Positions 1 to 64,000 of a DNA stretch of 64,000 bases are shown piece by piece; the first letter of the stretch is position 1; each line of letters starts with the position of its first letter. This DNA is from an uncultured Actinomycetes bacterium (GTDB lineage: Bacteria > Actinomycetota > UBA4738 > HRBIN12). The notes beneath the pieces were generated by a model. It ran no database searches, was not told where the DNA came from, and was given only the letters and a program-made list of their open reading frames with translations. The position numbers and the translations under genes are program-made. The stretch lies in assembly GCA_963705545.1 (NCBI GenBank), contig CAVPJX010000004.1, positions 207,418-271,417 on the forward strand, given 5' to 3'.

Positions 1-119
1 CCCTCCTTGACGAAGAGCGGGGCGATCAGGTGATGCGGAGCCAGATCGGTCTCCCGGACCAGCCCGCGGAGCGCGGGCGTCCGGCGCATCCGTCGCGGTC
101 GCTGCCTCGGGAAGGCCAT
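1..119 (-). CDS. hemB: porphobilinogen synthase (ALA dehydratase), N-terminal fragment; gene runs off the left edge
   Basis: ATG at 119 (minus) reads [40 protein letters not shown], the conserved HemB N-terminus. It lies downstream of hemA-hemC-hemD on the same strand. Confidence 0.6.
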
Positions 120-235
120 CGGTCGATGCTACCCGCTCGACGTCCGGAGGCGGTCGTCGGCGTCTCGGCGGTCGTCGCTGTCCGACCGCGTCGTCAAGAT
201 GGAGGCGCATCTCGGGCGGCAGGAAGGGGCGACCG

Positions 236-667
236 ATGTCGGTACCGGCGAAGATCAACATCGTCACGCTGGGCGTGGAGGACCTGGATCGCGCGTCGGC
301 GTTCTACGCGGCGCTCGGTTGGCGCCGGTCGAGCGCCTCGAACGACCAGATCGTCTGGTTCGCCACGGCGGGCTCGGTGCTCGGCCTCTTCCCGTTCGCG
401 CATCTCGCCGAGGACGCGACGATCGATGCGGCCCGGCGCGAGGGGTTCGGGGGCGTCACCCTCGCGATCAACGTCCCGACCGAGGACGAGGTCCAGCCCG
501 CGCTGGAGGCCGCCGCCGCGGCGGGCGGGTCGATCGTGAAGCCGGCTACGCGGGCCGACTGGGGCGGGCTCTCGGGCTATTTCGCCGATCCGGACGGGTA
601 CCCGTGGGAGGTGGCCTGGAACCCGTTCCTCCCGTTGGATGAGGACGGGCTCCTGGAGATGCCGTAG
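236..667 (+). CDS. VOC / glyoxalase-bleomycin resistance family protein
   Basis: 143-aa ORF. INIVTLGVEDLDRASAFYAALGW ... GYFADPDGYPWEVAWNP is a typical VOC-fold signature. Confidence 0.8.
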   Translation: MSVPAKINIVTLGVEDLDRASAFYAALGWRRSSASNDQIVWFATAGSVLGLFPFAHLAEDATIDAARREGFGGVTLAINVPTEDEVQPALEAAAAAGGSIVKPATRADWGGLSGYFADPDGYPWEVAWNPFLPLDEDGLLEMP

Positions 668-688
668 TCGGAGAAGGACCACGGCGGT

Positions 689-1504
689 TCAGCCGGCCCG
701 CTTCCGCGCCCTCCAGACCTCCTCGATCGGCCACGTCCGCGACCAAGCGAACGAGGCCAGCTCGTCGGTCGGTACGTCCGCGCCGTGCTCGGGCGCCCTC
801 ACCTCGATCAGGTCCTCGACCTCGAACCCCGAGCGTCGGAGCAACCGGATCATGTCGCCGTGCGGGATGAAGAAGTCGACGGCGTCGTCATCCTCCGGCC
901 ACTCGAACCGGTGCATCCCCCAGTGGGGTCGTTGGAGCTGCTCGGTCGTGGGTCCGACCTCGGGGACCGTCAGCATGAAGACGTACGAGTGGCCGAGGAA
1001 CACGAGTTCCCCGCGGGGGCGGAGGATCCGCGCCGCCTCGGGGATCCACCGATAGGGGTCGCACCAGATCGCCGCCCCGTACTCCGAGATCGCCAGATCG
1101 AACGACGCGTCGGCGAACGGGGTCCGTTCGGCGTCGGCATGGACCAGGGGGAACCTCAGGTCGAACTCGGCCTGGAGGACGCGGGCGGTGGCGAGCTGCC
1201 CTCCGGAGTTGTCGAGGCCCACCGGCCTCGCGCCGCGGCGAGCGAGCCATGCCGAGACGTAGCCCGTGCCGCACCCCAGCTCCACGACGTCGAGGCCGGC
1301 CACGTGGGGGAGCATCCCGACGTCGGACTCGGGGGCCTTCCAGATGCCCCACGAGGGATCCTCGCTCCACGAGACCCGTCCGCGCTCGACCCAGTTGGCC
1401 GCGTCCCGATCCCAGGACTCCCGGTTGCGGCGCACGTGATCGTCCTCATCGGGGACGTCGTCCGCCGCGCGAGGGGAAGCCGGCACGCCGTCGTCGGTGG
1501 TCAC
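689..1504 (-). CDS. class I SAM-dependent methyltransferase
   Basis: Last 271 codons of ORF 689..2077. SAM motif I is VVELGCGTGYVSAWLARRGARPVGLD. GTG at 1504 overlaps the hemD stop (GTGA). Confidence 0.8.
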   Translation of the reverse strand: MTTDDGVPASPRAADDVPDEDDHVRRNRESWDRDAANWVERGRVSWSEDPSWGIWKAPESDVGMLPHVAGLDVVELGCGTGYVSAWLARRGARPVGLDNSGGQLATARVLQAEFDLRFPLVHADAERTPFADASFDLAISEYGAAIWCDPYRWIPEAARILRPRGELVFLGHSYVFMLTVPEVGPTTEQLQRPHWGMHRFEWPEDDDAVDFFIPHGDMIRLLRRSGFEVEDLIEVRAPEHGADVPTDELASFAWSRTWPIEEVWRARKRAG

Positions 1505-2277
1505 GGGGTCGAACGATAGCGAGCCAGGGCGCGCTCGACGGCGTCGACGACGCCGTCGAGCGTGTGTGGCCGGGCGACCGCGTGCACGACCAGCCCGTGA
1601 CGGCGCGCTTCGCGCGCGGTCACGGGCCCGATGCAGACGACGCGCGGATCGCCCCGCACCGGGCCGAGGGCGCCGACGAACCCTCGCACCGTCGAGGCGC
1701 TCGTGAACGTGATCGCGTCCACCTCGCCCGACCGGAGCGCGGCGCGGGCCTCGGGCGGCAGCGAGCGCGCCATCGACGTGCGATAGGCGTCCACCCGGGT
1801 CGGTGCCCAGCCCTTCGCTGCGAGCGCGTCCTCGAGCCCCGCGGGGGCGATGTCGGCTCGAGCGCACAGGACGCGGCCCTCGCCGCGCGGGAACGCGCGG
1901 GCGAGGGCCGCGGTCGTGAAGGTGGCGGGGCGCAGCCGCGGGTTCCGGCGCGACCAGCGCCGGAACGCCGCCGCCGTCCCGTCGCCGATCGCCGCGACGC
2001 GCGCGCAGACGTCGTCCGGCGAGTCGAGGCGCTCTGCGAGCATCGCCACCGTCCGTGGGCTGGTGAGGACGATCCACTCGAACCGTCCGGCGGTCAGATC
2101 GCCGAGGGCCCGCGTCAGCGCGGCCGACCGGGCGGGGACGATCCGGATCGCCGGGGCGAGGACGACGCGCGCGCCGCGACGCTCCAGCCGCCGGGCCAGC
2201 TCCGGCGCCTCGTCCGGTGGGCGGGTGACGAGGACCACGCGTCCCTCGAGCGATCCGGGCCGAGCGCTGAGGGTCAC
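1501..2277 (-). CDS. hemD: uroporphyrinogen-III synthase
   Basis: Last 258 codons of ORF 1501..3030 (VVLVTRPPDEAPELARRLERRGARVVLAPAI...WIVLTSPRTV...ITFTSASTVRGF). GTG at 2277 overlaps the hemC stop (GTGA). Confidence 0.8.
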   Translation of the reverse strand: MTLSARPGSLEGRVVLVTRPPDEAPELARRLERRGARVVLAPAIRIVPARSAALTRALGDLTAGRFEWIVLTSPRTVAMLAERLDSPDDVCARVAAIGDGTAAAFRRWSRRNPRLRPATFTTAALARAFPRGEGRVLCARADIAPAGLEDALAAKGWAPTRVDAYRTSMARSLPPEARAALRSGEVDAITFTSASTVRGFVGALGPVRGDPRVVCIGPVTAREARRHGLVVHAVARPHTLDGVVDAVERALARYRSTP

Positions 2278-3203
2278 GCGTCGTCGCCGAGGCCGGGCTC
2301 GCTCGGCGTCACCTCGGCGAGGACCGCCTCCGCGCCCTGCGCGATGAGTCCCTTCGTCACCTGCTCGGCGGCCTCCTCGGCGAACCGCGCCTCGGCGCTC
2401 GAGCGCAGGATCGTCGCGCCGTCGAGCGTGGCGACCACGGCCGTCAGATGGACGCGCCCGTGATCGGCCACGGCGAACGCCCCGAGCGGGAGCGCGCAGC
2501 CCCCGCCCAGCCGCCACATCACGGAGCGTTCCGCGTCCAGGGCGTGATGGCTGTGTGGGTCGTCGATCGCGGCGAGGGCCTCCAAGGCGACCGCGTCGTC
2601 CTCGCGACACTGCACGGCGAGCGCACCCTGCCCGGGGGCGGGGATCATCACGTCGAGCTCGAGCGGGTGCGCGTTGGGGGGCCGCAGGCCCAGACGAGCC
2701 AGGCCCGCAGCCGCGAGGACGGCCGCGTCCGCCTCGCCGGCCTCGAGCTTGCGCAGGCGGGTATCGACGTTGCCGCGTAGCTCCACGAACGCGATCCCGG
2801 GGAACGCCGCCAGGAGCTGGGCGCGCCGCCGGACGCTGCTCGTCCCGACCGAGGCGCCCGCAGGGAGCACGCCCTCCTCGCGCAGCACGAGGACGTCCGA
2901 AGGATCGGCGCGCGGGGGGACGGCCCCGATCGTCAAGGCGTCCTCGTCCTCGGCGGGGAGGTCCTTCGCCGAGTGGACTGCCAGGTCGATCCGCTCGTCG
3001 ATCAGGGCGTCCACGATCGCGTCGGTCCACAGCCCCTTCAACCCGGCGGACGGCTCCGCGATCCTCGGGAGATCCTCGTCGCCGGCCGTGGCCATCGGGA
3101 CGAGCTCTCCGTCGACACCGCGATCGGCGAGTCGGCTCCGCACCTCTTCGGCCTGAGCGAGGGCGAGCGGCGACCGGCGGGTGCCGATCCGCAGACCCGT
3201 CAC
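2274..3203 (-). CDS. hemC: hydroxymethylbilane synthase (porphobilinogen deaminase)
   Basis: 309 aa. LRIGTRRSPLALAQAEEV, VHSAKDLP, GNVDTRLRKL and the GGGCALPLGA cofactor-Cys region. Start overlaps the hemA stop. Confidence 0.95.
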   Translation of the reverse strand: MTGLRIGTRRSPLALAQAEEVRSRLADRGVDGELVPMATAGDEDLPRIAEPSAGLKGLWTDAIVDALIDERIDLAVHSAKDLPAEDEDALTIGAVPPRADPSDVLVLREEGVLPAGASVGTSSVRRRAQLLAAFPGIAFVELRGNVDTRLRKLEAGEADAAVLAAAGLARLGLRPPNAHPLELDVMIPAPGQGALAVQCREDDAVALEALAAIDDPHSHHALDAERSVMWRLGGGCALPLGAFAVADHGRVHLTAVVATLDGATILRSSAEARFAEEAAEQVTKGLIAQGAEAVLAEVTPSEPGLGDDA

Positions 3204-4474
3204 GAGGCGTCGGGATCGATGCCGAGGAGCTCGGCGAGGAGCCGGGCGTGCGCTCGCTCGCTCCCCGGCTCGGCGCGCTCCTTCAGCTCGACGATCGGGT
3301 CGTGCAGGAGCTTCGCGGCGATCCCCCGGGCGAGCGCCACGACCGCGGACCGCTCCTCGGGCGTCAGGTCGACCAGGCGCGTCGCCTGCCGGTCCAGCTC
3401 GCCCTGCACGATCTGGTCGCCCCGTTCGCGGATCGCCCGGATCAACGGCGCCAGACCGTCGGCCTGCCGTCGGACGACGAACCGCCGGACCTCCTCCGCG
3501 ACGATCCGGTGCCCGTGCGCGATCTCGTCGGCCGTCGCCTCGCCGTGCACGGCGACCCGCTCGCGGAGCGCGCCGACGTCGATCACGTGGATGTCCGCGA
3601 GCTCGGCCACGGCGGGGTCGACGTCCCGCGGAACGGCGAGGTCGATCAGCACGAGCGGACGACCCGCGCGCACGACGGCGCCCTCCCGCAACGCGTCCAC
3701 GCCGACCACGATCGCCGGCGCGCCCGTCGCCGAGATCACCAGGTCGGCCTCGGCCAGGGCCTCGGGCAGCGCGTCCAGGTCCCCGTGGGCGGCATCGGTC
3801 CGCTCCGCGAGCGCGCGGGCCCGCTCCACCGACCGGTTCAGGATCCGCAGCGGCCCGGCGCCCCGGTGGCGGAGGTGCTTCACGGCGAGGGACGCCATCT
3901 GGCCGGCGCCGATCACGACCGCCGAACGTCCGGCGATCCCGCCGGTGATCTCGACGGCGAGGTCCGTCCCGATCGTGACGTAGGCGTCCGGCGCGGCTCC
4001 GAGCGCCGTCTCGCCACGGACCCGGCGTCCCGCGCGCCCCGCGGCGTGGAACAGGCCCGTCAGCACGGACCCGGCCGCGCCCTCGTCCTGGGCGCGCCGG
4101 ATGGCCTCGCGGACCTGGGTGCCGATCTGCGTCTCGCCGACCACCATCGAGTCGAGCCCCGATGCCACCGCGAACAGGTGGTCCGCGGCGTCGCGCTCCC
4201 AGTTCGCGTACATCGGCTCGGCGAGCTCGTCGGGATCGACCTCTCGCGCCTGCGCGAGGAACCGCTTCACGGCCTGGAAGCCCGAGTGGTAGGTGGGGAC
4301 GCTCGCGTACACCTCCACGCGGTTGCAGGTGGACAGGATCACGGCCTCGTCGATCGCGTCCTCGTCCAGCGCCCCGCGGTACGCCTTCGCCAGGTCGTCG
4401 TCGGTGAACGCGAGCCGCTCCAGCAGCTCGATCGGCGCACGCCGGTACGAGATCCCGAGGTTGAGGATGGCCAT
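3200..4474 (-). CDS. hemA: glutamyl-tRNA reductase
   Basis: 424 aa. N-terminus ILNLGISYRRAPIELLERLAF, active-site STCNRVEVY, NAD-binding VIGAGQMASLAVKHL. Confidence 0.95.
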   Translation of the reverse strand: MAILNLGISYRRAPIELLERLAFTDDDLAKAYRGALDEDAIDEAVILSTCNRVEVYASVPTYHSGFQAVKRFLAQAREVDPDELAEPMYANWERDAADHLFAVASGLDSMVVGETQIGTQVREAIRRAQDEGAAGSVLTGLFHAAGRAGRRVRGETALGAAPDAYVTIGTDLAVEITGGIAGRSAVVIGAGQMASLAVKHLRHRGAGPLRILNRSVERARALAERTDAAHGDLDALPEALAEADLVISATGAPAIVVGVDALREGAVVRAGRPLVLIDLAVPRDVDPAVAELADIHVIDVGALRERVAVHGEATADEIAHGHRIVAEEVRRFVVRRQADGLAPLIRAIRERGDQIVQGELDRQATRLVDLTPEERSAVVALARGIAAKLLHDPIVELKERAEPGSERAHARLLAELLGIDPDAS

Positions 4475-4493
4475 GACGAGGTCTGGCGGCAGT

Positions 4494-5639
4494 CTAGCGG
4501 CGTCCGTCGAACCGGAGTGGGTCGAACGCCGATGGGTCGAAGGGTGGCTCCGTCCCTCCGACCATCGCGACGACGAGCTCGGACGTGCCGCCCCCCAGGA
4601 TCACGCCCTCCGAGCCGTGCCCCGTCGCGACGATCAGGCCCTCGAGGACGCGGCCGATCAGGGGCCGGTCGTCGGGCGACAGCGGTCGTACGCCCCACCA
4701 CGAGGTCCGCACCTCGGCCGCCGCCAGGGCCGGGACGAGGTCGATCGCGTCGGCGACCTGGTGGCGCGGCACCGTGGGATCGGCCGGCTCGGGTCCGATG
4801 GCGGGCTCGCGCGACGAGCCGATCAGGATCGAGCCGTCCGGGTGCGGGTTCAGGAGGGCTCCGCCGAGCGCTGTCACCCCTTCGTCCGCGAACTCGCGGC
4901 CCGACGGCGCCGCGGCGGCCCCGGCTCGCCAGTCGCTCTCGCGCCACCCGACCCGTTCGACGAGGTGGCGCACGAGCGGGCCGGGCGGCTGCAGACGGAC
5001 GATCCAGCCGCGGGCGGGGCGGACCGGCAGCCGGATCCCGAGCGGATCGAGGAGCGCGGTCGACCAGGGGCCGGCGGCGAGCACGACCTCGTCGGCCGCG
5101 ATCCGTCCGTCGTCGGTGATCACGCCGCGGACGCGATCGCCGACCACGTCGAACGCCCGCACCGTGAGGTGATGGCGGATCGTCGCCCCCGCATCGGCCG
5201 CGAGCAGCGCGAGCCCGACGGTCAGCGCCGCCGGGTCGAGGCGCAGCCCACCGTCGTCGAGCCATCCACGTTGCGCCGCAGGGGAGAGCCCGGGTTCGAG
5301 GGCGAGCAGCTCGTCGCGCTCGAGCGCGCGGACCGCGGTGACGGTCGCCGGTTCCGGATCCCCGGCGAACCCGACCAGCAGGTGACCGACGGGTTCCGCG
5401 TCGATCCAGATCGGCAGCGGCGCCCGCTCGGCGGCGTCCCGGTAGCGGCGCAGCGAGGGCTCGAAGAGCGGGCGGTTCGCCGCGTCGTCCGGGGCGACGA
5501 GCCAGCCCTGGTTGCGCCCGGACGCCCCCGCGGCGAGCTCGTCGCGCTCGATCAGCGTGACGGAGGCGCCGGCGGCCGTGAGCGCGTGGGCGCAGGCCGC
5601 CCCGATGATGCCGCCCCCAACGACCACGACGTCCGGCAT
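4494..5639 (-). CDS. FAD-dependent oxidoreductase (DAO / glycine-oxidase-like)
   Basis: 381 aa. N-terminal dinucleotide fold VVVVGGGIIGAACAHALTAAGASVTLIER and the SGRNQGW motif. Confidence 0.8.
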   Translation of the reverse strand: MPDVVVVGGGIIGAACAHALTAAGASVTLIERDELAAGASGRNQGWLVAPDDAANRPLFEPSLRRYRDAAERAPLPIWIDAEPVGHLLVGFAGDPEPATVTAVRALERDELLALEPGLSPAAQRGWLDDGGLRLDPAALTVGLALLAADAGATIRHHLTVRAFDVVGDRVRGVITDDGRIAADEVVLAAGPWSTALLDPLGIRLPVRPARGWIVRLQPPGPLVRHLVERVGWRESDWRAGAAAAPSGREFADEGVTALGGALLNPHPDGSILIGSSREPAIGPEPADPTVPRHQVADAIDLVPALAAAEVRTSWWGVRPLSPDDRPLIGRVLEGLIVATGHGSEGVILGGGTSELVVAMVGGTEPPFDPSAFDPLRFDGRR

Positions 5640-5703
5640 GCGGCGAAGCCTACCGCCGGTCCTTCCGGCCTCGATCGATGGGGAGCATCCCGGCAGGGTC
5701 TTC

Positions 5704-5709
5704 TAGAAT
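5704..5709 (+). promoter_or_regulatory. candidate -10 hexamer TAGAAT for tRNA-Ser(GCU)
   Basis: TAGAAT lies 7 nt upstream of the tRNA 5-prime end. The same arrangement recurs at the other RNA genes in the window. Confidence 0.45.
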
Positions 5710-5716
5710 CGGCGAC

Positions 5717-5806
5717 GGAGACGTGCCTGAGTGGCCGAAAGGAGCCGCCTGCTAAGCGGTTAGGGGGTGTTGAGCTCCCTCCCGGGTTCGAATCCCGGCG
5801 TCTCCG
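5717..5806 (+). tRNA. tRNA-Ser (anticodon GCU)
   Basis: Acceptor GGAGACG/CGTCTCC, anticodon loop CUGCUAA, long variable arm, T-loop GGTTCGAATCC. Confidence 0.9.
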
Positions 5807-5836
5807 CCGGTCGACGCGGGTCCGGTCCGAGGCCCG

Positions 5837-6253
5837 TCAGCTGCACTCCTGATCCTGGACGTCCTGCACGAGCGTCTCGACCGAGGACACGAGCCCCGAG
5901 ATCGCGGTCGTGGCGTCGGATGCGAGGTCCGTGATCGGGGTGCCGCCCTTCAGCTGCTGGACGACGGCGTCGACGGCGGTCACGGAGGCATCCACGGCGC
6001 TCACGTCGTCGGAGTACGCGTCGGACGCCTCCTGCTTCACGTCGGCGAACGAGGACTTCACGGCATCCACCTGCTGGGTGAGCGCGTCCACGCCGTCGTC
6101 GAGGACGTTCACGTCCCGCAGCGCCTGGAGGTTCGATCGCAGGCCGTCCACGCTCTGGCACAGGGCGGACTCCGATGAGCAGGCGGCGAGCACGAGCAGG
6201 AACGGCAACGCGACGGCCGCGACCATCGTTCGACGGATCTGATCTCGTTTCAT
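5837..6253 (-). CDS. predicted lipoprotein, function unknown
   Basis: 138 aa. Signal peptide with lipobox (LLVLAAC-S). The mature part is acidic, helical and low in complexity (VDA-rich). Confidence 0.7.
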   Translation of the reverse strand: MKRDQIRRTMVAAVALPFLLVLAACSSESALCQSVDGLRSNLQALRDVNVLDDGVDALTQQVDAVKSSFADVKQEASDAYSDDVSAVDASVTAVDAVVQQLKGGTPITDLASDATTAISGLVSSVETLVQDVQDQECS

Positions 6254-6295
6254 GGATCCACCTCCGACGGATGGGTCAGGGCCTCAGGGACGGTC

Positions 6296-6877
6296 CTAAA
6301 GGTACCCGTGCTTGAGCAGGCGATCGGCGCTCTTCCCGTATTCCTTCGCGCTGACCGCCAGGAATCCGAGCGAGTCGGCGATCCGATCGATCGTGTTGAA
6401 CAGGAAGCCGACGTACAGCGCGTCGACCACGCCTTCCTCGCTCACGCCCGCGCGCAGGAGTCGTTGGACGTCGCTCGCGGCGAGCTCGTTCGGCCGCAAC
6501 GTCATCGTTTCGAGCAGCTCGAGGGCGGCGGCGACCCGCTCATCGACGGGTGCGGTGCGCCGATCCGCCAGCACGGCAGCCGTCGCCTCGTTCCCGAAGC
6601 TCTTCGACGCGACCGCGCCGTGAGCCCCCGTTCAGAACACACATCGGTTCCGCTCGGAGACGAACGCCGCGAACAGCTCTCGTTCGCCGACGGTCCACTC
6701 CGAGGGGCCCCGCATGACCTCCTGGATCAGCTGGTTGAACGGATCGCCGAAGAACGCCGGCCGGAACGAGAGCGTCTTCACGACGTCGAGCGTCGGCGCC
6801 CCGGAGACCAGCCGGATCATCGCGAACTTCGCCTTCGCGCCCAGGCCCCGGCCTCGCGCGACCGCCTCGAGCCGCAT
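6296..6877 (-). CDS. carboxymuconolactone decarboxylase (CMD)/AhpD-like protein with one in-frame TGA at 6632-6634; candidate selenoprotein (CxxU)
   Basis: ATG at 6877. 81 sense codons end in ...FVSERNRCVF, then TGA, then the same frame continues TGAHGAVASKSFGNE... into ORF 6296..6574. The joined 193-aa product is a full-length CMD-family protein. The TGA replaces the second Cys of the CxxC(xxxH) motif. Confidence 0.7.
6575..6619 (-). promoter_or_regulatory. candidate bacterial SECIS-like hairpin
   Basis: Imperfect ~45-nt stem-loop starts 13 nt 3-prime of the UGA: GGC-GC-G-GUCGC-G-UCG ... CGA-G-GCGAC-G-GC-U-GCC, with a C(UUCG)G apical element. Confidence 0.4.
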
Positions 6878-7236
6878 CAGGCGCCGTCCCGGGCCGCTCG
6901 CAGGGCTTGGAGCCCCGCGTCGAGACGCGCGCGGGCCGCGCCGTAGGCGGACGCGATGCTGACCTCGAAGATCGCGTCGTCGTCGGCGCCGCCCTCCGCG
7001 AGTTCGGCCACCATCCGGTCGGTGACGCGGTAGGCATGGCGATGGATGGTGTCGACGAACGCCGCGAACGTCTCGGGGACATCCTCGCTGACCGCCGCTG
7101 CCCGCCGGGTCTGCGCCGGGATGACGCCGGGACCGTCGAGGATCGCTGTCTCCGAGGGTGTCGAGTTTCGGTCGGTGACGATCCATGGGCTCGTCGAGCA
7201 TGGCGGGAGTATGTGGAACGGATCTCGGCTCGGCAA
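6877..7236 (-). CDS. CMD-like C-terminal-half protein or gene remnant
   Basis: Residues FAAFVDTIHRHAYRVTDRMVAELAEGGADDDAIFEVSIASAYGAARARLDAGLQAL resemble the C-terminal half of CMD-family proteins. There is no CxxC part. The only in-frame start is TTG at 7236, and codon bias in the first ~35 codons is weak. The stop overlaps the downstream ATG (ATGA). Confidence 0.4.
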   Translation of the reverse strand: MPSRDPFHILPPCSTSPWIVTDRNSTPSETAILDGPGVIPAQTRRAAAVSEDVPETFAAFVDTIHRHAYRVTDRMVAELAEGGADDDAIFEVSIASAYGAARARLDAGLQALRAARDGA

Positions 7237-7259
7237 CCGGTGGACCCGGCTGGCGAGGC

Positions 7260-7295
7260 GGCCTCACCTCGCGGTTGAGACCGCGAGGTGAGGCC
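7260..7295 (-). terminator. 15-bp perfect hairpin downstream of the giant surface-protein gene
   Basis: GGCCTCACCTCGCGG-TTGAGA-CCGCGAGGTGAGGCC begins 19 nt after the stop codon at 7314-7316. No U-tract follows. Confidence 0.6.
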
Positions 7296-7313
7296 CCTCA
7301 GCTCAGAGGGCTG

Positions 7314-10300
7314 TCACGTCACCGTGACCTGTACCGTGTCGGTGGCCGCATCCCCCCACCAGTCGGTGAGGGTCAGCACCACCGTGTAGGTACCCGCCGC
7401 CGCGAACGTATGCGCCTGCGTCACGGTCGTCGACGTGGTGTTCGTCGTCCCGTCGCCCCAGCTCCACACGCGGGTGAAGCCGTCGCCGTTCGGGTCGCCC
7501 GAGCCGGCGCTCGAGAAGGTGCACACCCGGGCGACGCACGACACCGGCTCGACGATCACCGGGACCGGGGGCAGGTTGCCGGCCGGCTCGACGATCGTGA
7601 CGACCCGCGGCGTCGCTGAGGCCGCGTCGCCCCACCCGTCGGTGACGGTGAGCGTGACGGTGTAGACGCCCGCCGCTAGGTACGACTTCGACGGGTTCGC
7701 CGTCGTGGCGGTCGTGCCGTCGCCGAAGTTCCACAGGTAGGTGATCGAGTCGCCGTTCGGGTCGACCGTGCCGACGCTGGAGAAGGTGCACGCCAGCGCC
7801 ACACACGTCACCGGGTTGAACACCGGGACCGGCGGCAGGTTGCCGGCCGGCTCGCCGACCACGACCACACGCGTCGCGATGGCCGCGTCACCCCACGCGT
7901 CGGTCACGGTGAGCGTCGCCGTGTAGGTGCCGTCGGCCGGGTACGTGAAGGACGGGGACACCGCCGTGCTGGTCGTCGTCCCGGACCCGAAGCCCACAGG
8001 TAGGTGAACGCGTCGCTGTTCGGCTCGTAGGAGCTGATCCCGTAGAAGGTGCACGTCCGGACCACGCACGTCACCGGGTTGATGACCGGGACCGGCGCCA
8101 CGTTGGTCGCCGGCTCGGCGATCGTGAAGCTCTGGGTCCCGGTGTTCGCGTTCCCCCACGCGTCGGTGAGGGTGAGCGTCACGGTGTAGGTGCCGTCGGC
8201 CAGGAACGTCTTCGACGGGCTGATGGACGTGTTCGTCGCCGGGCCGTCACTCCAGCTCCACAGGTAGGTGAAGGCATCGCCGTCAGGATCGGTCGAGCCG
8301 ATCGCTGAGAAGGCGCACGACCGCGCGGTACACACCGGCGTGCCGATCACCACGTTCGGCGGCTGGTTGCCGGCGGGCTCCCCGACCGTGACGTTCACCG
8401 TCGCGGGTGTCGAGACGGCCCCCCACACGTCCGTGAGCGTGAGCGTCACCGTGTAGGTGTTGTCGGCGGCGTACGTGTGCGACCCGCTGGCCGTGGTGGT
8501 GTTCGTTGTGCCGTCACCCCAGTTCCATGCGTAGGTGAACGCGTCGCCGTTCGGGTCGACCGACCCGACGCTCGGGATGGTGCACGTCCGCACCACGCAC
8601 GTGGGCGTGCCGATCGTCGCGTTCGGCGGCTGGTTGCCGGCCGGGATGCTGAACGTGACGTTCCTCGTCACCGGGAGGCTCGCATCGCCCCACGCGTCGG
8701 TGACGGTCAGCGTCACCGTGTAGGCCTGGTTGGCCGCGAACGTGTGCGTCGGGGTCGCGCCGGTGCCGGCTGTGGTCGCGTCGCCCCAGTCCCACGAGTA
8801 GGTGATCGCATCGCCGTTCGGGTCGGACGAGCCGGTTCCGAAGAAGTTGCACGTCCGCGCGATGCACACCGGGTTGCCGATCGCCGCGATCGGCCGCAGG
8901 TTCCCGGCCGGCTCCGCGATGACGACGGTCCGCGTCGTGCTCGCCACGTTGCCCCACCCGTCGGTGACGAAGAGGGTCACCGTGTAGGTGGCGTCGGACG
9001 CGTACGTCTTCGACGGGGACGTCGACGTGCTGGTCGTCCCGTCGCCGAAGTTCCACAGCCGCGTGAACGAGTCTCCGACGTCCGGGTCTTCCGTGTCCGC
9101 GCTGGAGAAGTTGCACGTCCGCGCGGTGCACGACGGCGGGCTGATCACGGGGACCGGCGGCTGGTTGCCGGCCGGCTCCGCGATCGTGACCAGCCGCGAA
9201 GTGACGCCCGAGAGGCCGTTCTCGTCACGCACGGTCAGCGTCACCGTGTAGGTGCCCGGGCTCGTGTAGGTCCGGGTCGGGAGCGGGCCAGAGCCCGAGC
9301 CGCTGCCGAAGTTCCACGAGTACGTCAGCGTCGCGGGCGATTCGTCGGTCGACGAGCGGCCGTCGAAGGTGCACACGTTCTGCACGCAGCTGTACGTGAA
9401 GTTGGCGACGGGCGGCAGGCTCGTCGGGGAGCCCGTCACCGTCACGTTGCGCTGGCTCGGCACGGTCGTCGTGAACCCGTGCTGGTCTTCGCCCCGGGCG
9501 AAGACCGTGTAGCTCCCCGGCGGGATCACTGGCGTGGTGTAGGAGAAGTTCGATCCGGGCGAGCCGGGGCTGTTCAGGAACGCCGTCCTCCAGCTCACGG
9601 ATGTGCTGGAGAAGCCGCCGGACGAGCTCATGTACTGGCCGAGGGCGTTCCTGATCGCCACGTGCGCCTCGGCGATCTGCTGATCGTCCTCCACCCGTCC
9701 GCTGACGAAGATCCGTCCGTCGGTGAAGGTGCCCCCTTCCGGCGGCTGCAGCAGGTTCTCCGTGACCGTCGGCGGCAGGTCGCCGGGGTAGATCGGGTAC
9801 CTGGACGTCGCTCCCGAGGTCGAGGGATCCTGCTGATCCGACGTGTCGTAGGCGTACGCCGTCACGTCGTAGTCGCCCTGGGTCGGCAGGTTGACCGACA
9901 AGGTCCACGTCGTGCTCGTCGCGTTGGGGCTCGCCAGCGTCGCGTTGAGGGAGGCGAACTGGCCGCCCAGGGTTCCGTTCGGCTGGAGGTAGCGCTGGCT
10001 GTCCCGCTCCTCGATCGTCAGCCGAACCGCCGAGACGCCGATGTCGTCCGTCGCGGCGCCGGCCAGGTCCAGGTGCAGGACCTGCACGCCGTTCACGGTC
10101 CCGGTGGGGCTGATCGTGCCGTTCGGGAACGCGTCCCCCGGGACCTGGACGTTGATCGTCAGCCGACCCTCGTCGTTGTTGGACGTGTTGAGCCCCAGGT
10201 CGTCGGTCGCGGACACCGAGAACGAATAGGTCCCCGGTCGCAGGTTGAACGGCGTCGTGTAGGACCAGTTGTAGGTGGTCCCGTTGATCCCGCTCTCCGG

Positions 10301-13300
10301 CGAGATGCGACAATCGCCTTGTTGCAGGCCCACGCCCCACGTGCAGTCCGACGCCAGGTTCTCCTGCGTGGCGCTGTTGCGCAGGTTGATCTCCACGAGG
10401 TCCAGGCCCTCGTCGTCGGTGGCTGTCCCCGAGAACGTCACGGGGCTCCCCGGCGCCATCGTGAGCGGGGCGATCGTCACGGGCGGGACCATCACCGCCG
10501 GCGTCGCGATCGTCACGGTCGGCGGGATCGCGGTGTCGCTGACGAGCCAGGTGCGATCCGCGCTGCGCAGGTCCGACTGGCCGGCCGTGTCGACCGCGAT
10601 CGCCTGCATCGTCCATTGGCCTTCGTAGGGAACGGTGAACTCGTACGACCAGGTCGCGCTCGTGGCTCCCACCACGTCGGGCAAGCCACGGAACGTGTTG
10701 TAGGCGGTTGAGGTGGAGCCGTCATCCTGGAGATAGCGGTTCTGGGCGTCGCGGAACGAGAACGTGATCGAGTTCACGCCGACGTCGTCCTGCGCCGTTC
10801 CGGTGACGGTGAAGGTCGTGGTGGGGATGACGCTCCCGCTCGGTCCGGAGACGGAGGTCGTCGGCGTCTCGTCGGCGAGCCCGAACGTCTCGAACCGCTT
10901 GAGCGCCTTGCTGGCGTCGCTGCTGCCGTTGATCGCGAACGTCTTGGCCCAGAGCTGGATCCGGTGGTTACCCGCGATCGTCAGCGGGAGCGACCAGGTG
11001 CTCGACGTCGCGCCGGGCGAGCCGAGGATCACGTTGATCGTGTTGCCGGTGTTCGCCGGGCCCCACGTCGTGCCGTCATCCATGAGGTATCGGCCGGTGT
11101 CTCGCTCCCGAACCTCGATCTGGACCCGCTGGACGCCGCTGGTCGCGGTGGCCGTGCCGTTGACCACGAACGGGACGTCGGACTCTTCCACGCGACCTTC
11201 GATCGGGTTGATGATCGTCGTCTCGTTCGGACCGACCGCGGGGATGCTGTTGAAGTCGTAGAAGGCGAGTCGCCAGACGTTCCGGTCGCCCTGGGTCGTT
11301 GCGTCACCACCCGTGATCAGGCCGCGCGGCATGACCAGCATCGCCTTGTTGCCCTCGAAGGAGTTGGATCCGGGGTTGAAGTTGTCGAGGGCCTTCCCGT
11401 CGACCGGGCTGACCGCGCCGATGTGTTCACGGGTGACGACGTCATCGCCGAGGCCGTAGCCGGCCAGGCCCTGGCCGCGGCCGTAGCCGACGTTGTCCAA
11501 CCCCGGCCAGGGGTCGGGCGCCGTGGGCGACTCCATGTAGTTCATGTGGCCGCCCAGGTACACGGCGACCTCGCTGATCGCGATCGAGTACACGCTGTCG
11601 AAGTTGCGTGAGATCCAGAGCGGTTGAACGTTGTCGCCGCCGGCGATCGGGTAGGCGACCGCCGTGTCGCTGATCGGTGGGCGGTCGCCGCCGGAGCCGC
11701 TGCTGACCACGAAGTACTGGTCGTTCGGCGCGATCGCGCCGGCGTAGATCCGGGTGACGCCGCCGACGAACTGCAGGTTGTCGTCCCACAGGTGGGAGCG
11801 CCATGGCAGCAGCTGGTTCGTCGTGAGATCGATCAGGCCCATGCCGTACCGATCCTGACCGGCGATCTGACGCCCGGTGTGTACGACGAGGAGCTTGGTG
11901 CCGTCGTGGGTGATATCCATGGCCTGCACGCTCAGATCGCCGTTCACGCCGACGCCGCCGGACAGGTCGTTGTTGAAGTTGGTCACGAGCGCGCCGGTGG
12001 TCGAGTTCACGGCGGCGAGGCTGACCTTGGTGACGTTGTTGATCGTGGTGAACTGACCGCCGATGTAGACCGTCGTGTTGGACGCCTCGACCGAGGTGGC
12101 CGCGGCGTTCGCGTTCGCGGTGAAGCCCGTGTTCAGGGCGCCGGTGGTCGGATTGAGCGAGGCCACCTTGCGCTTGGTGACCCCGTTCACCGTGTTGAAC
12201 CGCCCGACGATGAAGAGCTTCGTGCCGTCCGGGGAGGCCTCGACCTCGGTGACACCGCCTCCGCCGAAGGTGGGTCGGAAGTTCGCGTCGACGAGACCGG
12301 TGTCGATGTTGAACGCCGCGAGGAACGGCTGGGCGTAGTTCGTGGTGTTGGTTCCGGTGTTGTTGCGGATCGACGTGAACCCGCCCGCCACGAACACGCG
12401 GTTGCCGATGTACGCGAGGTCGGTGATCTCACCGGTGTTGATGATCGGGATGTTCGTCCGGGGCTGGTCGTAGGCGATCCGGGTGTGGCCCGGTACGGGC
12501 TGCTGCCCACCCGAGGGAGCCGAGGACGCCGTGATCGACGCCGACACCGGGCTCAACTGGCTGACGTTCGGCGGGCTCGCCGCATCCACCGCCTGGACGC
12601 GGTACGTGTGGCTCGTTCCTCCGGTCAGGGTCGGGTCGGTGTACGTGGTGTTCGTCGCCGTTCCGATCGGCGTGGTCGTGTTGCCGTCCCGATACACCCG
12701 GTAGGTGATCGGGAGGGAGGCCGGTGCCGGGTCCGTCGACGCCGCCCAGCTGATCTGGATCGTGCCAGGCGAGGGGCTGTTGCCGGAGGGCTGGCCCGGT
12801 GTCGTCGGAGGAGTGGTGTCCGGCGGACCGGACGACACCGTGATCGACGCCGACGCCGGGCTCAGCTGGCTGGCGTTCTGCGGGTTCGCCGCATCCACGG
12901 CCTGGACGCGGTACGTGTGACTCGTTCCTTGGGTCAGGTTCGGGTCGGTGTAGGTGGTGTTCGTCGTCGTCCCGATCGGCGTGGTCGTGTTGGCGTCCCG
13001 ATACACCCGGTAGGTGATCGGCAGGGAGGCCGGCGCTGGGTCCGTCGACGCCGGCCAGCTGATCTGGATCGAGCCGGGGGACGGGCTGTTACCGGAGGGC
13101 TGGCCCGGTGTGCTCGGGGGGGTGGTGTCGGCCGGCGCGCCCTCGTCGCCGGGCGCCTGGTCCAGGACCACGTGGTCGAAGTTGACCGTGAAGGTCTTGG
13201 CGGCGTTGTCGCCGATCTGCACCCTGGCGACCCCGGCGGTCCCGGTGCTGACCTGCCAGGCGTTCACGATCTGAACCCCATCCCGGTACAGGTCCCAGGT

Positions 13301-13789
13301 CGTGGTGGTTCCGACGGTGCCGCACAGCTCCACGTTGTGCCAACCCGTGCCCAGCGCGGTCGTCGTCGTTCGCGTGGTCCCCGCGAAGTCCGAACGCAAC
13401 CCCAGGGTCCCGTTGGTGTTCACGAAGGCCTTGATGAGGGCGCCGTTGCCCGTCGAACGCAGTCGGAACAGGTCGATGTTCGAACCCGACGCCAGGTTGA
13501 CGTTCGCGCTCATGCAGACCTGGGAGTACGTCGAGCTCAGGTCGCGGGTCGCGAAGGCCGACTGGGCCGTGACCTGGGCTCTCGCGCTCGGCGCGGCGGG
13601 GGAACCGATCGCGTTGTCGAGGGTGATGCGGGTCGCGGTCCAAGCGCTCAGGTTCGCGAAGTCATCCGAAACGATCACGGCCGCCTGGGCGACCGGCGCC
13701 ACCAGGATCTGAAGCGTCGCAGCGACCAGGGCGCTGAGCCCGATGATCGCGATCGTCCGCCGTGCCCTGCCTTGCCGCTGAGCCCTCAT
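7314..13789 (-). CDS. very large secreted multidomain surface protein; frame is broken once near 7993-7995
   Basis: ATG at 13789 is preceded by AGGAGA. Signal peptide MRAQRQGRARRTIAIIGLSALVAATLQILVAPVAQA. Domain order: signal peptide, ConA/LamG-like domain, 2 FN3, beta-propeller-like region, ~5 Ig-like modules, 8 PKD repeats. The two ORFs 7904..14230 and 7314..8159 join at ...SDAFTYLW / GFGSGTTTS if one missing C/G is restored. Length 6476 nt = 3n+2. Confidence 0.8.
7317..9415 (-). repeat. array of 8 tandem PKD-domain coding repeats (~80 aa each)
   Basis: Recurring C-x2-R-x-C-x-F...DP(N/D)GD..T(Y)xWxxGDGTT...TYTVTLTVTD.WG. Also visible as repeated shadow ORFs on the plus strand. Confidence 0.85.
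12521..13138 (-). repeat. two near-identical 309-bp tandem units encoding FN3-like modules
   Basis: PADTTPPSTPGQPSGNSPSPGSIQISWPASTDPAPASLPITYRVYRD... is repeated with few substitutions. Plus-strand shadow ORFs start 309 nt apart (12705 and 13014). Confidence 0.85.
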
Positions 13790-14184
13790 ATCTCGCTCTC
13801 CTGATCTCCGTCCTGGATGGATGTCTCCGGGCGGCCACACGGCAGCAGCGCCGTGGGCAGGATCGCTCGGGACGTGGTCGGCTTCACACGCGGGTGACCC
13901 GCGGGCCTTGCCTCCTCGTATGTCGTTCGGGGAAGCCCCCTGACCCGGGCGAGGAGTCGCTCCCAGGCTGGGGATTCCGTTAGGGCCATATTGTGGACGG
14001 CCGCTGGCTCCCGTGACCTCCCCCAAAAGGCTGAATCCCCGAGGCGGTCGGCGTAGGGCCCCCAGACACCGGATCGGGCGCCTGGAGGCCGGTCGTTCGA
14101 TGGCTGGCACGAACGGACCGATGGGCTGCGCTCGTTCGGACGAACCCGTTAAGCGTCCCCGTCCGTCGTCCCGATACAGGTGCC

Positions 14185-15321
14185 ATGGAACCCACGCTCG
14201 CGGAGGCGCCCGGGCCCGTGACCCGGGCATGGCTGGACCGCGTGATCCTGTCCCGCGGACGGTCGTCGTCGGTGGCGACCGTGGGCCTGATCGTGCTCGG
14301 GTTCGGCTGCTGCTACGGGCTCACGATGGCGCTCGGTGGGACCCGCGTGGTCTCGACGACCTGGTACATCCCGGTGATCCTCCTCGCGGCCGCTCGGTTC
14401 CGCTATCGAGGCGCCACCGTCGCGGCGGTCGTCGCCACCGTGCTCGCGGGGCCGCTCTCGAACACCGGCACGGGAGACCTCGAGCACGCGACCTTGTGGC
14501 TCGGCCGCGGGGTCGTGTTCGTGATCGTGGGGCTCGTGACCGCGGCGCTCATCGAGCAGGTGGTGTCCAGCCGAGAGCGGGAGCTGGAGCTCGCCGAGCT
14601 GGAGCGGGACCTCGCGGTTCGCCAGGCGGCCGTCGTCGCGACCGTCTCCCACGAGTTCCGGACGCCGCTGACGGTGATCACCGGCGTGGCGCGCACGCTG
14701 GACGCTCACGGGATGGTCACCGAGGAGGGCGCCCCGTTGCTGGAGGGGCTCGCCGACGCCGCGCGACGGCTGACCGATCTGGTCAACACGGTGGGCGCGG
14801 TGCTGGACGACGCCGGGAGCGAGGCGTTCGTGCGGCCCGAGACCCTGATCTTCCGCGACCTCCTCGCGCAGGTCGCGATGAGCCTGGGCGTTCGCGACGC
14901 CGAGCATCGCGTCTCCTCGCAGATCGCACCCGACGCGGAGATCTTCGTCTCCGACCGCGAGCTCCTGGGGCAGCTGCTCCGGCACCTGCTCGAGAACGCC
15001 GCGAAGTTCTCGCCGCGGGACGAGCCCGTCGAGGTGCGCGCCGATCGTGACGGCGATCGCCTGCGCATCCGGATCTCCGACCGAGGGCCAGGCATCGATG
15101 GGAACCTGATCGCCTCGCTCGACCCGTTCCGGCAGGGCGACCACTCGATGACCCGGACGCGGCAGGGCCTGGGGCTCGGGCTCTTCGCGGCCAACCGACT
15201 GGCCGCGGTGCTGGACGGCTCGATCAAGTTCCTGGATCGGCGTGGCGGCGGGACCGAGGTGGTCGTCGACATCTTCGCGCCCGTGCCGTCCGGCAGGGCA
15301 TCCGGCCGTCGGTTCGGCTGA
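14185..15321 (+). CDS. sensor histidine kinase with a multi-TM N-terminus, HisKA and HATPase_c; no adjacent response regulator
   Basis: 378 aa. H-box ATVSHEFRTPLTVI, N-box LLENAAKFSP, G-boxes DRGPGI and GLGLGLF. Confidence 0.85.
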   Translation: MEPTLAEAPGPVTRAWLDRVILSRGRSSSVATVGLIVLGFGCCYGLTMALGGTRVVSTTWYIPVILLAAARFRYRGATVAAVVATVLAGPLSNTGTGDLEHATLWLGRGVVFVIVGLVTAALIEQVVSSRERELELAELERDLAVRQAAVVATVSHEFRTPLTVITGVARTLDAHGMVTEEGAPLLEGLADAARRLTDLVNTVGAVLDDAGSEAFVRPETLIFRDLLAQVAMSLGVRDAEHRVSSQIAPDAEIFVSDRELLGQLLRHLLENAAKFSPRDEPVEVRADRDGDRLRIRISDRGPGIDGNLIASLDPFRQGDHSMTRTRQGLGLGLFAANRLAAVLDGSIKFLDRRGGGTEVVVDIFAPVPSGRASGRRFG

Positions 15322-15362
15322 TCGGGAACGGAGCGTCCTGAGGCTCGGCGCGGACCTCCGGC

Positions 15363-15368
15363 TACACT
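15363..15368 (+). promoter_or_regulatory. candidate -10 hexamer TACACT for tRNA-Arg
   Basis: TANNNT hexamer 10 nt upstream of the tRNA 5-prime end. Confidence 0.35.
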
Positions 15369-15378
15369 GGTCGTTCCG

Positions 15379-15451
15379 GCGCCGGTAGCTCAATGGATAG
15401 AGCATCTGACTACGGATCAGAAGGTTGGGGGTTCGACTCCCTCCCGGCGCG
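15379..15451 (+). tRNA. tRNA-Arg (anticodon ACG)
   Basis: Acceptor GCGCCGG/CCGGCGC, D-loop TAGCTCAATGGATAGAGC, anticodon loop CUACGGA, T-loop GGTTCGACTCC. Confidence 0.9.
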
Positions 15452-15493
15452 CAAAGCTCTGCGGAGATCCCGAGCTGATCGAGTCAGCGTCGG

Positions 15494-18400
15494 TTAGGAC
15501 GTGAGGGAGGTCACCCGCGCCAGGAGCTCGTCGGTCTCGGCGAGGGCTGGCTTCGCGCCGAGCGACGTGAAGATCTTGCCGGCCTGGCGGAGCGCGGCGG
15601 TCGCCTCGGCGAGCATCCCCAGCCCGACCAGGCATCGGCCCCGACCGAGCAGGGCGTACCCGTGTTCGACGGGCATCTCGAAGCCCTCCCACCCGGAGGC
15701 CGCCTGTGCGAAGAGCTCGGCGGCAGCGGGTTGGTCCCCTTCGTGCTCCGCGAGGAGCGCTCGTGCGCTCGCCAGCGCGAATCCGGTGAGCGGGTAGACC
15801 AACTCGAGACCGGAGGCGAGGCGCGCGGCGAGCCCGGGGTCTCCAACGGCGAGCGCCGTCCGAACCGAGCCGGGAAGGTTCGAGAAGTAGAAGCCGTCCG
15901 CCCGGACGTTGGCGGTTTGGTCCAGCTCGGCGAGGAGCGCGAGTGCCCGAGCCGGCTCGCCGCCTTCGGCGGCGGCCCGGGCGCTCGGAGGGAACGCGAA
16001 CGCGAACGCCTGCGCGTCTGCGAACTCGCGGGCGCTTTGTTCGAGCCAGTCGACTTCCCGTGAGACTCCCTTGAGCTCCCCACGGACCAGGTGCACCGAG
16101 AGCGTCAACGAACGGACCCAGAGCAGGCTGGCCAGATCTCCGGCAGCCTCGAGGCGGGGGGCCAGGGTCGAGGCCAGATCCAGGGCCTCGTCGAACCTGC
16201 CGAGATCCACGAGCGATTCGAGGCTTCCGGAGATCCCGGCGAGCGCGAACTCCTCGATCCCCCTGCGCTCCGAGAACGCGATCGTCTCGCGCCAGGTATC
16301 CAGCGCGGAGCGCGGCCCCTCGATCGGCCGGAGATTGTTGGCGAGGTTGTGGCGGATCACGGCGCCTTCGCGACCCAACCCCTGCGACTCCGCGAGCTCG
16401 ATGCCTCGCCGCATCTCCGCGAGGCCCTCGGCGTCCCCGAGGTTCGCATGCGCTGCGCCTCGGAAGCCCAGGGCCCGGGCGGGCTCGGGAAGCTCGAGAT
16501 CGGCCGCGAGCGAGATCGCGCGCTCGGCCGCATCGACCGCGCGCCGCAGCTCGCCTACGACCAAGCGCGCCCCGGCCTCCTCGGCGAGCACGGCGACGAG
16601 CTCCGGTCCCGGCGGGAGGGGCTCGAGGAGCGCGAGCGCTTCCATCGCGATCTCGCGGTTCCGAGGGTCGCCCATGCGACCCAGCGGAAGGCCCCGTCTC
16701 GCCATCGCGAGCGCGCCGGCGCGTACCTCGCCTCGCGCGAGGAACCCGGTGCTCGCCTCGGCGAAGCACGCTTCGGCCTCGGCGAAGCGGGCGCGCTCCA
16801 TGAGCGCCTCGGCGAGCCGAGCGATGATCTCCGGCCGCCCAGGATCGTCTTCGGGCATGAGCTCGAGGGCCCGTCGGTAGCTCGCCTCTGCCCCAACCGA
16901 ATCGAGGCCGAGCGCACGATCGCCGGCGAGCGCGAGGAACCGTCGGGCCGAGGCGGAAAGCTGCTCGAGGTCGTCGGTCCTCCCCGAGACCTTCGCGAGC
17001 TCGAGCGCCGTCAGGTAGTGGGCGGCCAGGATCTCGGCCAGGTCCTCGGCCCGCTCGCCGGCGGCCCGCTCGAGCCACGTCGCGGCCGCGCGGTGCCTGT
17101 CCGCCCGTGAGCCCCTGGGGATCTGGGCGTAGCACACGTCGCGTACCAGCGTGTGCCAGAACACGTACTCCGTCTCCCCCTCGATCGAGGAGGTCCGCTG
17201 GGGGCGAACGAGCTCCTTGCGGGAGAGCTCGTGAAGAGCCTCGGCGACCGCACCGGGATCACGGCCCCCCATCTCGACGATGGCGCCCGCCCAGAACACC
17301 TTCCCGATCACCGAGGCGTCGTACAGCATCGCCTTGCGGTCGGCCTCGACCGTGTCCAGACGCGCCGCGATGAGGCCCTGGACACCCGACGGTAAGGGGA
17401 TCTCAGCCTCCGGATCGAGCGCCCACGTGGACCCTTCCCTGCGTAAGGCTCCGGTGTCCTTCATCAGGCGTACGAACTCCTCGGCGTAGAGCGGGTTGCC
17501 TCCGGAACGCTCGGTGATGAGCGACTGCACCTCGGCCGGGAGCACCGCTTGCTCGAGGAGCTCGGACACGAGGCGCGCGGTCTCGATCTCGGAGAGCGGC
17601 GCGAGGTTGATCCGGTTCGAGTTCCGCGCCGCCTGGGCGAACCCCGGCGCCTTCTCGAACAGCTCGGGCCGGGCGGTTCCAACGAGCATCATCGGGATGC
17701 CCTCGGCGAACTCGATCACGTGCTCGATGAACTCCAGCATCGCCTGATCGGCCCAATGGAGATCCTCGACGACGAAGACGCACGGGCGTCGCTCGGCCAT
17801 GGACTCCAGGAACGTTCGCCAGGCGGCGAAGTTCTCCTCCCGGGCCGCGGTGGGTGCCTCGAGGCCGACGAGGGGGCGGAGGCGTTGTCGGAGCCAGGGC
17901 GCGTCCGCGTGCTCGGCGGGCACGATCCGGTCGATCTTCGAGGCGGCCGAATCCGGTGCATCGGACTCGAGGATCCCCGCCTCGGCCTTCACGATCTCCC
18001 CGAGCGCCCAGAACGTGATGCCATCGCCGTAGGGCAGGCACCGCCCCTGGCGCCACGTGATGAGATCGGGCCGGTCTTCGATGAAGGTGCCGAGCTCCGC
18101 CACCAGCCGGGACTTCCCGACGCCCGGCTCACCCACGATGGTCATCAGGTGGACGCTTTCGTCGCGGATCGAGCGCTCGAGCGTTCCGGTGAGGAGCGCC
18201 CGCTCGAGCTCGCGGCCGACGAGGGCGGTCGCGGGCTTGCGGGTGAGGTCCGTGCCGAACCGCGACCTCGCCTGCTTCGCGTGCCAGAGGGCGACCGGCT
18301 CGGCCTTGCCCTTCAAGGTCACGGGCTCCATCGCCTCGAACTCGAAGAGCTCCTTGGTGGCGGAGTACGTTCCCGTGCCGACCGCGACCCCGTCGACCGG

Positions 18401-18919
18401 AGCCGCACCCTGAAGGCGGGAGGCCGTGTTCACGACGTCTCCGGTGACGATCCCCTCGCCCCGCTCGGCGTTCGCGCCGAGCGCCACGACCGCCTCGCCG
18501 GTCTCCACCCCGATCCGGACCTTGAGCTCGAGGGCGGCGTCCTCGGCGTTCACGTCGGCGATCGACTCGAGGATCCTCAAACCCGCTCGGACCGCGCGTT
18601 CGGGATCGTCCTCGTGAGCGGTCGGCGCGCCGAAGACGGCCATGACCGCGTCCCCGATGAACTTCTCGACCGTGCCGCCGTAGCCCTCGATCTCGGATCG
18701 GAGGAGCTGGTGATACGGACGGATCCGCGCCCGGACATCCTCGGGGTCTGCAGCCTCGGAAGCAGCGGTGAACCCGACCAGGTCGCAGAAGAGAACCGTG
18801 ACGACCTTGCGTTCCTCGGCTGAGCTACCGATCGCCGCAGCCTGCAGCGGCGTGGCGCACTCGCCACAGAACTTGTTCGGATCAGGGTTCTCATGACCGC
18901 AGGAAGGGCAGATCACCAT
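15494..18919 (-). CDS. zinc-ribbon / class III adenylate-guanylate cyclase / STAND (AAA_16) ATPase / TPR signalling protein
   Basis: MVICPSCGHENPDPNKFCGECATP. Cyclase motifs VLFCDLVGFTA, KFIGDAVMAVFGAP, TGDVVNTASRLQ. P-loop GEPGVGKSRLV. Long helical repeat C-terminus. ATG 18919 is preferred over the upstream TTG at 18961. Confidence 0.85.
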   Translation of the reverse strand: MVICPSCGHENPDPNKFCGECATPLQAAAIGSSAEERKVVTVLFCDLVGFTAASEAADPEDVRARIRPYHQLLRSEIEGYGGTVEKFIGDAVMAVFGAPTAHEDDPERAVRAGLRILESIADVNAEDAALELKVRIGVETGEAVVALGANAERGEGIVTGDVVNTASRLQGAAPVDGVAVGTGTYSATKELFEFEAMEPVTLKGKAEPVALWHAKQARSRFGTDLTRKPATALVGRELERALLTGTLERSIRDESVHLMTIVGEPGVGKSRLVAELGTFIEDRPDLITWRQGRCLPYGDGITFWALGEIVKAEAGILESDAPDSAASKIDRIVPAEHADAPWLRQRLRPLVGLEAPTAAREENFAAWRTFLESMAERRPCVFVVEDLHWADQAMLEFIEHVIEFAEGIPMMLVGTARPELFEKAPGFAQAARNSNRINLAPLSEIETARLVSELLEQAVLPAEVQSLITERSGGNPLYAEEFVRLMKDTGALRREGSTWALDPEAEIPLPSGVQGLIAARLDTVEADRKAMLYDASVIGKVFWAGAIVEMGGRDPGAVAEALHELSRKELVRPQRTSSIEGETEYVFWHTLVRDVCYAQIPRGSRADRHRAAATWLERAAGERAEDLAEILAAHYLTALELAKVSGRTDDLEQLSASARRFLALAGDRALGLDSVGAEASYRRALELMPEDDPGRPEIIARLAEALMERARFAEAEACFAEASTGFLARGEVRAGALAMARRGLPLGRMGDPRNREIAMEALALLEPLPPGPELVAVLAEEAGARLVVGELRRAVDAAERAISLAADLELPEPARALGFRGAAHANLGDAEGLAEMRRGIELAESQGLGREGAVIRHNLANNLRPIEGPRSALDTWRETIAFSERRGIEEFALAGISGSLESLVDLGRFDEALDLASTLAPRLEAAGDLASLLWVRSLTLSVHLVRGELKGVSREVDWLEQSAREFADAQAFAFAFPPSARAAAEGGEPARALALLAELDQTANVRADGFYFSNLPGSVRTALAVGDPGLAARLASGLELVYPLTGFALASARALLAEHEGDQPAAAELFAQAASGWEGFEMPVEHGYALLGRGRCLVGLGMLAEATAALRQAGKIFTSLGAKPALAETDELLARVTSLTS

Positions 18920-18979
18920 GCGGGCGCAGCCTATGCGCCTGACCCCGAGACGCTCAAGCAACGGACGCTCCGCGTACGG

Positions 18980-19732
18980 TCAGCTCCAGGTGATCCTGGC
19001 GTGCTCGCGCCAGAGGTCGATCAGGGCGTCGCCGCCGCTCCGATCCAGGTCTTCCGCTGCGCCGCGGTTCCAGAGCCAGAGGTAGAGATCGGACGCCGAA
19101 CCGCTGAGGCGGGCCTCACCGTTCACCGCGGATCCCGTCGCCGTCCGGAACCCCGACGACGTGAGGACCACGGTCCAGGCACGGTCCACATCCGTCGCGA
19201 TGATCGCCAGCGTCCGGTCCTCCTCGACCGGCAGAGGTGGGCCGCCGCGCGACAGGAAGCGGAGCAGGAGCTCATCGATGCCGTCGGCGGCGAAGCCGGG
19301 CGGGAACCCGGTCGTCGCGCCGGTCGCCGACTCCGCGTCGACGCGGTGGATCGCCGTCTCGTGCGCCTGACGTCGCGCCCAGAACGCGAGCGGGGTCGGC
19401 GCGTCGAGGAAGGTCCAGGTCTCCAGGTCGGCCGGCGCGTCCCGGAGGGCCCGAACGAGGTCCGCGTGCCCCTCGGCGAACCAGCCCGCCAGGTCCCGGT
19501 CGTCGGGCCACCCGCCGGACAGGACCTCGAGATCGCCGTCCCGCGGTTGGCCGTGGTCGCCGGCCACGAAGGTCGCCGCCCACCGGTGCACGCCGCCCAG
19601 ATGGCGGACGAGGTCGCGGAACCCCCACCCGGGACACGTCGGCACGGGTGCTCCGGGCTCGGTCGTGCCGCAGAGCGCGGTGACCCGCGCACCGTCCGCG
19701 TCGAGCTGCGCGATCAGATCCGGGACCTCCAC
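18980..19732 (-). CDS. maleylpyruvate isomerase-type mycothiol-dependent (DinB/MDMPI) family protein
   Basis: 250 aa. TCPGWGFRDLVRHLGGVHRWAA ... RRQAHETAIHRVDAE is typical of the actinobacterial MDMPI_N family. Confidence 0.75.
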   Translation of the reverse strand: MEVPDLIAQLDADGARVTALCGTTEPGAPVPTCPGWGFRDLVRHLGGVHRWAATFVAGDHGQPRDGDLEVLSGGWPDDRDLAGWFAEGHADLVRALRDAPADLETWTFLDAPTPLAFWARRQAHETAIHRVDAESATGATTGFPPGFAADGIDELLLRFLSRGGPPLPVEEDRTLAIIATDVDRAWTVVLTSSGFRTATGSAVNGEARLSGSASDLYLWLWNRGAAEDLDRSGGDALIDLWREHARITWS

Positions 19733-19803
19733 GGCGACACCCTACGGCGCGTCGGCAGGCCGGCCGGCCCGGGCGGGTCCGGCCGCGACCGTATCCTCGG
19801 GCC

Positions 19804-21126
19804 ATGTCCGAGGCGCGCCGGTCCCTGAGCGACCGCGTCGGCATCCTCCGACCGCTCCGGATCCGCGACTTCCGGCTGCTGTGGATCGGGGCCACCGTCT
19901 CGCTGATCGGCGACGGGATCTACGTCGTCGCCATGGCGCTGCAGGCGCTGCAACTGGAGAACCGTGCCGGCACGCTCGCGAAGGTCGGCATCGCGTGGGC
20001 CCTCCCGCAGGTGTTCCTCGTGCTGGCGAGCGGGGCGCTGTCGGACCGACTCGACCGGCGCCATCTGATGATCGCCGGCGACCTGATCCGGCTGGCGGCG
20101 ATCTCGACGATCGGGATCCTCTCGATCCTGGACGTGCTGACGGTGCCGATCCTGATCGCGCTCGTCGTCGTGTTCGGCGTCGGCCAGGCCCTCTTCAACC
20201 CCGCCTTCAGCTCGATCATCCCCTCGATCGTCCCGGAGGAGCTGTTGATCGAGGCGAACGCGCTCGGACAGTTCGTCCGTCCGGCCTGCATCCTGGTGAT
20301 CGGTCCCCTCGTCGGCGGCCTCCTCGTGGGCACCGTCGGCCCCGGGTGGGCGTTCGTCGTGGATGGGGCCACGTTCGCGTGGTCGGCGCTGATGATCCTG
20401 CGGATGCGGATCCGGAAGGAGACGGTGCCGGAGACCACGGCCGCGGCCGTGTGGGCCGACATGAAGGAGGGGTTCCGCTACGTCCTGCACACTCGATGGC
20501 TGGCCATCGGCATGTTCGGGGCCACGCTGAGCCTGCTCGTCGTGTGGGGTCCGTGGGAAGCGCTCGTGCCGTACGTGGTCCGGAACGACCTCGTCACGGA
20601 CCCGGCCCAGGCGGGACTGGCGCTCGGCCTCGTGATCGGGGCGGGTGGGGTCGGGGCGGTCGTGGCGGCCGCGCTGATGGGGCAGCGTGGCCGCCTGCCG
20701 CACAAGCCCCTGCTCGTGCTGTACCTCGCGTGGGCCCTAGGGATGTTCGCGACCGCCGGATTCGGCATCGTGACCGCGGTCTGGCAGGCGATGCTCGTGT
20801 CGTTCGTCGCCGAGGGAGCGATCGGCGTCCTGGTCGTGATCTGGTTCACGCTCCTGCAGCGGCTCGTGCCCGGCGAGCTGCTCGGCCGCGTCTCGGCGCT
20901 CGATTGGATGATCACGATCGCGGGGGTCCCGCTCTCGTTCGCGATCGTCGGTCCGCTCGCCGACTCGATCGGGGCCGACGCGACCCTGATCTGGGCGGGC
21001 GTCGTCGGCGGGCTGATCACGGTCGCGCTCCTGCTGATCCCCGGTGCTCGCGACCCGGAGCGCGACGGCTCGCTGGACGAGGTCGAGCCGGTCACCGCGC
21101 CCGACCCGCCCAGGGCGGACGACTAG
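19804..21126 (+). CDS. MFS transporter
   Basis: 440 aa, ~12 predicted TM segments. N-terminus FRLLWIGATVSLIGDGIYVVAMA and the motif GALSDRLDRR. Confidence 0.85.
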   Translation: MSEARRSLSDRVGILRPLRIRDFRLLWIGATVSLIGDGIYVVAMALQALQLENRAGTLAKVGIAWALPQVFLVLASGALSDRLDRRHLMIAGDLIRLAAISTIGILSILDVLTVPILIALVVVFGVGQALFNPAFSSIIPSIVPEELLIEANALGQFVRPACILVIGPLVGGLLVGTVGPGWAFVVDGATFAWSALMILRMRIRKETVPETTAAAVWADMKEGFRYVLHTRWLAIGMFGATLSLLVVWGPWEALVPYVVRNDLVTDPAQAGLALGLVIGAGGVGAVVAAALMGQRGRLPHKPLLVLYLAWALGMFATAGFGIVTAVWQAMLVSFVAEGAIGVLVVIWFTLLQRLVPGELLGRVSALDWMITIAGVPLSFAIVGPLADSIGADATLIWAGVVGGLITVALLLIPGARDPERDGSLDEVEPVTAPDPPRADD

Positions 21127-21129
21127 ACT
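21124..21129 (+). promoter_or_regulatory. candidate -10 hexamer TAGACT; predicts a leaderless aldo-keto reductase mRNA
   Basis: TAGACT lies 8 nt upstream of ATG 21138, with no Shine-Dalgarno between them. Confidence 0.35.
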
Positions 21130-21137
21130 TCCCCGCG

Positions 21138-22109
21138 ATGGAGTACACGCACGTCGGTCACCTCGGCCTGGTCGTCAGCCGGCTCTGCCTGGGGACCATG
21201 AACTTCGGGCCGCACACGTCCGAGGCCGACAGCCACGCGATCATGGACGACGCGATCGCGCACGGGATCAACCTCTTCGACACCGCGAACGTCTACGGAC
21301 GACATCTGGGCGTCGGGGCCACCGAGGAGATCGTGGGCAAGTGGTTCGCCAAGGGGAGCGGGCGACGCGACAAGGTGGTGCTCGCGACCAAGGTCTACGG
21401 GCAGATGGGCGACTGGCCGAACGAGTCGCGACTGTCCAAGCTCGCGATCCACAAGGCGTGCGAGGACTCACTCAAGCGGCTGCGGACGGACCGCATCGAC
21501 CTCTACCAGATGCAGCACATCGACCGTCAGGCATGGTGGGACGAGATCTGGGAGGCGATGGAGCAGCTGAAGCGCGACGGCAAGATCCTCTACGTCGGCT
21601 CCTCGAACTTCGCCGGGTGGCACATCGCCAGGGCCAACGAGATCGCGGGGCTCCGGGGATCGCTCGGGCTCGCGACCGAACAGTCCGTCTACAACCTCAA
21701 CGCGCGCATGATCGAGCTCGAGGTGATCCCCGCCGTGCAGGAGTACGGCATGGGTCTGATCCCGTACAGCCCGCTCGCCGGCGGGTTGCTCGCGGGCGCG
21801 ATGCAGAAGGTCACGGAAGGCCGGCGCTCGCAGGGGTACCTGCAGCAGGAGATCGGGTCCACGGCGGAGCAGCTCGAGCGTTGGGAGGCGATCTGTGGGG
21901 AGCTCGGCGAGCGGCCGGCGGACGTCGCCCTCGCATGGCTGCTCGCTCAGCCGGCGGTGACGGCCCCGATCATCGGTCCTCGGACCCCCGATCAGCTCGA
22001 GGGGTCGCTCCGGGCGCTCGAGATCGAGCTCCCCGACGACATCCTGCGCCGGTTGGACGCGATCTTCCCGGGTCCGGGCGGACCGGCGCCCGAGGCGTAC
22101 GCCTGGTGA
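21138..22109 (+). CDS. aldo/keto reductase
   Basis: 323 aa. LCLGTMNFG, FDTANVYG, LATKV, SLKRLRTDRIDLYQMH-like and GSSNF motifs. Confidence 0.9.
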   Translation: MEYTHVGHLGLVVSRLCLGTMNFGPHTSEADSHAIMDDAIAHGINLFDTANVYGRHLGVGATEEIVGKWFAKGSGRRDKVVLATKVYGQMGDWPNESRLSKLAIHKACEDSLKRLRTDRIDLYQMQHIDRQAWWDEIWEAMEQLKRDGKILYVGSSNFAGWHIARANEIAGLRGSLGLATEQSVYNLNARMIELEVIPAVQEYGMGLIPYSPLAGGLLAGAMQKVTEGRRSQGYLQQEIGSTAEQLERWEAICGELGERPADVALAWLLAQPAVTAPIIGPRTPDQLEGSLRALEIELPDDILRRLDAIFPGPGGPAPEAYAW

Positions 22110-22128
22110 CGGTGCCGGCGGGGGCTAC

Positions 22129-22905
22129 CTAGGCGCCGAGGGCCCGGCCGACCTCCGCCGCCGCCGCGAGCACCGCCGGCGCGTAGCGCTTCGCCGAGAT
22201 GCGGCCGATCCGGCCGGCAGGTCCCGAGATCGACACGGCGCCGGCGAGACCACCGTGTCGGTCGAACACCGGCGCGCTGACCGATCCGACGCCCGGCTCC
22301 CGCTCGCCGACGCTGCTCGCCCATCCGCGCGCGCGGATGGTCACGAGCTGGTCGCGCAGCCCATCCCCGAGCGGCGTGGCCTCGGTGAACGCCTCCGCGT
22401 GATCGATCAGCTGGTCCCGACGGGTGGCGGACATCCAGGCCAGGAACACCTTGCCCGCCGAGCCGGCGGTGATCGGCAGCTCGGAACCGACCGGCACGAT
22501 CGTCCGCAGCTCGTTCGTCGACTGCACCGCGTCCACGCAGATCCGCGAGCCCGCGGCGAGGACGAAGAACTGAGCGCTCTCGCCGGTCACTTCGCTCAGC
22601 CGCTCCAACGCCCCGTGGGCGACATCTCGAAGAGCGGGTTCCCGGAGCGCGGCCGCCGCGAGGCGCATCAGCCGCGGTCCCAGTCGGTAGCCGCGTCCTC
22701 CCGCGAGCTCCAGCAGACCGTGGGTCTCGAGCGACTTGATCAGACGGTGCGCCGTGGTGCGGGCCAGTCCCGTCGCGTCCACGATCGCCGCGTGGGAGCG
22801 CGCCCCCCGTTCGACCGCGTCCAGGATCGCGATCGACCGGTCGAGCACCCCAACGCCGGTGTCGTGTGGCGCTGGCTGCCGACGACGGCCCTGTGGTACG
22901 GTCAT
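22129..22905 (-). CDS. IclR-family transcriptional regulator, divergent from leuCD (LtbR-like arrangement)
   Basis: 258 aa. wHTH LDRSIAILDAVERGARSHAAIVDATGLARTTAHRLIKSLE plus an IclR effector domain. Confidence 0.85.
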   Translation of the reverse strand: MTVPQGRRRQPAPHDTGVGVLDRSIAILDAVERGARSHAAIVDATGLARTTAHRLIKSLETHGLLELAGGRGYRLGPRLMRLAAAALREPALRDVAHGALERLSEVTGESAQFFVLAAGSRICVDAVQSTNELRTIVPVGSELPITAGSAGKVFLAWMSATRRDQLIDHAEAFTEATPLGDGLRDQLVTIRARGWASSVGEREPGVGSVSAPVFDRHGGLAGAVSISGPAGRIGRISAKRYAPAVLAAAAEVGRALGA

Positions 22906-22984
22906 GTTCCGTATATCGGTATCACAGTTCCACTATTCGGAACAACTCCGGATCGAGACGGCCTGACACGGAGGAACCGCGCGC
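22906..22984. promoter_or_regulatory. AT-richer divergent control region between iclR and leuC
   Basis: The only markedly AT-rich stretch nearby. Contains inverted repeat GTTCC-N7-GGAAC (22927-22943), a further GTTCC at 22906, and SD GGAGGA 9 nt before the leuC ATG. Confidence 0.45.
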
Positions 22985-24391
22985 ATGCCGCAGACGCTCG
23001 CCGAGAAGGTCTGGGAACGACACGTCGTGCATCGCGCCGACGGAGAGCCGGACCTGCTCTACGTCGATCTCCACCTCGTCCACGAGGTGACCAGCCCGCA
23101 GGCGTTCGACGGGCTGCGGATGCACGGGCGGTCGGTACGCCGGCCCGACCTGACGGTCGCCACGATGGATCACAACGTCCCCACCACCGCCGGCCCCGTG
23201 ACCGACGCGGTCTCGGCTCGACAGATGGAGGCCCTCCGCACGAACGCGGAGGCGTTCGGGATCACCCTGTACCCGATGGGCTCGCCCGGCCAGGGCATCG
23301 TGCACGTGATCGGACCCGAGCAGGGCTACACGCAGCCCGGGCTCGTGATCGTCTGCGGCGACTCGCACACCTCCACGCACGGCGCGTTCGGCGCGCTCGC
23401 GTTCGGGATCGGGACGTCGGAGGTCGAGCACGTCCTGGCGACCCAGACGCTCCCCCAGAACCGGCCGGGCCAGATGGCGGTGACCGTCGAAGGCGACCTG
23501 CCCGCCGGCTGTTCGGCCAAGGACGTGATCCTCGGGATCATCCACCGGATCGGGACCGGGGGCGGCGTCGGCCACGTGATCGAGTACCGCGGCTCGACGA
23601 TCCGGGCGCTCTCGATGGAGGGACGCATGACGATCTGCAACATGTCCATCGAGGCCGGTGCGCGCGCCGGGATGGTCGCGCCGGACGACACGAGCTTCGC
23701 CTACGTGCAGGGCCGGCCGCACGCGCCGTCGGGTGCCGAGTGGGAGCGGGCGCTGGACGCATGGCGCGCGCTCCCGACCGACCCGGACGCCGCGTTCGAT
23801 CGCGAGGTCACGATCGACGCCGCCGAGCTCCGGCCGTTCGTGAGCTGGGGGACGAACCCGGCGCAGTCGGTCACGATCGACGAGGCCGTCCCCGATCCGG
23901 ACGCGTTCGACGAGCCGGGGAAGCGCGAGGCCGCGCGGCGGGCGCTCGCCTACATGGATCTCGCGCCCGGCACCGCGATCCGCGACATCCGGCCGGACAC
24001 GATCTTCATCGGATCGTGCACGAACTCCCGGATGGAGGACCTGCGCGTCGCTGCGGGCGTCCTCGAGGGGCGGCGGGTCGCTCCGGGGCTCCGGGCGCTG
24101 GTCGTCCCGGGCTCGTTCGCGGTGAAGCAGCAGGCCGAAGCGGCGGGGCTCGACCGGATCTTCACCGACGCCGGGTTCGAGTGGCGCGGCGCCGGGTGTT
24201 CGATGTGCCTCGGGATGAACCCCGACATCCTGCAACCGGGGGACCGGAGCGCCTCGACGTCGAACCGGAACTTCGAGGGTCGGCAGGGCAAGGGAGGCCG
24301 CACGCACCTGGTCTCTCCCGCCGTCGCCGCCGCGACCGCGGTCCTCGGCCACTTCGGCACGCCGAACGACCTCGGCCCGAGGGAGGTCTGA
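22985..24391 (+). CDS. leuC: 3-isopropylmalate dehydratase large subunit
   Basis: 468 aa. [27 protein letters not shown] and the NRNFEGRQG aconitase-family motifs. Confidence 0.95.
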
Positions 24392-24394
24392 GCG

Positions 24395-24979
24395 ATGGAG
24401 CCGATCTCGGTGATCCGCGGGACCGCGTTGCCCCTCGACCGAAGCGACGTCGACACCGACCAGATCATCCCGGCCGAGTACCTCAAGCGCATCGAGCGGA
24501 CCGGGTTCGGGCCGTTCCTGTTCGCCGAGTGGCGGAAGGACCCGACCTTCGTGCTCAACGACGAGCGCTACACGGGCGCGACGATCATGCTCGCGGGCGC
24601 GAACTTCGGTTGCGGGTCGAGCCGCGAACACGCGCCCTGGGCGATCGAGGACGCCGGGTTCCGTGCGGTGATCGCCCCGAGCTTCGCCGACATCTTCCGG
24701 AACAACTGCACGAAGATCGGGCTGTTGCCGGTGGAGCTCCGCGAGGAGTCGGTCCGCGCCTTGATGGACGCGGCGCTCGACGACCCGACCACACGGATCG
24801 AGGTCGACCTCGAGCACCTGGTCGTTCGGGCGCCGGGTCTCGACGAGATCTTCGATATGGAGGACTTCACGCGCTGGCGGTTGCTCGAGGGACTGGACGA
24901 CATCGGGCTCAGTCTGCGGCACGCCGATGAGATCGCGGCGTTCGAGGCGACGCGCCCGTCCTGGCTCCCGACCGCCTGA
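24395..24979 (+). CDS. leuD: 3-isopropylmalate dehydratase small subunit
   Basis: 194 aa. DTDQIIPAEYLK and AGANFGCGSSREHAPWA. Starts 3 nt after leuC. Confidence 0.95.
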   Translation: MEPISVIRGTALPLDRSDVDTDQIIPAEYLKRIERTGFGPFLFAEWRKDPTFVLNDERYTGATIMLAGANFGCGSSREHAPWAIEDAGFRAVIAPSFADIFRNNCTKIGLLPVELREESVRALMDAALDDPTTRIEVDLEHLVVRAPGLDEIFDMEDFTRWRLLEGLDDIGLSLRHADEIAAFEATRPSWLPTA

Positions 24980-25000
24980 CCGACCGCGCGAGCGAGCCGG

Positions 25001-26332
25001 CTACGGCGTCACCCCCGCCCGGCGGAACGCTTCCTCGCGGGCGTCCGCGGTGAGCTCGACGAGGGCGGCCGAGTGGTGGACCTCCACGTGCTCGGCGTGG
25101 CGGAGCCGCCGGGCCTTCGTGGGGAGCGCGGCGAGGTCCGCCTCGAAGCGCGTGCGCATCTCGTCGATCGCGGGCGCCGGCTGCAGCCGGGAGCCGCCCC
25201 GCATCACGGGCTCCAGGAGTGGCGCGAACCCCTCGGCGGGCGGCGACTCGTCCCGGAGCGCGAGCACGTCGTGCTCCGGGCCGCGCCAGACCTGCTTGCG
25301 GCCGGGCGCCGTCTGCTTCTGGGACGAGAGCTTGAGGACGGGGGCGCCGGCCGACTCCACGAGCTTGTAGACCGAGTCGACGTACGGCGCATCCGCCGAG
25401 ACCCCGAGCTGTGTCCCAACGCCGAACGCGTCGACCGGCGCGCCCGAGCGCACGAGCTCGGCCACCTCGTGCTCGTCGAGCCCCCCGCTCGCGAAGATCC
25501 GTGAGCCTTCGAGCCCGGCATCGTCGAGCAGCCGACGCGCCTCGCGCGCGAGATGGTCCAGATCGCCGCTGTCCAGCCGGACCCCGATCCGGCCGGCGAG
25601 ACCCAGCGCGCGGATCACGTCGATCGCGTTGCGGACCCCGTTGAGCGTGTCGTACGTATCGACCAGGAACGTCGTCCGCTCGGGATGGTCCTCGGCGAAC
25701 GCCCGGAAGGCCTCGACCTCCGAAGGGAACGCCTCGATGAACGAGTGCGCCATCGTGCCGGCGACGCGCAGGCCGTAGCGCCGGGCGCCCTCGACGTTCG
25801 ACGTCGCGGCGAACCCCGCGATCGCGCTCGCACGAGCGACGGCCATCGCCGCCTCGCGTCCGTGGGTCCGCCGGAACGCGAAGTCGATCAGGTCCCGATC
25901 GGGCGCGGCGATCCGGTAGCGCGCCGCCTTCGAGGCGAGGGTGGTGTGCAGCGTGACCTGGTTCAGCAGGACCGTCTCCACCAGCTGCGCGACCGGGAGC
26001 GACGCCGTCACCTCAAGGATGGGCTCGTCCGCATGCACGATCCTGCCCTCGGGGACCGCCCAGACGTCCCCGTCGAACCGCACGTCGGCGAAGTCCGAGA
26101 TCGCGCGATCGTCGAACCCGATCCCGGCGAGGTAGGTCAGGTCGTCCTCCTCGAACGAGAACGCCTCCAGCGCATCGAGGCACGCCTCGAGCCCGGCCGC
26201 CATGAGGAACCCACGCTCCCTCGCGAGGGTGCGGACGTACAGGCTGAAGGTCGCCGGGCCGGTCATCCCTCGGCGCAGGTAGCTCGCGGCCATGTTCAGC
26301 TCGTAGAGGTCGGTCAGGAGGCCGCCCGGCAT
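25001..26332 (-). CDS. pncB: nicotinate phosphoribosyltransferase
   Basis: 443 aa. LLTDLYELNMAASY, FAFRRTHG, GTMAHSFIEAF, LVDTYDT. Confidence 0.9.
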   Translation of the reverse strand: MPGGLLTDLYELNMAASYLRRGMTGPATFSLYVRTLARERGFLMAAGLEACLDALEAFSFEEDDLTYLAGIGFDDRAISDFADVRFDGDVWAVPEGRIVHADEPILEVTASLPVAQLVETVLLNQVTLHTTLASKAARYRIAAPDRDLIDFAFRRTHGREAAMAVARASAIAGFAATSNVEGARRYGLRVAGTMAHSFIEAFPSEVEAFRAFAEDHPERTTFLVDTYDTLNGVRNAIDVIRALGLAGRIGVRLDSGDLDHLAREARRLLDDAGLEGSRIFASGGLDEHEVAELVRSGAPVDAFGVGTQLGVSADAPYVDSVYKLVESAGAPVLKLSSQKQTAPGRKQVWRGPEHDVLALRDESPPAEGFAPLLEPVMRGGSRLQPAPAIDEMRTRFEADLAALPTKARRLRHAEHVEVHHSAALVELTADAREEAFRRAGVTP

Positions 26333-26431
26333 GCGCGTAGGCTACGTGAGCGCCGGTGGGGCGCGCCGGACGACCCGTCGTGCACGTGCCGTTCGGCGTT
26401 GTGGGCGGTCGTTGGCGTCGAGGAGGCTGCC

Positions 26432-27559
26432 GTGGAGATGACCACACGCTCCCTGGATCGTGATGGGCTCGGACGTCTGCTGGACCTCCTCGTCGAGCGC
26501 GGGTACGTCCTGATCGGTCCGACCGTGCGCGACGGCGCGATCGTCCTGGATCGCATCGACGGCGTCGGCGATCTGCCGCGCGGCGTGCGCGAGGTCCAGG
26601 GCCCCGGCGCGTACCGACTGGAACAGACCGGCGACGACCGCCTGTTCGAATGGGCGCACGGCCCGGATTCGGGCAAGCGCTACCTGTTCCCGCCGCGCGA
26701 GACGATCCAGACCGGCACGAAGGATGCCGACGGCGGCATCCGGATCGCGCCGGCGCCGCTCCCCGACGAGCGCTATGCGTTCGTGGGGCTCCGAGCGTGC
26801 GACCTGCACGCGATCGAGATCCAGGACCGCGTGTTCATGATCGCCGATCCCGCCTACCGGGAACGGCGGGAGCGCTCGATCGCGATCGGGGTCAACTGCT
26901 CGACGCCGGGAGAGACGTGCTTCTGCGTCTCGATGGGGACCGGGCCGCGCTGCACCACCGGCTACGACGTGGCGCTGACGGAGCTCGACGACGGGTTCAC
27001 GGCCGAGCCCGGGACGGACACGGGCGCGGAGCTCCTGTCGGCGCTCGCGCTGGGCGAGGCGGATGCCGTGCAGGTGGCGGCGTCGGCGGCCGTGACCGCG
27101 CGCGCCGTGGAGCGCATGGGTCGGCGGCTCGAGACCGCCGACCTTCCGGGGCTCCTGTACCGCAACCGCGAGCACCCGCGCTGGGACGAGGTCGCGGAGC
27201 GCTGCCTCACCTGCACGAACTGCACGATGGTGTGCCCGACGTGCTTCTGCCACGACCTGACCGACGAGATCTCGCTCGACGGCACCGAGGCGACGCGGCA
27301 GCGCGAGTGGGCGAGCTGTTTCAGCGAGGAGTTCTCGCATCTGTCGTTCGGGGAGGTGCGCTCCTCGGCACGGTCGCGCTACCGGCAGTGGCTGACCCAC
27401 AAGTTCGCCTCTTGGATCGACCAGTTCGGCACGAGCGGATGCGTCGGCTGCGGCCGCTGCATCACGTGGTGCCCCGTGGGCATCGACGTGACCGAGGAGA
27501 TCGCGGCGATCCGGATGACCGACGGCGAGGTCCGCGTCGGCGGGGAGGTGCTCACGTGA
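26432..27559 (+). CDS. hyhB: group 3b [NiFe]-hydrogenase beta subunit (4Fe-4S, sulfhydrogenase HydB-like)
   Basis: AGGAGG lies 5 nt upstream of GTG 26432 (ATG 26438 is an alternative). Cys clusters CLTCTNCTMVCPTCFC and CVGCGRCITWCP. First gene of a GTGA-coupled operon. Confidence 0.8.
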   Translation: MEMTTRSLDRDGLGRLLDLLVERGYVLIGPTVRDGAIVLDRIDGVGDLPRGVREVQGPGAYRLEQTGDDRLFEWAHGPDSGKRYLFPPRETIQTGTKDADGGIRIAPAPLPDERYAFVGLRACDLHAIEIQDRVFMIADPAYRERRERSIAIGVNCSTPGETCFCVSMGTGPRCTTGYDVALTELDDGFTAEPGTDTGAELLSALALGEADAVQVAASAAVTARAVERMGRRLETADLPGLLYRNREHPRWDEVAERCLTCTNCTMVCPTCFCHDLTDEISLDGTEATRQREWASCFSEEFSHLSFGEVRSSARSRYRQWLTHKFASWIDQFGTSGCVGCGRCITWCPVGIDVTEEIAAIRMTDGEVRVGGEVLT

Positions 27560-28428
27560 GCACGACGACGGTTCGTGCCGGCCAGGTGATCGCCGGGGTC
27601 CGGACGCTCCCCGCGACCGTCCGGCGCGTCTCCGCGGACGCGGCGGACACCTACACGTTCTGGTCCACCTTCGACGACCCCGATGCGCGACGGGCGTTCA
27701 CGTTCCTCCCGGGACAGATCGACATGGTCGGCGTCTTCGGGATCGGCGAGGTGCCGATCAGCGTGTCGTCCGATCCCGCCCGACCGGCGTACCTCGCGCA
27801 CACGATCCGGGCGTGCGGTCGCGTCACGAACGTCTTCGCGGGGCTCCGCACAGGTGACCGGATCACCGTGCGCGGCCCGTTCGGGCGCCCCTGGCCCGTG
27901 GCGAAGGCGTACGGGGGGGACCTGCTCATCGTGGCGGGTGGGCTCGGCCTGGCCCCGCTGCGCTCGGCCGTCTACGAGGCTCTGCGCCATCGCGAGCAGG
28001 TTCGACGCGTCGTCCTCGCGATCGGAGCCGGAGACCCGAGCCAGGTGCTCTACCGGCGACAGCTCGAGATCTGGCGTCACCGGACGCGATTCGAGAACCT
28101 CGAGATCCACCTGACCGTGGATCGCGCGGACGTCGCGTGGCCCTATCGCGAGGGGCTCGTGACGACGCTCCTGCCGGAGATCGCGCTCGCTCCGCGGTCG
28201 ACCACGGTCTTCACGTGCGGCCCGGAGATCATGATGGTCTCGGTGCTACGGGAGCTCGAGCGCATGGGGGTGCCCCGGGAGCAGCTGTGGCTCACGATGG
28301 AGCGCAACATGCACTGCGCGGTGAAGCTCTGCGGGCACTGCCAGCTCGGTCCGTGGTTCGTGTGCGCGGACGGCCCGATCTTCCGCTGGGACGAGGTCCG
28401 CGACCTGATCGAGGTGGCGGAGCTGTGA
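27556..28428 (+). CDS. hyhG: group 3b [NiFe]-hydrogenase gamma subunit (FAD/NAD(P)-binding, 2Fe-2S)
   Basis: 290 aa. Ferredoxin-reductase-type fold (LLIVAGGLGLAPL) and C-terminal CAVKLCGHCQLG...C cluster. GTGA overlaps on both sides. Confidence 0.8.
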   Translation: MSTTTVRAGQVIAGVRTLPATVRRVSADAADTYTFWSTFDDPDARRAFTFLPGQIDMVGVFGIGEVPISVSSDPARPAYLAHTIRACGRVTNVFAGLRTGDRITVRGPFGRPWPVAKAYGGDLLIVAGGLGLAPLRSAVYEALRHREQVRRVVLAIGAGDPSQVLYRRQLEIWRHRTRFENLEIHLTVDRADVAWPYREGLVTTLLPEIALAPRSTTVFTCGPEIMMVSVLRELERMGVPREQLWLTMERNMHCAVKLCGHCQLGPWFVCADGPIFRWDEVRDLIEVAEL

Positions 28429-29255
28429 GCGCGCTGGTGGGGTTCGCGGAGGGGACCGTCGCGCCACCGCCTGCCGCCAAGCCACGGGTCGCCGTCTTCA
28501 AGATGGCGTCCTGCGACGGCTGCCAGCTCCAGCTGCTCGACGCGGAGGAGGCGCTGCTCGAGCTCGCGGGCGCGATCGAGATCGTGAACTTCGCGGAGGC
28601 CACGTCGCGCGACGAGCCGGGGCCCTACGACGTGACGCTCGTGGAGGGTTCGGTCTCGACCGAAGAGCAGATCGAGCAGCTCCAGGCGATCCGGGCGGCG
28701 TCGACCTTCCTGATCACGATCGGGGCCTGCGCGACCTCGGGCGGTGTCCAGGCGCTCCGCAACGGGCACGACCTGGGCGAGACGATCCGATACGTCTACC
28801 CGACGCCGGCGTTCGTGGCGTCGCTCGCCGACTCCACGCCGATCGCCGAGCACGTCCCGGTCGACCTCGAGCTGACAGGATGCCCGGTCGATCGCGGCCA
28901 GCTGCTCGCCGCCCTCGCCTGGCTGCTTCAGGGTTCGGTGCCCCGACCGCCGACGACCCCCGTCTGCATCGAGTGCAAGCGGCGCGGCTACGTCTGCGTC
29001 GTCGTCGCCAAGGGCGAACCGTGCCTCGGCCCGGTGACGCGGACCGGCTGCGGCGCCCTGTGCCCCGGCATGGATCGCGGCTGCTACGGGTGCTTCGGTC
29101 CCTCGCAGCCGCCGAACACCGAGGCGCTCGCGCGCCGGTTCATCGAACTCGGGATGTCGCCGTCGATCGTCGCGGAGAAGTTCCGCTTCATCACCGGGTA
29201 CGCGCCGGCGTTCCGCGAGGTCGCGGACCGGCTGGAACGGGAGGCTCCAGCGTGA
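28425..29255 (+). CDS. hyhS: group 3b [NiFe]-hydrogenase small (delta) subunit
   Basis: 276 aa. MASCDGCQ, GACATSGG, GCP and distal Cys clusters CIECKRRGYVC...CLGPVTRTGCGALCP. Confidence 0.85.
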   Translation: MSALVGFAEGTVAPPPAAKPRVAVFKMASCDGCQLQLLDAEEALLELAGAIEIVNFAEATSRDEPGPYDVTLVEGSVSTEEQIEQLQAIRAASTFLITIGACATSGGVQALRNGHDLGETIRYVYPTPAFVASLADSTPIAEHVPVDLELTGCPVDRGQLLAALAWLLQGSVPRPPTTPVCIECKRRGYVCVVVAKGEPCLGPVTRTGCGALCPGMDRGCYGCFGPSQPPNTEALARRFIELGMSPSIVAEKFRFITGYAPAFREVADRLEREAPA

Positions 29256-30550
29256 CCCACCGCTCGGTCGAGGTCCCGGTGATCGCCCGCGTCGAAGGCG
29301 AGGGCGCGCTCCACATCACGGTCGAGGACGACCTGATCGTCGACCTCCGGCTGCAGATCTACGAGCCTCCGCGCTTCTTCGAGTCGTTCCTGCGGGGGCG
29401 GCCCTACAGCGACGTGCCCGACATCGTGCCGCGGATCTGCGGGATCTGCCCGGTCGCGTACCAGATGAGCGCCATCCACGGCCTGGAACGCCTCTTCGAG
29501 GTCGAGGTGTCCGACGGCACGCACGAGCTCCGGCGGCTCCTGTACTGCGCCGAGTGGATCGAGAGCCACATGCTCCACGTGCACCTGCTGGCCGCGCCCG
29601 ACTTCCTGGGGTTCGACAGCGCGATCGAGATGGCGCAGCGCGGCTTCAAGGCGGAGGTCGAGCGGGGCCTGCGGATCAAGCGGCTCGGCAACGACCTGCT
29701 CGCGATGATCGGCGGCCGGGAGATCCATCCCGTCTCGCCGGTCGTCGGCGGGTTCTCGAAGGCGCCGCGGGCCCACGACCTGCGGACGCTCGCGCCGCGG
29801 TTCGAGGACGCGATCGCGGAGGTGCTGGAGGTCGCGGACTGGGTCGGGACGCTCGAGCATCCGACGTTCCCCCGCCCGGCCGAGCTCGTGGCGATGGTGC
29901 ACCCGGGCGAGTACCCGATGAACGAGGGCGACATGGCCTCGACCGCGGGCCGCTCGTGGACCGCGGATCGCTACGAGGACGTGACGCGAGAGCTCCACGT
30001 CGAGCACTCCAACGCCCTGCACTCCGTGTTCGTCGACACCGGCGAGCCCTACTTCCTGGGACCGCTCGCGCGGCTCAACCTGAACGAGGCGACGCTGACG
30101 CCCGCCGCGCGCGACGCCGCACGGCGGGCCGGCCTGACGGCGTTGCCGGAGCCCGATCCGTTCGCGTCGATGGCGGCGCGCGTGGCGGAGACCGCGCTCG
30201 CGCTCGAGGAGGGCTTGCGTCTGATCCGGGGCTACGACCCGCCCGAGCCGGCTCGGGCGCCGGTCCGTCCGAGGGCGGGGCGCGCGACGTGGACCACCGA
30301 AGCACCCCGCGGGACGCTCTACCACCGGTACGACGTCGCCGACGACGGGTCGATCCTCGAGGCGAAGATCGTGCCGCCCACGTCGCAGAACCTCCGGCAC
30401 ATGGAGCGCGACCTCCGGGGGTTCCTGCCCGACGTGCTCGACCGTCCCGACGACGAGCTCACCCGCCTGTGCGAGATGGTCGTGCGCAACTACGACCCGT
30501 GCATCTCGTGCGCCACGCACTTCCTGCGGGTTGACGTCGAGCGCGTTTGA
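29252..30550 (+). CDS. hyhL: group 3b [NiFe]-hydrogenase large (alpha) subunit
   Basis: 432 aa. N-terminal Ni-binding RICGICPVAY, C-terminal DPCISCATH, then a 9-aa extension (FLRVDVERV) that would be removed by the endopeptidase. Confidence 0.9.
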   Translation: MTHRSVEVPVIARVEGEGALHITVEDDLIVDLRLQIYEPPRFFESFLRGRPYSDVPDIVPRICGICPVAYQMSAIHGLERLFEVEVSDGTHELRRLLYCAEWIESHMLHVHLLAAPDFLGFDSAIEMAQRGFKAEVERGLRIKRLGNDLLAMIGGREIHPVSPVVGGFSKAPRAHDLRTLAPRFEDAIAEVLEVADWVGTLEHPTFPRPAELVAMVHPGEYPMNEGDMASTAGRSWTADRYEDVTRELHVEHSNALHSVFVDTGEPYFLGPLARLNLNEATLTPAARDAARRAGLTALPEPDPFASMAARVAETALALEEGLRLIRGYDPPEPARAPVRPRAGRATWTTEAPRGTLYHRYDVADDGSILEAKIVPPTSQNLRHMERDLRGFLPDVLDRPDDELTRLCEMVVRNYDPCISCATHFLRVDVERV

Positions 30551-30557
30551 GGTCGCC

Positions 30558-31031
30558 GTGCCGCGCGTCCGGGTGATCGGTTGTGGGAACCCCGACGCCG
30601 GGGACGATGCCGTCGGGCTCGTGGCGACGGACCGGGTGCGCGATCGCGTCGCCCCCGACGTCGAGGTCGTGACGGCTCCGACCGCGCTGCACGTGCTGGA
30701 CCTGCTCGAGGGCGCGCGCTCGGTGATCCTCGTCGACGCGGCGCGGACGGCCGGGGGCGAGCGTCCTCCCGGAACGATCGTCCGAGCCGAGGCCGGGCCG
30801 GACGGCCTGCCGGTCGGGCTCCGATCCTCGCTCTCCTCCCACGGGCTGGGGCTCGCCGAGGCGATCGGTCTGGCCGCGGCGCTGGGCGGCGGACCCCGTG
30901 TGGTGTTCCTGGGCGTCGAGGTCGGGGACGTGCGGGCGGGGCGCGGCCTGTCGCCGGCGGTCGAGGGCGCCCTCGCTGGCCTCGTCGACGCGATCGTGGA
31001 CGAGGCCGCCGCGGAGGAGGCGACGGCGTGA
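30558..31031 (+). CDS. hydrogenase maturation endopeptidase (HycI/HoxW family)
   Basis: VRVIGCGNPDAGDDAVG ... LVDA ... SSHGLGL motifs. GTG 30558 is chosen (TTG 30531 is an alternative). The stop overlaps the hypF GTG. Confidence 0.75.
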   Translation: MPRVRVIGCGNPDAGDDAVGLVATDRVRDRVAPDVEVVTAPTALHVLDLLEGARSVILVDAARTAGGERPPGTIVRAEAGPDGLPVGLRSSLSSHGLGLAEAIGLAAALGGGPRVVFLGVEVGDVRAGRGLSPAVEGALAGLVDAIVDEAAAEEATA

Positions 31032-33302
31032 GGACCTCGACGCGCGAGGCGCGCCGGATCGCCGTCCGTGGCGTCGTGCAGGGGGTGGGGTTCCGGCCGT
31101 TCGTGTGGCGCCTCGCCGATCGATACGGCGTCACGGGCTGGGTCCGCAACGCGGACGGCGTGGTGGAGATCCACGCGGAGGGGACGGCGGACGGGCTGGA
31201 CGCGTTCGCGGCCGATCTCCTCGCCTCGCCGCCGCCCCTCGCCGTCGTCGACGACGTGGCCTGGTCGGTCGCGCCCCTCGAAGGGCACGCGGAGTTCGCC
31301 GTCGACGCGAGCGTGTCCGGCGCGGGCTCCGAGCGGCTCGTCCCGCCCGACGTCGCCACGTGCTCCGCCTGCCTGGGCGACCTGTTCGATCCGCAGGACC
31401 GCCGGTTCCGCTATCCCTTCGTGAACTGCACCGATTGCGGGCCGCGGTTCACGATCATCGAGCGCGCTGCCGTACGACCGGGCGCGCACCTCGATGCGGG
31501 CGTTCCCGATGTGCGACGAGTGCCGTCGCGAGTACGAGGACCCGTCGGATCGCCGGTTCCACGCCGAACCGGTCGCGTGTCCGGCGTGCGGCCCGCGGGT
31601 CGAGCTCCGCGACGGCGATGGTCGCTCCTCGCCGACCGGCGACGTGATCGACCGCGTCGCCGCGCTCCTCGCCGACGGCGCCATCGTCGCGATCAAGGGC
31701 CTCGGTGGGTTCCACCTCGCGTGCGACGCGACCGACGCACGTGTCGTCCGCCGGCTCCGCGGGCGGAAGCGGCGGCCGGACAAGCCGTTCGCGGTGATGG
31801 TGCCTGACCTGGACGCGGCGCGCGCGTGGTTCGAGCCGACGACGGCCGAGGAGGCGGCGCTCGGGTCGTGGCGCGCTCCGATCGTCCTCGTGCGCGACCG
31901 CGGCCGGCTGGCGGCCGGCGTCGCCCCGGGCCATCGACGGTCCGGCGCGATGCTGCCGGCGACGCCGCTGCACCATCTGCTGCTCCGGGCGGTCGACGGA
32001 CCCCTCGTGATGACGAGCGGGAACGCGGCCGACGAGCCGATCTGCATCGCGAACGAGGAGGCCCTGGAGCGCCTGGCGGGCGTCGCCGACGCCTTCGTGC
32101 TGCACGACCGGGACATCGTGGCGCGGTACGACGATCCGGTCGTCTGGGTCCGGCCGGGCGACGACCGTCCGTCGGTCGCCCGGCGTGCTCGGTCGTTCGC
32201 GCCTTCGGCGTTCGAGCTCGCGACGCCCGCGCGCGAGGCGGTCCTCGGCGTCGGGGCCGAGCTCCACGGCGCGTTCTGCCTGGCGGCGGGCTCGCGCGCG
32301 TTCCTCTCGCAGCACCTCGGCGACCTGGACAGCGAGGAGGCGATGGCCGCGTTCGGCGTCGCGCTCGACCGGCACCGCGCGATCTTCGGAGTCGATCCGA
32401 CGCTCGTCGCCCACGACCGGCATCCCGACCTGCTGACCACGAGGTTCGCCGAGTCGCTCGGCCTGCCGGCCGTCGCGGTCCAGCACCATCACGCCCACGT
32501 CGCGGCGACGATGGCCGAGCACCGGCTGGACGGGGAGGTGCTCGGCGTCGCGTTCGACGGGCTCGGGCTGGGCGACGACGGCGCGATCTGGGGCGGGGAG
32601 CTGCTGCGCTGCAGCGCCGCGACCTCCACCCGGATCGGGCGCCTCCGCCCGGTCCGACAGCCGGGCGGCGACGCCGCCACGCGCCACCCGTGGCGCATGG
32701 CGCTGGCCTTCGCCGCGGCCGTCGGGATGCACGACGAGGTCGCGTCCCGGCTGGGCGTCTCCGACGGCGAGGCCGCGATCGTCCGCGGCCAGCTGGACTC
32801 CGGCCTCGCGGCGCCGTGGACCAGCTCCGCGGGGCGGCTGTTCGACGCCGTCGCCGCGGTGCTCGGCGCGTGCCGCGACGCGACCTACGAGGGCCAGCCC
32901 GCGATCTTGCTCGAGCAGCTGGCCTCCGGGATCGCGCCCGAGCCGCGCTACCGCGTGCCGGTCGAGACCGTCGACGGCTTGATCGAGATCGACACGCACG
33001 ACCTGTTCGCCGCGCTCCTGGCCCGTGCGCGCGAGCCGGCTCCGGCGACCGCCGCCTGGTTCCACGCCGTCCTCGCGGAGGCCACGGCGCGGGCCTGCGC
33101 GCTGGCCCGGGAACGCACGGGGCTCGACCGGGCGGTCCTCGGCGGGGGCGTCTTCCACAACGACCGGTTCACCACCGAGCTGGTGCGCCGGTTGACGGGA
33201 ACCGGCTTCCGTGTGTTCCTACCCCGGGACGTGCCGGTCGGTGACGGGGGGATCGCGCTCGGCCAGGTCCTCGTCGCGACCGCGCGCAGGGAGGCGAGCT
33301 GA
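31028..33302 (+). pseudogene. hypF: carbamoyltransferase HypF, frameshifted as sequenced (one extra nt near 31463-31466)
   Basis: Acylphosphatase domain (RIAVRGVVQGVGFRPFVWRLA) and zinc fingers. The frame of 31028 reads ...CGPRFTIIER. The conserved continuation LPYDRARTSMRAFPMCDECRREYEDPSDRRFHAEP... is in the +1 frame from 31467. Length 2275 nt = 3n+1. Confidence 0.85.
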
Positions 33303-33303
33303 G

Positions 33304-33585
33304 ATGTGTCTCGGGGTTCCGGGCAAGGTCACCGAGGTCTTCGAGGAGGACGGGATCCGGATGGGGACGGTCGACTTCGGCGGGATCCAACGCAAGGCCT
33401 GCCTGGAGTACGCGCCGGAGGTCGGGCTGGGTCACTACGTCGTGATCCACGTCGGGTTCGCGATCAGCGTGGTCGACGAGGAGGAGGCGGCTCGGTCGTA
33501 CGCCCTGCTCAAGGAGATGGACAACCTCGAGAACATCGACCTGCCGCAGGATCCCGACGGCGTCCGTCCGGAGGCGATCGCGTGA
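33304..33585 (+). CDS. hypC: hydrogenase assembly chaperone HypC
   Basis: 93 aa starting with the invariant MCLGVPGKV. Confidence 0.9.
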
Positions 33586-34689
33586 GGTACCTCGACGAGT
33601 ACCGGGACGACGACGTCGCGCGGTCCCTGCTCGACGAGATCGGGCGCGTGACCACGCGGCCGTGGACGATCATGGAGGTCTGCGGCGGGCAGACGCACAC
33701 GCTGATCCGCCAGGGGATCGATCAGCTCCTGCCGCCGAACGTCGAGCTCGTGCACGGTCCGGGATGTCCGGTGTGCGTCACGCCCGTCGCCCTGATCGAC
33801 GAGGCGATCGCGATCGCGACAGCGTCCCGACGCGATCCTCTGCTCGTTCGGCGACATGCTCCGCGTCCCGGGCTCGTCCGAGGACCTGTTCCACGCGCGG
33901 GCGGCGGGGGGTGACGCCCGGGTCGTGTACTCGCCGCTCGACGCGCTCGAGGTCGCGCGGCGCAACCCCGACAAGACGGTCGTGTTCTTCGCCGTCGGCT
34001 TCGAGACGACGGCCCCGGCGAACGCGATGGCCGTCCGCCAGGCGAAGCTCCTGGGCGTCACGAACTTCGCGCTGCTCGTGGCCCACGTCCTGGTGCCCCC
34101 GGCGATCATGGCGATCCTGGTGTCGCCGGGGAACCGCGTGCAGGGGTTCCTCGCACCGGGGCACGTCTGCGCGATCCAGGGGTGGCGCGAGTACGAGCCG
34201 ATCGCCCGGGACTTCGGCGTCCCGCTCGTCGTCACCGGCTTCGAGCCGGTGGATCTGTTGGAGGGGATCCGCATGCTCGTCCTGCAGCTGGAGCAGGGCC
34301 GGGCGGAGGTGGAGAACCAGTACGTGCGCGCCGTCCGGCGCGACGGGAACCCGGCCGCGCTCGCGGTCGTCGACGAGGTGTTCGAGGTCGCGGATCGCGC
34401 GTGGCGCGGGATCGGCGTGATCCCCGGGAGCGGCCTGCGCCTGCGCGAGGCGTACGCGGCGCACGATGCCGAGCTGCTGTTCCCGCGGGCGAGCGGCGTG
34501 CCCGCGAGCGAGTCGGAGGTCTGCATCGCCGGCGACGTCCTGCGTGGGCGCGCGAAGCCGCACGACTGCCCGGCGTTCGGGACGCTCTGCACGCCCGAGA
34601 CGCCCCTCGGCGCGCCGATGGTCTCGACCGAGGGAGCCTGCGCCGCCTACTTCCTGGCGGGCCGGACGCGCCAGGAGGCGCCGGCGTGA
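33582..34689 (+). pseudogene. hypD: hydrogenase maturation protein HypD, frameshifted as sequenced (one extra nt near 33817-33822)
   Basis: The N-terminal frame has EVCGGQTHT and [10 protein letters not shown] up to ...DEAIAIA. The conserved [19 protein letters not shown]... continues in the +1 frame (ORF 33856..34689). Length 1108 nt = 3n+1. Confidence 0.85.
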
Positions 34690-35757
34690 GCGACGTCGAG
34701 GCGCGCGAGATCCGGGGGTTCGCGATGCGGTGTCCGGTGCCGCTGCCTCCGGGCGCCTCCGTCCTGCTCGGCCACGGGAGCGGCGGGAAGCTCACGCAGC
34801 AGCTGATCCGCGACCTGTTCATCCCCGCCCTCGGGGCCGACCCCGAGCTCGCGCGCATGGGCGACGCGGCGATCCTGCCGCTGCCCGACGGCTCCCGGCT
34901 CGCCTTCACGACCGACGCGTTCGTCGTGACGCCTGCGTTCTTCCCCGGCGTCGAACATCGGCGAGCTCGCCGTGAACGGAACGGTGAACGACCTCGCGAT
35001 GATGGGCGCGGAGCCGCTGGCACTGTCGGCCGCGCTGATCCTCGAGGAGGGACTGGCCTTCGAGCGGCTGGGAGCGATCGTGGCGTCGATGGCGGACGCG
35101 TGCGATCGCGCCGGCGTCCGTCTCGTCACCGGCGACACCAAGGTGGTCGAACGGGGGGCGGCCGACGGCGTGTACATCACGACCTCGGGGATCGGGCTGG
35201 TCCCGTCAGGGGTGGAGGTGGGGCCGGAGCGGGCGCGACCCGCCGATCAGGTCTTGGTGACCGGGCCGATCGGCTCGCACGGCGTGGCGGTGATGTCGCG
35301 CCGCGCCGGGATCGCGTTCGAGACCGACGTCGTGTCGGACTCCGCCCCGCTCACGTCCGTCGTGCGCGCGATGCTGGCCGCCGGCGACGTGCGATGCCTA
35401 CGCGACGCGACCCGAGGCGGTGTGGCGAGCGTCCTGAACGAGCTCGCCGAGGCGAGCGAGGTCTCGATCACCGTTCACGGGACCGACGTCCCGGTCCTGC
35501 CCGGCGTGTACGCGGCATGCGAGATGCTCGGGCTCGATCCGCTCTACGTCGCGAACGAAGGCGTCGCCGTGGCGATCGTCGCTCCTGGGGACGCCGAGGC
35601 CGTCCTGGCGGCCGCCCGTTCGGATCCGCTCGGCGTGGATGCCCGTGTGGTCGGCGAGGTCGGCGAAGGGCCGGCCGCGGTCCGGGTGCGCACCGGCCTC
35701 GGCGCCACCCGGCCGTTGATCATGCTGGCCGGCGACCAGCTCCCCCGGATCTGCTGA
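34686..35757 (+). pseudogene. hypE: hydrogenase maturation protein HypE, frameshifted as sequenced (one extra nt near 34947-34951)
   Basis: The frame of 34686 reads ...LLGHGSGGKLT...FVVTPAFFPG. The conserved SNIGELAVNGTVNDLAMMGA... follows in the +1 frame (ORF 34972..35757) and ends in the HypE-specific PRIC. Length 1072 nt = 3n+1. Confidence 0.85.
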
Positions 35758-35760
35758 CCG

Positions 35761-36108
35761 ATGACGTCCGATGAGCGTTTCATGGAGCTCGTCGCCGACG
35801 CCGTCGAGGCGCTGCCCGACTGGGTCCACGATGTGATGGACAACGTGGAGATCTTCGTCGAGGACGAACCGCCCGACGACGACCCGAACCTGCTGGGCCA
35901 CTACGAGGGCGTCCCGCTCGCGTCGCGTGGGACGAACTACTTCGGCGTCGTACCCGACCGGATCACCCTGTACCGGAGCACGATCGAGGCGGAGGCGCGG
36001 GGGCGGGAGGACCGGCTCGCGCGGGTGATCGCGCACACGGTGGCGCACGAGGTCGCGCACCACTTCGGGATCGACGACGATCGGCTCCACGAGATCGGGG
36101 CCTACTAG
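35761..36108 (+). CDS. small metallopeptidase-family protein (HExxH, zinicin-like)
   Basis: 115 aa with AHTVAHEVAHHFG. Confidence 0.7.
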   Translation: MTSDERFMELVADAVEALPDWVHDVMDNVEIFVEDEPPDDDPNLLGHYEGVPLASRGTNYFGVVPDRITLYRSTIEAEARGREDRLARVIAHTVAHEVAHHFGIDDDRLHEIGAY

Positions 36109-36111
36109 TCC

Positions 36112-36597
36112 GTGTCAGACTACTTGGGGGCGCCGGACGCTCGGGACGAGCGGCTGATGGGCCGCGCCCTCGAGATGGCGCGCAGCTGCGCGCCCTCGGG
36201 CGACGTTCCGGTGGGATGCGTCGTCGTCCGCCGCCGTGACGACCGGGAAGACCTCCTGGCCGCGGCCGGCAACCGACGGGAGGCCCTCGGCGATCCGACC
36301 GCGCACGCCGAGATCCTGGCGCTCCGTGCGGCGGCCGAGGCCGCGGGAGCCTGGCGCCTGGACGGGTGCGAGCTCTACGTGACGCTCGAGCCGTGCGCGA
36401 TGTGCGCCGGGGCGATCGTCCTCGCCCGGGTGGACCGGGTGGTCTTCGGGGCGACGGATCCGAAGGCGGGGTTCGCCGGATCCCTCGGCGACCTGCTTCG
36501 CGACGAGCGTCTGAACCATCGGGTCGAAGTCACCGGCGGGGTCCTCGCCGACGAGAGCGGCGAGCTGCTGCGGGCGTTCTTCCGCGAGCGTCGTTGA
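36112..36597 (+). CDS. tadA: tRNA adenosine(34) deaminase
   Basis: 161 aa. Deaminase motifs HAEILALR and TLEPCAMCAGAI. Confidence 0.9.
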   Translation: MSDYLGAPDARDERLMGRALEMARSCAPSGDVPVGCVVVRRRDDREDLLAAAGNRREALGDPTAHAEILALRAAAEAAGAWRLDGCELYVTLEPCAMCAGAIVLARVDRVVFGATDPKAGFAGSLGDLLRDERLNHRVEVTGGVLADESGELLRAFFRERR

Positions 36598-36605
36598 GGT
36601 CCGGG

Positions 36606-36995
36606 CTAGCGGGAGAGGCGTTCCTGGATCGCGTCCGTGATCCGCTGGCACACGTCCGGCATCTCCTGGCGCATCGTCTCGAACTCGCGCGGCGCCATCA
36701 CGATCGCCGTCAGCGGCGTCGCCGCCGTCACGGTGGCCGTCCGCCGTTCGTGCTCGACGAGCGCGATCTCGCCGAAGAAGTCCCCGGGCCCGAGCTGCGT
36801 GATCGTGTCGCCGCCCTTCGTGACGTCGGCGAGGCCGTGCTCGATCACGAAGAACTCGTGCGGGAGGCGACCCTCGCCGAGCAGCTGGTAGCCGGCCGGG
36901 ACGTCGACCTCGTCGGCCCAGCGGGCGATCCGCTCACGCTCGTCCTTCGAGAGGTCACGGAAGAGCGGGAGCTCCTCGAGTCGCTTGGCGTCCAC
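36606..36995 (-). CDS. cyclic nucleotide-binding domain protein
   Basis: GTG 36995 is preceded by GGAGGAGG. LFRDLSKDERERIA ... GDFFGEIALV...RTATVTA is the cNMP-binding signature. The longer ORF to 37337 would run through two tRNA genes. Confidence 0.8.
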   Translation of the reverse strand: MDAKRLEELPLFRDLSKDERERIARWADEVDVPAGYQLLGEGRLPHEFFVIEHGLADVTKGGDTITQLGPGDFFGEIALVEHERRTATVTAATPLTAIVMAPREFETMRQEMPDVCQRITDAIQERLSR

Positions 36996-37064
36996 GGTCC
37001 TCCTCCTTCCCGGGTCCGGGCATCGTGGCACGGACGGGGTGTCCGGCGCCACCGAGGCCGTTGC

Positions 37065-37070
37065 TAGACT
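37065..37070 (+). promoter_or_regulatory. candidate -10 hexamer TAGACT for tRNA-Ser(CGA)
   Basis: 7 nt upstream of the tRNA 5-prime end. Confidence 0.45.
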
Positions 37071-37077
37071 CGCCGGC

Positions 37078-37167
37078 GGAGGCGTGCCGGAGCGGACGAA
37101 CGGGACCGCCTCGAAAGCGGTTAGGGGTCTAATCCACCCCTCACAGGTTCGAATCCTGTCGCCTCCG
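37078..37167 (+). tRNA. tRNA-Ser (anticodon CGA)
   Basis: Acceptor GGAGGCG/CGCCTCC, anticodon stem ACCGC/GCGGT with loop CUCGAAA, long variable arm, T-loop GGTTCGAATCC. Confidence 0.9.
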
Positions 37168-37258
37168 CAAGACGTCGTCCCGTGCGCGGCGTCCAGCGCA
37201 CGACGCCGAGGGCCGGCCGCCCAGATCCGATCGGCCGCGGCGGCGGCCGATGTCACCG

Positions 37259-37294
37259 GAGACCGGGTGGCGACGGCGGTCGCCACCGGGTCTC
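37259..37294 (+). terminator. 16-bp (15 paired) hairpin between the two tRNA-Ser genes
   Basis: GAGACCGGGTGGCGAC-GGCG-GTCGCCACCGGGTCTC. It abuts the TAGAAT box of the next tRNA, so it could be a terminator for the upstream tRNA or an operator. Confidence 0.4.
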
Positions 37295-37300
37295 TAGAAT
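37295..37300 (+). promoter_or_regulatory. candidate -10 hexamer TAGAAT for tRNA-Ser(GGA)
   Basis: 7 nt upstream of the tRNA 5-prime end. The TCTAGAATC context is the same as at 5704. Confidence 0.45.
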
Positions 37301-37307
37301 CGTCCGC

Positions 37308-37394
37308 GGTGGCCTGCCCGAGCGGACGAAGGGGCACGCCTGGAGAGCGTGTAGGGGGGCAACCCTCTCGCGGGTTCGAATCCCGCGGCCACCG
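37308..37394 (+). tRNA. tRNA-Ser (anticodon GGA)
   Basis: Acceptor GGTGGCC/GGCCACC, anticodon stem CACGC/GCGTG with loop CUGGAGA, long variable arm, T-loop GGTTCGAATCC. Confidence 0.9.
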
Positions 37395-37397
37395 CTC

Positions 37398-37840
37398 CTA
37401 GAGGTCGAGCGCGAGGTGCGTGTACGACTCCTTCACGCGCATCCCCACGCGCTCGTAGAACGTGATCGCGCTCCGATCGGAGTCGGTCGAGAGCGAGGTC
37501 GTCGCGTAGCCGCGATCGAACGAGCGCTGGAACGCGACGTTCAGGAGGGCGCGCGCGAGCCTAGGCCGCGGACGTCCGGGTGGACGTCGACCCAGGCGCC
37601 CCGTTCGTTCGGCAGGAACGCCCAGCCGATCGGCCGCTCATGGTCCCACACGCCCACCGTGTCCAGCTCCGTGACGACGTCGGGGAGACGGAGATCGGAC
37701 GTCAGATCCTCGCGTTCCCACATCGTGAACCCAACGTCGTGCAGCTCGCACGCGTTCGCGAGCGCGACGACGTCGTCGACGTCGTCGAAGGTGAGCGCAC
37801 GCGTCGTGAGCTCGGCGGCTATGGGCCCGGGAGCGTCCAT
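37398..37840 (-). pseudogene. GNAT-family N-acetyltransferase, frameshifted as sequenced (one nt missing near 37557-37562)
   Basis: The frame of ATG 37840 reads ...WVDVHPDVRGLG and then stops. The -1 frame continues LARALLNVAFQRSFDRGYATTSLSTDSDRSAITFYERVGMRV... (acetyl-CoA motif R-G-x-G-L-A). Length 443 nt = 3n+2. Confidence 0.7.
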
Positions 37841-38529
37841 CCCGGGCACTGTATCGGCGCCACGGCGCCAGGCGTCCGGTCCATCGTCCCCAGCGCCAGG
37901 CGGATGTCGTCGAAGTCGTTCCACGGCAGGAAGGGGACGCCGTCCGCGCGACAGGTGTCCACCAGGACGTCCTTAGCGAACGTCACGTCGGCGTACAGCG
38001 CGCCGTACCGATCGGACGGGCCCTCGCCGACGAACGCCACCGGGCCGTGCGCCTGGCGCGCCCGCGTCACGGCCAGGAGCTTGCAGGTCCCGCAGCCGAC
38101 GCACTCGGGGTGGGCGCTCACGAAGCGCATCCCGTCCGGGTGCTCGTCGGGACCCCAGCGCTGCTCGTTCGTGACGACCGCGACGCCCTCGATCCCGTGG
38201 GCCGAGAACAGTGGCTCGATGTAGAACCCGAACCCGTCCGAGGCCACGGTCACCGGAACGTCGTGCGACGCGAGCCACGCGACGAACGGCCCGAACGTGG
38301 GGTCGATCGGGCAGTGCTCGATCGCGAACGCGAGCATCGTCGCTCGGTCCGCTCCGAGCATCCTGCCCTGCGCGACGATCGTCTCGCGTGAACCGATCTC
38401 GCCGCGTTCCCACGCTGCGTCGTGGTCGCGCCACGAGGGCTGGGCGAAGCGCTCGAGGAGGTGCTCGGCGACGTCGTGCAGGCAGGCGGTGCCGTCGAAG
38501 TCCACGACGACGGCGCCGACCGGGAGCAT
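37819..38529 (-). CDS. HAD-superfamily (IB, MtnX/PSP-like) phosphatase
   Basis: 236 aa. Motif I VVVDFDGTA, motif IV-like FVGEGPSDR, plus a CVGCGTCK cluster. Confidence 0.7.
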   Translation of the reverse strand: MLPVGAVVVDFDGTACLHDVAEHLLERFAQPSWRDHDAAWERGEIGSRETIVAQGRMLGADRATMLAFAIEHCPIDPTFGPFVAWLASHDVPVTVASDGFGFYIEPLFSAHGIEGVAVVTNEQRWGPDEHPDGMRFVSAHPECVGCGTCKLLAVTRARQAHGPVAFVGEGPSDRYGALYADVTFAKDVLVDTCRADGVPFLPWNDFDDIRLALGTMDRTPGAVAPIQCPGWTLPGP

Positions 38530-38561
38530 CGCGCCAGGCTACCTGGGACACTCTCGCGCGC

Positions 38562-39335
38562 ATGGATCTCGAACGAGCCGCGCAGCGCGTCCGGGACGCG
38601 TCGGTCTCGGGGTTCCGGCACCGAGGCGAGTCCGTGACGGGCGGCGAGGTGCTCGAGATCGACGGGCTGGTCCTCTCGCTCACGAACCTCCCCGACGCTT
38701 CCCTCAACGCGGTGGCGGTCGGATCCGAGCCGCGCGATCCGGAGCGGGCGCTCGCCGACGCCGAGGCCGCCTTCCGGGCGCGCGGGATGCCGTGGTTCGG
38801 GATCGAGCTCGAGCGAGGTGTGCATCCCGCCGTCGAGCAGGCGGCGCGGGACGCCGGACTGACCCTGCTGTTCCGAAGGCCGGCGCTCGCGGTCGAGCTC
38901 GAGCAGCTCCGGTCCGTCTCCGCACCCGAGGGGATCGCGATCGAGGCCGTCCGGGAGGAGGCCGATCTCCACGGTCTGCGCGCGGTCGAGGTCGAGGCGT
39001 TCGGCACGAGGATCGAGGTGGCGGAGGGGTTGATCGGCCGGGCGCTCATCGACCGGCCAGACGCGGCGCCCTGGATCGCTCGCGACGACGATCGTGCGGT
39101 CGGCGAGGCCGTCGGCTTGCTGCTCGACGGCACGGTGGGGGTCTTCGGGGTCGGCGTCCTGAAGCACGCGCGTGGGCGGGGGATCGGCGCCGCGCTCACG
39201 GTCGCCGCGGCGCGCTCGTTCCCCGACGCGGACCTCGCCTGGCTCGAGCCGAGCGAGCTCGCGGAACCGCTCTACCGCCGGCTCGGGTTCCGCGCGGTCT
39301 CCGACTGGGAGATCTGGGTCCGGCCGCAGGACTGA
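38562..39335 (+). CDS. GNAT-family N-acetyltransferase
   Basis: 257 aa. Acetyl-CoA motif GVLKHARGRGIGAALT and C-terminal YRRLGF. Confidence 0.75.
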   Translation: MDLERAAQRVRDASVSGFRHRGESVTGGEVLEIDGLVLSLTNLPDASLNAVAVGSEPRDPERALADAEAAFRARGMPWFGIELERGVHPAVEQAARDAGLTLLFRRPALAVELEQLRSVSAPEGIAIEAVREEADLHGLRAVEVEAFGTRIEVAEGLIGRALIDRPDAAPWIARDDDRAVGEAVGLLLDGTVGVFGVGVLKHARGRGIGAALTVAAARSFPDADLAWLEPSELAEPLYRRLGFRAVSDWEIWVRPQD

Positions 39336-39364
39336 GCGGCGTCGGGCGTGTCCGGCACCCGACG

Positions 39365-39370
39365 TATACT
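39365..39370 (+). promoter_or_regulatory. candidate -10 hexamer TATACT for the SRP RNA
   Basis: Lies 6-7 nt upstream of the inferred RNA 5-prime end. Confidence 0.45.
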
Positions 39371-39376
39371 CGCCCC

Positions 39377-39652
39377 CGTGACCGTGCTAGGTGGGGAGCT
39401 AGCGGTTCCCTGTACCCGAGATCCGCTTCTGCGGGACTGAATCCCCGCCCGAGGCCCGGATGGTCCGAGGCAGCTCCCGGCACGGAGCGTTGATGGTCGG
39501 GTCCTACGCGACGCCAACCTGCGAACCCGGTCAGGTCCGGAAGGAAGCAGCCGTAAGCGGGCGCTGGCGGGTGCCGTAGGAGCGCCTGGCCGGAGCTGCC
39601 GGCTGGGGAAGCGCTCGAGTCGTTCGGTGTCGACGGCGGGTGCACGGTCACC
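39377..39652 (+). ncRNA. ffs: signal recognition particle RNA, long (Alu-domain-containing) bacterial type
   Basis: Invariant domain IV motif GGUCAGGUCCGGAAGGAAGCAGCC at ~39529-39552. The 5-prime part CGUGCUAGGUGGGGAGCUAGCGGUUCCCUGUACC...AUCCGC closely resembles the Bacillus scRNA Alu domain. The terminal helix pairs 39378-39387 with 39642-39651. It sits just upstream of dnaX, the classic ffs position. Ends are +/-5 nt. Confidence 0.85.
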
Positions 39653-39694
39653 TTTCGTACGCTGCGAACGACGACGGGCGGGCTGGGGGAGGAC

Positions 39695-41485
39695 GTGGCG
39701 GAGCAGGAGCAGCACCAGGCGTTGTACCGCCGGTACCGGCCGCAGACGCCGGCCGACGTCCTGGGTCAGGATCACGTCGTTCGGGCCCTGACCGGCGCGA
39801 TCCGCGAGGGGCGTCTGCACCACGCGTTCCTGTTCTGCGGGCCGCGCGGGACGGGCAAGACCTCCACGGCCAGGATCCTCGCCAAGATGGTCAACTGCGA
39901 GCAGGGGCCCACCGCCGAACCGTGCGGCACGTGCGAGCAGTGCGTCGCGATCCGCGAAGGCAGCCACCTGGACGTGATCGAGATCGACGCGGCCTCGCAC
40001 GGCGGGGTGGAGGACGCCCGCGAACTCCGGGAGCGCGCGCCCACCGCGCCGGCGATGGGACGCGAGAAGGTCTACATCATCGACGAGGCGCAGCGCCTCT
40101 CCGCGCCGGCCTTCGACGCGCTGCTGAAGGTCTTCGAGGAGCCGCCGCCCGGCGTCCGGTTCGTCCTGGCCACGACCGAGCCGCAGAAGATGCCTGCGAC
40201 GATCGTCGGCCGTTGTCAACGGTTCGACTTCCGCCGGCTCACGATGGAGACGCTCGCCGAGCAGCTGCAGCGGATCGGGGCATCGGAGGGCTTGGCCGTG
40301 ACCGACACGGCCGCTCACGCGATCGCCCGTCAGGCCGAGGGGTCGTCCCGCGATGCGTTGTCGATGCTCGACCAGGCGAGCGTCCTCGGCGACGGTACCG
40401 TCGACGACGACATCGTCAGGACCCTCCTCGGGGCGCCACGGGGGGAGGTGCAGTTCGAGATCGGCGACGCGGTCGCGGTCGGCGACGCGCGCGCGACGTT
40501 CCAGGTCGTGGATCGCCTCGTGCAGGACGGGCAGGACCTGCGGAACGTGACCGCCCAGACGCTCGAGCACTTCCGCAACCTGATGCTCGTGAAGACCGCG
40601 CCGGGACAGGAGGATCTCCTCGACATCCCGGCCGACGGCTACGAGCCGCTCCGGGTGCAGGCCGAGAAGTTCTCCGCCGGCGAGCTCGCCCGCGTGATCG
40701 CGCTCCTGCTCGCGGCGCAGAACGACATGCGCTGGACGACGTCGCCTCGCCTCTCGCTCGAGCTCGCCCTCGTGCGCGCGACGATGCCCGAGGCCGATCC
40801 GAGCCCCGCGGCGCTGATCGCTCGCCTGGAACGGCTGGAACGCCTCGCGGGGCTCGACGTCACGTCCGCGATCGACGCCGGTCTCGGCGGCGGACCGCCG
40901 GACGCGGCGACCACCTCGATCGAGCCCACCGAGCCGGTGGCCTCGAAGGAGGGAGGGGTCACGGGGAGGAGCGACCCCGAGGAACGGAGCCGCGACGCGG
41001 GGAGGACGGGGGTCGCTCCGACCGCGACGCCTCCCGACCCCGTGGCCATGGCCGACGCCGTCATGGAGCCGGCGCCGCATGCGGCGGACGCGGGCAGCGT
41101 CGATGTGGCGATGCTGCGACGTGGGTGGCCGAGCCTGATCGAACACCTGGGCCAGATCCGCCAGCCGATCCTTCGGGCGCTGCTCGAGAGCGCCACGGTG
41201 GCGACCTTCGACGGGAACACCCTCGAGCTCGCGTTCCCGCCCGACAAGCGGTTCGGCGTGCAGAAGGTCGCGGACCGGCAGGACGAACTCCAGGGGGCGC
41301 TGGAGCACCTGTTCGGGATCCGTCCGGCCATCACCTGCGTCGTGCGCGAGTCACGCGAGCCGGCCGGCGGTCCCGCCGTGGTCGAGCTCGTCGAGGAGGA
41401 GGACACGCCCAGCGACGAGGAAGCCCTCCGTCGTGTCCAGGAGATGCTGGGCGCGCAGCTCGCCGGCGACGTGGAACCGGCCTAG
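39695..41485 (+). CDS. dnaX: DNA polymerase III subunits gamma/tau
   Basis: 596 aa. [20 protein letters not shown]-loop GPRGTGKTS, zinc module CGTCEQC, YIIDEAQ. Confidence 0.95.
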
Positions 41486-41492
41486 GACGCGC

Positions 41493-42086
41493 ATGTACGA
41501 GGGCCCGATCCAGGAGCTGATCGACGAGCTGGCGCGCTTGCCGGGCGTGGGGCCGAAGTCCGCGCAGCGGCTCGCGTTCTGGCTCGTGAAGGCGCCGGCC
41601 GAGGACGCGAAGCGCCTGGCCGCCGCGATCGTCCAGGCGAAGGAACGCATCGATTTCTGCCGCGAGTGCGGCAACGTGGCCGAGGGCGATCTCTGCCGGG
41701 TCTGCCGCGACGAGTCTCGAGACCGCACGGTCCTGTGCGTCGTCGAGGAGCCGAAGGACGCCGCGACGATCGAGAAGAGCGCCCTGCACAAGGGGCGCTA
41801 CCACATCCTGGGCGGCGCGATCAGCCCGCTCGACGGCATCGGCCCCGACGACCTGCGCGTCCAGGAGCTCCTGGACCGCGTCGAGCGCGATCACGTCATC
41901 GAGGTGATCCTCGCGACGAACCCCAACCTCGAAGGGAACGCGACCGCGATGTACGTGGCGGCCCTTCTGAAGCCGACCGGGATCCACGTCACCCGCCTGG
42001 CGAGCGGGCTCCCCGTCGGCGGCGACCTCGAGTACGTCGACGAGGTCACGCTCTCGCAGGCCCTCGAGGGTCGCCGCGAGATGTGA
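41493..42086 (+). CDS. recR: recombination protein RecR
   Basis: 197 aa from ATG 41493. [14 protein letters not shown] helix-hairpin-helix, CxxC zinc finger CRECGNV...CRVC, and a Toprim region. Confidence 0.95.
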
Positions 42087-42100
42087 GCCGCGCCGTGGCG

Positions 42101-42661
42101 ATGCCCTCGGTGCGGGAGGTCTCCGACCGGGCGCTCGTCCTGTACGCCCTCGTGCGGCGCGCCACGATCGAGCACCTGCTCTCGGGATGGGCGAACGAAC
42201 CGTCTCGGATCGCCCAGGCCGAGGCCGCCCGGGTGGAAACCGATCGCTGGCTGACGCGGGAGTCGCTCGACGACGCCGTCGGCGAGCTCGAGCGTCGGCT
42301 GCTCGCCGCCCCCTCGGGTTCGTGGCCCGCGGAGGCCGCGGCGGACGGCGAATGGCGACACGAGGCGCTCGGCACGCTGCTGTGGGGTCTGCGGCACCTC
42401 GACTCGCTCCCGTCGTACGACCAGGCGTTCGATCGGGACGCGGTCTCGGAGGCGATCACACGCTACGGGTCGGTCTCCTCGTTCCGCGCCGAGGGCGCGC
42501 TGCGTCCGGACGCCGAGGTGGAGCGGGCGTGGCACGAGGCGGACGCGTGGTTCGCGGCGACCGAGGGCTCGAGCGACGAGGACGCGGCGCTCGCGTCGAC
42601 GGCGATCGAGCGCCTCCGCGCGCTCAGCTGGCTGCGCGACGCCTCCGCACCCAGACCGTGA
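42101..42661 (+). CDS. hypothetical protein (DUF4272-like)
   Basis: 186-aa ORF with good codon bias and no recognisable catalytic motif. The family assignment is from memory only. Confidence 0.5.
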   Translation: MPSVREVSDRALVLYALVRRATIEHLLSGWANEPSRIAQAEAARVETDRWLTRESLDDAVGELERRLLAAPSGSWPAEAAADGEWRHEALGTLLWGLRHLDSLPSYDQAFDRDAVSEAITRYGSVSSFRAEGALRPDAEVERAWHEADAWFAATEGSSDEDAALASTAIERLRALSWLRDASAPRP

Positions 42662-43685
42662 CGCCCAGGATCGCGAGGGCGATCAGGCCGATCGGGATCA
42701 GGTAGCCGAGGCCCACGATCACGGCCGCGACCACGGACATGAACCCGTCGATCGCGTCGTCCCATGCGTTGCCGAGATCGGGACCTGTTTCCGCAGCCGT
42801 CTGGGCGGTGGCCTCCGCGTTGCCCTCGTGTAGGCGCACCTCGATCGTCGACTCCGCCACCTGATCGTTCAGGACGTTCAGCTGGCCCTGGATGCGCTCG
42901 ATGTCGAGCTGGGTCCGCTCGACCAGCGTCGCCAGCCGCAGGATCTCGGCGGACGTCGTGGCGTCCGCCTGCAGATCCAGCAGGAGCGCTCGGCGCTGCT
43001 TCAGGATGTCGAGACGCGCGGTCAGGTCGACGAACTCCGCGGTGACGTCCTTGCCCGAGATCCGCTGCCGCTCGACGACGCCGAGCTCTCGCAGCGCGAG
43101 CATCGCCTGGTCGAACCGCTTCGCCGGGATCCGCAGGGTGAGGGTGCCGGTCCGTTCGCGCGTCGTCGTCGACGTGAGGACGAAGCCACCGTTGTTCTCC
43201 GCGATGCGCGTCACGGCCGCGAACCCGTCCGAGAACCCGTCGTCCGGGACGCGGATCGCGATCGAGCCGTTGCGCACGATCTTCGACAGGTCCTCCGGTG
43301 CGCTGTCCGTGGAGATCGCGGCGAGGTCGTTCGATCCGGAGGCGTCCGATCCCTGGAACCCGAGCGTGGGTGTGGGCTGCGCCGCGGGTGCCGACCCGCT
43401 CGCGGAACCTCCGCCGACCGCGCCACCCGTCTCGCCGAACGCACCGGTCGATGCCGCCGAGCCGGCCTCGTCGCTCGCCTTGAACAGCGCCAGCCGGCGA
43501 GCGCCACCCTGCGCGAACCACCCGAGGGCGCCGGCCAGGACGAGCACGGCGAGACATGCGGCGGCCACGCGCCTCCAGGATCCGCGTCGCCGATGGGAGC
43601 CGGTCGCTCCCAGGAGCTGTTCGCGCTTCGCCGCGACGAGCAGGTCGTCCTCGAGGAGCCGGAGGATGTCGAACTCGGTCTTCAC
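42624..43685 (-). CDS. membrane protein with extracytoplasmic DUF4349-like domain; possible anti-sigma partner
   Basis: GTG 43685 overlaps the sigma-factor stop (GTGA). Layout: short N-terminal tail, TM helix, Gly/Ser/Ala-rich linker, coiled-coil-rich domain, C-terminal TM helix. Confidence 0.65.
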   Translation of the reverse strand: MKTEFDILRLLEDDLLVAAKREQLLGATGSHRRRGSWRRVAAACLAVLVLAGALGWFAQGGARRLALFKASDEAGSAASTGAFGETGGAVGGGSASGSAPAAQPTPTLGFQGSDASGSNDLAAISTDSAPEDLSKIVRNGSIAIRVPDDGFSDGFAAVTRIAENNGGFVLTSTTTRERTGTLTLRIPAKRFDQAMLALRELGVVERQRISGKDVTAEFVDLTARLDILKQRRALLLDLQADATTSAEILRLATLVERTQLDIERIQGQLNVLNDQVAESTIEVRLHEGNAEATAQTAAETGPDLGNAWDDAIDGFMSVVAAVIVGLGYLIPIGLIALAILGVTVWVRRRRAAS

Positions 43686-44323
43686 GGCGCATCCACCTCC
43701 ATTCCGAGCTCCGAGCCGCGTCGTTGCAGGAGGATCGCGAGTTTGCGGAGCCCTCGGCTCACGCGCTGTCGCGCGTTCACCTCCGAGCAGGACAGTCGGC
43801 GTGCGACCTCCGGGTACGGGAGCCCCTCGATCACGTGCAGGCGCATCGCCTCGCGCTGCTCCGTGGAGAGCGTCTCCAGGGCGTCGACCAGCGCCTCGCG
43901 GATCGGGGCGAGATCCACGAGGTCTTCGATCCGCTCGTAGTCCTCGGGCGGCAGCTCGCGGAGCGGCATCCCGAGCTTGCGTCGGGCGGCGGCGTCCACG
44001 CGTCCCCACCGGAAGAACCGGCCGAGCTGATGCCGGGCGACCCCGTAGAGCCACGCCACGCCGTTCACCCCCTGGTCGGTGTAGGTCGCCCGCGACGCGT
44101 ACGCTTGGGCGAACGTCTCGGCCGTGAGCTCGGAGGCGGCCTCCGGATCCAGCGTGCGACGCGCGAAGTACCGCAGCAGATCCTCCGCGTGCCGCCGGTA
44201 CAGCTCCGTGAACGCCTCGGGGTCGTCCCGCGACGCGATCAGGAGCTCGCTGTCGGTCCGCTCGTCGCTCACGGTCTCCCTCTCGGCCCGGTCCGCGCGC
44301 GGACCGGTGTTCGCCCGTACCAT
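43682..44323 (-). CDS. ECF-type RNA polymerase sigma-70 factor
   Basis: 213 aa. Region 2 (FTELYRRHAEDLLRYFARR...AETF) and region 4 HTH (LSTEQREAMRLHVIEGLPYPEVARRLSCSEVNARQRVSRGLRKL). Confidence 0.9.
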   Translation of the reverse strand: MVRANTGPRADRAERETVSDERTDSELLIASRDDPEAFTELYRRHAEDLLRYFARRTLDPEAASELTAETFAQAYASRATYTDQGVNGVAWLYGVARHQLGRFFRWGRVDAAARRKLGMPLRELPPEDYERIEDLVDLAPIREALVDALETLSTEQREAMRLHVIEGLPYPEVARRLSCSEVNARQRVSRGLRKLAILLQRRGSELGMEVDAP

Positions 44324-44383
44324 GCCCCGGTCGTGACCGGTCGTGACAGCCGGTTCCCATCGATCGAACCGAGGAGACGTTCC

Positions 44384-46489
44384 GTGACCGACGATCCGTT
44401 CCCGGCAGCGGTCCCCGATTCCTTCCCCCGCCAGTACGCGCGGACGCGGCGGTTCAGCCTGGGCCGGCCCCGGACGTTCGCGGTCGCGGAGGACGGGTCC
44501 CGCGTCGCCTTCCTGCGATCGCGCGCGGCGGACGACCCGGCCGGGTGCCTATGGGTGCTCGACACGGCGACCGGGGAGGAGCGTCTGGTGTTCGACCCGG
44601 CCGTCCCGGAGGACGAGCACCTGTCGGCCGAGGAGCGTGACCGGCGGGAGCGTCGCCGCGAGTCCCTCACGGGGGTGACCGACCACGCGACCGACCGAGC
44701 GGTCCGCGTCTCCGCCTTCGCGATGGGGGGCGGCGTGTACGTGGCCGATCTCGTCGAGGGCGGGACGCGCCGCATCGAGGTCGGCGCCGAGGATCCGTTC
44801 GACACCAGGCCCGACCCGGCGGGCCGTCGGATCGCGTACGTCTCCGACGGCGCGCTCCGGGTCGTGGGGGTCGACGGGACCGATGACCGCGAGCTCGCCT
44901 CGGACCCAGATCCCGATGTCCATTGGGGCGTCGCCGAGTTCGTCGCGGCCGAGGAGATGGACCGGCTCCGCGGGTTCTGGTGGTCACCCGACGGCGAGCG
45001 GATCGTCGCTGCGCGCGTGGACGACCGACCGGTGCGCGTGTGGCACATCGCGTCGCCGATCGATCCGGAGGCTGCGCCGCGTTCGGTCCGCTATCCGCGT
45101 GCCGGCACGGACAACGCGATCGTGACCCTGTCGGTGTTCGACCTCGACGGCGGCCGGGTGGACGTGGACTGGGACCGCGAGGCGTTCGAGTACCTCGTCT
45201 CGGTGACGTGGACATCGGACGGCCCGCTCACCCTGGTCGTGCAGTCCCGGGATCAGAAGGTCTGGCGGATCCTCGCCGTCGATCCGGACACCGGGACGAG
45301 CCGCACGATCCGTGAGGATCGGGACGACCGCTGGCTCGACATCGTCGGCGGCCTACCCGCCTGGCTGCCCGACGGTCGCCTGGTCCGCGCGGTCGATCTC
45401 GACGACACGAGGCGGATCGCGTTCGACGACGAACCGATGTCGCCGCCGGGGCTGCAGGTCGTCGAGGTCCTCGACGTTGGCGAGCACGTGGTGTTCCGTG
45501 GGTCGGAGGATCCGACCGAGATCCACGTGTACCGCCTGGCCATCGACGGGGCCGTCTCGCGTCTGACGGGTTCCCCGGGCGTCCACACGGCCGCGGTGGG
45601 CGGAGACGTGCTGGTGCTCACATCGGCGACGATGGAGGCCCTGCCGGCCACCCGGGTGATCCGCGGCGGCGAGGAGGTCGCGTCGCTCCGGTCGTTCACG
45701 GAGCAGCCGCTCCTGATCCCGAGGCCGACCTTCTTCACGGGTGGGGAGCGTGAGCTCCGGATGGCGCTGTTCACCCCGAACGGCGCGGAGCCGGACGCGA
45801 AGCTCCCGGTGCTGCTGGATCCGTACGGCGGACCTCACTTCGGGGTCGTCCAGAAGGCGATGGGCATCCACTTCGAGTCGCAGTGGTTCGCGGACCGGGG
45901 GTTCGCGGTGCTCGCGATCGACGGCCGGGGTACGCCGAACCGCGGGCCGACGTGGGACCGCGCGGTCTACCGGAACCTGGCAGACCCCGTGCTCGAGGAT
46001 CAGGTGGACGGGCTGCACGAGGCGGCGGAGCGGTTCGGGTTCCTCGACCTCGAGCGCGTCGCGATCCGCGGGTGGTCGTTCGGGGGCTTCCTTTCGGCGA
46101 TGGCGGTGCTCCGCCGGCCCGATGTCTTCCACGCTGCGGTCGCCGGCGCGCCCACGACCGACGATGCCCTCTACGACACGCACTACACGGAGCGGTACCT
46201 CGGGAGGCCCGACGAGGAGGTCGAGGCGTACGCACGGTGCCGGCTGCTGGACGACGCACCGAACCTCACGCGGCCGCTGATGCTGATCCACGGGCTCTCG
46301 GACGACAACGTCTACGTCGCCCATACCCTGCTGCTGTCCCAGCGCCTGATGGAGGCGGGGCGCCCGCACACGGTCCTGCCCCTCTCCGGCATCACGCACG
46401 CGCCGCTGGATCCGGCGGTCGCCGAGAACCTGCTGATGCTGCAGGTCCGGTTCCTACGCGACGCCTTAGGGCTCCCCGACCCGGCCTGA
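44384..46489 (+). CDS. S9-family serine peptidase (dipeptidyl aminopeptidase / prolyl oligopeptidase type)
   Basis: GAGGAG lies 7 nt before GTG 44384. DPP-IV-like beta-propeller N-terminal region (FWWSPDGERI). Catalytic GWSFGG, HGLSDDNV and a terminal H. Confidence 0.85.
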   Translation: MTDDPFPAAVPDSFPRQYARTRRFSLGRPRTFAVAEDGSRVAFLRSRAADDPAGCLWVLDTATGEERLVFDPAVPEDEHLSAEERDRRERRRESLTGVTDHATDRAVRVSAFAMGGGVYVADLVEGGTRRIEVGAEDPFDTRPDPAGRRIAYVSDGALRVVGVDGTDDRELASDPDPDVHWGVAEFVAAEEMDRLRGFWWSPDGERIVAARVDDRPVRVWHIASPIDPEAAPRSVRYPRAGTDNAIVTLSVFDLDGGRVDVDWDREAFEYLVSVTWTSDGPLTLVVQSRDQKVWRILAVDPDTGTSRTIREDRDDRWLDIVGGLPAWLPDGRLVRAVDLDDTRRIAFDDEPMSPPGLQVVEVLDVGEHVVFRGSEDPTEIHVYRLAIDGAVSRLTGSPGVHTAAVGGDVLVLTSATMEALPATRVIRGGEEVASLRSFTEQPLLIPRPTFFTGGERELRMALFTPNGAEPDAKLPVLLDPYGGPHFGVVQKAMGIHFESQWFADRGFAVLAIDGRGTPNRGPTWDRAVYRNLADPVLEDQVDGLHEAAERFGFLDLERVAIRGWSFGGFLSAMAVLRRPDVFHAAVAGAPTTDDALYDTHYTERYLGRPDEEVEAYARCRLLDDAPNLTRPLMLIHGLSDDNVYVAHTLLLSQRLMEAGRPHTVLPLSGITHAPLDPAVAENLLMLQVRFLRDALGLPDPA

Positions 46490-46534
46490 CCTCGCTGCTA
46501 CGCTCGGGGCTCGCGGTCAGGAGACGTCCGAGGC

Positions 46535-47764
46535 ATGCCCATCATCGTCCAGAAGTACGGCGGCACCTCGGTCGGCACGACCGAGCGGATCGAGGCGGTG
46601 GCCGACCGGGTCGTCCGGGCCAAGGAGGACGGGTTCGACGTCCTCGTGGTCGTCTCCGCGATGGGGCAGCACACGGACGAGCTGCTCGCGATGGCCCGGA
46701 CGATCACCGAGCTTCCCGAACCGCGCGAGCTGGACATGCTGCTGACCTCCGGCGAGCGCATCGCGATGGCACTGCTCGCGATCGCGATCAACGCCCGCGG
46801 CTGCAAGGCCGCCTCCTACACCGGGTCGCAGGCCGGCATCATCACGGACAACCAGCACGGCGCCGCGAAGATCGTCGAGATCCGTCCGAAACGGATCGCG
46901 GAGGCGATCGCCGGCGGGAACGTGGTGATCCTCGCCGGCTTCCAGGGCCTATCGACGAACTACGACATCACGACGCTCGGACGGGGCGGATCCGACACGA
47001 CGGCGGTGGCGATGGCGGCGGCTCTCGGAGCCGAGATCTGCGAGATCTACACCGACGTCGACGGCGTCTACACGGCGGATCCTCGGCTCGTGACGGGGGC
47101 TCGCAAGCTCGACACGGTCTCGTACGAGGAGATGCTCGAGCTGGCCTCGTCGGGGGCGAAGGTCCTGATGTCGAGGGCCGTGGAGTACGCTCGCCGCCAC
47201 GGGGTCCGGCTGCACGTGCGGTCGTCGTTCTCGGACGAGCCCGGCACGTGGATCCGAGAGGTGGACGAGCAGGCGATGGAACAGGTGATGATCTCCGGCG
47301 TGGCGCTCGACGACGACGAGGCGAAGGTCACGCTCGATCGGGTGCCCGACCAGCCCGGCGTGGCGGCCACGGTGTTCAAGGCGATCGCCGCCGAGGGGAT
47401 CAACGTGGACATGATCGTCCAGAACGTCTCGCACGATGGAGCGACGGACCTGTCCTTCACGGCGCCGTTGGTCGATCTGCCGCGGCTGGGCGCCGTGATG
47501 GAGGGTGTCCGTCAGCAGATCGGCGCCACGAGGGTCACGATCGACGACGGTGTGGCGAAGGTCTCGCTGGTCGGCGCGGGCATGAAGAGCCATCCAGGGG
47601 TCGCGGCCGACGTCTTCGACGCGCTCGCCGCGCAGTCGATCAACATCGAGATGATCTCGACGTCGGCGATCCGTATCTCGTGCGTGATCCGCAAGGACGA
47701 CGCCGAGCGCGCGGTGCGGGCGATCCACGAGCGGTTCGAGCTCGACGCCGACGCATCGACGTGA
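46535..47764 (+). CDS. lysC: aspartate kinase
   Basis: 409 aa. MPIIVQKYGGTSV, ILAGFQG, GRGGSDTTAVA, and two C-terminal ACT domains. Confidence 0.95.
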   Translation: MPIIVQKYGGTSVGTTERIEAVADRVVRAKEDGFDVLVVVSAMGQHTDELLAMARTITELPEPRELDMLLTSGERIAMALLAIAINARGCKAASYTGSQAGIITDNQHGAAKIVEIRPKRIAEAIAGGNVVILAGFQGLSTNYDITTLGRGGSDTTAVAMAAALGAEICEIYTDVDGVYTADPRLVTGARKLDTVSYEEMLELASSGAKVLMSRAVEYARRHGVRLHVRSSFSDEPGTWIREVDEQAMEQVMISGVALDDDEAKVTLDRVPDQPGVAATVFKAIAAEGINVDMIVQNVSHDGATDLSFTAPLVDLPRLGAVMEGVRQQIGATRVTIDDGVAKVSLVGAGMKSHPGVAADVFDALAAQSINIEMISTSAIRISCVIRKDDAERAVRAIHERFELDADAST

Positions 47765-48417
47765 CCGACCTTCCCTCCCCGCCCCCGTCCGACCGGCCGT
47801 CGGTCCCGCCGCCACCGGGCGAGACGGCGCGCACGGGCGAGCCGGCGGCCTCGGTCGGTCCGTCTCCGCCGGGCGCTGAGGAGGAGGCGCCGCCGCGGTC
47901 GCGGCGCACGCTGGTCGTGGGCCTGCTCTTGGTCGCCGCCCTCGTCGGCGCGGTGATCGCGATCTGGGCCTGGCTCGCGGCCCCGGCCGTCTGCGCGGGG
48001 CGCGACGTCCGCTCGGATCGGTTCGGCTACTGCCTCGCCGCCCCCGACGGATGGCGCGTGGCCGAGGTGCCGGATCAGACGACCGACCAGCTCTTCCGCC
48101 CCGATGCCGCGACCACCCTCACGATCCAGGCCGTGCGGACCCCGGCCGACCTGGAGACGTTCGCGTCGCTCGTCCGTGAGTCCCAATCCGACGACGAGCT
48201 CCGTCCCGGGAAGGTCACGCCGGCGTCGGTCGACGGGGTCGAGGCGCTGATGTGGGACGTGGAGCTCCGCGCCGACCGTCGGCCGATCCACGCTCGGACC
48301 GTGGTGTTCGTGAGCGGTGGGGTGGGCTGGCGGGTGCAGTTCGCGGACCTCGTGGATGCGTTCGAGCAACACCGAGGGGATCTCGACGCGATCCTCGACT
48401 CCTGGCGCTTCCTCTGA
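47761..48417 (+). CDS. Pro-rich single-pass membrane protein, function unknown
   Basis: GTG 47761 overlaps the lysC stop (GTGA). Layout: Pro-rich N-terminal tail, TM helix LVVGLLLVAALVGAVIAIWAWL, ~150-aa outside domain. Confidence 0.6.
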   Translation: MTDLPSPPPSDRPSVPPPPGETARTGEPAASVGPSPPGAEEEAPPRSRRTLVVGLLLVAALVGAVIAIWAWLAAPAVCAGRDVRSDRFGYCLAAPDGWRVAEVPDQTTDQLFRPDAATTLTIQAVRTPADLETFASLVRESQSDDELRPGKVTPASVDGVEALMWDVELRADRRPIHARTVVFVSGGVGWRVQFADLVDAFEQHRGDLDAILDSWRFL

Positions 48418-48428
48418 GGACCGGCCGG

Positions 48429-48434
48429 TAGCAT
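48429..48434 (+). promoter_or_regulatory. candidate -10 hexamer TAGCAT; predicts a leaderless asd mRNA
   Basis: 7 nt upstream of ATG 48442, with no SD between them. Confidence 0.35.
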
Positions 48435-48441
48435 GGTCGCC

Positions 48442-49467
48442 ATGCAGGTAGCCGTGGTCGGCGCGACCGGCGCCGTAGGACGCGAGATGACGCGGATCCT
48501 CGAGGAGCGTGCGTTCCCCGTGGACCGGTTCCTGCCGCTCGCCTCCGCCCGTTCGGACGGCCGCATGGTGCGCTTCCAGAGCGAAGACCATGCCGTGCAG
48601 GAGCTCTCGCTCGAACGGCTCCGCGGCGTCGACGTCGCGCTGGTGTCGGCCGGCGCGACCGTGTCGCGCGCGTTCGTTCCTCAGGCGGCGGCGGCGGGAA
48701 CCGTGTGCATCGACAACTCCAGCGCGTTCCGGATGGACCCGTCCGTCCCCCTGTCGATCCCGGACGTGAACCCCGAGGCCCTCGACGGCGAGCCGATGAT
48801 CGTTGCGGTGCCGAACTGCACGACGATCACGGCGATGTTGGCCGTGGGCCCGCTCCATCGGGCCGCGGGGCTGACGTCGCTCGTGATCTCGAGCTACCAG
48901 TCGGTCTCGGGCGCAGGCTGGAAGGGCACGCGCGAGCTGATCGAACAGGTGGAGAAGCTCCACGGACGCGAGGAGGAGCTCGCGCATCCCGACCTGGACG
49001 CGCTGCCGGTCGGGGAGGTGTTCGGAAAGACGATCGCCTACAACGTGGTGGCGAAGGTCGGTGAGTTCGAGGAGGGCGGCTACACCGGCGAGGAAGCCAA
49101 GATGATGGCCGAGCCACGGAAGATCCTCGGCCTTCCCGGCCTCCCGGTCGTCGCGACCTCGGTGCGCGTCCCGGTGCCCGTCGGACACGCCGCCTCGCTC
49201 GTCGCGACGTTCACCCGGCCCATCACCCCCGACGAGGCTCGGCAGGTCCTCTCGGGCGCTCCGGGCGTGGAGCTCCGCGACGACCCTGCGAACGGGATCT
49301 ACCCGTCGCCGCTCGAGTCGGCCGGGCTCGACGTCGCGCTCGTCGGTCGGATCCGGCAGCTCGAGCACGACCCGTCGGGGCTCGCCCTGTTCAGCTGCGC
49401 CGACAACCTGCGGATCGGCGCGGCGCTCGACGCGATCCGGATCGCCGAGCGGCGCTTCGGTCGCTGA
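48442..49467 (+). CDS. asd: aspartate-semialdehyde dehydrogenase
   Basis: MQVAVVGATGAVGREM and active-site NCTT. ATG 48442 is preferred over 48433, which lies inside the -10-like hexamer. Confidence 0.9.
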   Translation: MQVAVVGATGAVGREMTRILEERAFPVDRFLPLASARSDGRMVRFQSEDHAVQELSLERLRGVDVALVSAGATVSRAFVPQAAAAGTVCIDNSSAFRMDPSVPLSIPDVNPEALDGEPMIVAVPNCTTITAMLAVGPLHRAAGLTSLVISSYQSVSGAGWKGTRELIEQVEKLHGREEELAHPDLDALPVGEVFGKTIAYNVVAKVGEFEEGGYTGEEAKMMAEPRKILGLPGLPVVATSVRVPVPVGHAASLVATFTRPITPDEARQVLSGAPGVELRDDPANGIYPSPLESAGLDVALVGRIRQLEHDPSGLALFSCADNLRIGAALDAIRIAERRFGR

Positions 49468-49489
49468 CGGACGGCGTCGGGGCGGCCGT

Positions 49490-49975
49490 TCAGTCGTCGG
49501 TCGCCGGCTCGCCGCTCGGCGCGACGTCATCGGTGAGCGACTTCACGAACCACGCGCCGTAGTCGCTCCACCGCTCGCGCCGGTAGAAGGCGAGGGTCCG
49601 CGCCCGCCATGCCGCGGTCACCAGCGACATGCGGAAGCACCCGCGCTTGCGGGCGAGCTCCTCGGCCCGGTCGAGCAACACCCGCCCGACGCCGGAGCCG
49701 CGCGCGCCCTGCGTGACCACGAGATCGTTCACGCGCGCCTGCGGCCGGTGATCGCCGAGGCGCTGGTGATACTCCATGTCCACGACCCCGACGACCCCGC
49801 CATCCGCCTCGGCGACGAGCGTCACGCTGTCGAGTCGGCGCAGGTGCCCCGCGAACTGCAGGCGGTGCGTGGCGTCCTCTGCGGTGCCCTCGGCGACGCC
49901 CCGGCCGAGCTCCACCAGGAGGCCTGCTACCGCCGCCCAATCGTCGGCGCGCGCCGGCCGGACCGACACCGTCAT
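49490..49975 (-). CDS. GNAT-family N-acetyltransferase
   Basis: 161 aa from ATG 49975. VVTQGARGSGVGRVLLDRAEELARKRG is the acetyl-CoA motif. The start overlaps the MazG-like stop (ATGA). Confidence 0.8.
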   Translation of the reverse strand: MTVSVRPARADDWAAVAGLLVELGRGVAEGTAEDATHRLQFAGHLRRLDSVTLVAEADGGVVGVVDMEYHQRLGDHRPQARVNDLVVTQGARGSGVGRVLLDRAEELARKRGCFRMSLVTAAWRARTLAFYRRERWSDYGAWFVKSLTDDVAPSGEPATDD

Positions 49976-50259
49976 CGCGGCGCGCAGCGGCACGGCCGGC
50001 CCCCGCACCTCGGGCATCCGTCGCGGTAGCGGTCCGCCGCCTCCGCGAGCTCGACACCCTCGAGGTTCGCGAGCGACGAGAGCCAGGCCAGCACGTCGCC
50101 GAACTCGTGGATGAGGTTGACACGGTCGTCGTTCCGCATCGCACGGGCCAGCTCGCCGATCTCCTCGACCAGCCATCGGAACGTGGCGTCGCGACCGCGC
50201 GCCGCGTCGCGCTCCAGGTAGGTGTCGCGCATCGCGCGCTGGAAGTCATCGATCTCCAT
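49972..50259 (-). CDS. MazG-like nucleotide pyrophosphohydrolase domain protein
   Basis: 95 aa. LVEEIGELARAM ... EFGDVLAWL are the EExxE/ExxD-type motifs of small MazG proteins. Confidence 0.7.
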   Translation of the reverse strand: MEIDDFQRAMRDTYLERDAARGRDATFRWLVEEIGELARAMRNDDRVNLIHEFGDVLAWLSSLANLEGVELAEAADRYRDGCPRCGGRPCRCAPR

Positions 50260-50324
50260 CAGGCGGCGAGTCTAGCGACGACGTCGATCCCGCTCCGGCT
50301 GTGCCGGATGCGAGCGGCCGACGA

Positions 50325-51602
50325 TCACCGCATCGAGGACGCGCCGGCCGCCTGGCGGGCCCGCTTCTTCGCGTACATCCGCTCGTCGGCGACGGCCATC
50401 AGCTGGTCGAGGGACCGCGGGTCCTCGGGGTCGAACCGCGAGACCCCCGCGGACATCGAGAGCAGGAACGGCCGATCCGGGTCGCGGTTCGAGTGGTCCA
50501 TCGATGCCTGGAGCCGACCAGCGGCGCCTTCGATCGCGGCGTCGGACTCCGCCGCGAACAGGATGCAGAACTCGTCGCCGCCCATCCGCGCGATCAGGTC
50601 GGACGCTCGGAACGTCGTCCGCAGCACGTAGGCGGTCTCGGCGATCAGCCAATCGCCGGTCGCATGTCCGAGGGTGTCGTTCACCTGCTTCAGTTCGTCG
50701 ACGTCGACGAACATCAGCGCGAGCGGTTGGTGGTTGCGTTTGGCGACCTCGAGGCGGTGCTCGGCCATCGGGACGAAGCCGCGCCGGTTCGGGAGCCGGG
50801 TGAGCGGATCGAGGGTCGCCTGACGCTGCAGCTCTCCCTGCAGCTCGACCACCCGGGTCCCGCCCTCGATCAGCGCGCTCTCCAGGCGTCCGAGCTCGTC
50901 GTCACGGGGCGCGGAGGCGAACATCGGCAAGCCGTTCTGCATGCGGTCGGCGTTCGCTTCCATCGCGCCGATCCGCGCCCCGATCCGTCGGGCGAGGAGC
51001 ACGATCAGGGCGAGCGAGATGAGGACGGCGATCGGCGTGCCGCCGACCGCGATCATGAACGAGAGGTGGCGCATCGTGTCCAGGTCCCGCCGCCGTTCCG
51101 TGAGCAGCTGGTCGGCGCGGTCCTGCATCTCGCCGAGGAGGACCCGGACGTCATCCATGGCCTGGCGACCCAGCTCGAGCTGCTCCGACAACTGCTGCTG
51201 ATCGGTCCGCTCCGTCACGGGAACGAACGGTCGCAGGCCCGACAGGAGGTGGATCCGCTCGTAGGCGAGCGGTCGGAGCCGCGCGATCCGGCCGAACTGG
51301 GAGCTGTCCGGTCCCGTGAGCGACTCGAGGGTGTCGAGGTCGCTCCCGATCCGGCCAACCCCCACGTCGTACGGGTCCAGGAAGCTGTCGTCGCCGGTCA
51401 GCAGGTACCCGCGCATCCCCGTCTCCGCGTCGATGAGGTCGTTCAAGATCGCCTGCACGGCATCCCGGATGAGGTACGCCTCCCGCTCCGCGTCGAGCGT
51501 CGCGTTCGTGCGTTGTCGGGACAGCACGAGGAGGGTCGTCGATGCGACGAGCACGACGACGGGCACGATCAGGACCGCCAGGAACTTGTTCCGAAGGCTC
51601 AC
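50325..51602 (-). CDS. CHASE3-sensor diguanylate cyclase (GGDEF)
   Basis: AGGAGGA precedes GTG 51602. Layout: TM helix, CHASE3-like region (ETGMRGYLLTGD), second TM helix, GGDEF domain with RxxD-free ARMGGDEFCILF active site. Confidence 0.85.
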   Translation of the reverse strand: MSLRNKFLAVLIVPVVVLVASTTLLVLSRQRTNATLDAEREAYLIRDAVQAILNDLIDAETGMRGYLLTGDDSFLDPYDVGVGRIGSDLDTLESLTGPDSSQFGRIARLRPLAYERIHLLSGLRPFVPVTERTDQQQLSEQLELGRQAMDDVRVLLGEMQDRADQLLTERRRDLDTMRHLSFMIAVGGTPIAVLISLALIVLLARRIGARIGAMEANADRMQNGLPMFASAPRDDELGRLESALIEGGTRVVELQGELQRQATLDPLTRLPNRRGFVPMAEHRLEVAKRNHQPLALMFVDVDELKQVNDTLGHATGDWLIAETAYVLRTTFRASDLIARMGGDEFCILFAAESDAAIEGAAGRLQASMDHSNRDPDRPFLLSMSAGVSRFDPEDPRSLDQLMAVADERMYAKKRARQAAGASSMR

Positions 51603-51686
51603 CGATCCTCCTGCTCCGACGGTTACAGGCATCGGAAGCGCGACGCGGCCCCTTGACCCGGGGTTGTCTACCGGTCGGTAGATGAC

Positions 51687-51692
51687 GATAAT
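51687..51692 (+). promoter_or_regulatory. candidate -10 hexamer GATAAT; predicts a leaderless FAR-HAD mRNA
   Basis: 7 nt upstream of ATG 51700, in a locally AT-richer stretch. Confidence 0.3.
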
Positions 51693-51699
51693 CTGCCGC

Positions 51700-53993
51700 A
51701 TGGTAGAGACGGGTCCCCGGACCGAGGGATCGATCGTCGATCGGCTCGCCGGCTCGCGCGTCCTGCTGACCGGCGTCACCGGGTTCCTCGGCCAGGTCGT
51801 GTTCGAACGGCTGCTCCGGGACTTCCCCGACACCCGGATCGTCCTGCTGGTGCGATCGCAGACCGGTTCGCCCTCGCTCGAGCGCGTCCGCTACCTGTTC
51901 CGCAAGCCGTCGTTCGACGAGCTCCGCGCGAGCGTCGGCGACGGCGGACTGTCGGCGATGCTCGACGAACGGGTGGAGGTGATCGACGGCGACTTCTCGC
52001 GCGGGGTGCCCACGCTCCCGGGCGACCTGGACGTCGCGATCCACTCGGCCGCGACCGTCTCCTTCGACCCGCCGATCGACGAAGGCTTCCAGACGAACCT
52101 GCTCGGCGCCGTGAACCTCTACCGCGGCGTGATCGATGCCGGCGCGCGTCCGAACCTCGTCCACGTCTCCACCGCCTACGTCGCGGGCGTGACGAAGGGG
52201 GTCGTGCCCGAGGCGACGCTCGATCACCGGGTCGATTGGAGGACCGAGGCGGAGCTCGCGATGCGCGCCCGGGCCGACGTCGAGGCGCAGTCGCGCAGGC
52301 CCGAGATGCTCGGCGCCTTCATGGAGCGGGCGCGCAAGGAGCACTCGCGCGCCGGGCCGATGACCGTCGCCGAGGACGCCGAGCAGCGCCGGAAGGACTG
52401 GGTGAGCACCCGGTTGACGGAGTACGGACGCGCCCGCGCTCGCTCGCTCGGTTGGCCCGACGTGTACACGTTCACGAAGGCGATGGGCGAGCGCGCCGTC
52501 GAGGAGCTCGCCGAGGCGGAGGGACTGTCGCTCTCGATCGTGCGGCCCTCGATCATCGAGAGCGCCCTGCTCCACCCGGCTCCGGGCTGGATCGACGGCT
52601 TCAAGATGGCCGACCCGATCATCCGGGCCTACGGCCTCGGGCAGATCCCGGAGTTCCCCGGCATCCCGGAGGGGATCGTCGACATCATCCCGGTCGATAT
52701 GGTCGTGAACGCGATCCTGGCGGTCGCGGCCACGCCGCCGGACCCGGGCCGAGCCCGGCACTTCCACGTCAGCTCCGGGTCCCGGAACCCGTTGCAGTTC
52801 CATCAGCTGTACGCGATCACGCGCGAGTACTTCGAGGCGCACCCGTTGCCCGAGCGCGGCCGCGGGGAGCACAAGGTCCCGGAGTGGACGTTCCCCGGGA
52901 CGCTCACGGTCGAGCGGATGATCCGCCGGGCCGAACGGCTGACGGACGTGGCCGAGAAGGTCGTGACGCACCTGCCGAAGTCCAAGGCGATGCGTGACGC
53001 GGTGGCGCGCGTGGACCGGGACAAGGCGCGCGTCGACTTCGTGAAGCGCTACTCGGACCTGTACGGCGCCTACACCGAGGCCGAGGTGATCTACACCGAC
53101 GACCGGATGCTCGAGCTGTTCGAGTCGCTCTCGGTCGAGGACCGAGCGCGGTTCCCGTTCGACTCGGCGATGGTCGACTGGAAGTACTACCTGCAGGACG
53201 TCCATTGCCCGGCGGTGACGCAGAGCCTGCGGGAGCTCTCGCGGCGGGGGCGTGAGAAGCCGAGCGTGCAGATCCGCGAGCAGGAGGAGCCGGTCGTCGC
53301 GGTATTCGACATGGAGGGCACGATCATCACCTCGAACGTGGTCGAGTCCTACGTCTGGTCGCGGATGGGAGACCTGCCACCCGACGGAGTGGCCCTCCGA
53401 GCTCGTGAGCGTCTTCGGGCGGATCCCGCGGTACCTGCAGATCGACCGGCGCGACCGCGGGGAGTTCCTGCGGACGTTCTTCCGCCGGTACGAGGGCGCG
53501 AGCGTCGCAGGGGATCGAGCGTCTGATCGATCATCACGTCGGCGAGTTCATGCTCCAGAAGGCGAGCGCCGCCGCGATCCGGCGGATCCGTGAGCACCGG
53601 GCCGCGGGGCACCGCACGGTGCTGATCACCGCCGCGGCCGAGATCTTCGTCCGGCCGCTCGCGCCGCTCTTCGACCTGGTGATCGGATGCGAGCTGGAGG
53701 AGCGGGACGGCCGCTACACCGGGTTCATGTCGACGCCGCCCCTCGTCGGCGAGGCCCGCGCAGCCTGGTTGCGCCGCTACGCGGAGCAGGAGGGCGTCGA
53801 CCTGAAGGGGTCCTACGGCTATGCCGACTCCTACTCCGACCTGCCGCTGCTCCGCGCCGTGGGCAATCCCGTGGCCGTCTCGCCGGACTCCGCGCTGTAC
53901 CGCCACGCGCGGCGCCGACGGTGGCCGATCGAGGAGTGGGAGATGTCGAAGGGCATGCCCCGCGTCCGCTTCCCGAAGGCGGCGGTGCGCTGA
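51700..53993 (+). pseudogene. fatty acyl-CoA reductase (NAD_binding_4) fused to a HAD-IB phosphatase-like domain; two frameshifts as sequenced (extra nt in CCC 53380-53382 and in GGGG 53510-53513)
   Basis: LLTGVTGFLGQVVFERLL and YTFTKAMGE (YxxxK). HAD motif I VAVFDMEGTI. The sequence ...YVWSRMGDLP(P) continues as TEWPSELVSVFGRIPRYLQIDRRDRGEFLRTFFRRYEGASVAG in the +1 frame, then IERLIDHHVGEFMLQKASAAAIRR...YADSYSDLPLL in the next +1 frame. Length 2294 nt = 3n+2. ATG 51682 is an alternative start. Confidence 0.8.
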
Positions 53994-55201
53994 TGGCGCT
54001 GTCGCTCGAGCTGTTCCGATCGGCGCCGCGGTACCTGACCGCGCGTGCGGTCGGGTCGAAGGTCCCGGGGCTCGTCGCGGGGCCGCTCGCGCCCATCCGT
54101 CTCGCGAACCTCCGCGACCCCGTGCCGCCGCGCGAGGGGTGGGCCCGCGTGAAGCCGCTCCTGTCCGGGATCTGCGGCTCGGACCTCGCGACGCTCGCCG
54201 GGCGGTCGTCCTTCTACTTCTCGCCCCTCGTCTCCATGCCGTTCGTGCCGGGGCACGAGGTGGTCGGCGAGCTCCTCGACGCCGTCGACGGGTTCCGCAC
54301 GGGTCAGCGCGTCGTGCTCTCGTCGGTGCTGGCCTGCGCCGCCCGCGGTGAGGTTCCTCCCTGCGCGAACTGCGCCGCGGGCGATGTGGGGCGGTGCGAC
54401 CGCGTGACGGTCGGCGAGCTGAGGGCGGGGCTGCAGACCGGCTACTGCGCCGACGTGACCGGCGGATGGAGCCGGATGATGCTCGCCCACCGTTCCCAGC
54501 TGGTCGCGGTGCCGGACGCGATCGACGATCGCTCCGCCGTCTTGATCGAGCCGCTCGCCTGCGCGATCCATGCCGCCCTGCGCGCGAACATCCAGCCGGG
54601 ATCGTCGGTGTTCGTCGTCGGCGCCGGGACCGTCGGGATCCTCACGCTGATCGCGGTCAAGATGCTGACCGAGGCCGCCCACGTGACGGTGGCGGCCAAG
54701 CACACGCGTCAGCGCGCCGCCGCGAAGCTGGCCGGTGCCGACGTCGTGATCCCGCCCGAGCACGCCGTGAAGGCGGTGCGGCGGTCGGCGCACGCGGTCA
54801 AGCTCTCGCCCGAGCGCGGCCCGGACTTCCTGCTCGGCGGCGTGGACGTGGCGATCGAGTGCACCGGTTCGAAGAGCGCCCTCGACCTCGCCCTGCGGAC
54901 CACGCGCGCGGGCGGCCGGGTCGTCGTCTCCGGCATCCCGGGGCCCGGCGCCGACCTGACGCCGCTGTGGTTCCGCGAGCTCGAGCTCGCCGGCGCCTAC
55001 ACCGGCGGCACCGAGCGGATCGAGGGCGCCGAGCGGCGTACGTTCGACCTGGCGGTCGACCTGGCGGCGGGCCTGCCGATCCTGGAGCAGTTGGTGGGGG
55101 CGACCTACCCGCTGGACCGCTGGCGCGAGGCGCTCGACCACGCGATGGGCGCCGGCCGGCTGGGGACGTTCAAGGTGGCGTTCGCGCCACAGGAGAGCTG
55201 A
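53993..55201 (+). CDS. zinc-dependent MDR-family alcohol dehydrogenase
   Basis: 402 aa. ICGSDL, VPGHEVVGE, structural-zinc Cys cluster CANCAAGDVGRC, and Rossmann VFVVGAGTVG. The start overlaps the upstream stop (TGATG). Confidence 0.85.
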   Translation: MALSLELFRSAPRYLTARAVGSKVPGLVAGPLAPIRLANLRDPVPPREGWARVKPLLSGICGSDLATLAGRSSFYFSPLVSMPFVPGHEVVGELLDAVDGFRTGQRVVLSSVLACAARGEVPPCANCAAGDVGRCDRVTVGELRAGLQTGYCADVTGGWSRMMLAHRSQLVAVPDAIDDRSAVLIEPLACAIHAALRANIQPGSSVFVVGAGTVGILTLIAVKMLTEAAHVTVAAKHTRQRAAAKLAGADVVIPPEHAVKAVRRSAHAVKLSPERGPDFLLGGVDVAIECTGSKSALDLALRTTRAGGRVVVSGIPGPGADLTPLWFRELELAGAYTGGTERIEGAERRTFDLAVDLAAGLPILEQLVGATYPLDRWREALDHAMGAGRLGTFKVAFAPQES

Positions 55202-55217
55202 AGGAGCGAGACGACCG

Positions 55218-56805
55218 ATGCCGAGGCCCGGATTCGTGTTGGAGGTCGACGAACGGACCCCGCCCCTGTTGGTGAACGAGGGCGAGGGATACCGGATGCA
55301 GCGGTTCCCGCTGGGATCCCGCGTGGTCTATCCGCCCGACGCGCTCCCGGGGATCCGCGACCTGAACGCCGCGATCCGACAGGCCCTGCTGCATCCGATC
55401 GACACGGAGCCACTCCCGGAGCTCCTGGTACGCGGGCATGAAGCTCACGATCGCGATCGACGACATCTCGGTCCCGCTGCCGCCGATGCGGACGCCCGAC
55501 ATCCGTCAGCGGATCATCGAGCACGTCGTCGAGCTGGCCGCGCGCGCCGGCGTCGAAGACGTGAAGCTGATCGTGGCGAACGCGCTCCACCGGAGGATGA
55601 CCGCCGACGAGATCCGCCGGATGGTCGGCGAGCGGATCTTCCGGTCGTTCTGGCCGAAGGATCTGGGGAACTTCGACGCGGAGGACCGCGATACCCTCCT
55701 CGAGATCGGCAAGACCGACGAGGGCGAGATCGTCGAGATCTCGAAGCGTGCGGCCGAATCGGACCTGATCGTCTACGTCAACGTGAACCTGGTCGCGATG
55801 GACGGCGGCCACAAGTCCGTCGCGATCGGCCTCGCCGGGTACCGGTCGCTGAGGTACCACCACAACGTGCACACGATGTTGCACTCGCGCTCCTACATGG
55901 ACCCGCGTCCCGGCCACAGCGCGATCGCGGACTCGGCGACGCGCATGGGGCGCCTGCTGCGCGACAGCGGCGTGAAGATCTTCCAGATCGAGACCACGGT
56001 CAACGGCGAGACGTTCCCGTCGAACCTCGGCTTCCTGAACAAGCGTGAGTGGGAGTGGTCGAGCTTCGACCAGGGGCTGATGATGGCCGCGAAGAAGACG
56101 AACGACCTCGCGCCGCCGCGCGTCCGCCGCGAGTTCTACCGGCGGATCCAGGCGCCGTACCGGGTGACCGGGATCAACGCCGGCGAGGTGGAGGCCGTCC
56201 ACGAGCGGACCCTCACGAACCTACACCGCCAGCAGCTGGTCGAGGTCCAGGGCCAGTCCGACGTCGTCGTCTTCGGCGTGCCGTACCTGGGTCCGTACAA
56301 CGTGAACTCGGTGATGAATCCGATCCTGGTTCACTGCCTGGGCCTCGGGTACCTGTTCAACATGTACCGGAACCAGCCGCTCGTGAAGCCGGGCGGCGTC
56401 GCGATCCTGTTCCACCCGGTGCCGTGGGAGTTCCACCAGATCCATCACCCGAGCTACATCGACTTCTTCGAAGAGGTGCTGCGCGACTCCACCGATCCGG
56501 CCACGATCGAGTCGAAGCACGAGGAGCGGTACGCGACCGACCCCTGGTACATCCACCTGTACCGGACGAGCCACGCGTACCACGGGGTGCACCCGTTCTA
56601 CATGTGGTACTGGGGCGCGCACGGCCGCGATCACTGCGGCGACGTGATCTTCGTCGGCGGTGATCCGAAGGCGGTGGCGCGCCTCGGGTATCGCCGCGCC
56701 GACTCGCTCCGCGACGCGCTCGAGATGGCGAAGGACACGGTCGGATCGAGCCCCTCGATCACGTATTTCCACGCGCCGCCGCTGATGATCGCCGACGTGG
56801 TCTGA
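55218..56805 (+). pseudogene. LarA-like (lactate racemase N-terminal domain / DUF2088) protein, frameshifted as sequenced (extra G in GGG 55434-55436)
   Basis: The frame of ATG 55218 reads ...HPIDTEPLPELLVRG. The +1 frame continues MKLTIAIDDISVPLPP... (ORF 55438..56805). Length 1588 nt = 3n+1. The family call comes from overall resemblance, from memory, not from a search. Confidence 0.55.
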
Positions 56806-56814
56806 GGAGCCTCG

Positions 56815-57723
56815 ATGGGGATGCGCGACGAGCTGAGGGAGATGGCCAAGGGGTTCCGTTGGGGCCATCGCCCGATGGTGCCCCGCTCCGCGGAGCCGTT
56901 CCGCGAGGAACGGGCGGACGGCGGATTCCCGACCGATTGGGCGCGGACCGAGGCGGGCACGCTCGTCCGACAGGCGATCATGAACGGCCCGATGACCGCG
57001 ATCCTGCGATCCGAGCTGTCGCTCCGCGTCTACGGCCTCGACCACCTCGACGGCGTGAAGGGTCCGGTGCTGTTCTTCTCGAACCACTCGAGCCACCTGG
57101 ACGCGACGCTGATCCTGGCGACGCTCCCGGATCGGTGGCAGCGCAAGACGGCCGTCGGGGCGGCCCGCGACTACTTCTTCGACGTGTGGTGGCGGCAGGC
57201 GTTCACGGCGCTGGTCTACGCCGGCTTCCCGATCGATCGTGCGAAGGGTGGCCAAGGCGCGACCGACAAGGCCCGCGAGCTGGTCCGCGACGGCTGGTCG
57301 ATCGTCGTGTTCCCCGAGGGCACGCGATCGGCCGACGGGCACGTCCAGCGTTTCCGCCACGGGTCGGCTCGCCTCTGCCTCGAGCTCGGCATCCCGGCGG
57401 CGCCGGTCGCGATCGTCGGCGCGTACCAGGCGATGCCGCGCGGCCGCTTCTGGCCGCTGGCGGGCCGACCGACCGTGACCGTTCGGTACGGCGCCCCGAT
57501 CGTGCCGGCCGAGGGCGAGTCCCATCAGGACGTCTCGCGCCGGATGGCGCAGGCGATCGCCGAGCTCTTCGACGAGGACCGCACCACGTGGTTCGAGTCC
57601 CTCGGGCGGGCGGAGCGCGGCGAGACCCCGTCGCTCGCCGGACCGCAGGGTCCGGACTGGCTGCGGCGGTGGGAGGGCTCGCGCCCACTCCCGCGGCGCG
57701 GCGAGCCGCCGGCCTGGGGCTGA
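56815..57723 (+). CDS. lysophospholipid / 1-acylglycerol-3-phosphate acyltransferase family protein (PlsC-type)
   Basis: 302 aa. HX4D motif NHSSHLD, plus FPEGTRS and IPAAPVAIVG blocks. Confidence 0.8.
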   Translation: MGMRDELREMAKGFRWGHRPMVPRSAEPFREERADGGFPTDWARTEAGTLVRQAIMNGPMTAILRSELSLRVYGLDHLDGVKGPVLFFSNHSSHLDATLILATLPDRWQRKTAVGAARDYFFDVWWRQAFTALVYAGFPIDRAKGGQGATDKARELVRDGWSIVVFPEGTRSADGHVQRFRHGSARLCLELGIPAAPVAIVGAYQAMPRGRFWPLAGRPTVTVRYGAPIVPAEGESHQDVSRRMAQAIAELFDEDRTTWFESLGRAERGETPSLAGPQGPDWLRRWEGSRPLPRRGEPPAWG

Positions 57724-57725
57724 CG

Positions 57726-58340
57726 ATGCCGCGGACCGGTGGCGAGGAGCGACGGGTCGCGATCATCGAACAGGCGATCCGTCGGTTCGGTCGCGACGGC
57801 TACGCCGGGGCGAGCCTCGAGCAGATCGCCTCCGCGGTCGGCGTTCGCAAGCAGACGCTCCTGTACTACTTCCCGACGAAGGAGGCGCTGCTGGAGGCGT
57901 GCCTCGCGGCCGCCGGGGAGCAACTCGCCCGGACGATCGGCAAGGCGCTCGAGGGGCGCGAGACGTACTGGGAGCGCGCCGAGGCCGTGATCCACGCGAT
58001 CTTCCAGCTGGCGGAGGCCTGGCCCGAGTTCCCGATGTTCATCCGCGAGGCCGGCCGGCTGGGACCGGACGCCTTCGCCCACGTCGCGGGCGTCCTGGAG
58101 CCACTCCGTCGGCGGGCGATCGACTTCCTGCAGGTCGGGATGGACAACGGCGAGATCCGCAAGCAGGACCCCGCGCTCCTGCTGTTCACGCTCTACACCG
58201 GCGTGGTGGGCTCGCTCACCGAGGCGAGCGTGCTCAACGTCGTGGTCGGGGCCGACAAGGGCCGGGCCTCGCTGAAACGTCGTGAGCGGGAGGTGCTCGC
58301 GTTCGTCCGCGGCGCGCTCCAGCCAGCCATGGGGGAGTAG
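57726..58340 (+). CDS. TetR-family transcriptional regulator
   Basis: 204 aa. HTH GYAGASLEQIASAVGVRKQTLLYYFPTKEAL. Confidence 0.9.
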   Translation: MPRTGGEERRVAIIEQAIRRFGRDGYAGASLEQIASAVGVRKQTLLYYFPTKEALLEACLAAAGEQLARTIGKALEGRETYWERAEAVIHAIFQLAEAWPEFPMFIREAGRLGPDAFAHVAGVLEPLRRRAIDFLQVGMDNGEIRKQDPALLLFTLYTGVVGSLTEASVLNVVVGADKGRASLKRREREVLAFVRGALQPAMGE

Positions 58341-58372
58341 TCACTCCGCGGCCGGAACGCCAGGATGGGTCC

Positions 58373-61300
58373 ATGGACCCGGACGTCACGCGCGAGGAGC
58401 GCCGCGTCGTGACCGTGCTGGTGGCCGACCTCGCCGGCTCGACGGCGCTCGGCGAGCGCCTGGACCCCGAGGAGCTGCGCGTCGTGGTCGGCGACGCCAT
58501 CGCGCGGATGGTCGGCGCGGTCGAGGCGTTCGGCGGGACCGTGAAGGACCTCGCCGGCGACGGGATCCTCGCGCTCTTCGGTGCGCCGACGGCGCACGAG
58601 GACGATCCGGAGCGTGCGATCCGCGCCGGGCTCCGGATCGTCGAGGACGTGGGCGAATACGCACGGGAGGTCGAGCGGGCGTGGGCGATCGCGGGCTTCG
58701 GGGTCCGGGTCGGGGTCAACACCGGGCCGGTCGTCACCGGGTCGGTCGGAGCCGGAGACCGGGTCGAGTACGGGGCGACCGGCGACACCGTGAACGTGGC
58801 CGCGCGGCTGCAGGCGGCGGCCGAGCCTGGGCAGGTCCTCGTCGGGTCGGGGTCCCGTCTGCTGAGCGGATCGGCCTTCATCTGGGGCACACCGCGCGAG
58901 CTCGTCCTCAAAGGCAAGGAGCGGCCGGTGTCCGCGTCCGCCGTGTCGGGCGTCACCGGGGCCTCCGGTCGCCGTCGCGAGGTCGAGGAGCACCACACGC
59001 GCCTCGTCGGCCGCGAACGGGAACTGTCGCTCGCGATGGAGAGCGTGGATGCGGCGCTGGGAGGGTCTGGTCACGTCCTGTTCCTGACGGGCGAGCCCGG
59101 CATCGGGAAGACGCGGCTGCTCGCGGAGCTCCGCGAGGCCTTCGAGGGCGGGCGGCCCGTGAGAGGTGCGCCCGTGTGGCTGGAGGGGCGCTGCGTCTCC
59201 TACGGCGAATCGATGCCGTATTGGCCGTTCCGCGATCTCCTACGGTCGTGGCTCGGCCTCCCGATCGACGAACCGGAGCTGCGCGTCCGCGTGACGCTGC
59301 AGCGCGAGGTCGGGCGCCTGTTCGGTGAGCGCGCGGCCGGATACCGGGCCTACCTCGCCACGCTGCTCGGGCTCCCGCTCGAGCCGGACGACCAGGCGAA
59401 GGCCGCCGAGCTCTCACCCGAGGCGATGCAATATCGGACGTTCGAGGTCGTGCGCCAGCTGATCGGCCGCCTCGCCAACGATGGGCCGGTCGCGGTGGCG
59501 CTGGAGGACCTCCACTGGGCGGACCCGACCTCGTTGCAGCTGCTGGAGCAGCTGCTCCCCGACACGGAGGAGCTGCCGCTCCTGCTGGTGGTCACGTCGC
59601 GGCCCGAGCCCACCCACCCGTCCTGGCGAGTGAAGGAGCGCTCCGAGCGCGAGCTCGCGCACCGCACGCGCGAGCTCGTCTTGGCCGCGCTCGGCGCCGA
59701 CGCCGGTCGTGACCTGCTGAACGAGCTGGTGGGTGAAGGGGTCCTGCCGCTTGAGCTCGAGGAGCGGATCCTCGAGCACGCCGACGGGAACCCCTTCTTC
59801 CTGGAGGAGCTCGTCCGGTCGCTCATGGACGCGGGGGCCCTCACGCCCGTGGACGGCGGTTGGCGGTTCGACCATGACGAGGCGATCGAGGTGCCCCCGA
59901 CGGTCGAGAAGGTGATCCTGGCGCGGATCGATCGGCTCGATCGTCCCGCGCGCGACGCGCTGATGGCGGCGTCGGTCCTCGGTCGACGCTTCGGTTTGCC
60001 GTTGCTGGAGGCGGTCGCGACCGAGGACGAGGACGGGATCCGGCCGCTGCTCACCGAGCTGCAGCGCGCCGACCTGATCCGGGAGGGTCGCCGCTGGCCC
60101 GATCCGGAGTACCGCTTCAAGCACGCACTGATCCAGGAGACCGCCTACCGAACGCTCGTGGCGGGTGAGCGTGAACGGCTCCACCGCCGCGCGGCGGAGT
60201 GGCTCGAGGCCCGGTACGCCGGGTCGGAGGAGGACGTCGCGGGGCTGCTCGCCTACCACTGGATGGGGGCGTCGGATCGCGACCATGCCGCGCGGTACCT
60301 GACGATCGCCGGCGATCGCGCGCGCCAGGAGTACGCACTCGACGAGGCGATCGCGCACTATCGCGAGCTCCTGCCGATCCTCGAGGAGCGTGGGGAGCGC
60401 CGCGAGATCGCCCTCGTGCTCTTCAAGCTCGCGCTGGCGCTGCACATGTCGCTGCGCTTCGCCGAGGCGAACGACGTGTACCAGCAGGCGTTCGAGCGGT
60501 GGGACCGGCTGGAGCCCTGCGCGGCGCCCACCGCGACGCTCCGCGTCGCCACGAGCTACCTGCCGAACGACCCGGACCCGCGCTCGGCGATCGCCTGGCC
60601 GAACATCCAGCTCTGCATGCAGCTGTTCGACCGCCTGGTCGAGGCGTGGCCGGAGCGGACGATCGTCCCGTCCTTGGCCGAGCGCTGGGAGATCGCCGAC
60701 GATGGGCTCCGCTACGTCTTCCACCTTCGCGAGGGCGCGGCGTGGTCGGACGGCACGCCGCTCACGGCGCACGACGTGGAGTTCGGGATCAAGCGGGTCC
60801 TGAACCCCGACGCGCCGGGTTCCTCGGTCGCGATCTATTTCGTGCTCGAGAACGGCCAGGAGTACTACCTGCGCCGCAACGCGGACGCGGATCGGATCGG
60901 CGTCCGGGCGCTCGACGATCGCACGGTGGAGTTCCGGCTCGTGGCGCCCGCGCCGTACTTCATGAGCGTGATGAACCGGCCGGACGGCGGCCCGCAGCCT
61001 CGCCACGCGATCGGGGCCGATCCGGACGGATGGGCGGTCGTCGGCGCCCAGGTCGTGAGCGGACCGTTCCGGACCGTGAGCCGGACCGACGACGTCTTGG
61101 TGCTAGAGCGGCGCGACGACTACGCGGGCACGAGGCCGGGCGACGTCGGCCGCGTCGAGTACGTGCGCAGCGGGGTCCTGGACGCGCTCGGGCCCTACGA
61201 CCACGACGAGCTCGACATCGTGACGACCCGCTACACACCCCTGGTGGCCGACCTCATGCCTCGGGTGGCGCAGGACGCGATCCTGGGTCCGGCCGCGTGG

Positions 61301-62038
61301 TCCGCCTACCTCGCCTTCGATCATGCGGACGCCGTCGTGTCGAACCTCGACCTCCGGAAGGCGCTGGCGCACGCGATCGACCGCAGCGGCTTCGTCGACG
61401 TCGGCGAGAGCATCGTGATCGCGACCGGGGGGATCGTCCCCCCCGCGCTTCAGGGCCATACGCCCGACATCGTGCTGCCGTTCGATCCCGACCTGGCCCG
61501 CAAGCATCTCCAGGCCTCGGGTCTGGACGACGTCGAGCTCACGGTCGTCGGCACGGAGTTATGGGTGTCCCCGTTCCTCGAGCGGATCACCGAGATGTGG
61601 CGCGAGGTCTTGGGCGTCCGCGCCGAGGCGCGGGAGGTGTCGGTCGAGGAGGCGCTCGCCGCCGGGCGGATGATCAACCTCGGGCCGATCTACGTCACGG
61701 GCTGGCTCCCGGGCTACGCCGACCCCGAGTACTACCTCCGGCTCCTCTTCCACTCGGATAGCCGCACGAACGAGGGCGGCTTCTCGCACGCCCCGTTCGA
61801 TGAGCTGATCGAGCGCGCGCGCCAGGAGCGAAGCGATCGGGATCGGCTCAGGCTGTACCACGAGGCCGACCGGATGGCGGTCGCCGATCAGGTCGCCGTG
61901 ATCCCGGTCCTCTACGTGCGAAGCATGGCGTTCGTGAAGCCGTGGGTCGAGGGGTGGTGGGAGTTCGGGAAGTCGTCGGCGAACTTCGCGGATCTGCGGA
62001 TCGATCCCACGTCGCCCCGGGCGACCGGCGCCGGCTAG
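58373..62038 (+). CDS. class III cyclase / STAND (AAA_16) ATPase / TPR / family-5 solute-binding-protein fusion
   Basis: 1221 aa with no signal peptide or TM. VLVADLAGSTA, LAGDGILALFGAP, TGDTVNVAARLQ. P-loop GEPGIGKTRLL. The C-terminal ~500 aa resemble OppA/DppA/NikA-type SBP_bac_5 (SLAERWEIADDGLRYVFHLREGAAWSDGTPLTAHDVEF...). Confidence 0.8.
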   Translation: MDPDVTREERRVVTVLVADLAGSTALGERLDPEELRVVVGDAIARMVGAVEAFGGTVKDLAGDGILALFGAPTAHEDDPERAIRAGLRIVEDVGEYAREVERAWAIAGFGVRVGVNTGPVVTGSVGAGDRVEYGATGDTVNVAARLQAAAEPGQVLVGSGSRLLSGSAFIWGTPRELVLKGKERPVSASAVSGVTGASGRRREVEEHHTRLVGRERELSLAMESVDAALGGSGHVLFLTGEPGIGKTRLLAELREAFEGGRPVRGAPVWLEGRCVSYGESMPYWPFRDLLRSWLGLPIDEPELRVRVTLQREVGRLFGERAAGYRAYLATLLGLPLEPDDQAKAAELSPEAMQYRTFEVVRQLIGRLANDGPVAVALEDLHWADPTSLQLLEQLLPDTEELPLLLVVTSRPEPTHPSWRVKERSERELAHRTRELVLAALGADAGRDLLNELVGEGVLPLELEERILEHADGNPFFLEELVRSLMDAGALTPVDGGWRFDHDEAIEVPPTVEKVILARIDRLDRPARDALMAASVLGRRFGLPLLEAVATEDEDGIRPLLTELQRADLIREGRRWPDPEYRFKHALIQETAYRTLVAGERERLHRRAAEWLEARYAGSEEDVAGLLAYHWMGASDRDHAARYLTIAGDRARQEYALDEAIAHYRELLPILEERGERREIALVLFKLALALHMSLRFAEANDVYQQAFERWDRLEPCAAPTATLRVATSYLPNDPDPRSAIAWPNIQLCMQLFDRLVEAWPERTIVPSLAERWEIADDGLRYVFHLREGAAWSDGTPLTAHDVEFGIKRVLNPDAPGSSVAIYFVLENGQEYYLRRNADADRIGVRALDDRTVEFRLVAPAPYFMSVMNRPDGGPQPRHAIGADPDGWAVVGAQVVSGPFRTVSRTDDVLVLERRDDYAGTRPGDVGRVEYVRSGVLDALGPYDHDELDIVTTRYTPLVADLMPRVAQDAILGPAAWSAYLAFDHADAVVSNLDLRKALAHAIDRSGFVDVGESIVIATGGIVPPALQGHTPDIVLPFDPDLARKHLQASGLDDVELTVVGTELWVSPFLERITEMWREVLGVRAEAREVSVEEALAAGRMINLGPIYVTGWLPGYADPEYYLRLLFHSDSRTNEGGFSHAPFDELIERARQERSDRDRLRLYHEADRMAVADQVAVIPVLYVRSMAFVKPWVEGWWEFGKSSANFADLRIDPTSPRATGAG

Positions 62039-62643
62039 CGAGCGGAGTAGTACTCGACGATCAGGCGCTCCTCGACCTCGGCCGGGAGCGGCACCTCGTC
62101 GCGATCGGGCAGGCGGGAGAGCGTGCCCTTGACCTCGTCGGTGTTGCGGTACAGGTACGCCGGCGGCTCGGGGGAGAGCTCGATGGCCTCGCGCACGGCG
62201 ATGAAGTTGCGACCCTTGGCGGAGAGCTCCACGGTCTGGCCCGGCTTCACACGTGCGCTCGGGACGTTCACTCGCTTCCCGTCGAGCAGGACGTGTCCGT
62301 GCGAGACGAGCTGGCGGGCCTGGCGCGTGCTGAGGGCGAACCCGAGCCGCAGGGTGACCGTGTCGAGGCGGGTCTCCAGCTGCCGGAGCATCTCTTCGCC
62401 CGTCACGCCGTGGGAGGCGATCGCGCGCTCGTAGTAGCGGCGGAGCTGCTTCTCGCTGACCCCGTAGATCGCCCGGAGCTTCTGCTTCTCGACCAGCCGC
62501 GTCTGGAACTCCGAGATGCGCTTGCGGCCGCGACCGTGCTGGCCCGGGGGATAGGGTCGCTTGTTGGACGGGCAGTTGGGGCGCCCGCACAGGGGCGCGC
62601 CGACCCGTCGACAGGTGCGGTGGCGTGGTCCGGTCTTGTTCAT
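62035..62643 (-). CDS. rpsD: 30S ribosomal protein S4
   Basis: 202 aa from ATG 62643. SEFQTRLVEKQKLRAIYGV, the S4 domain RLDTVTLRLGFALSTRQARQLVSHGHVLLDGKRVNVPS, and a Cys-rich N-terminus. Confidence 0.95.
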   Translation of the reverse strand: MNKTGPRHRTCRRVGAPLCGRPNCPSNKRPYPPGQHGRGRKRISEFQTRLVEKQKLRAIYGVSEKQLRRYYERAIASHGVTGEEMLRQLETRLDTVTLRLGFALSTRQARQLVSHGHVLLDGKRVNVPSARVKPGQTVELSAKGRNFIAVREAIELSPEPPAYLYRNTDEVKGTLSRLPDRDEVPLPAEVEERLIVEYYSAR

Positions 62644-62692
62644 TACGCGGCCACCTAGGCTACCAGCGGGAGCCGCGTGCGATGCTCCCGGG

Positions 62693-63613
62693 GTGGACGG
62701 GGGGCGCGGCCGGGCCGTCGGATGCGTGCTGGGTCTGGCGCTGGGTGACGCGCTCGGGGCCCCGTTCGAGTTCCGCCGCGCGGCCGAGGTGCCTGACCCG
62801 ATCCCGGCGTTGGAGCTGTCGTGGGGCCACCTGCCGCCTGGGAGCTGGACCGACGACACCGCGATGGCCCTGAACCTGGTCCGATCCCTCGTGGACCGCG
62901 GGGCGTTCGACCCCGGCGATGTCCTCGCGCGGCACGTGGCGTGGCTCGCGTCCGGACCGCCCGACGTGGGGAGCCAGACCCGGCAGGCCCTGTCCCTCGC
63001 GACCCCCGGCCGCCCGCCCGACGAGGCCGCCCGGATCGTCTGGGAGCGGCGTGGGCCCGAGGTGAGCGCGGGCAACGGGAGCGTGATGTACTGCGCCCCG
63101 CTCGGGGTGGCGTTCGCGCGACGCCCCGAGGTCCTCGTCGACGCGGCCCCGGCGCTCTCGGCGATCACGCACTGGGACGGGCGATGCCGCACGGCCTGCC
63201 TGGCGGTGACGCTGACCGCGGCCGCGCTCGTGCGCGGCGAGCCCTCGGAGCCCGCCGTCCGGGCGACGCTCGGCGCCGTGCTCGAGCGCGAGGGGGGCGA
63301 GGAGCTCGAGTTCCTGACGGCCGAGGCCGGTCGGGCCCGTCCCGTGGACGGTCCTGACCAGGGGTTCTGCCTGTTCGCGGCCGGGCTCGCGCTCCGGATG
63401 GCGGTCGAGGCGCCGACGGTCGAGGCCGGCCTGCGATCCGTCGTGGCGTTGGGCGGCGACACCGACACGAACGCCGCGGTCGCGGGCGCCCTGCTGGGCG
63501 CCCGCGAGGGGATCGACGGGCTGCCATCGGGGTGGCTCGATCGCCTCGCGTTCCGCGAGGCGATCGAAAGCGACGCCCTGGCCCTCGCCGTGCTCGCGGA
63601 GCGGGTCGAGTAG
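62693..63613 (+). CDS. ADP-ribosylglycohydrolase family protein
   Basis: LGLALGDALGAPFEF, SWTDDTAMAL, GGDTDTNAAVAGALLGA. GTG 62693 is the first in-frame start after rpsD. Confidence 0.8.
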   Translation: MDGGRGRAVGCVLGLALGDALGAPFEFRRAAEVPDPIPALELSWGHLPPGSWTDDTAMALNLVRSLVDRGAFDPGDVLARHVAWLASGPPDVGSQTRQALSLATPGRPPDEAARIVWERRGPEVSAGNGSVMYCAPLGVAFARRPEVLVDAAPALSAITHWDGRCRTACLAVTLTAAALVRGEPSEPAVRATLGAVLEREGGEELEFLTAEAGRARPVDGPDQGFCLFAAGLALRMAVEAPTVEAGLRSVVALGGDTDTNAAVAGALLGAREGIDGLPSGWLDRLAFREAIESDALALAVLAERVE

Positions 63614-63628
63614 TCTCGGCCAGACTAC

Positions 63629-63838
63629 TCAGGCGATGTCTGCGCCCACGACCGCGTATCCGTCGGCATGGAGCCGGAGGATGCCCTCGGCTTCGAGCTC
63701 GCTCATCACCCGCGCCACCGTGGTCCGCGGCAGGGCGAGGTGTGCGGCCAGATCGTCGGCATCCCACAGGTCCACGGGACCGAACGCGGAGAGGACGGCG
63801 CGTCGCACGTCGTCGTGATCCGGATCGGTGAGGAGCAT
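63629..63838 (-). CDS. small winged-helix DNA-binding protein
   Basis: GGAGG precedes ATG 63838. 69 aa with DLAAHLALPRTTVARVMSELEAEGIL. Confidence 0.6.
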   Translation of the reverse strand: MLLTDPDHDDVRRAVLSAFGPVDLWDADDLAAHLALPRTTVARVMSELEAEGILRLHADGYAVVGADIA

Positions 63839-64000
63839 GAGCACCTCCGAACGGGGGGTGGGCGCATTACTCTGCTGGGAACGGCGACCGGATGGAACCC
63901 ATCCGCCGAAGGGTTCCGCGGTCGTTCCCCGTGCGTTCATCCGCGATCGGAGGGAGAGAGGACCCGTGGAGCCCCTGTCGGATCCGAAGGACATCTTCGA

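What the first reader, a model, noticed from the sequence alone, without database searches (positions are those of the whole stretch)
51700..58340. Compact FAR-HAD / Zn-ADH / LarA-like / PlsC-type acyltransferase / TetR cluster: candidate pathway for a non-standard lipid
Seen. Five co-directional genes with junctions of -1 (TGATG overlap), 16, 9 and 2 nt:
1. A fatty acyl-CoA reductase domain (TGFLG and YxxxK) fused to a HAD-IB phosphatase-like domain.
2. A zinc MDR alcohol dehydrogenase.
3. A ~529-aa LarA-like (DUF2088) protein.
4. An HX4D acyltransferase.
5. A TetR regulator.

Established knowledge:
- FARs make fatty aldehydes and alcohols.
- LarA-family enzymes racemise or epimerise 2-hydroxy acids using a nickel-pincer cofactor.
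- PlsC-type enzymes acylate hydroxyl acceptors.

Inference (speculative): the set could reduce a possibly 2-hydroxylated acyl chain to an alcohol or 1,2-diol, adjust its stereochemistry, then acylate or dephosphorylate it. That would give a wax-ester, diol-based or ether-type lipid backbone rather than ordinary glycerophospholipid. Long-chain diol lipids are known from some thermophilic deep-branching bacteria.

I am not aware of a characterised pathway with this gene set. FAR-HAD fusions resemble mycobacterial AcrA1-type proteins (from memory).
Basis: inference. Interest (0 to 1): 0.6.

Follow-up and report, generated by a model that had tools for sequence, protein, structure and literature searches.

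The report
Actinobacterial elb-type ether-lipid operon
This repressor-controlled five-gene operon is the actinobacterial, reshuffled counterpart of the myxobacterial "elb" ether-lipid genes; its lactate-racemase-like member matches the unexplained ElbC, and here it is kept under strong selection in a lineage that has no genes for the nickel cofactor this enzyme family normally needs.

Summary
The five co-directional genes are real, with the stated junctions of -1, 16, 9 and 2 nt. As sequenced, the FAR-HAD gene carries two extra bases and the LarA-like gene carries one. These are most likely assembly indels.

The FAR-HAD / Zn-ADH / LarA-like / acyltransferase order is kept in all 14 relatives fetched and in every one of 80 further actinobacterial loci that is long enough. 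Cultured carriers include Kribbella, Nocardioides, Micromonospora, Actinomadura and Frankia.

The LarA-like protein belongs to NCBIfam NF052592 (LarAH14/15/16). Group 15 of that family contains MXAN_1529, which is ElbC of the Myxococcus xanthus ether-lipid operon. The other parts (FAR, HAD, AGPAT-like acyltransferase) match ElbD and ElbB domain by domain.

I found the TetR operator pair and promoter at 51664-51707.

LarB and LarC sit beside the cluster in 13 of 80 loci. In contrast, this genome and a subclade of its family lack larB, larC and larE, yet keep the gene at dN/dS of about 0.05.

The ether-lipid product and the role of the LarA-like enzyme are inferred, not shown.

This scan has already reported the same operon and the same reading on other DNA, in at least 61 genomes.

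The parts
51664..51692 (+). Promoter: -35 TTGTCT, 17-nt spacer, -10 GATAAT
   Evidence: It is the only sigma-70-like site in 51400-58600. It is conserved in relatives (alignment A3).
51667..51682 (.). Operator 1, palindrome TCTACCGGTCGGTAGA, overlapping the -35 box and the spacer
   Evidence: The motif TCTRCC-N4-GGTAGA occurs at only two sites in the window, against 0.15 expected. Its arms are invariant in 10 relatives. It lies upstream of gene 1 in 32 loci, all of which have the TetR gene, and in none of the TetR-less loci.
51692..51707 (.). Operator 2, TCTGCCGCATGGTAGA, overlapping the -10 box, the likely transcript start and the start codon
51700..53993 (+). Gene 1: fatty acyl-CoA/ACP reductase (NAD_binding_4 + Sterile) fused to a HAD-IB phosphatase domain. 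About 764 aa once the two extra bases are read through. Probably leaderless.
   Evidence: Pfam. NCBIfam TIGR01490 HAD-IB on the intact orthologue. The alignment shows invariant TGxTGF, YTxTK, DxD/ExGT and DSxxD. It lies in one frame in all 14 relatives.
53380..53388 (+). Frame break 1 in gene 1: one extra base (GACGGAG here, GAC-GAG in both congeners)
53505..53513 (+). Frame break 2 in gene 1: one extra base at CGCAGGGG
53993..55201 (+). Gene 2: zinc MDR dehydrogenase of the polyol / secondary-alcohol type, 402 aa
   Evidence: Pfam ADH_N / ADH_zinc_N. The best NCBIfam neighbours are idonate, scyllo-inosose and threonine dehydrogenases, all below their cut-offs. The catalytic motifs and the four-Cys structural zinc motif are visible in the translation.
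55218..56805 (+). Gene 3: LarA homologue of group 14 (LarAH14 / ElbC type), 528-529 aa once the extra base is read through
   Evidence: NF052592 scores 885 bits against a cut-off of 740 on the intact orthologue, and 788.8 bits on the window's own larger piece. PDB profile match to 9Q2U at E 4e-36. Fold match to 9Q3K at E 7e-23, TM 0.64/0.70.
55427..55437 (+). Frame break in gene 3: one extra base before ATGAAGCTC
56815..57723 (+). Gene 4: PlsC/AGPAT-type acyltransferase, 302 aa
   Evidence: PF01553 at E 3e-22. TIGR00530 domain match. HX4D and FPEGTRS motifs.
57726..58340 (+). Gene 5: TetR-family repressor, 204 aa, last gene of the operon
   Evidence: TetR_N. Its presence tracks the operator motif across loci.

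Best explanation
This is a TetR-autorepressed operon, the actinobacterial version of the myxobacterial elb (ether lipid biosynthesis) gene set.

Shown:
- One promoter (51664-51692) is covered by two TCTACC-N4-GGTAGA operators.
- It drives five genes: FAR-HAD, Zn-dehydrogenase, LarAH14 (the ElbC homologue), an AGPAT-type acyltransferase, and the TetR itself.
- The four enzyme genes travel together across Actinomycetota.

Inferred working:
- The FAR domain reduces an acyl thioester to a fatty aldehyde or alcohol.
- The acyltransferase acylates a glycerol-3-phosphate or DHAP-type acceptor (or the sn-2 position of an alkyl-glycerol phosphate).
- The LarA-like enzyme performs a redox-neutral, hydride-borrowing step on a secondary alcohol of the glycerol-phosphate intermediate. 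This is not a 2-hydroxy-acid racemisation, and it permits or completes formation of the 1-O-alkyl bond.
- The Zn-dehydrogenase takes the place of the ElbE/ElbA short-chain reductases and reduces a keto or aldehyde intermediate.
- The HAD-IB domain removes the phosphate.
- The product is an alkyl(acyl)glycerol-type ether lipid.
- The repressor probably releases the operators on binding a lipid intermediate.

[quoted passage not shown] The three frame breaks in the window are most likely assembly errors.
For: Homology of the LarA-like gene to ElbC:
- Gene 3 is an NF052592 LarAH14/15/16 member.
- MXAN_1529 is listed as LarAH group 15.
- elbA-E = MXAN_1531-1527 and elbD = MXAN_1528, so MXAN_1529 = elbC. 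The review PMC9131029 calls it a 'protein of unknown function'.

The same parts in other arrangements:
- A 48%-identical family member sits directly upstream of a 1561-aa NAD_binding_4 + AMP-binding + PP-binding + Acyltransferase protein (the ElbD architecture), followed by an SDR.
- A 52%-identical member sits in Zn-ADH / LarAH / DAG-kinase-like / FAR::acyltransferase fusion / HAD / PlsY. Its parts are 33-43% identical to the window's.
- A 44%-identical member is followed by an Acyltransferase + GPAT_C gene.

Synteny:
- 14 of 14 relatives and 80 further loci from the more than 595 matched stretches in genome contigs.

Link to NPN:
- larB + larC lie within 6 kb of the cluster in 13 of 80 loci, in two different arrangements.
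- 63 of 70 sampled genomes with the gene have LarC, against 146 of 231 without it.
- The homologues of the ribose-binding Asp, the catalytic His, the tethering Lys and the Ni-ligand His (D82, H124, K199, H214/H215 of the intact orthologue) are invariant.

Organism link:
- Rubrobacter xylanophilus Rxyl_2107 is in group 14.
- Rubrobacterales are reported to have dominant mixed ether/ester lipids (title of Sinninghe Damste 2023, cited in PMC11150832).

Regulation.

Selection: dN/dS of 0.04-0.12 for all six segments within the genus.
Against: - No lipid data exist for this organism, and none that I could read for any cultured carrier of the group-14 cluster.
- The elb pathway is itself unsolved. 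Only ElbD (and probably ElbE) has genetic support, and ElbC was never tested alone.
- The window lacks the acyl-CoA-ligase and ACP domains of ElbD. It has a Zn-ADH instead of the ElbA/ElbE SDRs.
- ElbD homologues are known in bacteria where no ether lipids were detected, such as Pontiella (PMC11868695).
- larB, larC and larE are not found in this 96.5%-complete genome, nor in five other genomes of the family that were searched for all three. This argues against a nickel-pincer mechanism here.
- Two of the five genes are not open as sequenced.
- Frankia LarAH14 loaded with NPN showed no activity, although only on seven 2-hydroxy-acid assays.
Confidence: 0.55

Rival explanations
1. It is a fatty-alcohol or ester lipid pathway without an ether bond. 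FAR makes a fatty alcohol. The acyltransferase esterifies it, or a polyol phosphate, giving a wax-ester-like or acyl-polyol lipid. The ADH and the LarA-like enzyme tailor the polar acceptor, and the HAD domain dephosphorylates it.
For: - FAR plus an acyltransferase is sufficient for ester products.
- The ADH is closest to polyol and sugar-acid dehydrogenases.
- ElbD homologues do not always go with ether lipids.
Against: - Bacterial wax synthases known to me are WS/DGAT enzymes, not PlsC-type (my own knowledge, not tested here).
- The recurring partners are glycerolipid enzymes: GPAT_C, PlsY and DAG-kinase-like.
- The only genetically tested relative of the set, elb, affects ether lipids.
Confidence: 0.2
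2. In this genome the operon is decaying. The frame breaks are real, following the loss of the nickel-pincer cofactor genes, and the cluster no longer functions.
For: - There are three 1-nt insertions in two genes.
- larB, larC and larE are not found.
Against: - dN/dS between the window and its congeners is as low as between the two intact congeners: 0.05 for the LarA homologue and 0.04-0.12 overall.
- There is no stop codon or other lesion apart from the three insertions.
- Congeners G001 and G002 also lack LarC, and G002 also lacks LarB and LarE (G001 was not searched for these two). Both have every gene in one frame.
- Split genes of this kind occur in 10 of 19 loci from one series of MAGs with very long contigs ('MFD') and in 0 of 61 other loci.
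- The hyp genes of the same window show the same pattern of split ORFs.
Confidence: 0.1
3. A 2-hydroxyacyl chain is reduced to a 1,2-diol, a LarA-type racemase sets the C2 configuration, and the diol is acylated to give a diol-based lipid.
For: - All five enzyme classes could be fitted to it on paper.
- The LarA family is so far known only for 2-hydroxy-acid racemisation and epimerisation.
Against: - The His174, Arg75 and Lys298 equivalents are missing.
- Frankia LarAH14 was inactive on seven 2-hydroxy acids.
- No fatty-acid 2-hydroxylase is encoded in or next to the cluster in any locus examined.
- The nearest tested system makes glycerol ethers.
Confidence: 0.05
4. It is a non-membrane function: synthesis of a small diffusible lipid-like signal or of a cofactor precursor, sensed by the TetR.
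For: - TetR control and placement between signalling genes: CHASE3-GGDEF upstream and a cyclase-STAND protein downstream.
- M. xanthus ether lipids also act as developmental signals.
Against: - The signalling neighbours are conserved only in close relatives.
- TetR is absent from most carriers.
- The enzyme core is extremely conserved (63-98% identity for the LarA homologue across the phylum), as for a housekeeping function.
Confidence: 0.1

Closest known systems
Myxococcus xanthus elbABCDE ether-lipid operon (MXAN_1531-MXAN_1527; Lorenzen et al. 2014, as reviewed in PMC9131029 and PMC13012113)
   Same: It has a LarA-family protein (ElbC / gene 3), a HAD phosphohydrolase (ElbB / C-terminal half of gene 1), a FAR-like reductase (ElbD N-terminus / gene 1), an AGPAT-like acyltransferase (ElbD C-terminus / gene 4) and an NAD(P) dehydrogenase, all in one operon.
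   Different: - The window has no acyl-CoA-ligase or ACP domains.
- FAR is fused to HAD instead of to the acyltransferase.
- A zinc MDR dehydrogenase replaces the two SDR proteins (non-homologous).
- A TetR with its operators is added.
- The LarA homologue is of group 14, not group 15.
LarAH14 of Frankia sp. (Franean1_4168), LarAH group 14 of Desguin et al. 2020 (PMC7583248); NCBIfam NF052592
   Same: It is the same family above the curated cut-off and has the same residue pattern: Asp, His108, Lys184 and His200 kept, and Arg75, His174 and Lys298 absent. It has the same neighbours (COG0204, COG0560, COG1063, COG3320).
   Different: It is an orthologue in an uncultured lineage that, unlike most carriers, has no larB, larC or larE. 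The function of the reference protein is itself unknown.
Single-histidine LarA homologues LarA_Sp and LarA_Bw (PDB 9Q2U/9Q3K, 9Q3J; PMC12611868)
   Same: They are the best sequence and fold matches. They share one catalytic His, the tethering Lys, and the C-terminal YAT..YI..YR..A.H..H.F motif region.
   Different: Sequence identity is only about 20-22%. Those proteins have Asn at the His174 site and Lys for Arg75, and a carbohydrate-type gene context. Here the segment is deleted, Arg75 is Leu/Ile, and the context is lipid.
FAR / GNPAT / AGPS ether-lipid route of animals and of M. xanthus MXAN_1676-1674
   Same: It combines a fatty acyl reductase with a glycerol-phosphate/DHAP-type acyltransferase. 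FAR::acyltransferase fusions occur in relatives of this cluster.
   Different: No AGPS (FAD-dependent alkyl-DHAP synthase) gene is in the cluster. A LarA homologue occupies the place of the unexplained step.

Membership tests
LarA superfamily (DUF2088) | Lar_N domain and the two-domain LarA fold | tested here: met
   PF09861 at E 4e-30. All 19 significant PDB fold matches are LarA-family chains; the best is 9Q3K at E 7e-23. The model's pLDDT is only 71, and the active-site loops have low confidence.
NCBIfam NF052592, LarAH14/15/16 | Score above the curated cut-off of 740 bits | tested here: met
   885.2 bits for the intact orthologue, which is 98% identical. 788.8 bits for the window's own larger piece.
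2-hydroxy-acid racemase/epimerase (LarA proper) | Two catalytic histidines (His108 and His174 of LarA_Lp) | tested here: not met
   The His108 equivalent (H124) is invariant. The His174 position falls in a deletion in the profile alignments to Mar2, LarA_Ip and LarA_Sp and is '-' for group 14 in Table S3 of PMC7583248.
2-hydroxy-acid racemase/epimerase (LarA proper) | Carboxylate- and phosphate-binding Arg75 and Lys298 | tested here: not met
   DDIS-L aligns with D-x-T-R, so Arg is replaced by Leu/Ile. Table S3 gives I/L and '-'. Lys298 was not mapped independently here.
Nickel-pincer (NPN) enzymes | Tethering Lys184, Ni-ligand His200 and ribose-binding Asp72 | tested here: met
   K199, H214/H215 and D82 are invariant in 14 sequences and align to these positions.
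Nickel-pincer (NPN) enzymes | The cofactor biosynthesis genes larB, larC and larE are present in the genome | tested here: not met
   - Own genome (96.5% complete, 9 contigs): no PF01969 match.
- The best TIGR00268 match scores 44.6 bits against a cut-off of 150.
- The second AIRC gene lies between purB and purD and scores 21 bits against LarB's cut-off of 175.
- The same holds in G002, G010, G019, G210 and G316.
- LarC-positive relatives have LarB next to LarC.
elb ether-lipid operon | ElbC-type LarA homologue in the operon | tested here: met
elb ether-lipid operon | ElbD multidomain protein (FAR-like, acyl-CoA ligase, ACP, AGPAT) | tested here: not met
   FAR and AGPAT-type domains are present on separate genes. 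No AMP-binding or PP-binding domain was found in the five genes.
elb ether-lipid operon | HAD phosphohydrolase (ElbB) and SDR reductase (ElbE) | tested here: inconclusive
   A HAD-IB domain is present with an intact nucleophile Asp and motif IV. Orthology to ElbB was not tested, because no M. xanthus sequence was on hand. There is no SDR; a Zn-ADH stands in its place.
elb ether-lipid operon | Required for alkyl/alkenyl glycerol ether lipids | not testable with these tools
   This needs lipid analysis of mutants.
TetR-repressed operon | Palindromic operator at the promoter that co-occurs with the repressor gene | tested here: met
   - Two sites lie at 51667-51707 over the -35/-10 boxes.
- The motif is present in 32 of 33 TetR-bearing loci that include the region upstream of gene 1, and in none of the TetR-less loci.
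- The only other genomic site is inside an SdhA-like ORF.
- Binding itself was not tested.

The most novel reading that the evidence does not exclude
The ElbC/LarAH14 protein is the missing enzyme of the AGPS-independent bacterial ether-lipid route. It would be a LarA-fold, hydride-borrowing catalyst that makes or enables the 1-O-alkyl bond on a glycerol-phosphate intermediate. In this lineage it would do so without LarB, LarC or LarE, that is, with a different cofactor or none. That would be a second catalytic mode for the LarA fold.
Probability: 0.2. Interest if true: 0.85.

Novelty: new variant of a known kind. Interest (0 to 1): 0.6.

Why it matters
How aerobic bacteria make ether lipids through the ElbD route is unsolved, and no enzyme is assigned to the ether-forming step.

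Recognising ElbC and its actinobacterial counterpart as LarA-family proteins gives a concrete candidate. In many genomes these proteins sit next to the nickel-pincer cofactor genes. It also suggests the first nickel-pincer enzyme outside 2-hydroxy-acid chemistry.

The cluster occurs in about a quarter of a 301-genome sample of the phylum, including culturable genera. Ether lipids may therefore be far more common in soil Actinomycetota than lipid surveys suggest, which bears on the sources of environmental alkylglycerol and branched-tetraether biomarkers.

The cofactor-less subclade found here is a natural experiment on whether the enzyme really needs the nickel cofactor.

Tried and rejected
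- Context look-ups of several distant family representatives gave nothing useful. The contigs were too short or had no DNA (P0026, P0018, P0002, P0048).
- Two representatives lie in archaeal-looking contigs with no lipid genes (P0056, P0016). The family is therefore not tied to lipid genes everywhere.
- No M. xanthus sequence could be fetched, so ElbB/ElbD-to-window identities were not measured. The ElbC link rests on the published locus tags plus an ElbD-architecture neighbour in a metagenomic contig.
- The CarF/PEDS1 search (PF10520) found nothing, but it rang in no control genome either, so it says nothing.
- A second PurE-like gene was considered as LarB and rejected: it lies in the pur operon and scores 21 bits.
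- A third operator-like palindrome in the genome lies inside an SdhA-like ORF and is taken as chance.
- The Rubrobacterales lipid paper (PubMed 36868099) is not held. Only its title was used.
- No residue distinguishes LarC-less from LarC-bearing relatives at the cofactor positions in alignment A1.

Full report
**1. What is in the sequence**

On the + strand, Pfam finds five genes:
- A NAD_binding_4 + Sterile reductase followed by a HAD (PF12710) domain.
- A zinc MDR dehydrogenase.
- A Lar_N protein.
- A PF01553 acyltransferase.
- A TetR.

The first and third genes are not open as sequenced. Gene 1 runs through frames 1, 2 and 0, and gene 3 through frames 0 and 1. Aligned with two genomes of the same genus, the window has three uncompensated one-base insertions, at about 53386, about 53509 and 55427-55437. 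In all 14 relatives fetched, each of these genes lies in one frame.

**2. Are the breaks real?**

Within the genus, dN/dS is low for every segment:
- 0.05 for the LarA homologue.
- 0.04-0.06 for the HAD part.
- 0.09-0.12 for FAR.
- 0.10 for ADH.
- 0.07-0.08 for the acyltransferase.

The window's lineage is no more relaxed than the two intact congeners.

Among the 80 loci from public genomes, split genes of this kind occur in 10 of 19 loci from one MAG series with very long contigs. They occur in none of the other 61. The hyp genes at 30.9-35.8 kb show the same pattern of split ORFs (first noted in e1-4593243). I therefore take the breaks as assembly indels, with a probability of about 0.85. 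Reads could not be consulted.

**3. Regulation**

The region upstream of gene 1 holds the only promoter-like site in 7.2 kb: TTGTCT, 17 nt, GATAAT, at 51664-51692. Two copies of TCTRCC-N4-GGTAGA lie at 51667-51682 and 51692-51707. These are the only two in the window, against 0.15 expected.

The block is nearly invariant in ten relatives, while the flanks are not. Across all loci held, the motif lies just upstream of the FAR-HAD gene in 32 loci, all of which carry the TetR gene. It is missing from every TetR-less locus. The only other copy in the genome is inside an SdhA-like ORF.

The ORF's first ATG (51682) is inside operator 1. The conserved ATG/GTG at 51700 sits about 8 nt after the -10 box. 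The transcript is therefore probably leaderless, and operator 2 covers its start.

**4. Conservation**

The LarA homologue was found in 38 of 41 relatives at 69-98% identity. The whole five-gene order is kept in all 14 relatives fetched.

In the best 80 loci the order FAR-HAD / ADH / LarA-like / acyltransferase is kept wherever the contig reaches. These include Kribbella, Nocardioides, Micromonospora, Actinomadura, Actinoallomurus, Thermomonospora, Frankia and Jiangellaceae. TetR is confined to the closer, uncultured relatives.

In an even sample of 301 genomes of the phylum (at least 90% complete), 70 have the gene above the family cut-off.

**5. What the LarA-like protein is**

The protein scores 885 bits against NCBIfam NF052592, 'LarAH14/15/16 family', whose cut-off is 740. 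Its best solved relatives are the single-histidine LarA homologues 9Q2U/9Q3K and 9Q3J. The profile E-value is 4e-36, and the fold match has E 7e-23 with TM 0.64/0.70.

Residues kept and lost:
- The equivalents of Asp72, His108, Lys184 and His200 are invariant (D82, H124, K199, H214/H215 of the intact orthologue).
- His174 falls in a deletion.
- Arg75 is Leu/Ile.

Desguin et al. 2020 (PMC7583248) placed this type in group 14, which includes Frankia, Kribbella flavida, Ilumatobacter, Acidimicrobium ferrooxidans and Rubrobacter xylanophilus Rxyl_2107. They recorded the same residue pattern. They listed COG0204, COG0560 and COG1063 (88% each) and COG3320 (50%) as its neighbours. They found Frankia LarAH14 inactive in seven 2-hydroxy-acid assays and labelled the group 'unknown function'. 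They remark that groups lacking H174 and K298 might catalyse another hydride-mediated reaction.

**6. The link to ether lipids**

The same supplement lists MXAN_1529 of M. xanthus in group 15. The elb operon is elbA-E = MXAN_1531-1527 (PMC13012113), and elbD = MXAN_1528 (PMC11980068). MXAN_1529 is therefore elbC, which the review PMC9131029 describes as a 'protein of unknown function' lying next to elbD.

In that operon:
- ElbB is a HAD phosphohydrolase.
- ElbD is FAR-like + acyl-CoA ligase + ACP + AGPAT-like.
- ElbA and ElbE are SDRs.

elbD insertions strongly reduce alkyl and vinyl ether lipids.

Independent of the locus tags, three more distant family members show related contexts:
- A 48%-identical member lies directly upstream of a 1561-aa protein with exactly the ElbD domain set, followed by an SDR.
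- A 52%-identical member lies in Zn-ADH / LarAH / DAG-kinase-like / FAR::acyltransferase / HAD / PlsY. Its parts are 35% (FAR), 33% (HAD), 43% (ADH) and 36% (acyltransferase) identical to the window's.
- A 44%-identical member is followed by an Acyltransferase + GPAT_C gene.

FAR, HAD and the acyltransferase are thus fused in three different ways (FAR-HAD; FAR-AT; FAR-ligase-ACP-AT), always with the LarA homologue beside them. That is the pattern expected of one pathway. I found no paper in the searchable library that connects ElbC with the LarA family.

**7. The cofactor puzzle**

Evidence for use of the nickel-pincer nucleotide (NPN):
- larB and larC lie within 6 kb of the cluster in 13 of 80 loci. 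They are divergent upstream in Micromonospora, Actinoallomurus and one Actinomadura, and downstream in other Actinomadura and several MAGs.
- Of the 70 sampled genomes with the gene, 63 have LarC, against 146 of the 231 without it. Related genomes are not independent, so this is descriptive only.

Evidence against it in this lineage:
- The seven exceptions all belong to the window's own family: G000, G010, G019, G149, G210, G243 and G316. Several of these have 2-10 contigs.
- Together with G001, G002, G011, G017 and G023, they form a set in which LarC is not found.
- In the six genomes tested for all three genes (own, G002, G010, G019, G210, G316), LarB and LarE are also absent above their cut-offs.
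- LarC-positive relatives have LarB next to LarC.
- The cofactor-contacting residues are unchanged in these genomes, and selection is strong.

Either the enzyme does not need NPN for its role here, or the cofactor is obtained by some other route.

**8. Reading**

The homology statements are well supported: an elb-type operon, ElbC = LarA homologue, and a TetR-controlled promoter. The product (an alkylglycerol-type ether lipid) and the step assigned to the LarA homologue are inference. They rest on:
- The elbD genetics.
- The glycerolipid partners.
- The loss of the acid-binding and second catalytic residues.
- The reported ether/ester lipids of Rubrobacterales, an order that includes a group-14 carrier (title only, and whether R. 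xylanophilus is among the species studied is from my memory).

**9. Status within the scan and data caveats**

I reached the elb/ElbC reading before consulting the scan's notes by sequence and words. Those notes show that the same operon and the same reading have been reported at least 63 times, in at least 61 genomes. They are not independent evidence.

The tallies include genomes flagged as unpublished (G023, G029, G041, G085, G153). No conclusion rests on them alone. G023 is one of the LarC-less carriers, and G029 is one of the carriers with LarC.

Noticed in passing
window 30898-35757: The hypF, hypD and hypE regions each appear as two overlapping ORFs in different frames (for example 30898-31647 / 31494-33302, 33306-33914 / 33856-34689 and 34466-34975 / 34972-35757). 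Together with the three breaks in the lipid operon, that makes six frame breaks in 64 kb.
   Followed up: partly
window 58373-62038: This is a 1221-aa protein with a class III cyclase domain, AAA_16 (STAND), TPR and a family-5 solute-binding domain, and no export signal was noted. It follows the TetR gene here and also in relatives L018, L019, L029, L036, L037, L040 and L044.
   Followed up: partly
window 50325-51600 (- strand): A CHASE3-GGDEF diguanylate cyclase is transcribed divergently from the operon promoter. It is conserved there only in the closest relatives (L018, L019, L029).
   Followed up: no
L118:2400-5243 and L119:784-3627: A 947-aa protein in marine metagenome contigs joins a LarAH14/15/16-type domain (35% identical to the window's) to a chlorophyll a/b-binding domain. 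This suggests a eukaryotic algal member of the family.
   Followed up: no
L120:10001-11539 and L121:10001-11539: Family members with an NGGWKS motif lie in archaeal-looking contigs (histone-fold, CDC48, and small GTPases of Arf/Roc type) without any lipid-gene neighbours.
   Followed up: no
L124:8868-16439: This is a third arrangement of the same parts: Zn-ADH, LarA homologue, DAG-kinase-like lipid kinase, FAR::acyltransferase fusion, free-standing HAD and PlsY. The contig has 61% G+C and its taxon is unknown.
   Followed up: partly
L043:2139-2194: In one relative, the operator pair (two motif matches, 2139-2154 and 2179-2194) lies between the FAR-HAD and ADH genes, where there is an intergenic gap of about 350 nt.
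   Followed up: no
L116:3430-5428; also L070, L071, L082, L085, L092, L095, L096, L098, L103, L104, L058, L113: larB and larC lie directly beside the lipid cluster. In Micromonospora they are accompanied by an EryCIII-like glycosyltransferase gene.
   Followed up: partly
L114:5704-6441 and 15199-15960 (Kribbella): A HisA/HisF-family (His_biosynth) gene is translationally coupled upstream of the FAR-HAD gene in 11 Kribbella-type loci (12 loci match, counting the paralogue), with a second paralogue downstream.
   Followed up: no
G000:C1:1092351-1092366: This is the only other exact copy of the operator motif in the genome. It lies inside an SdhA-like ORF and is taken as chance.
   Followed up: yes
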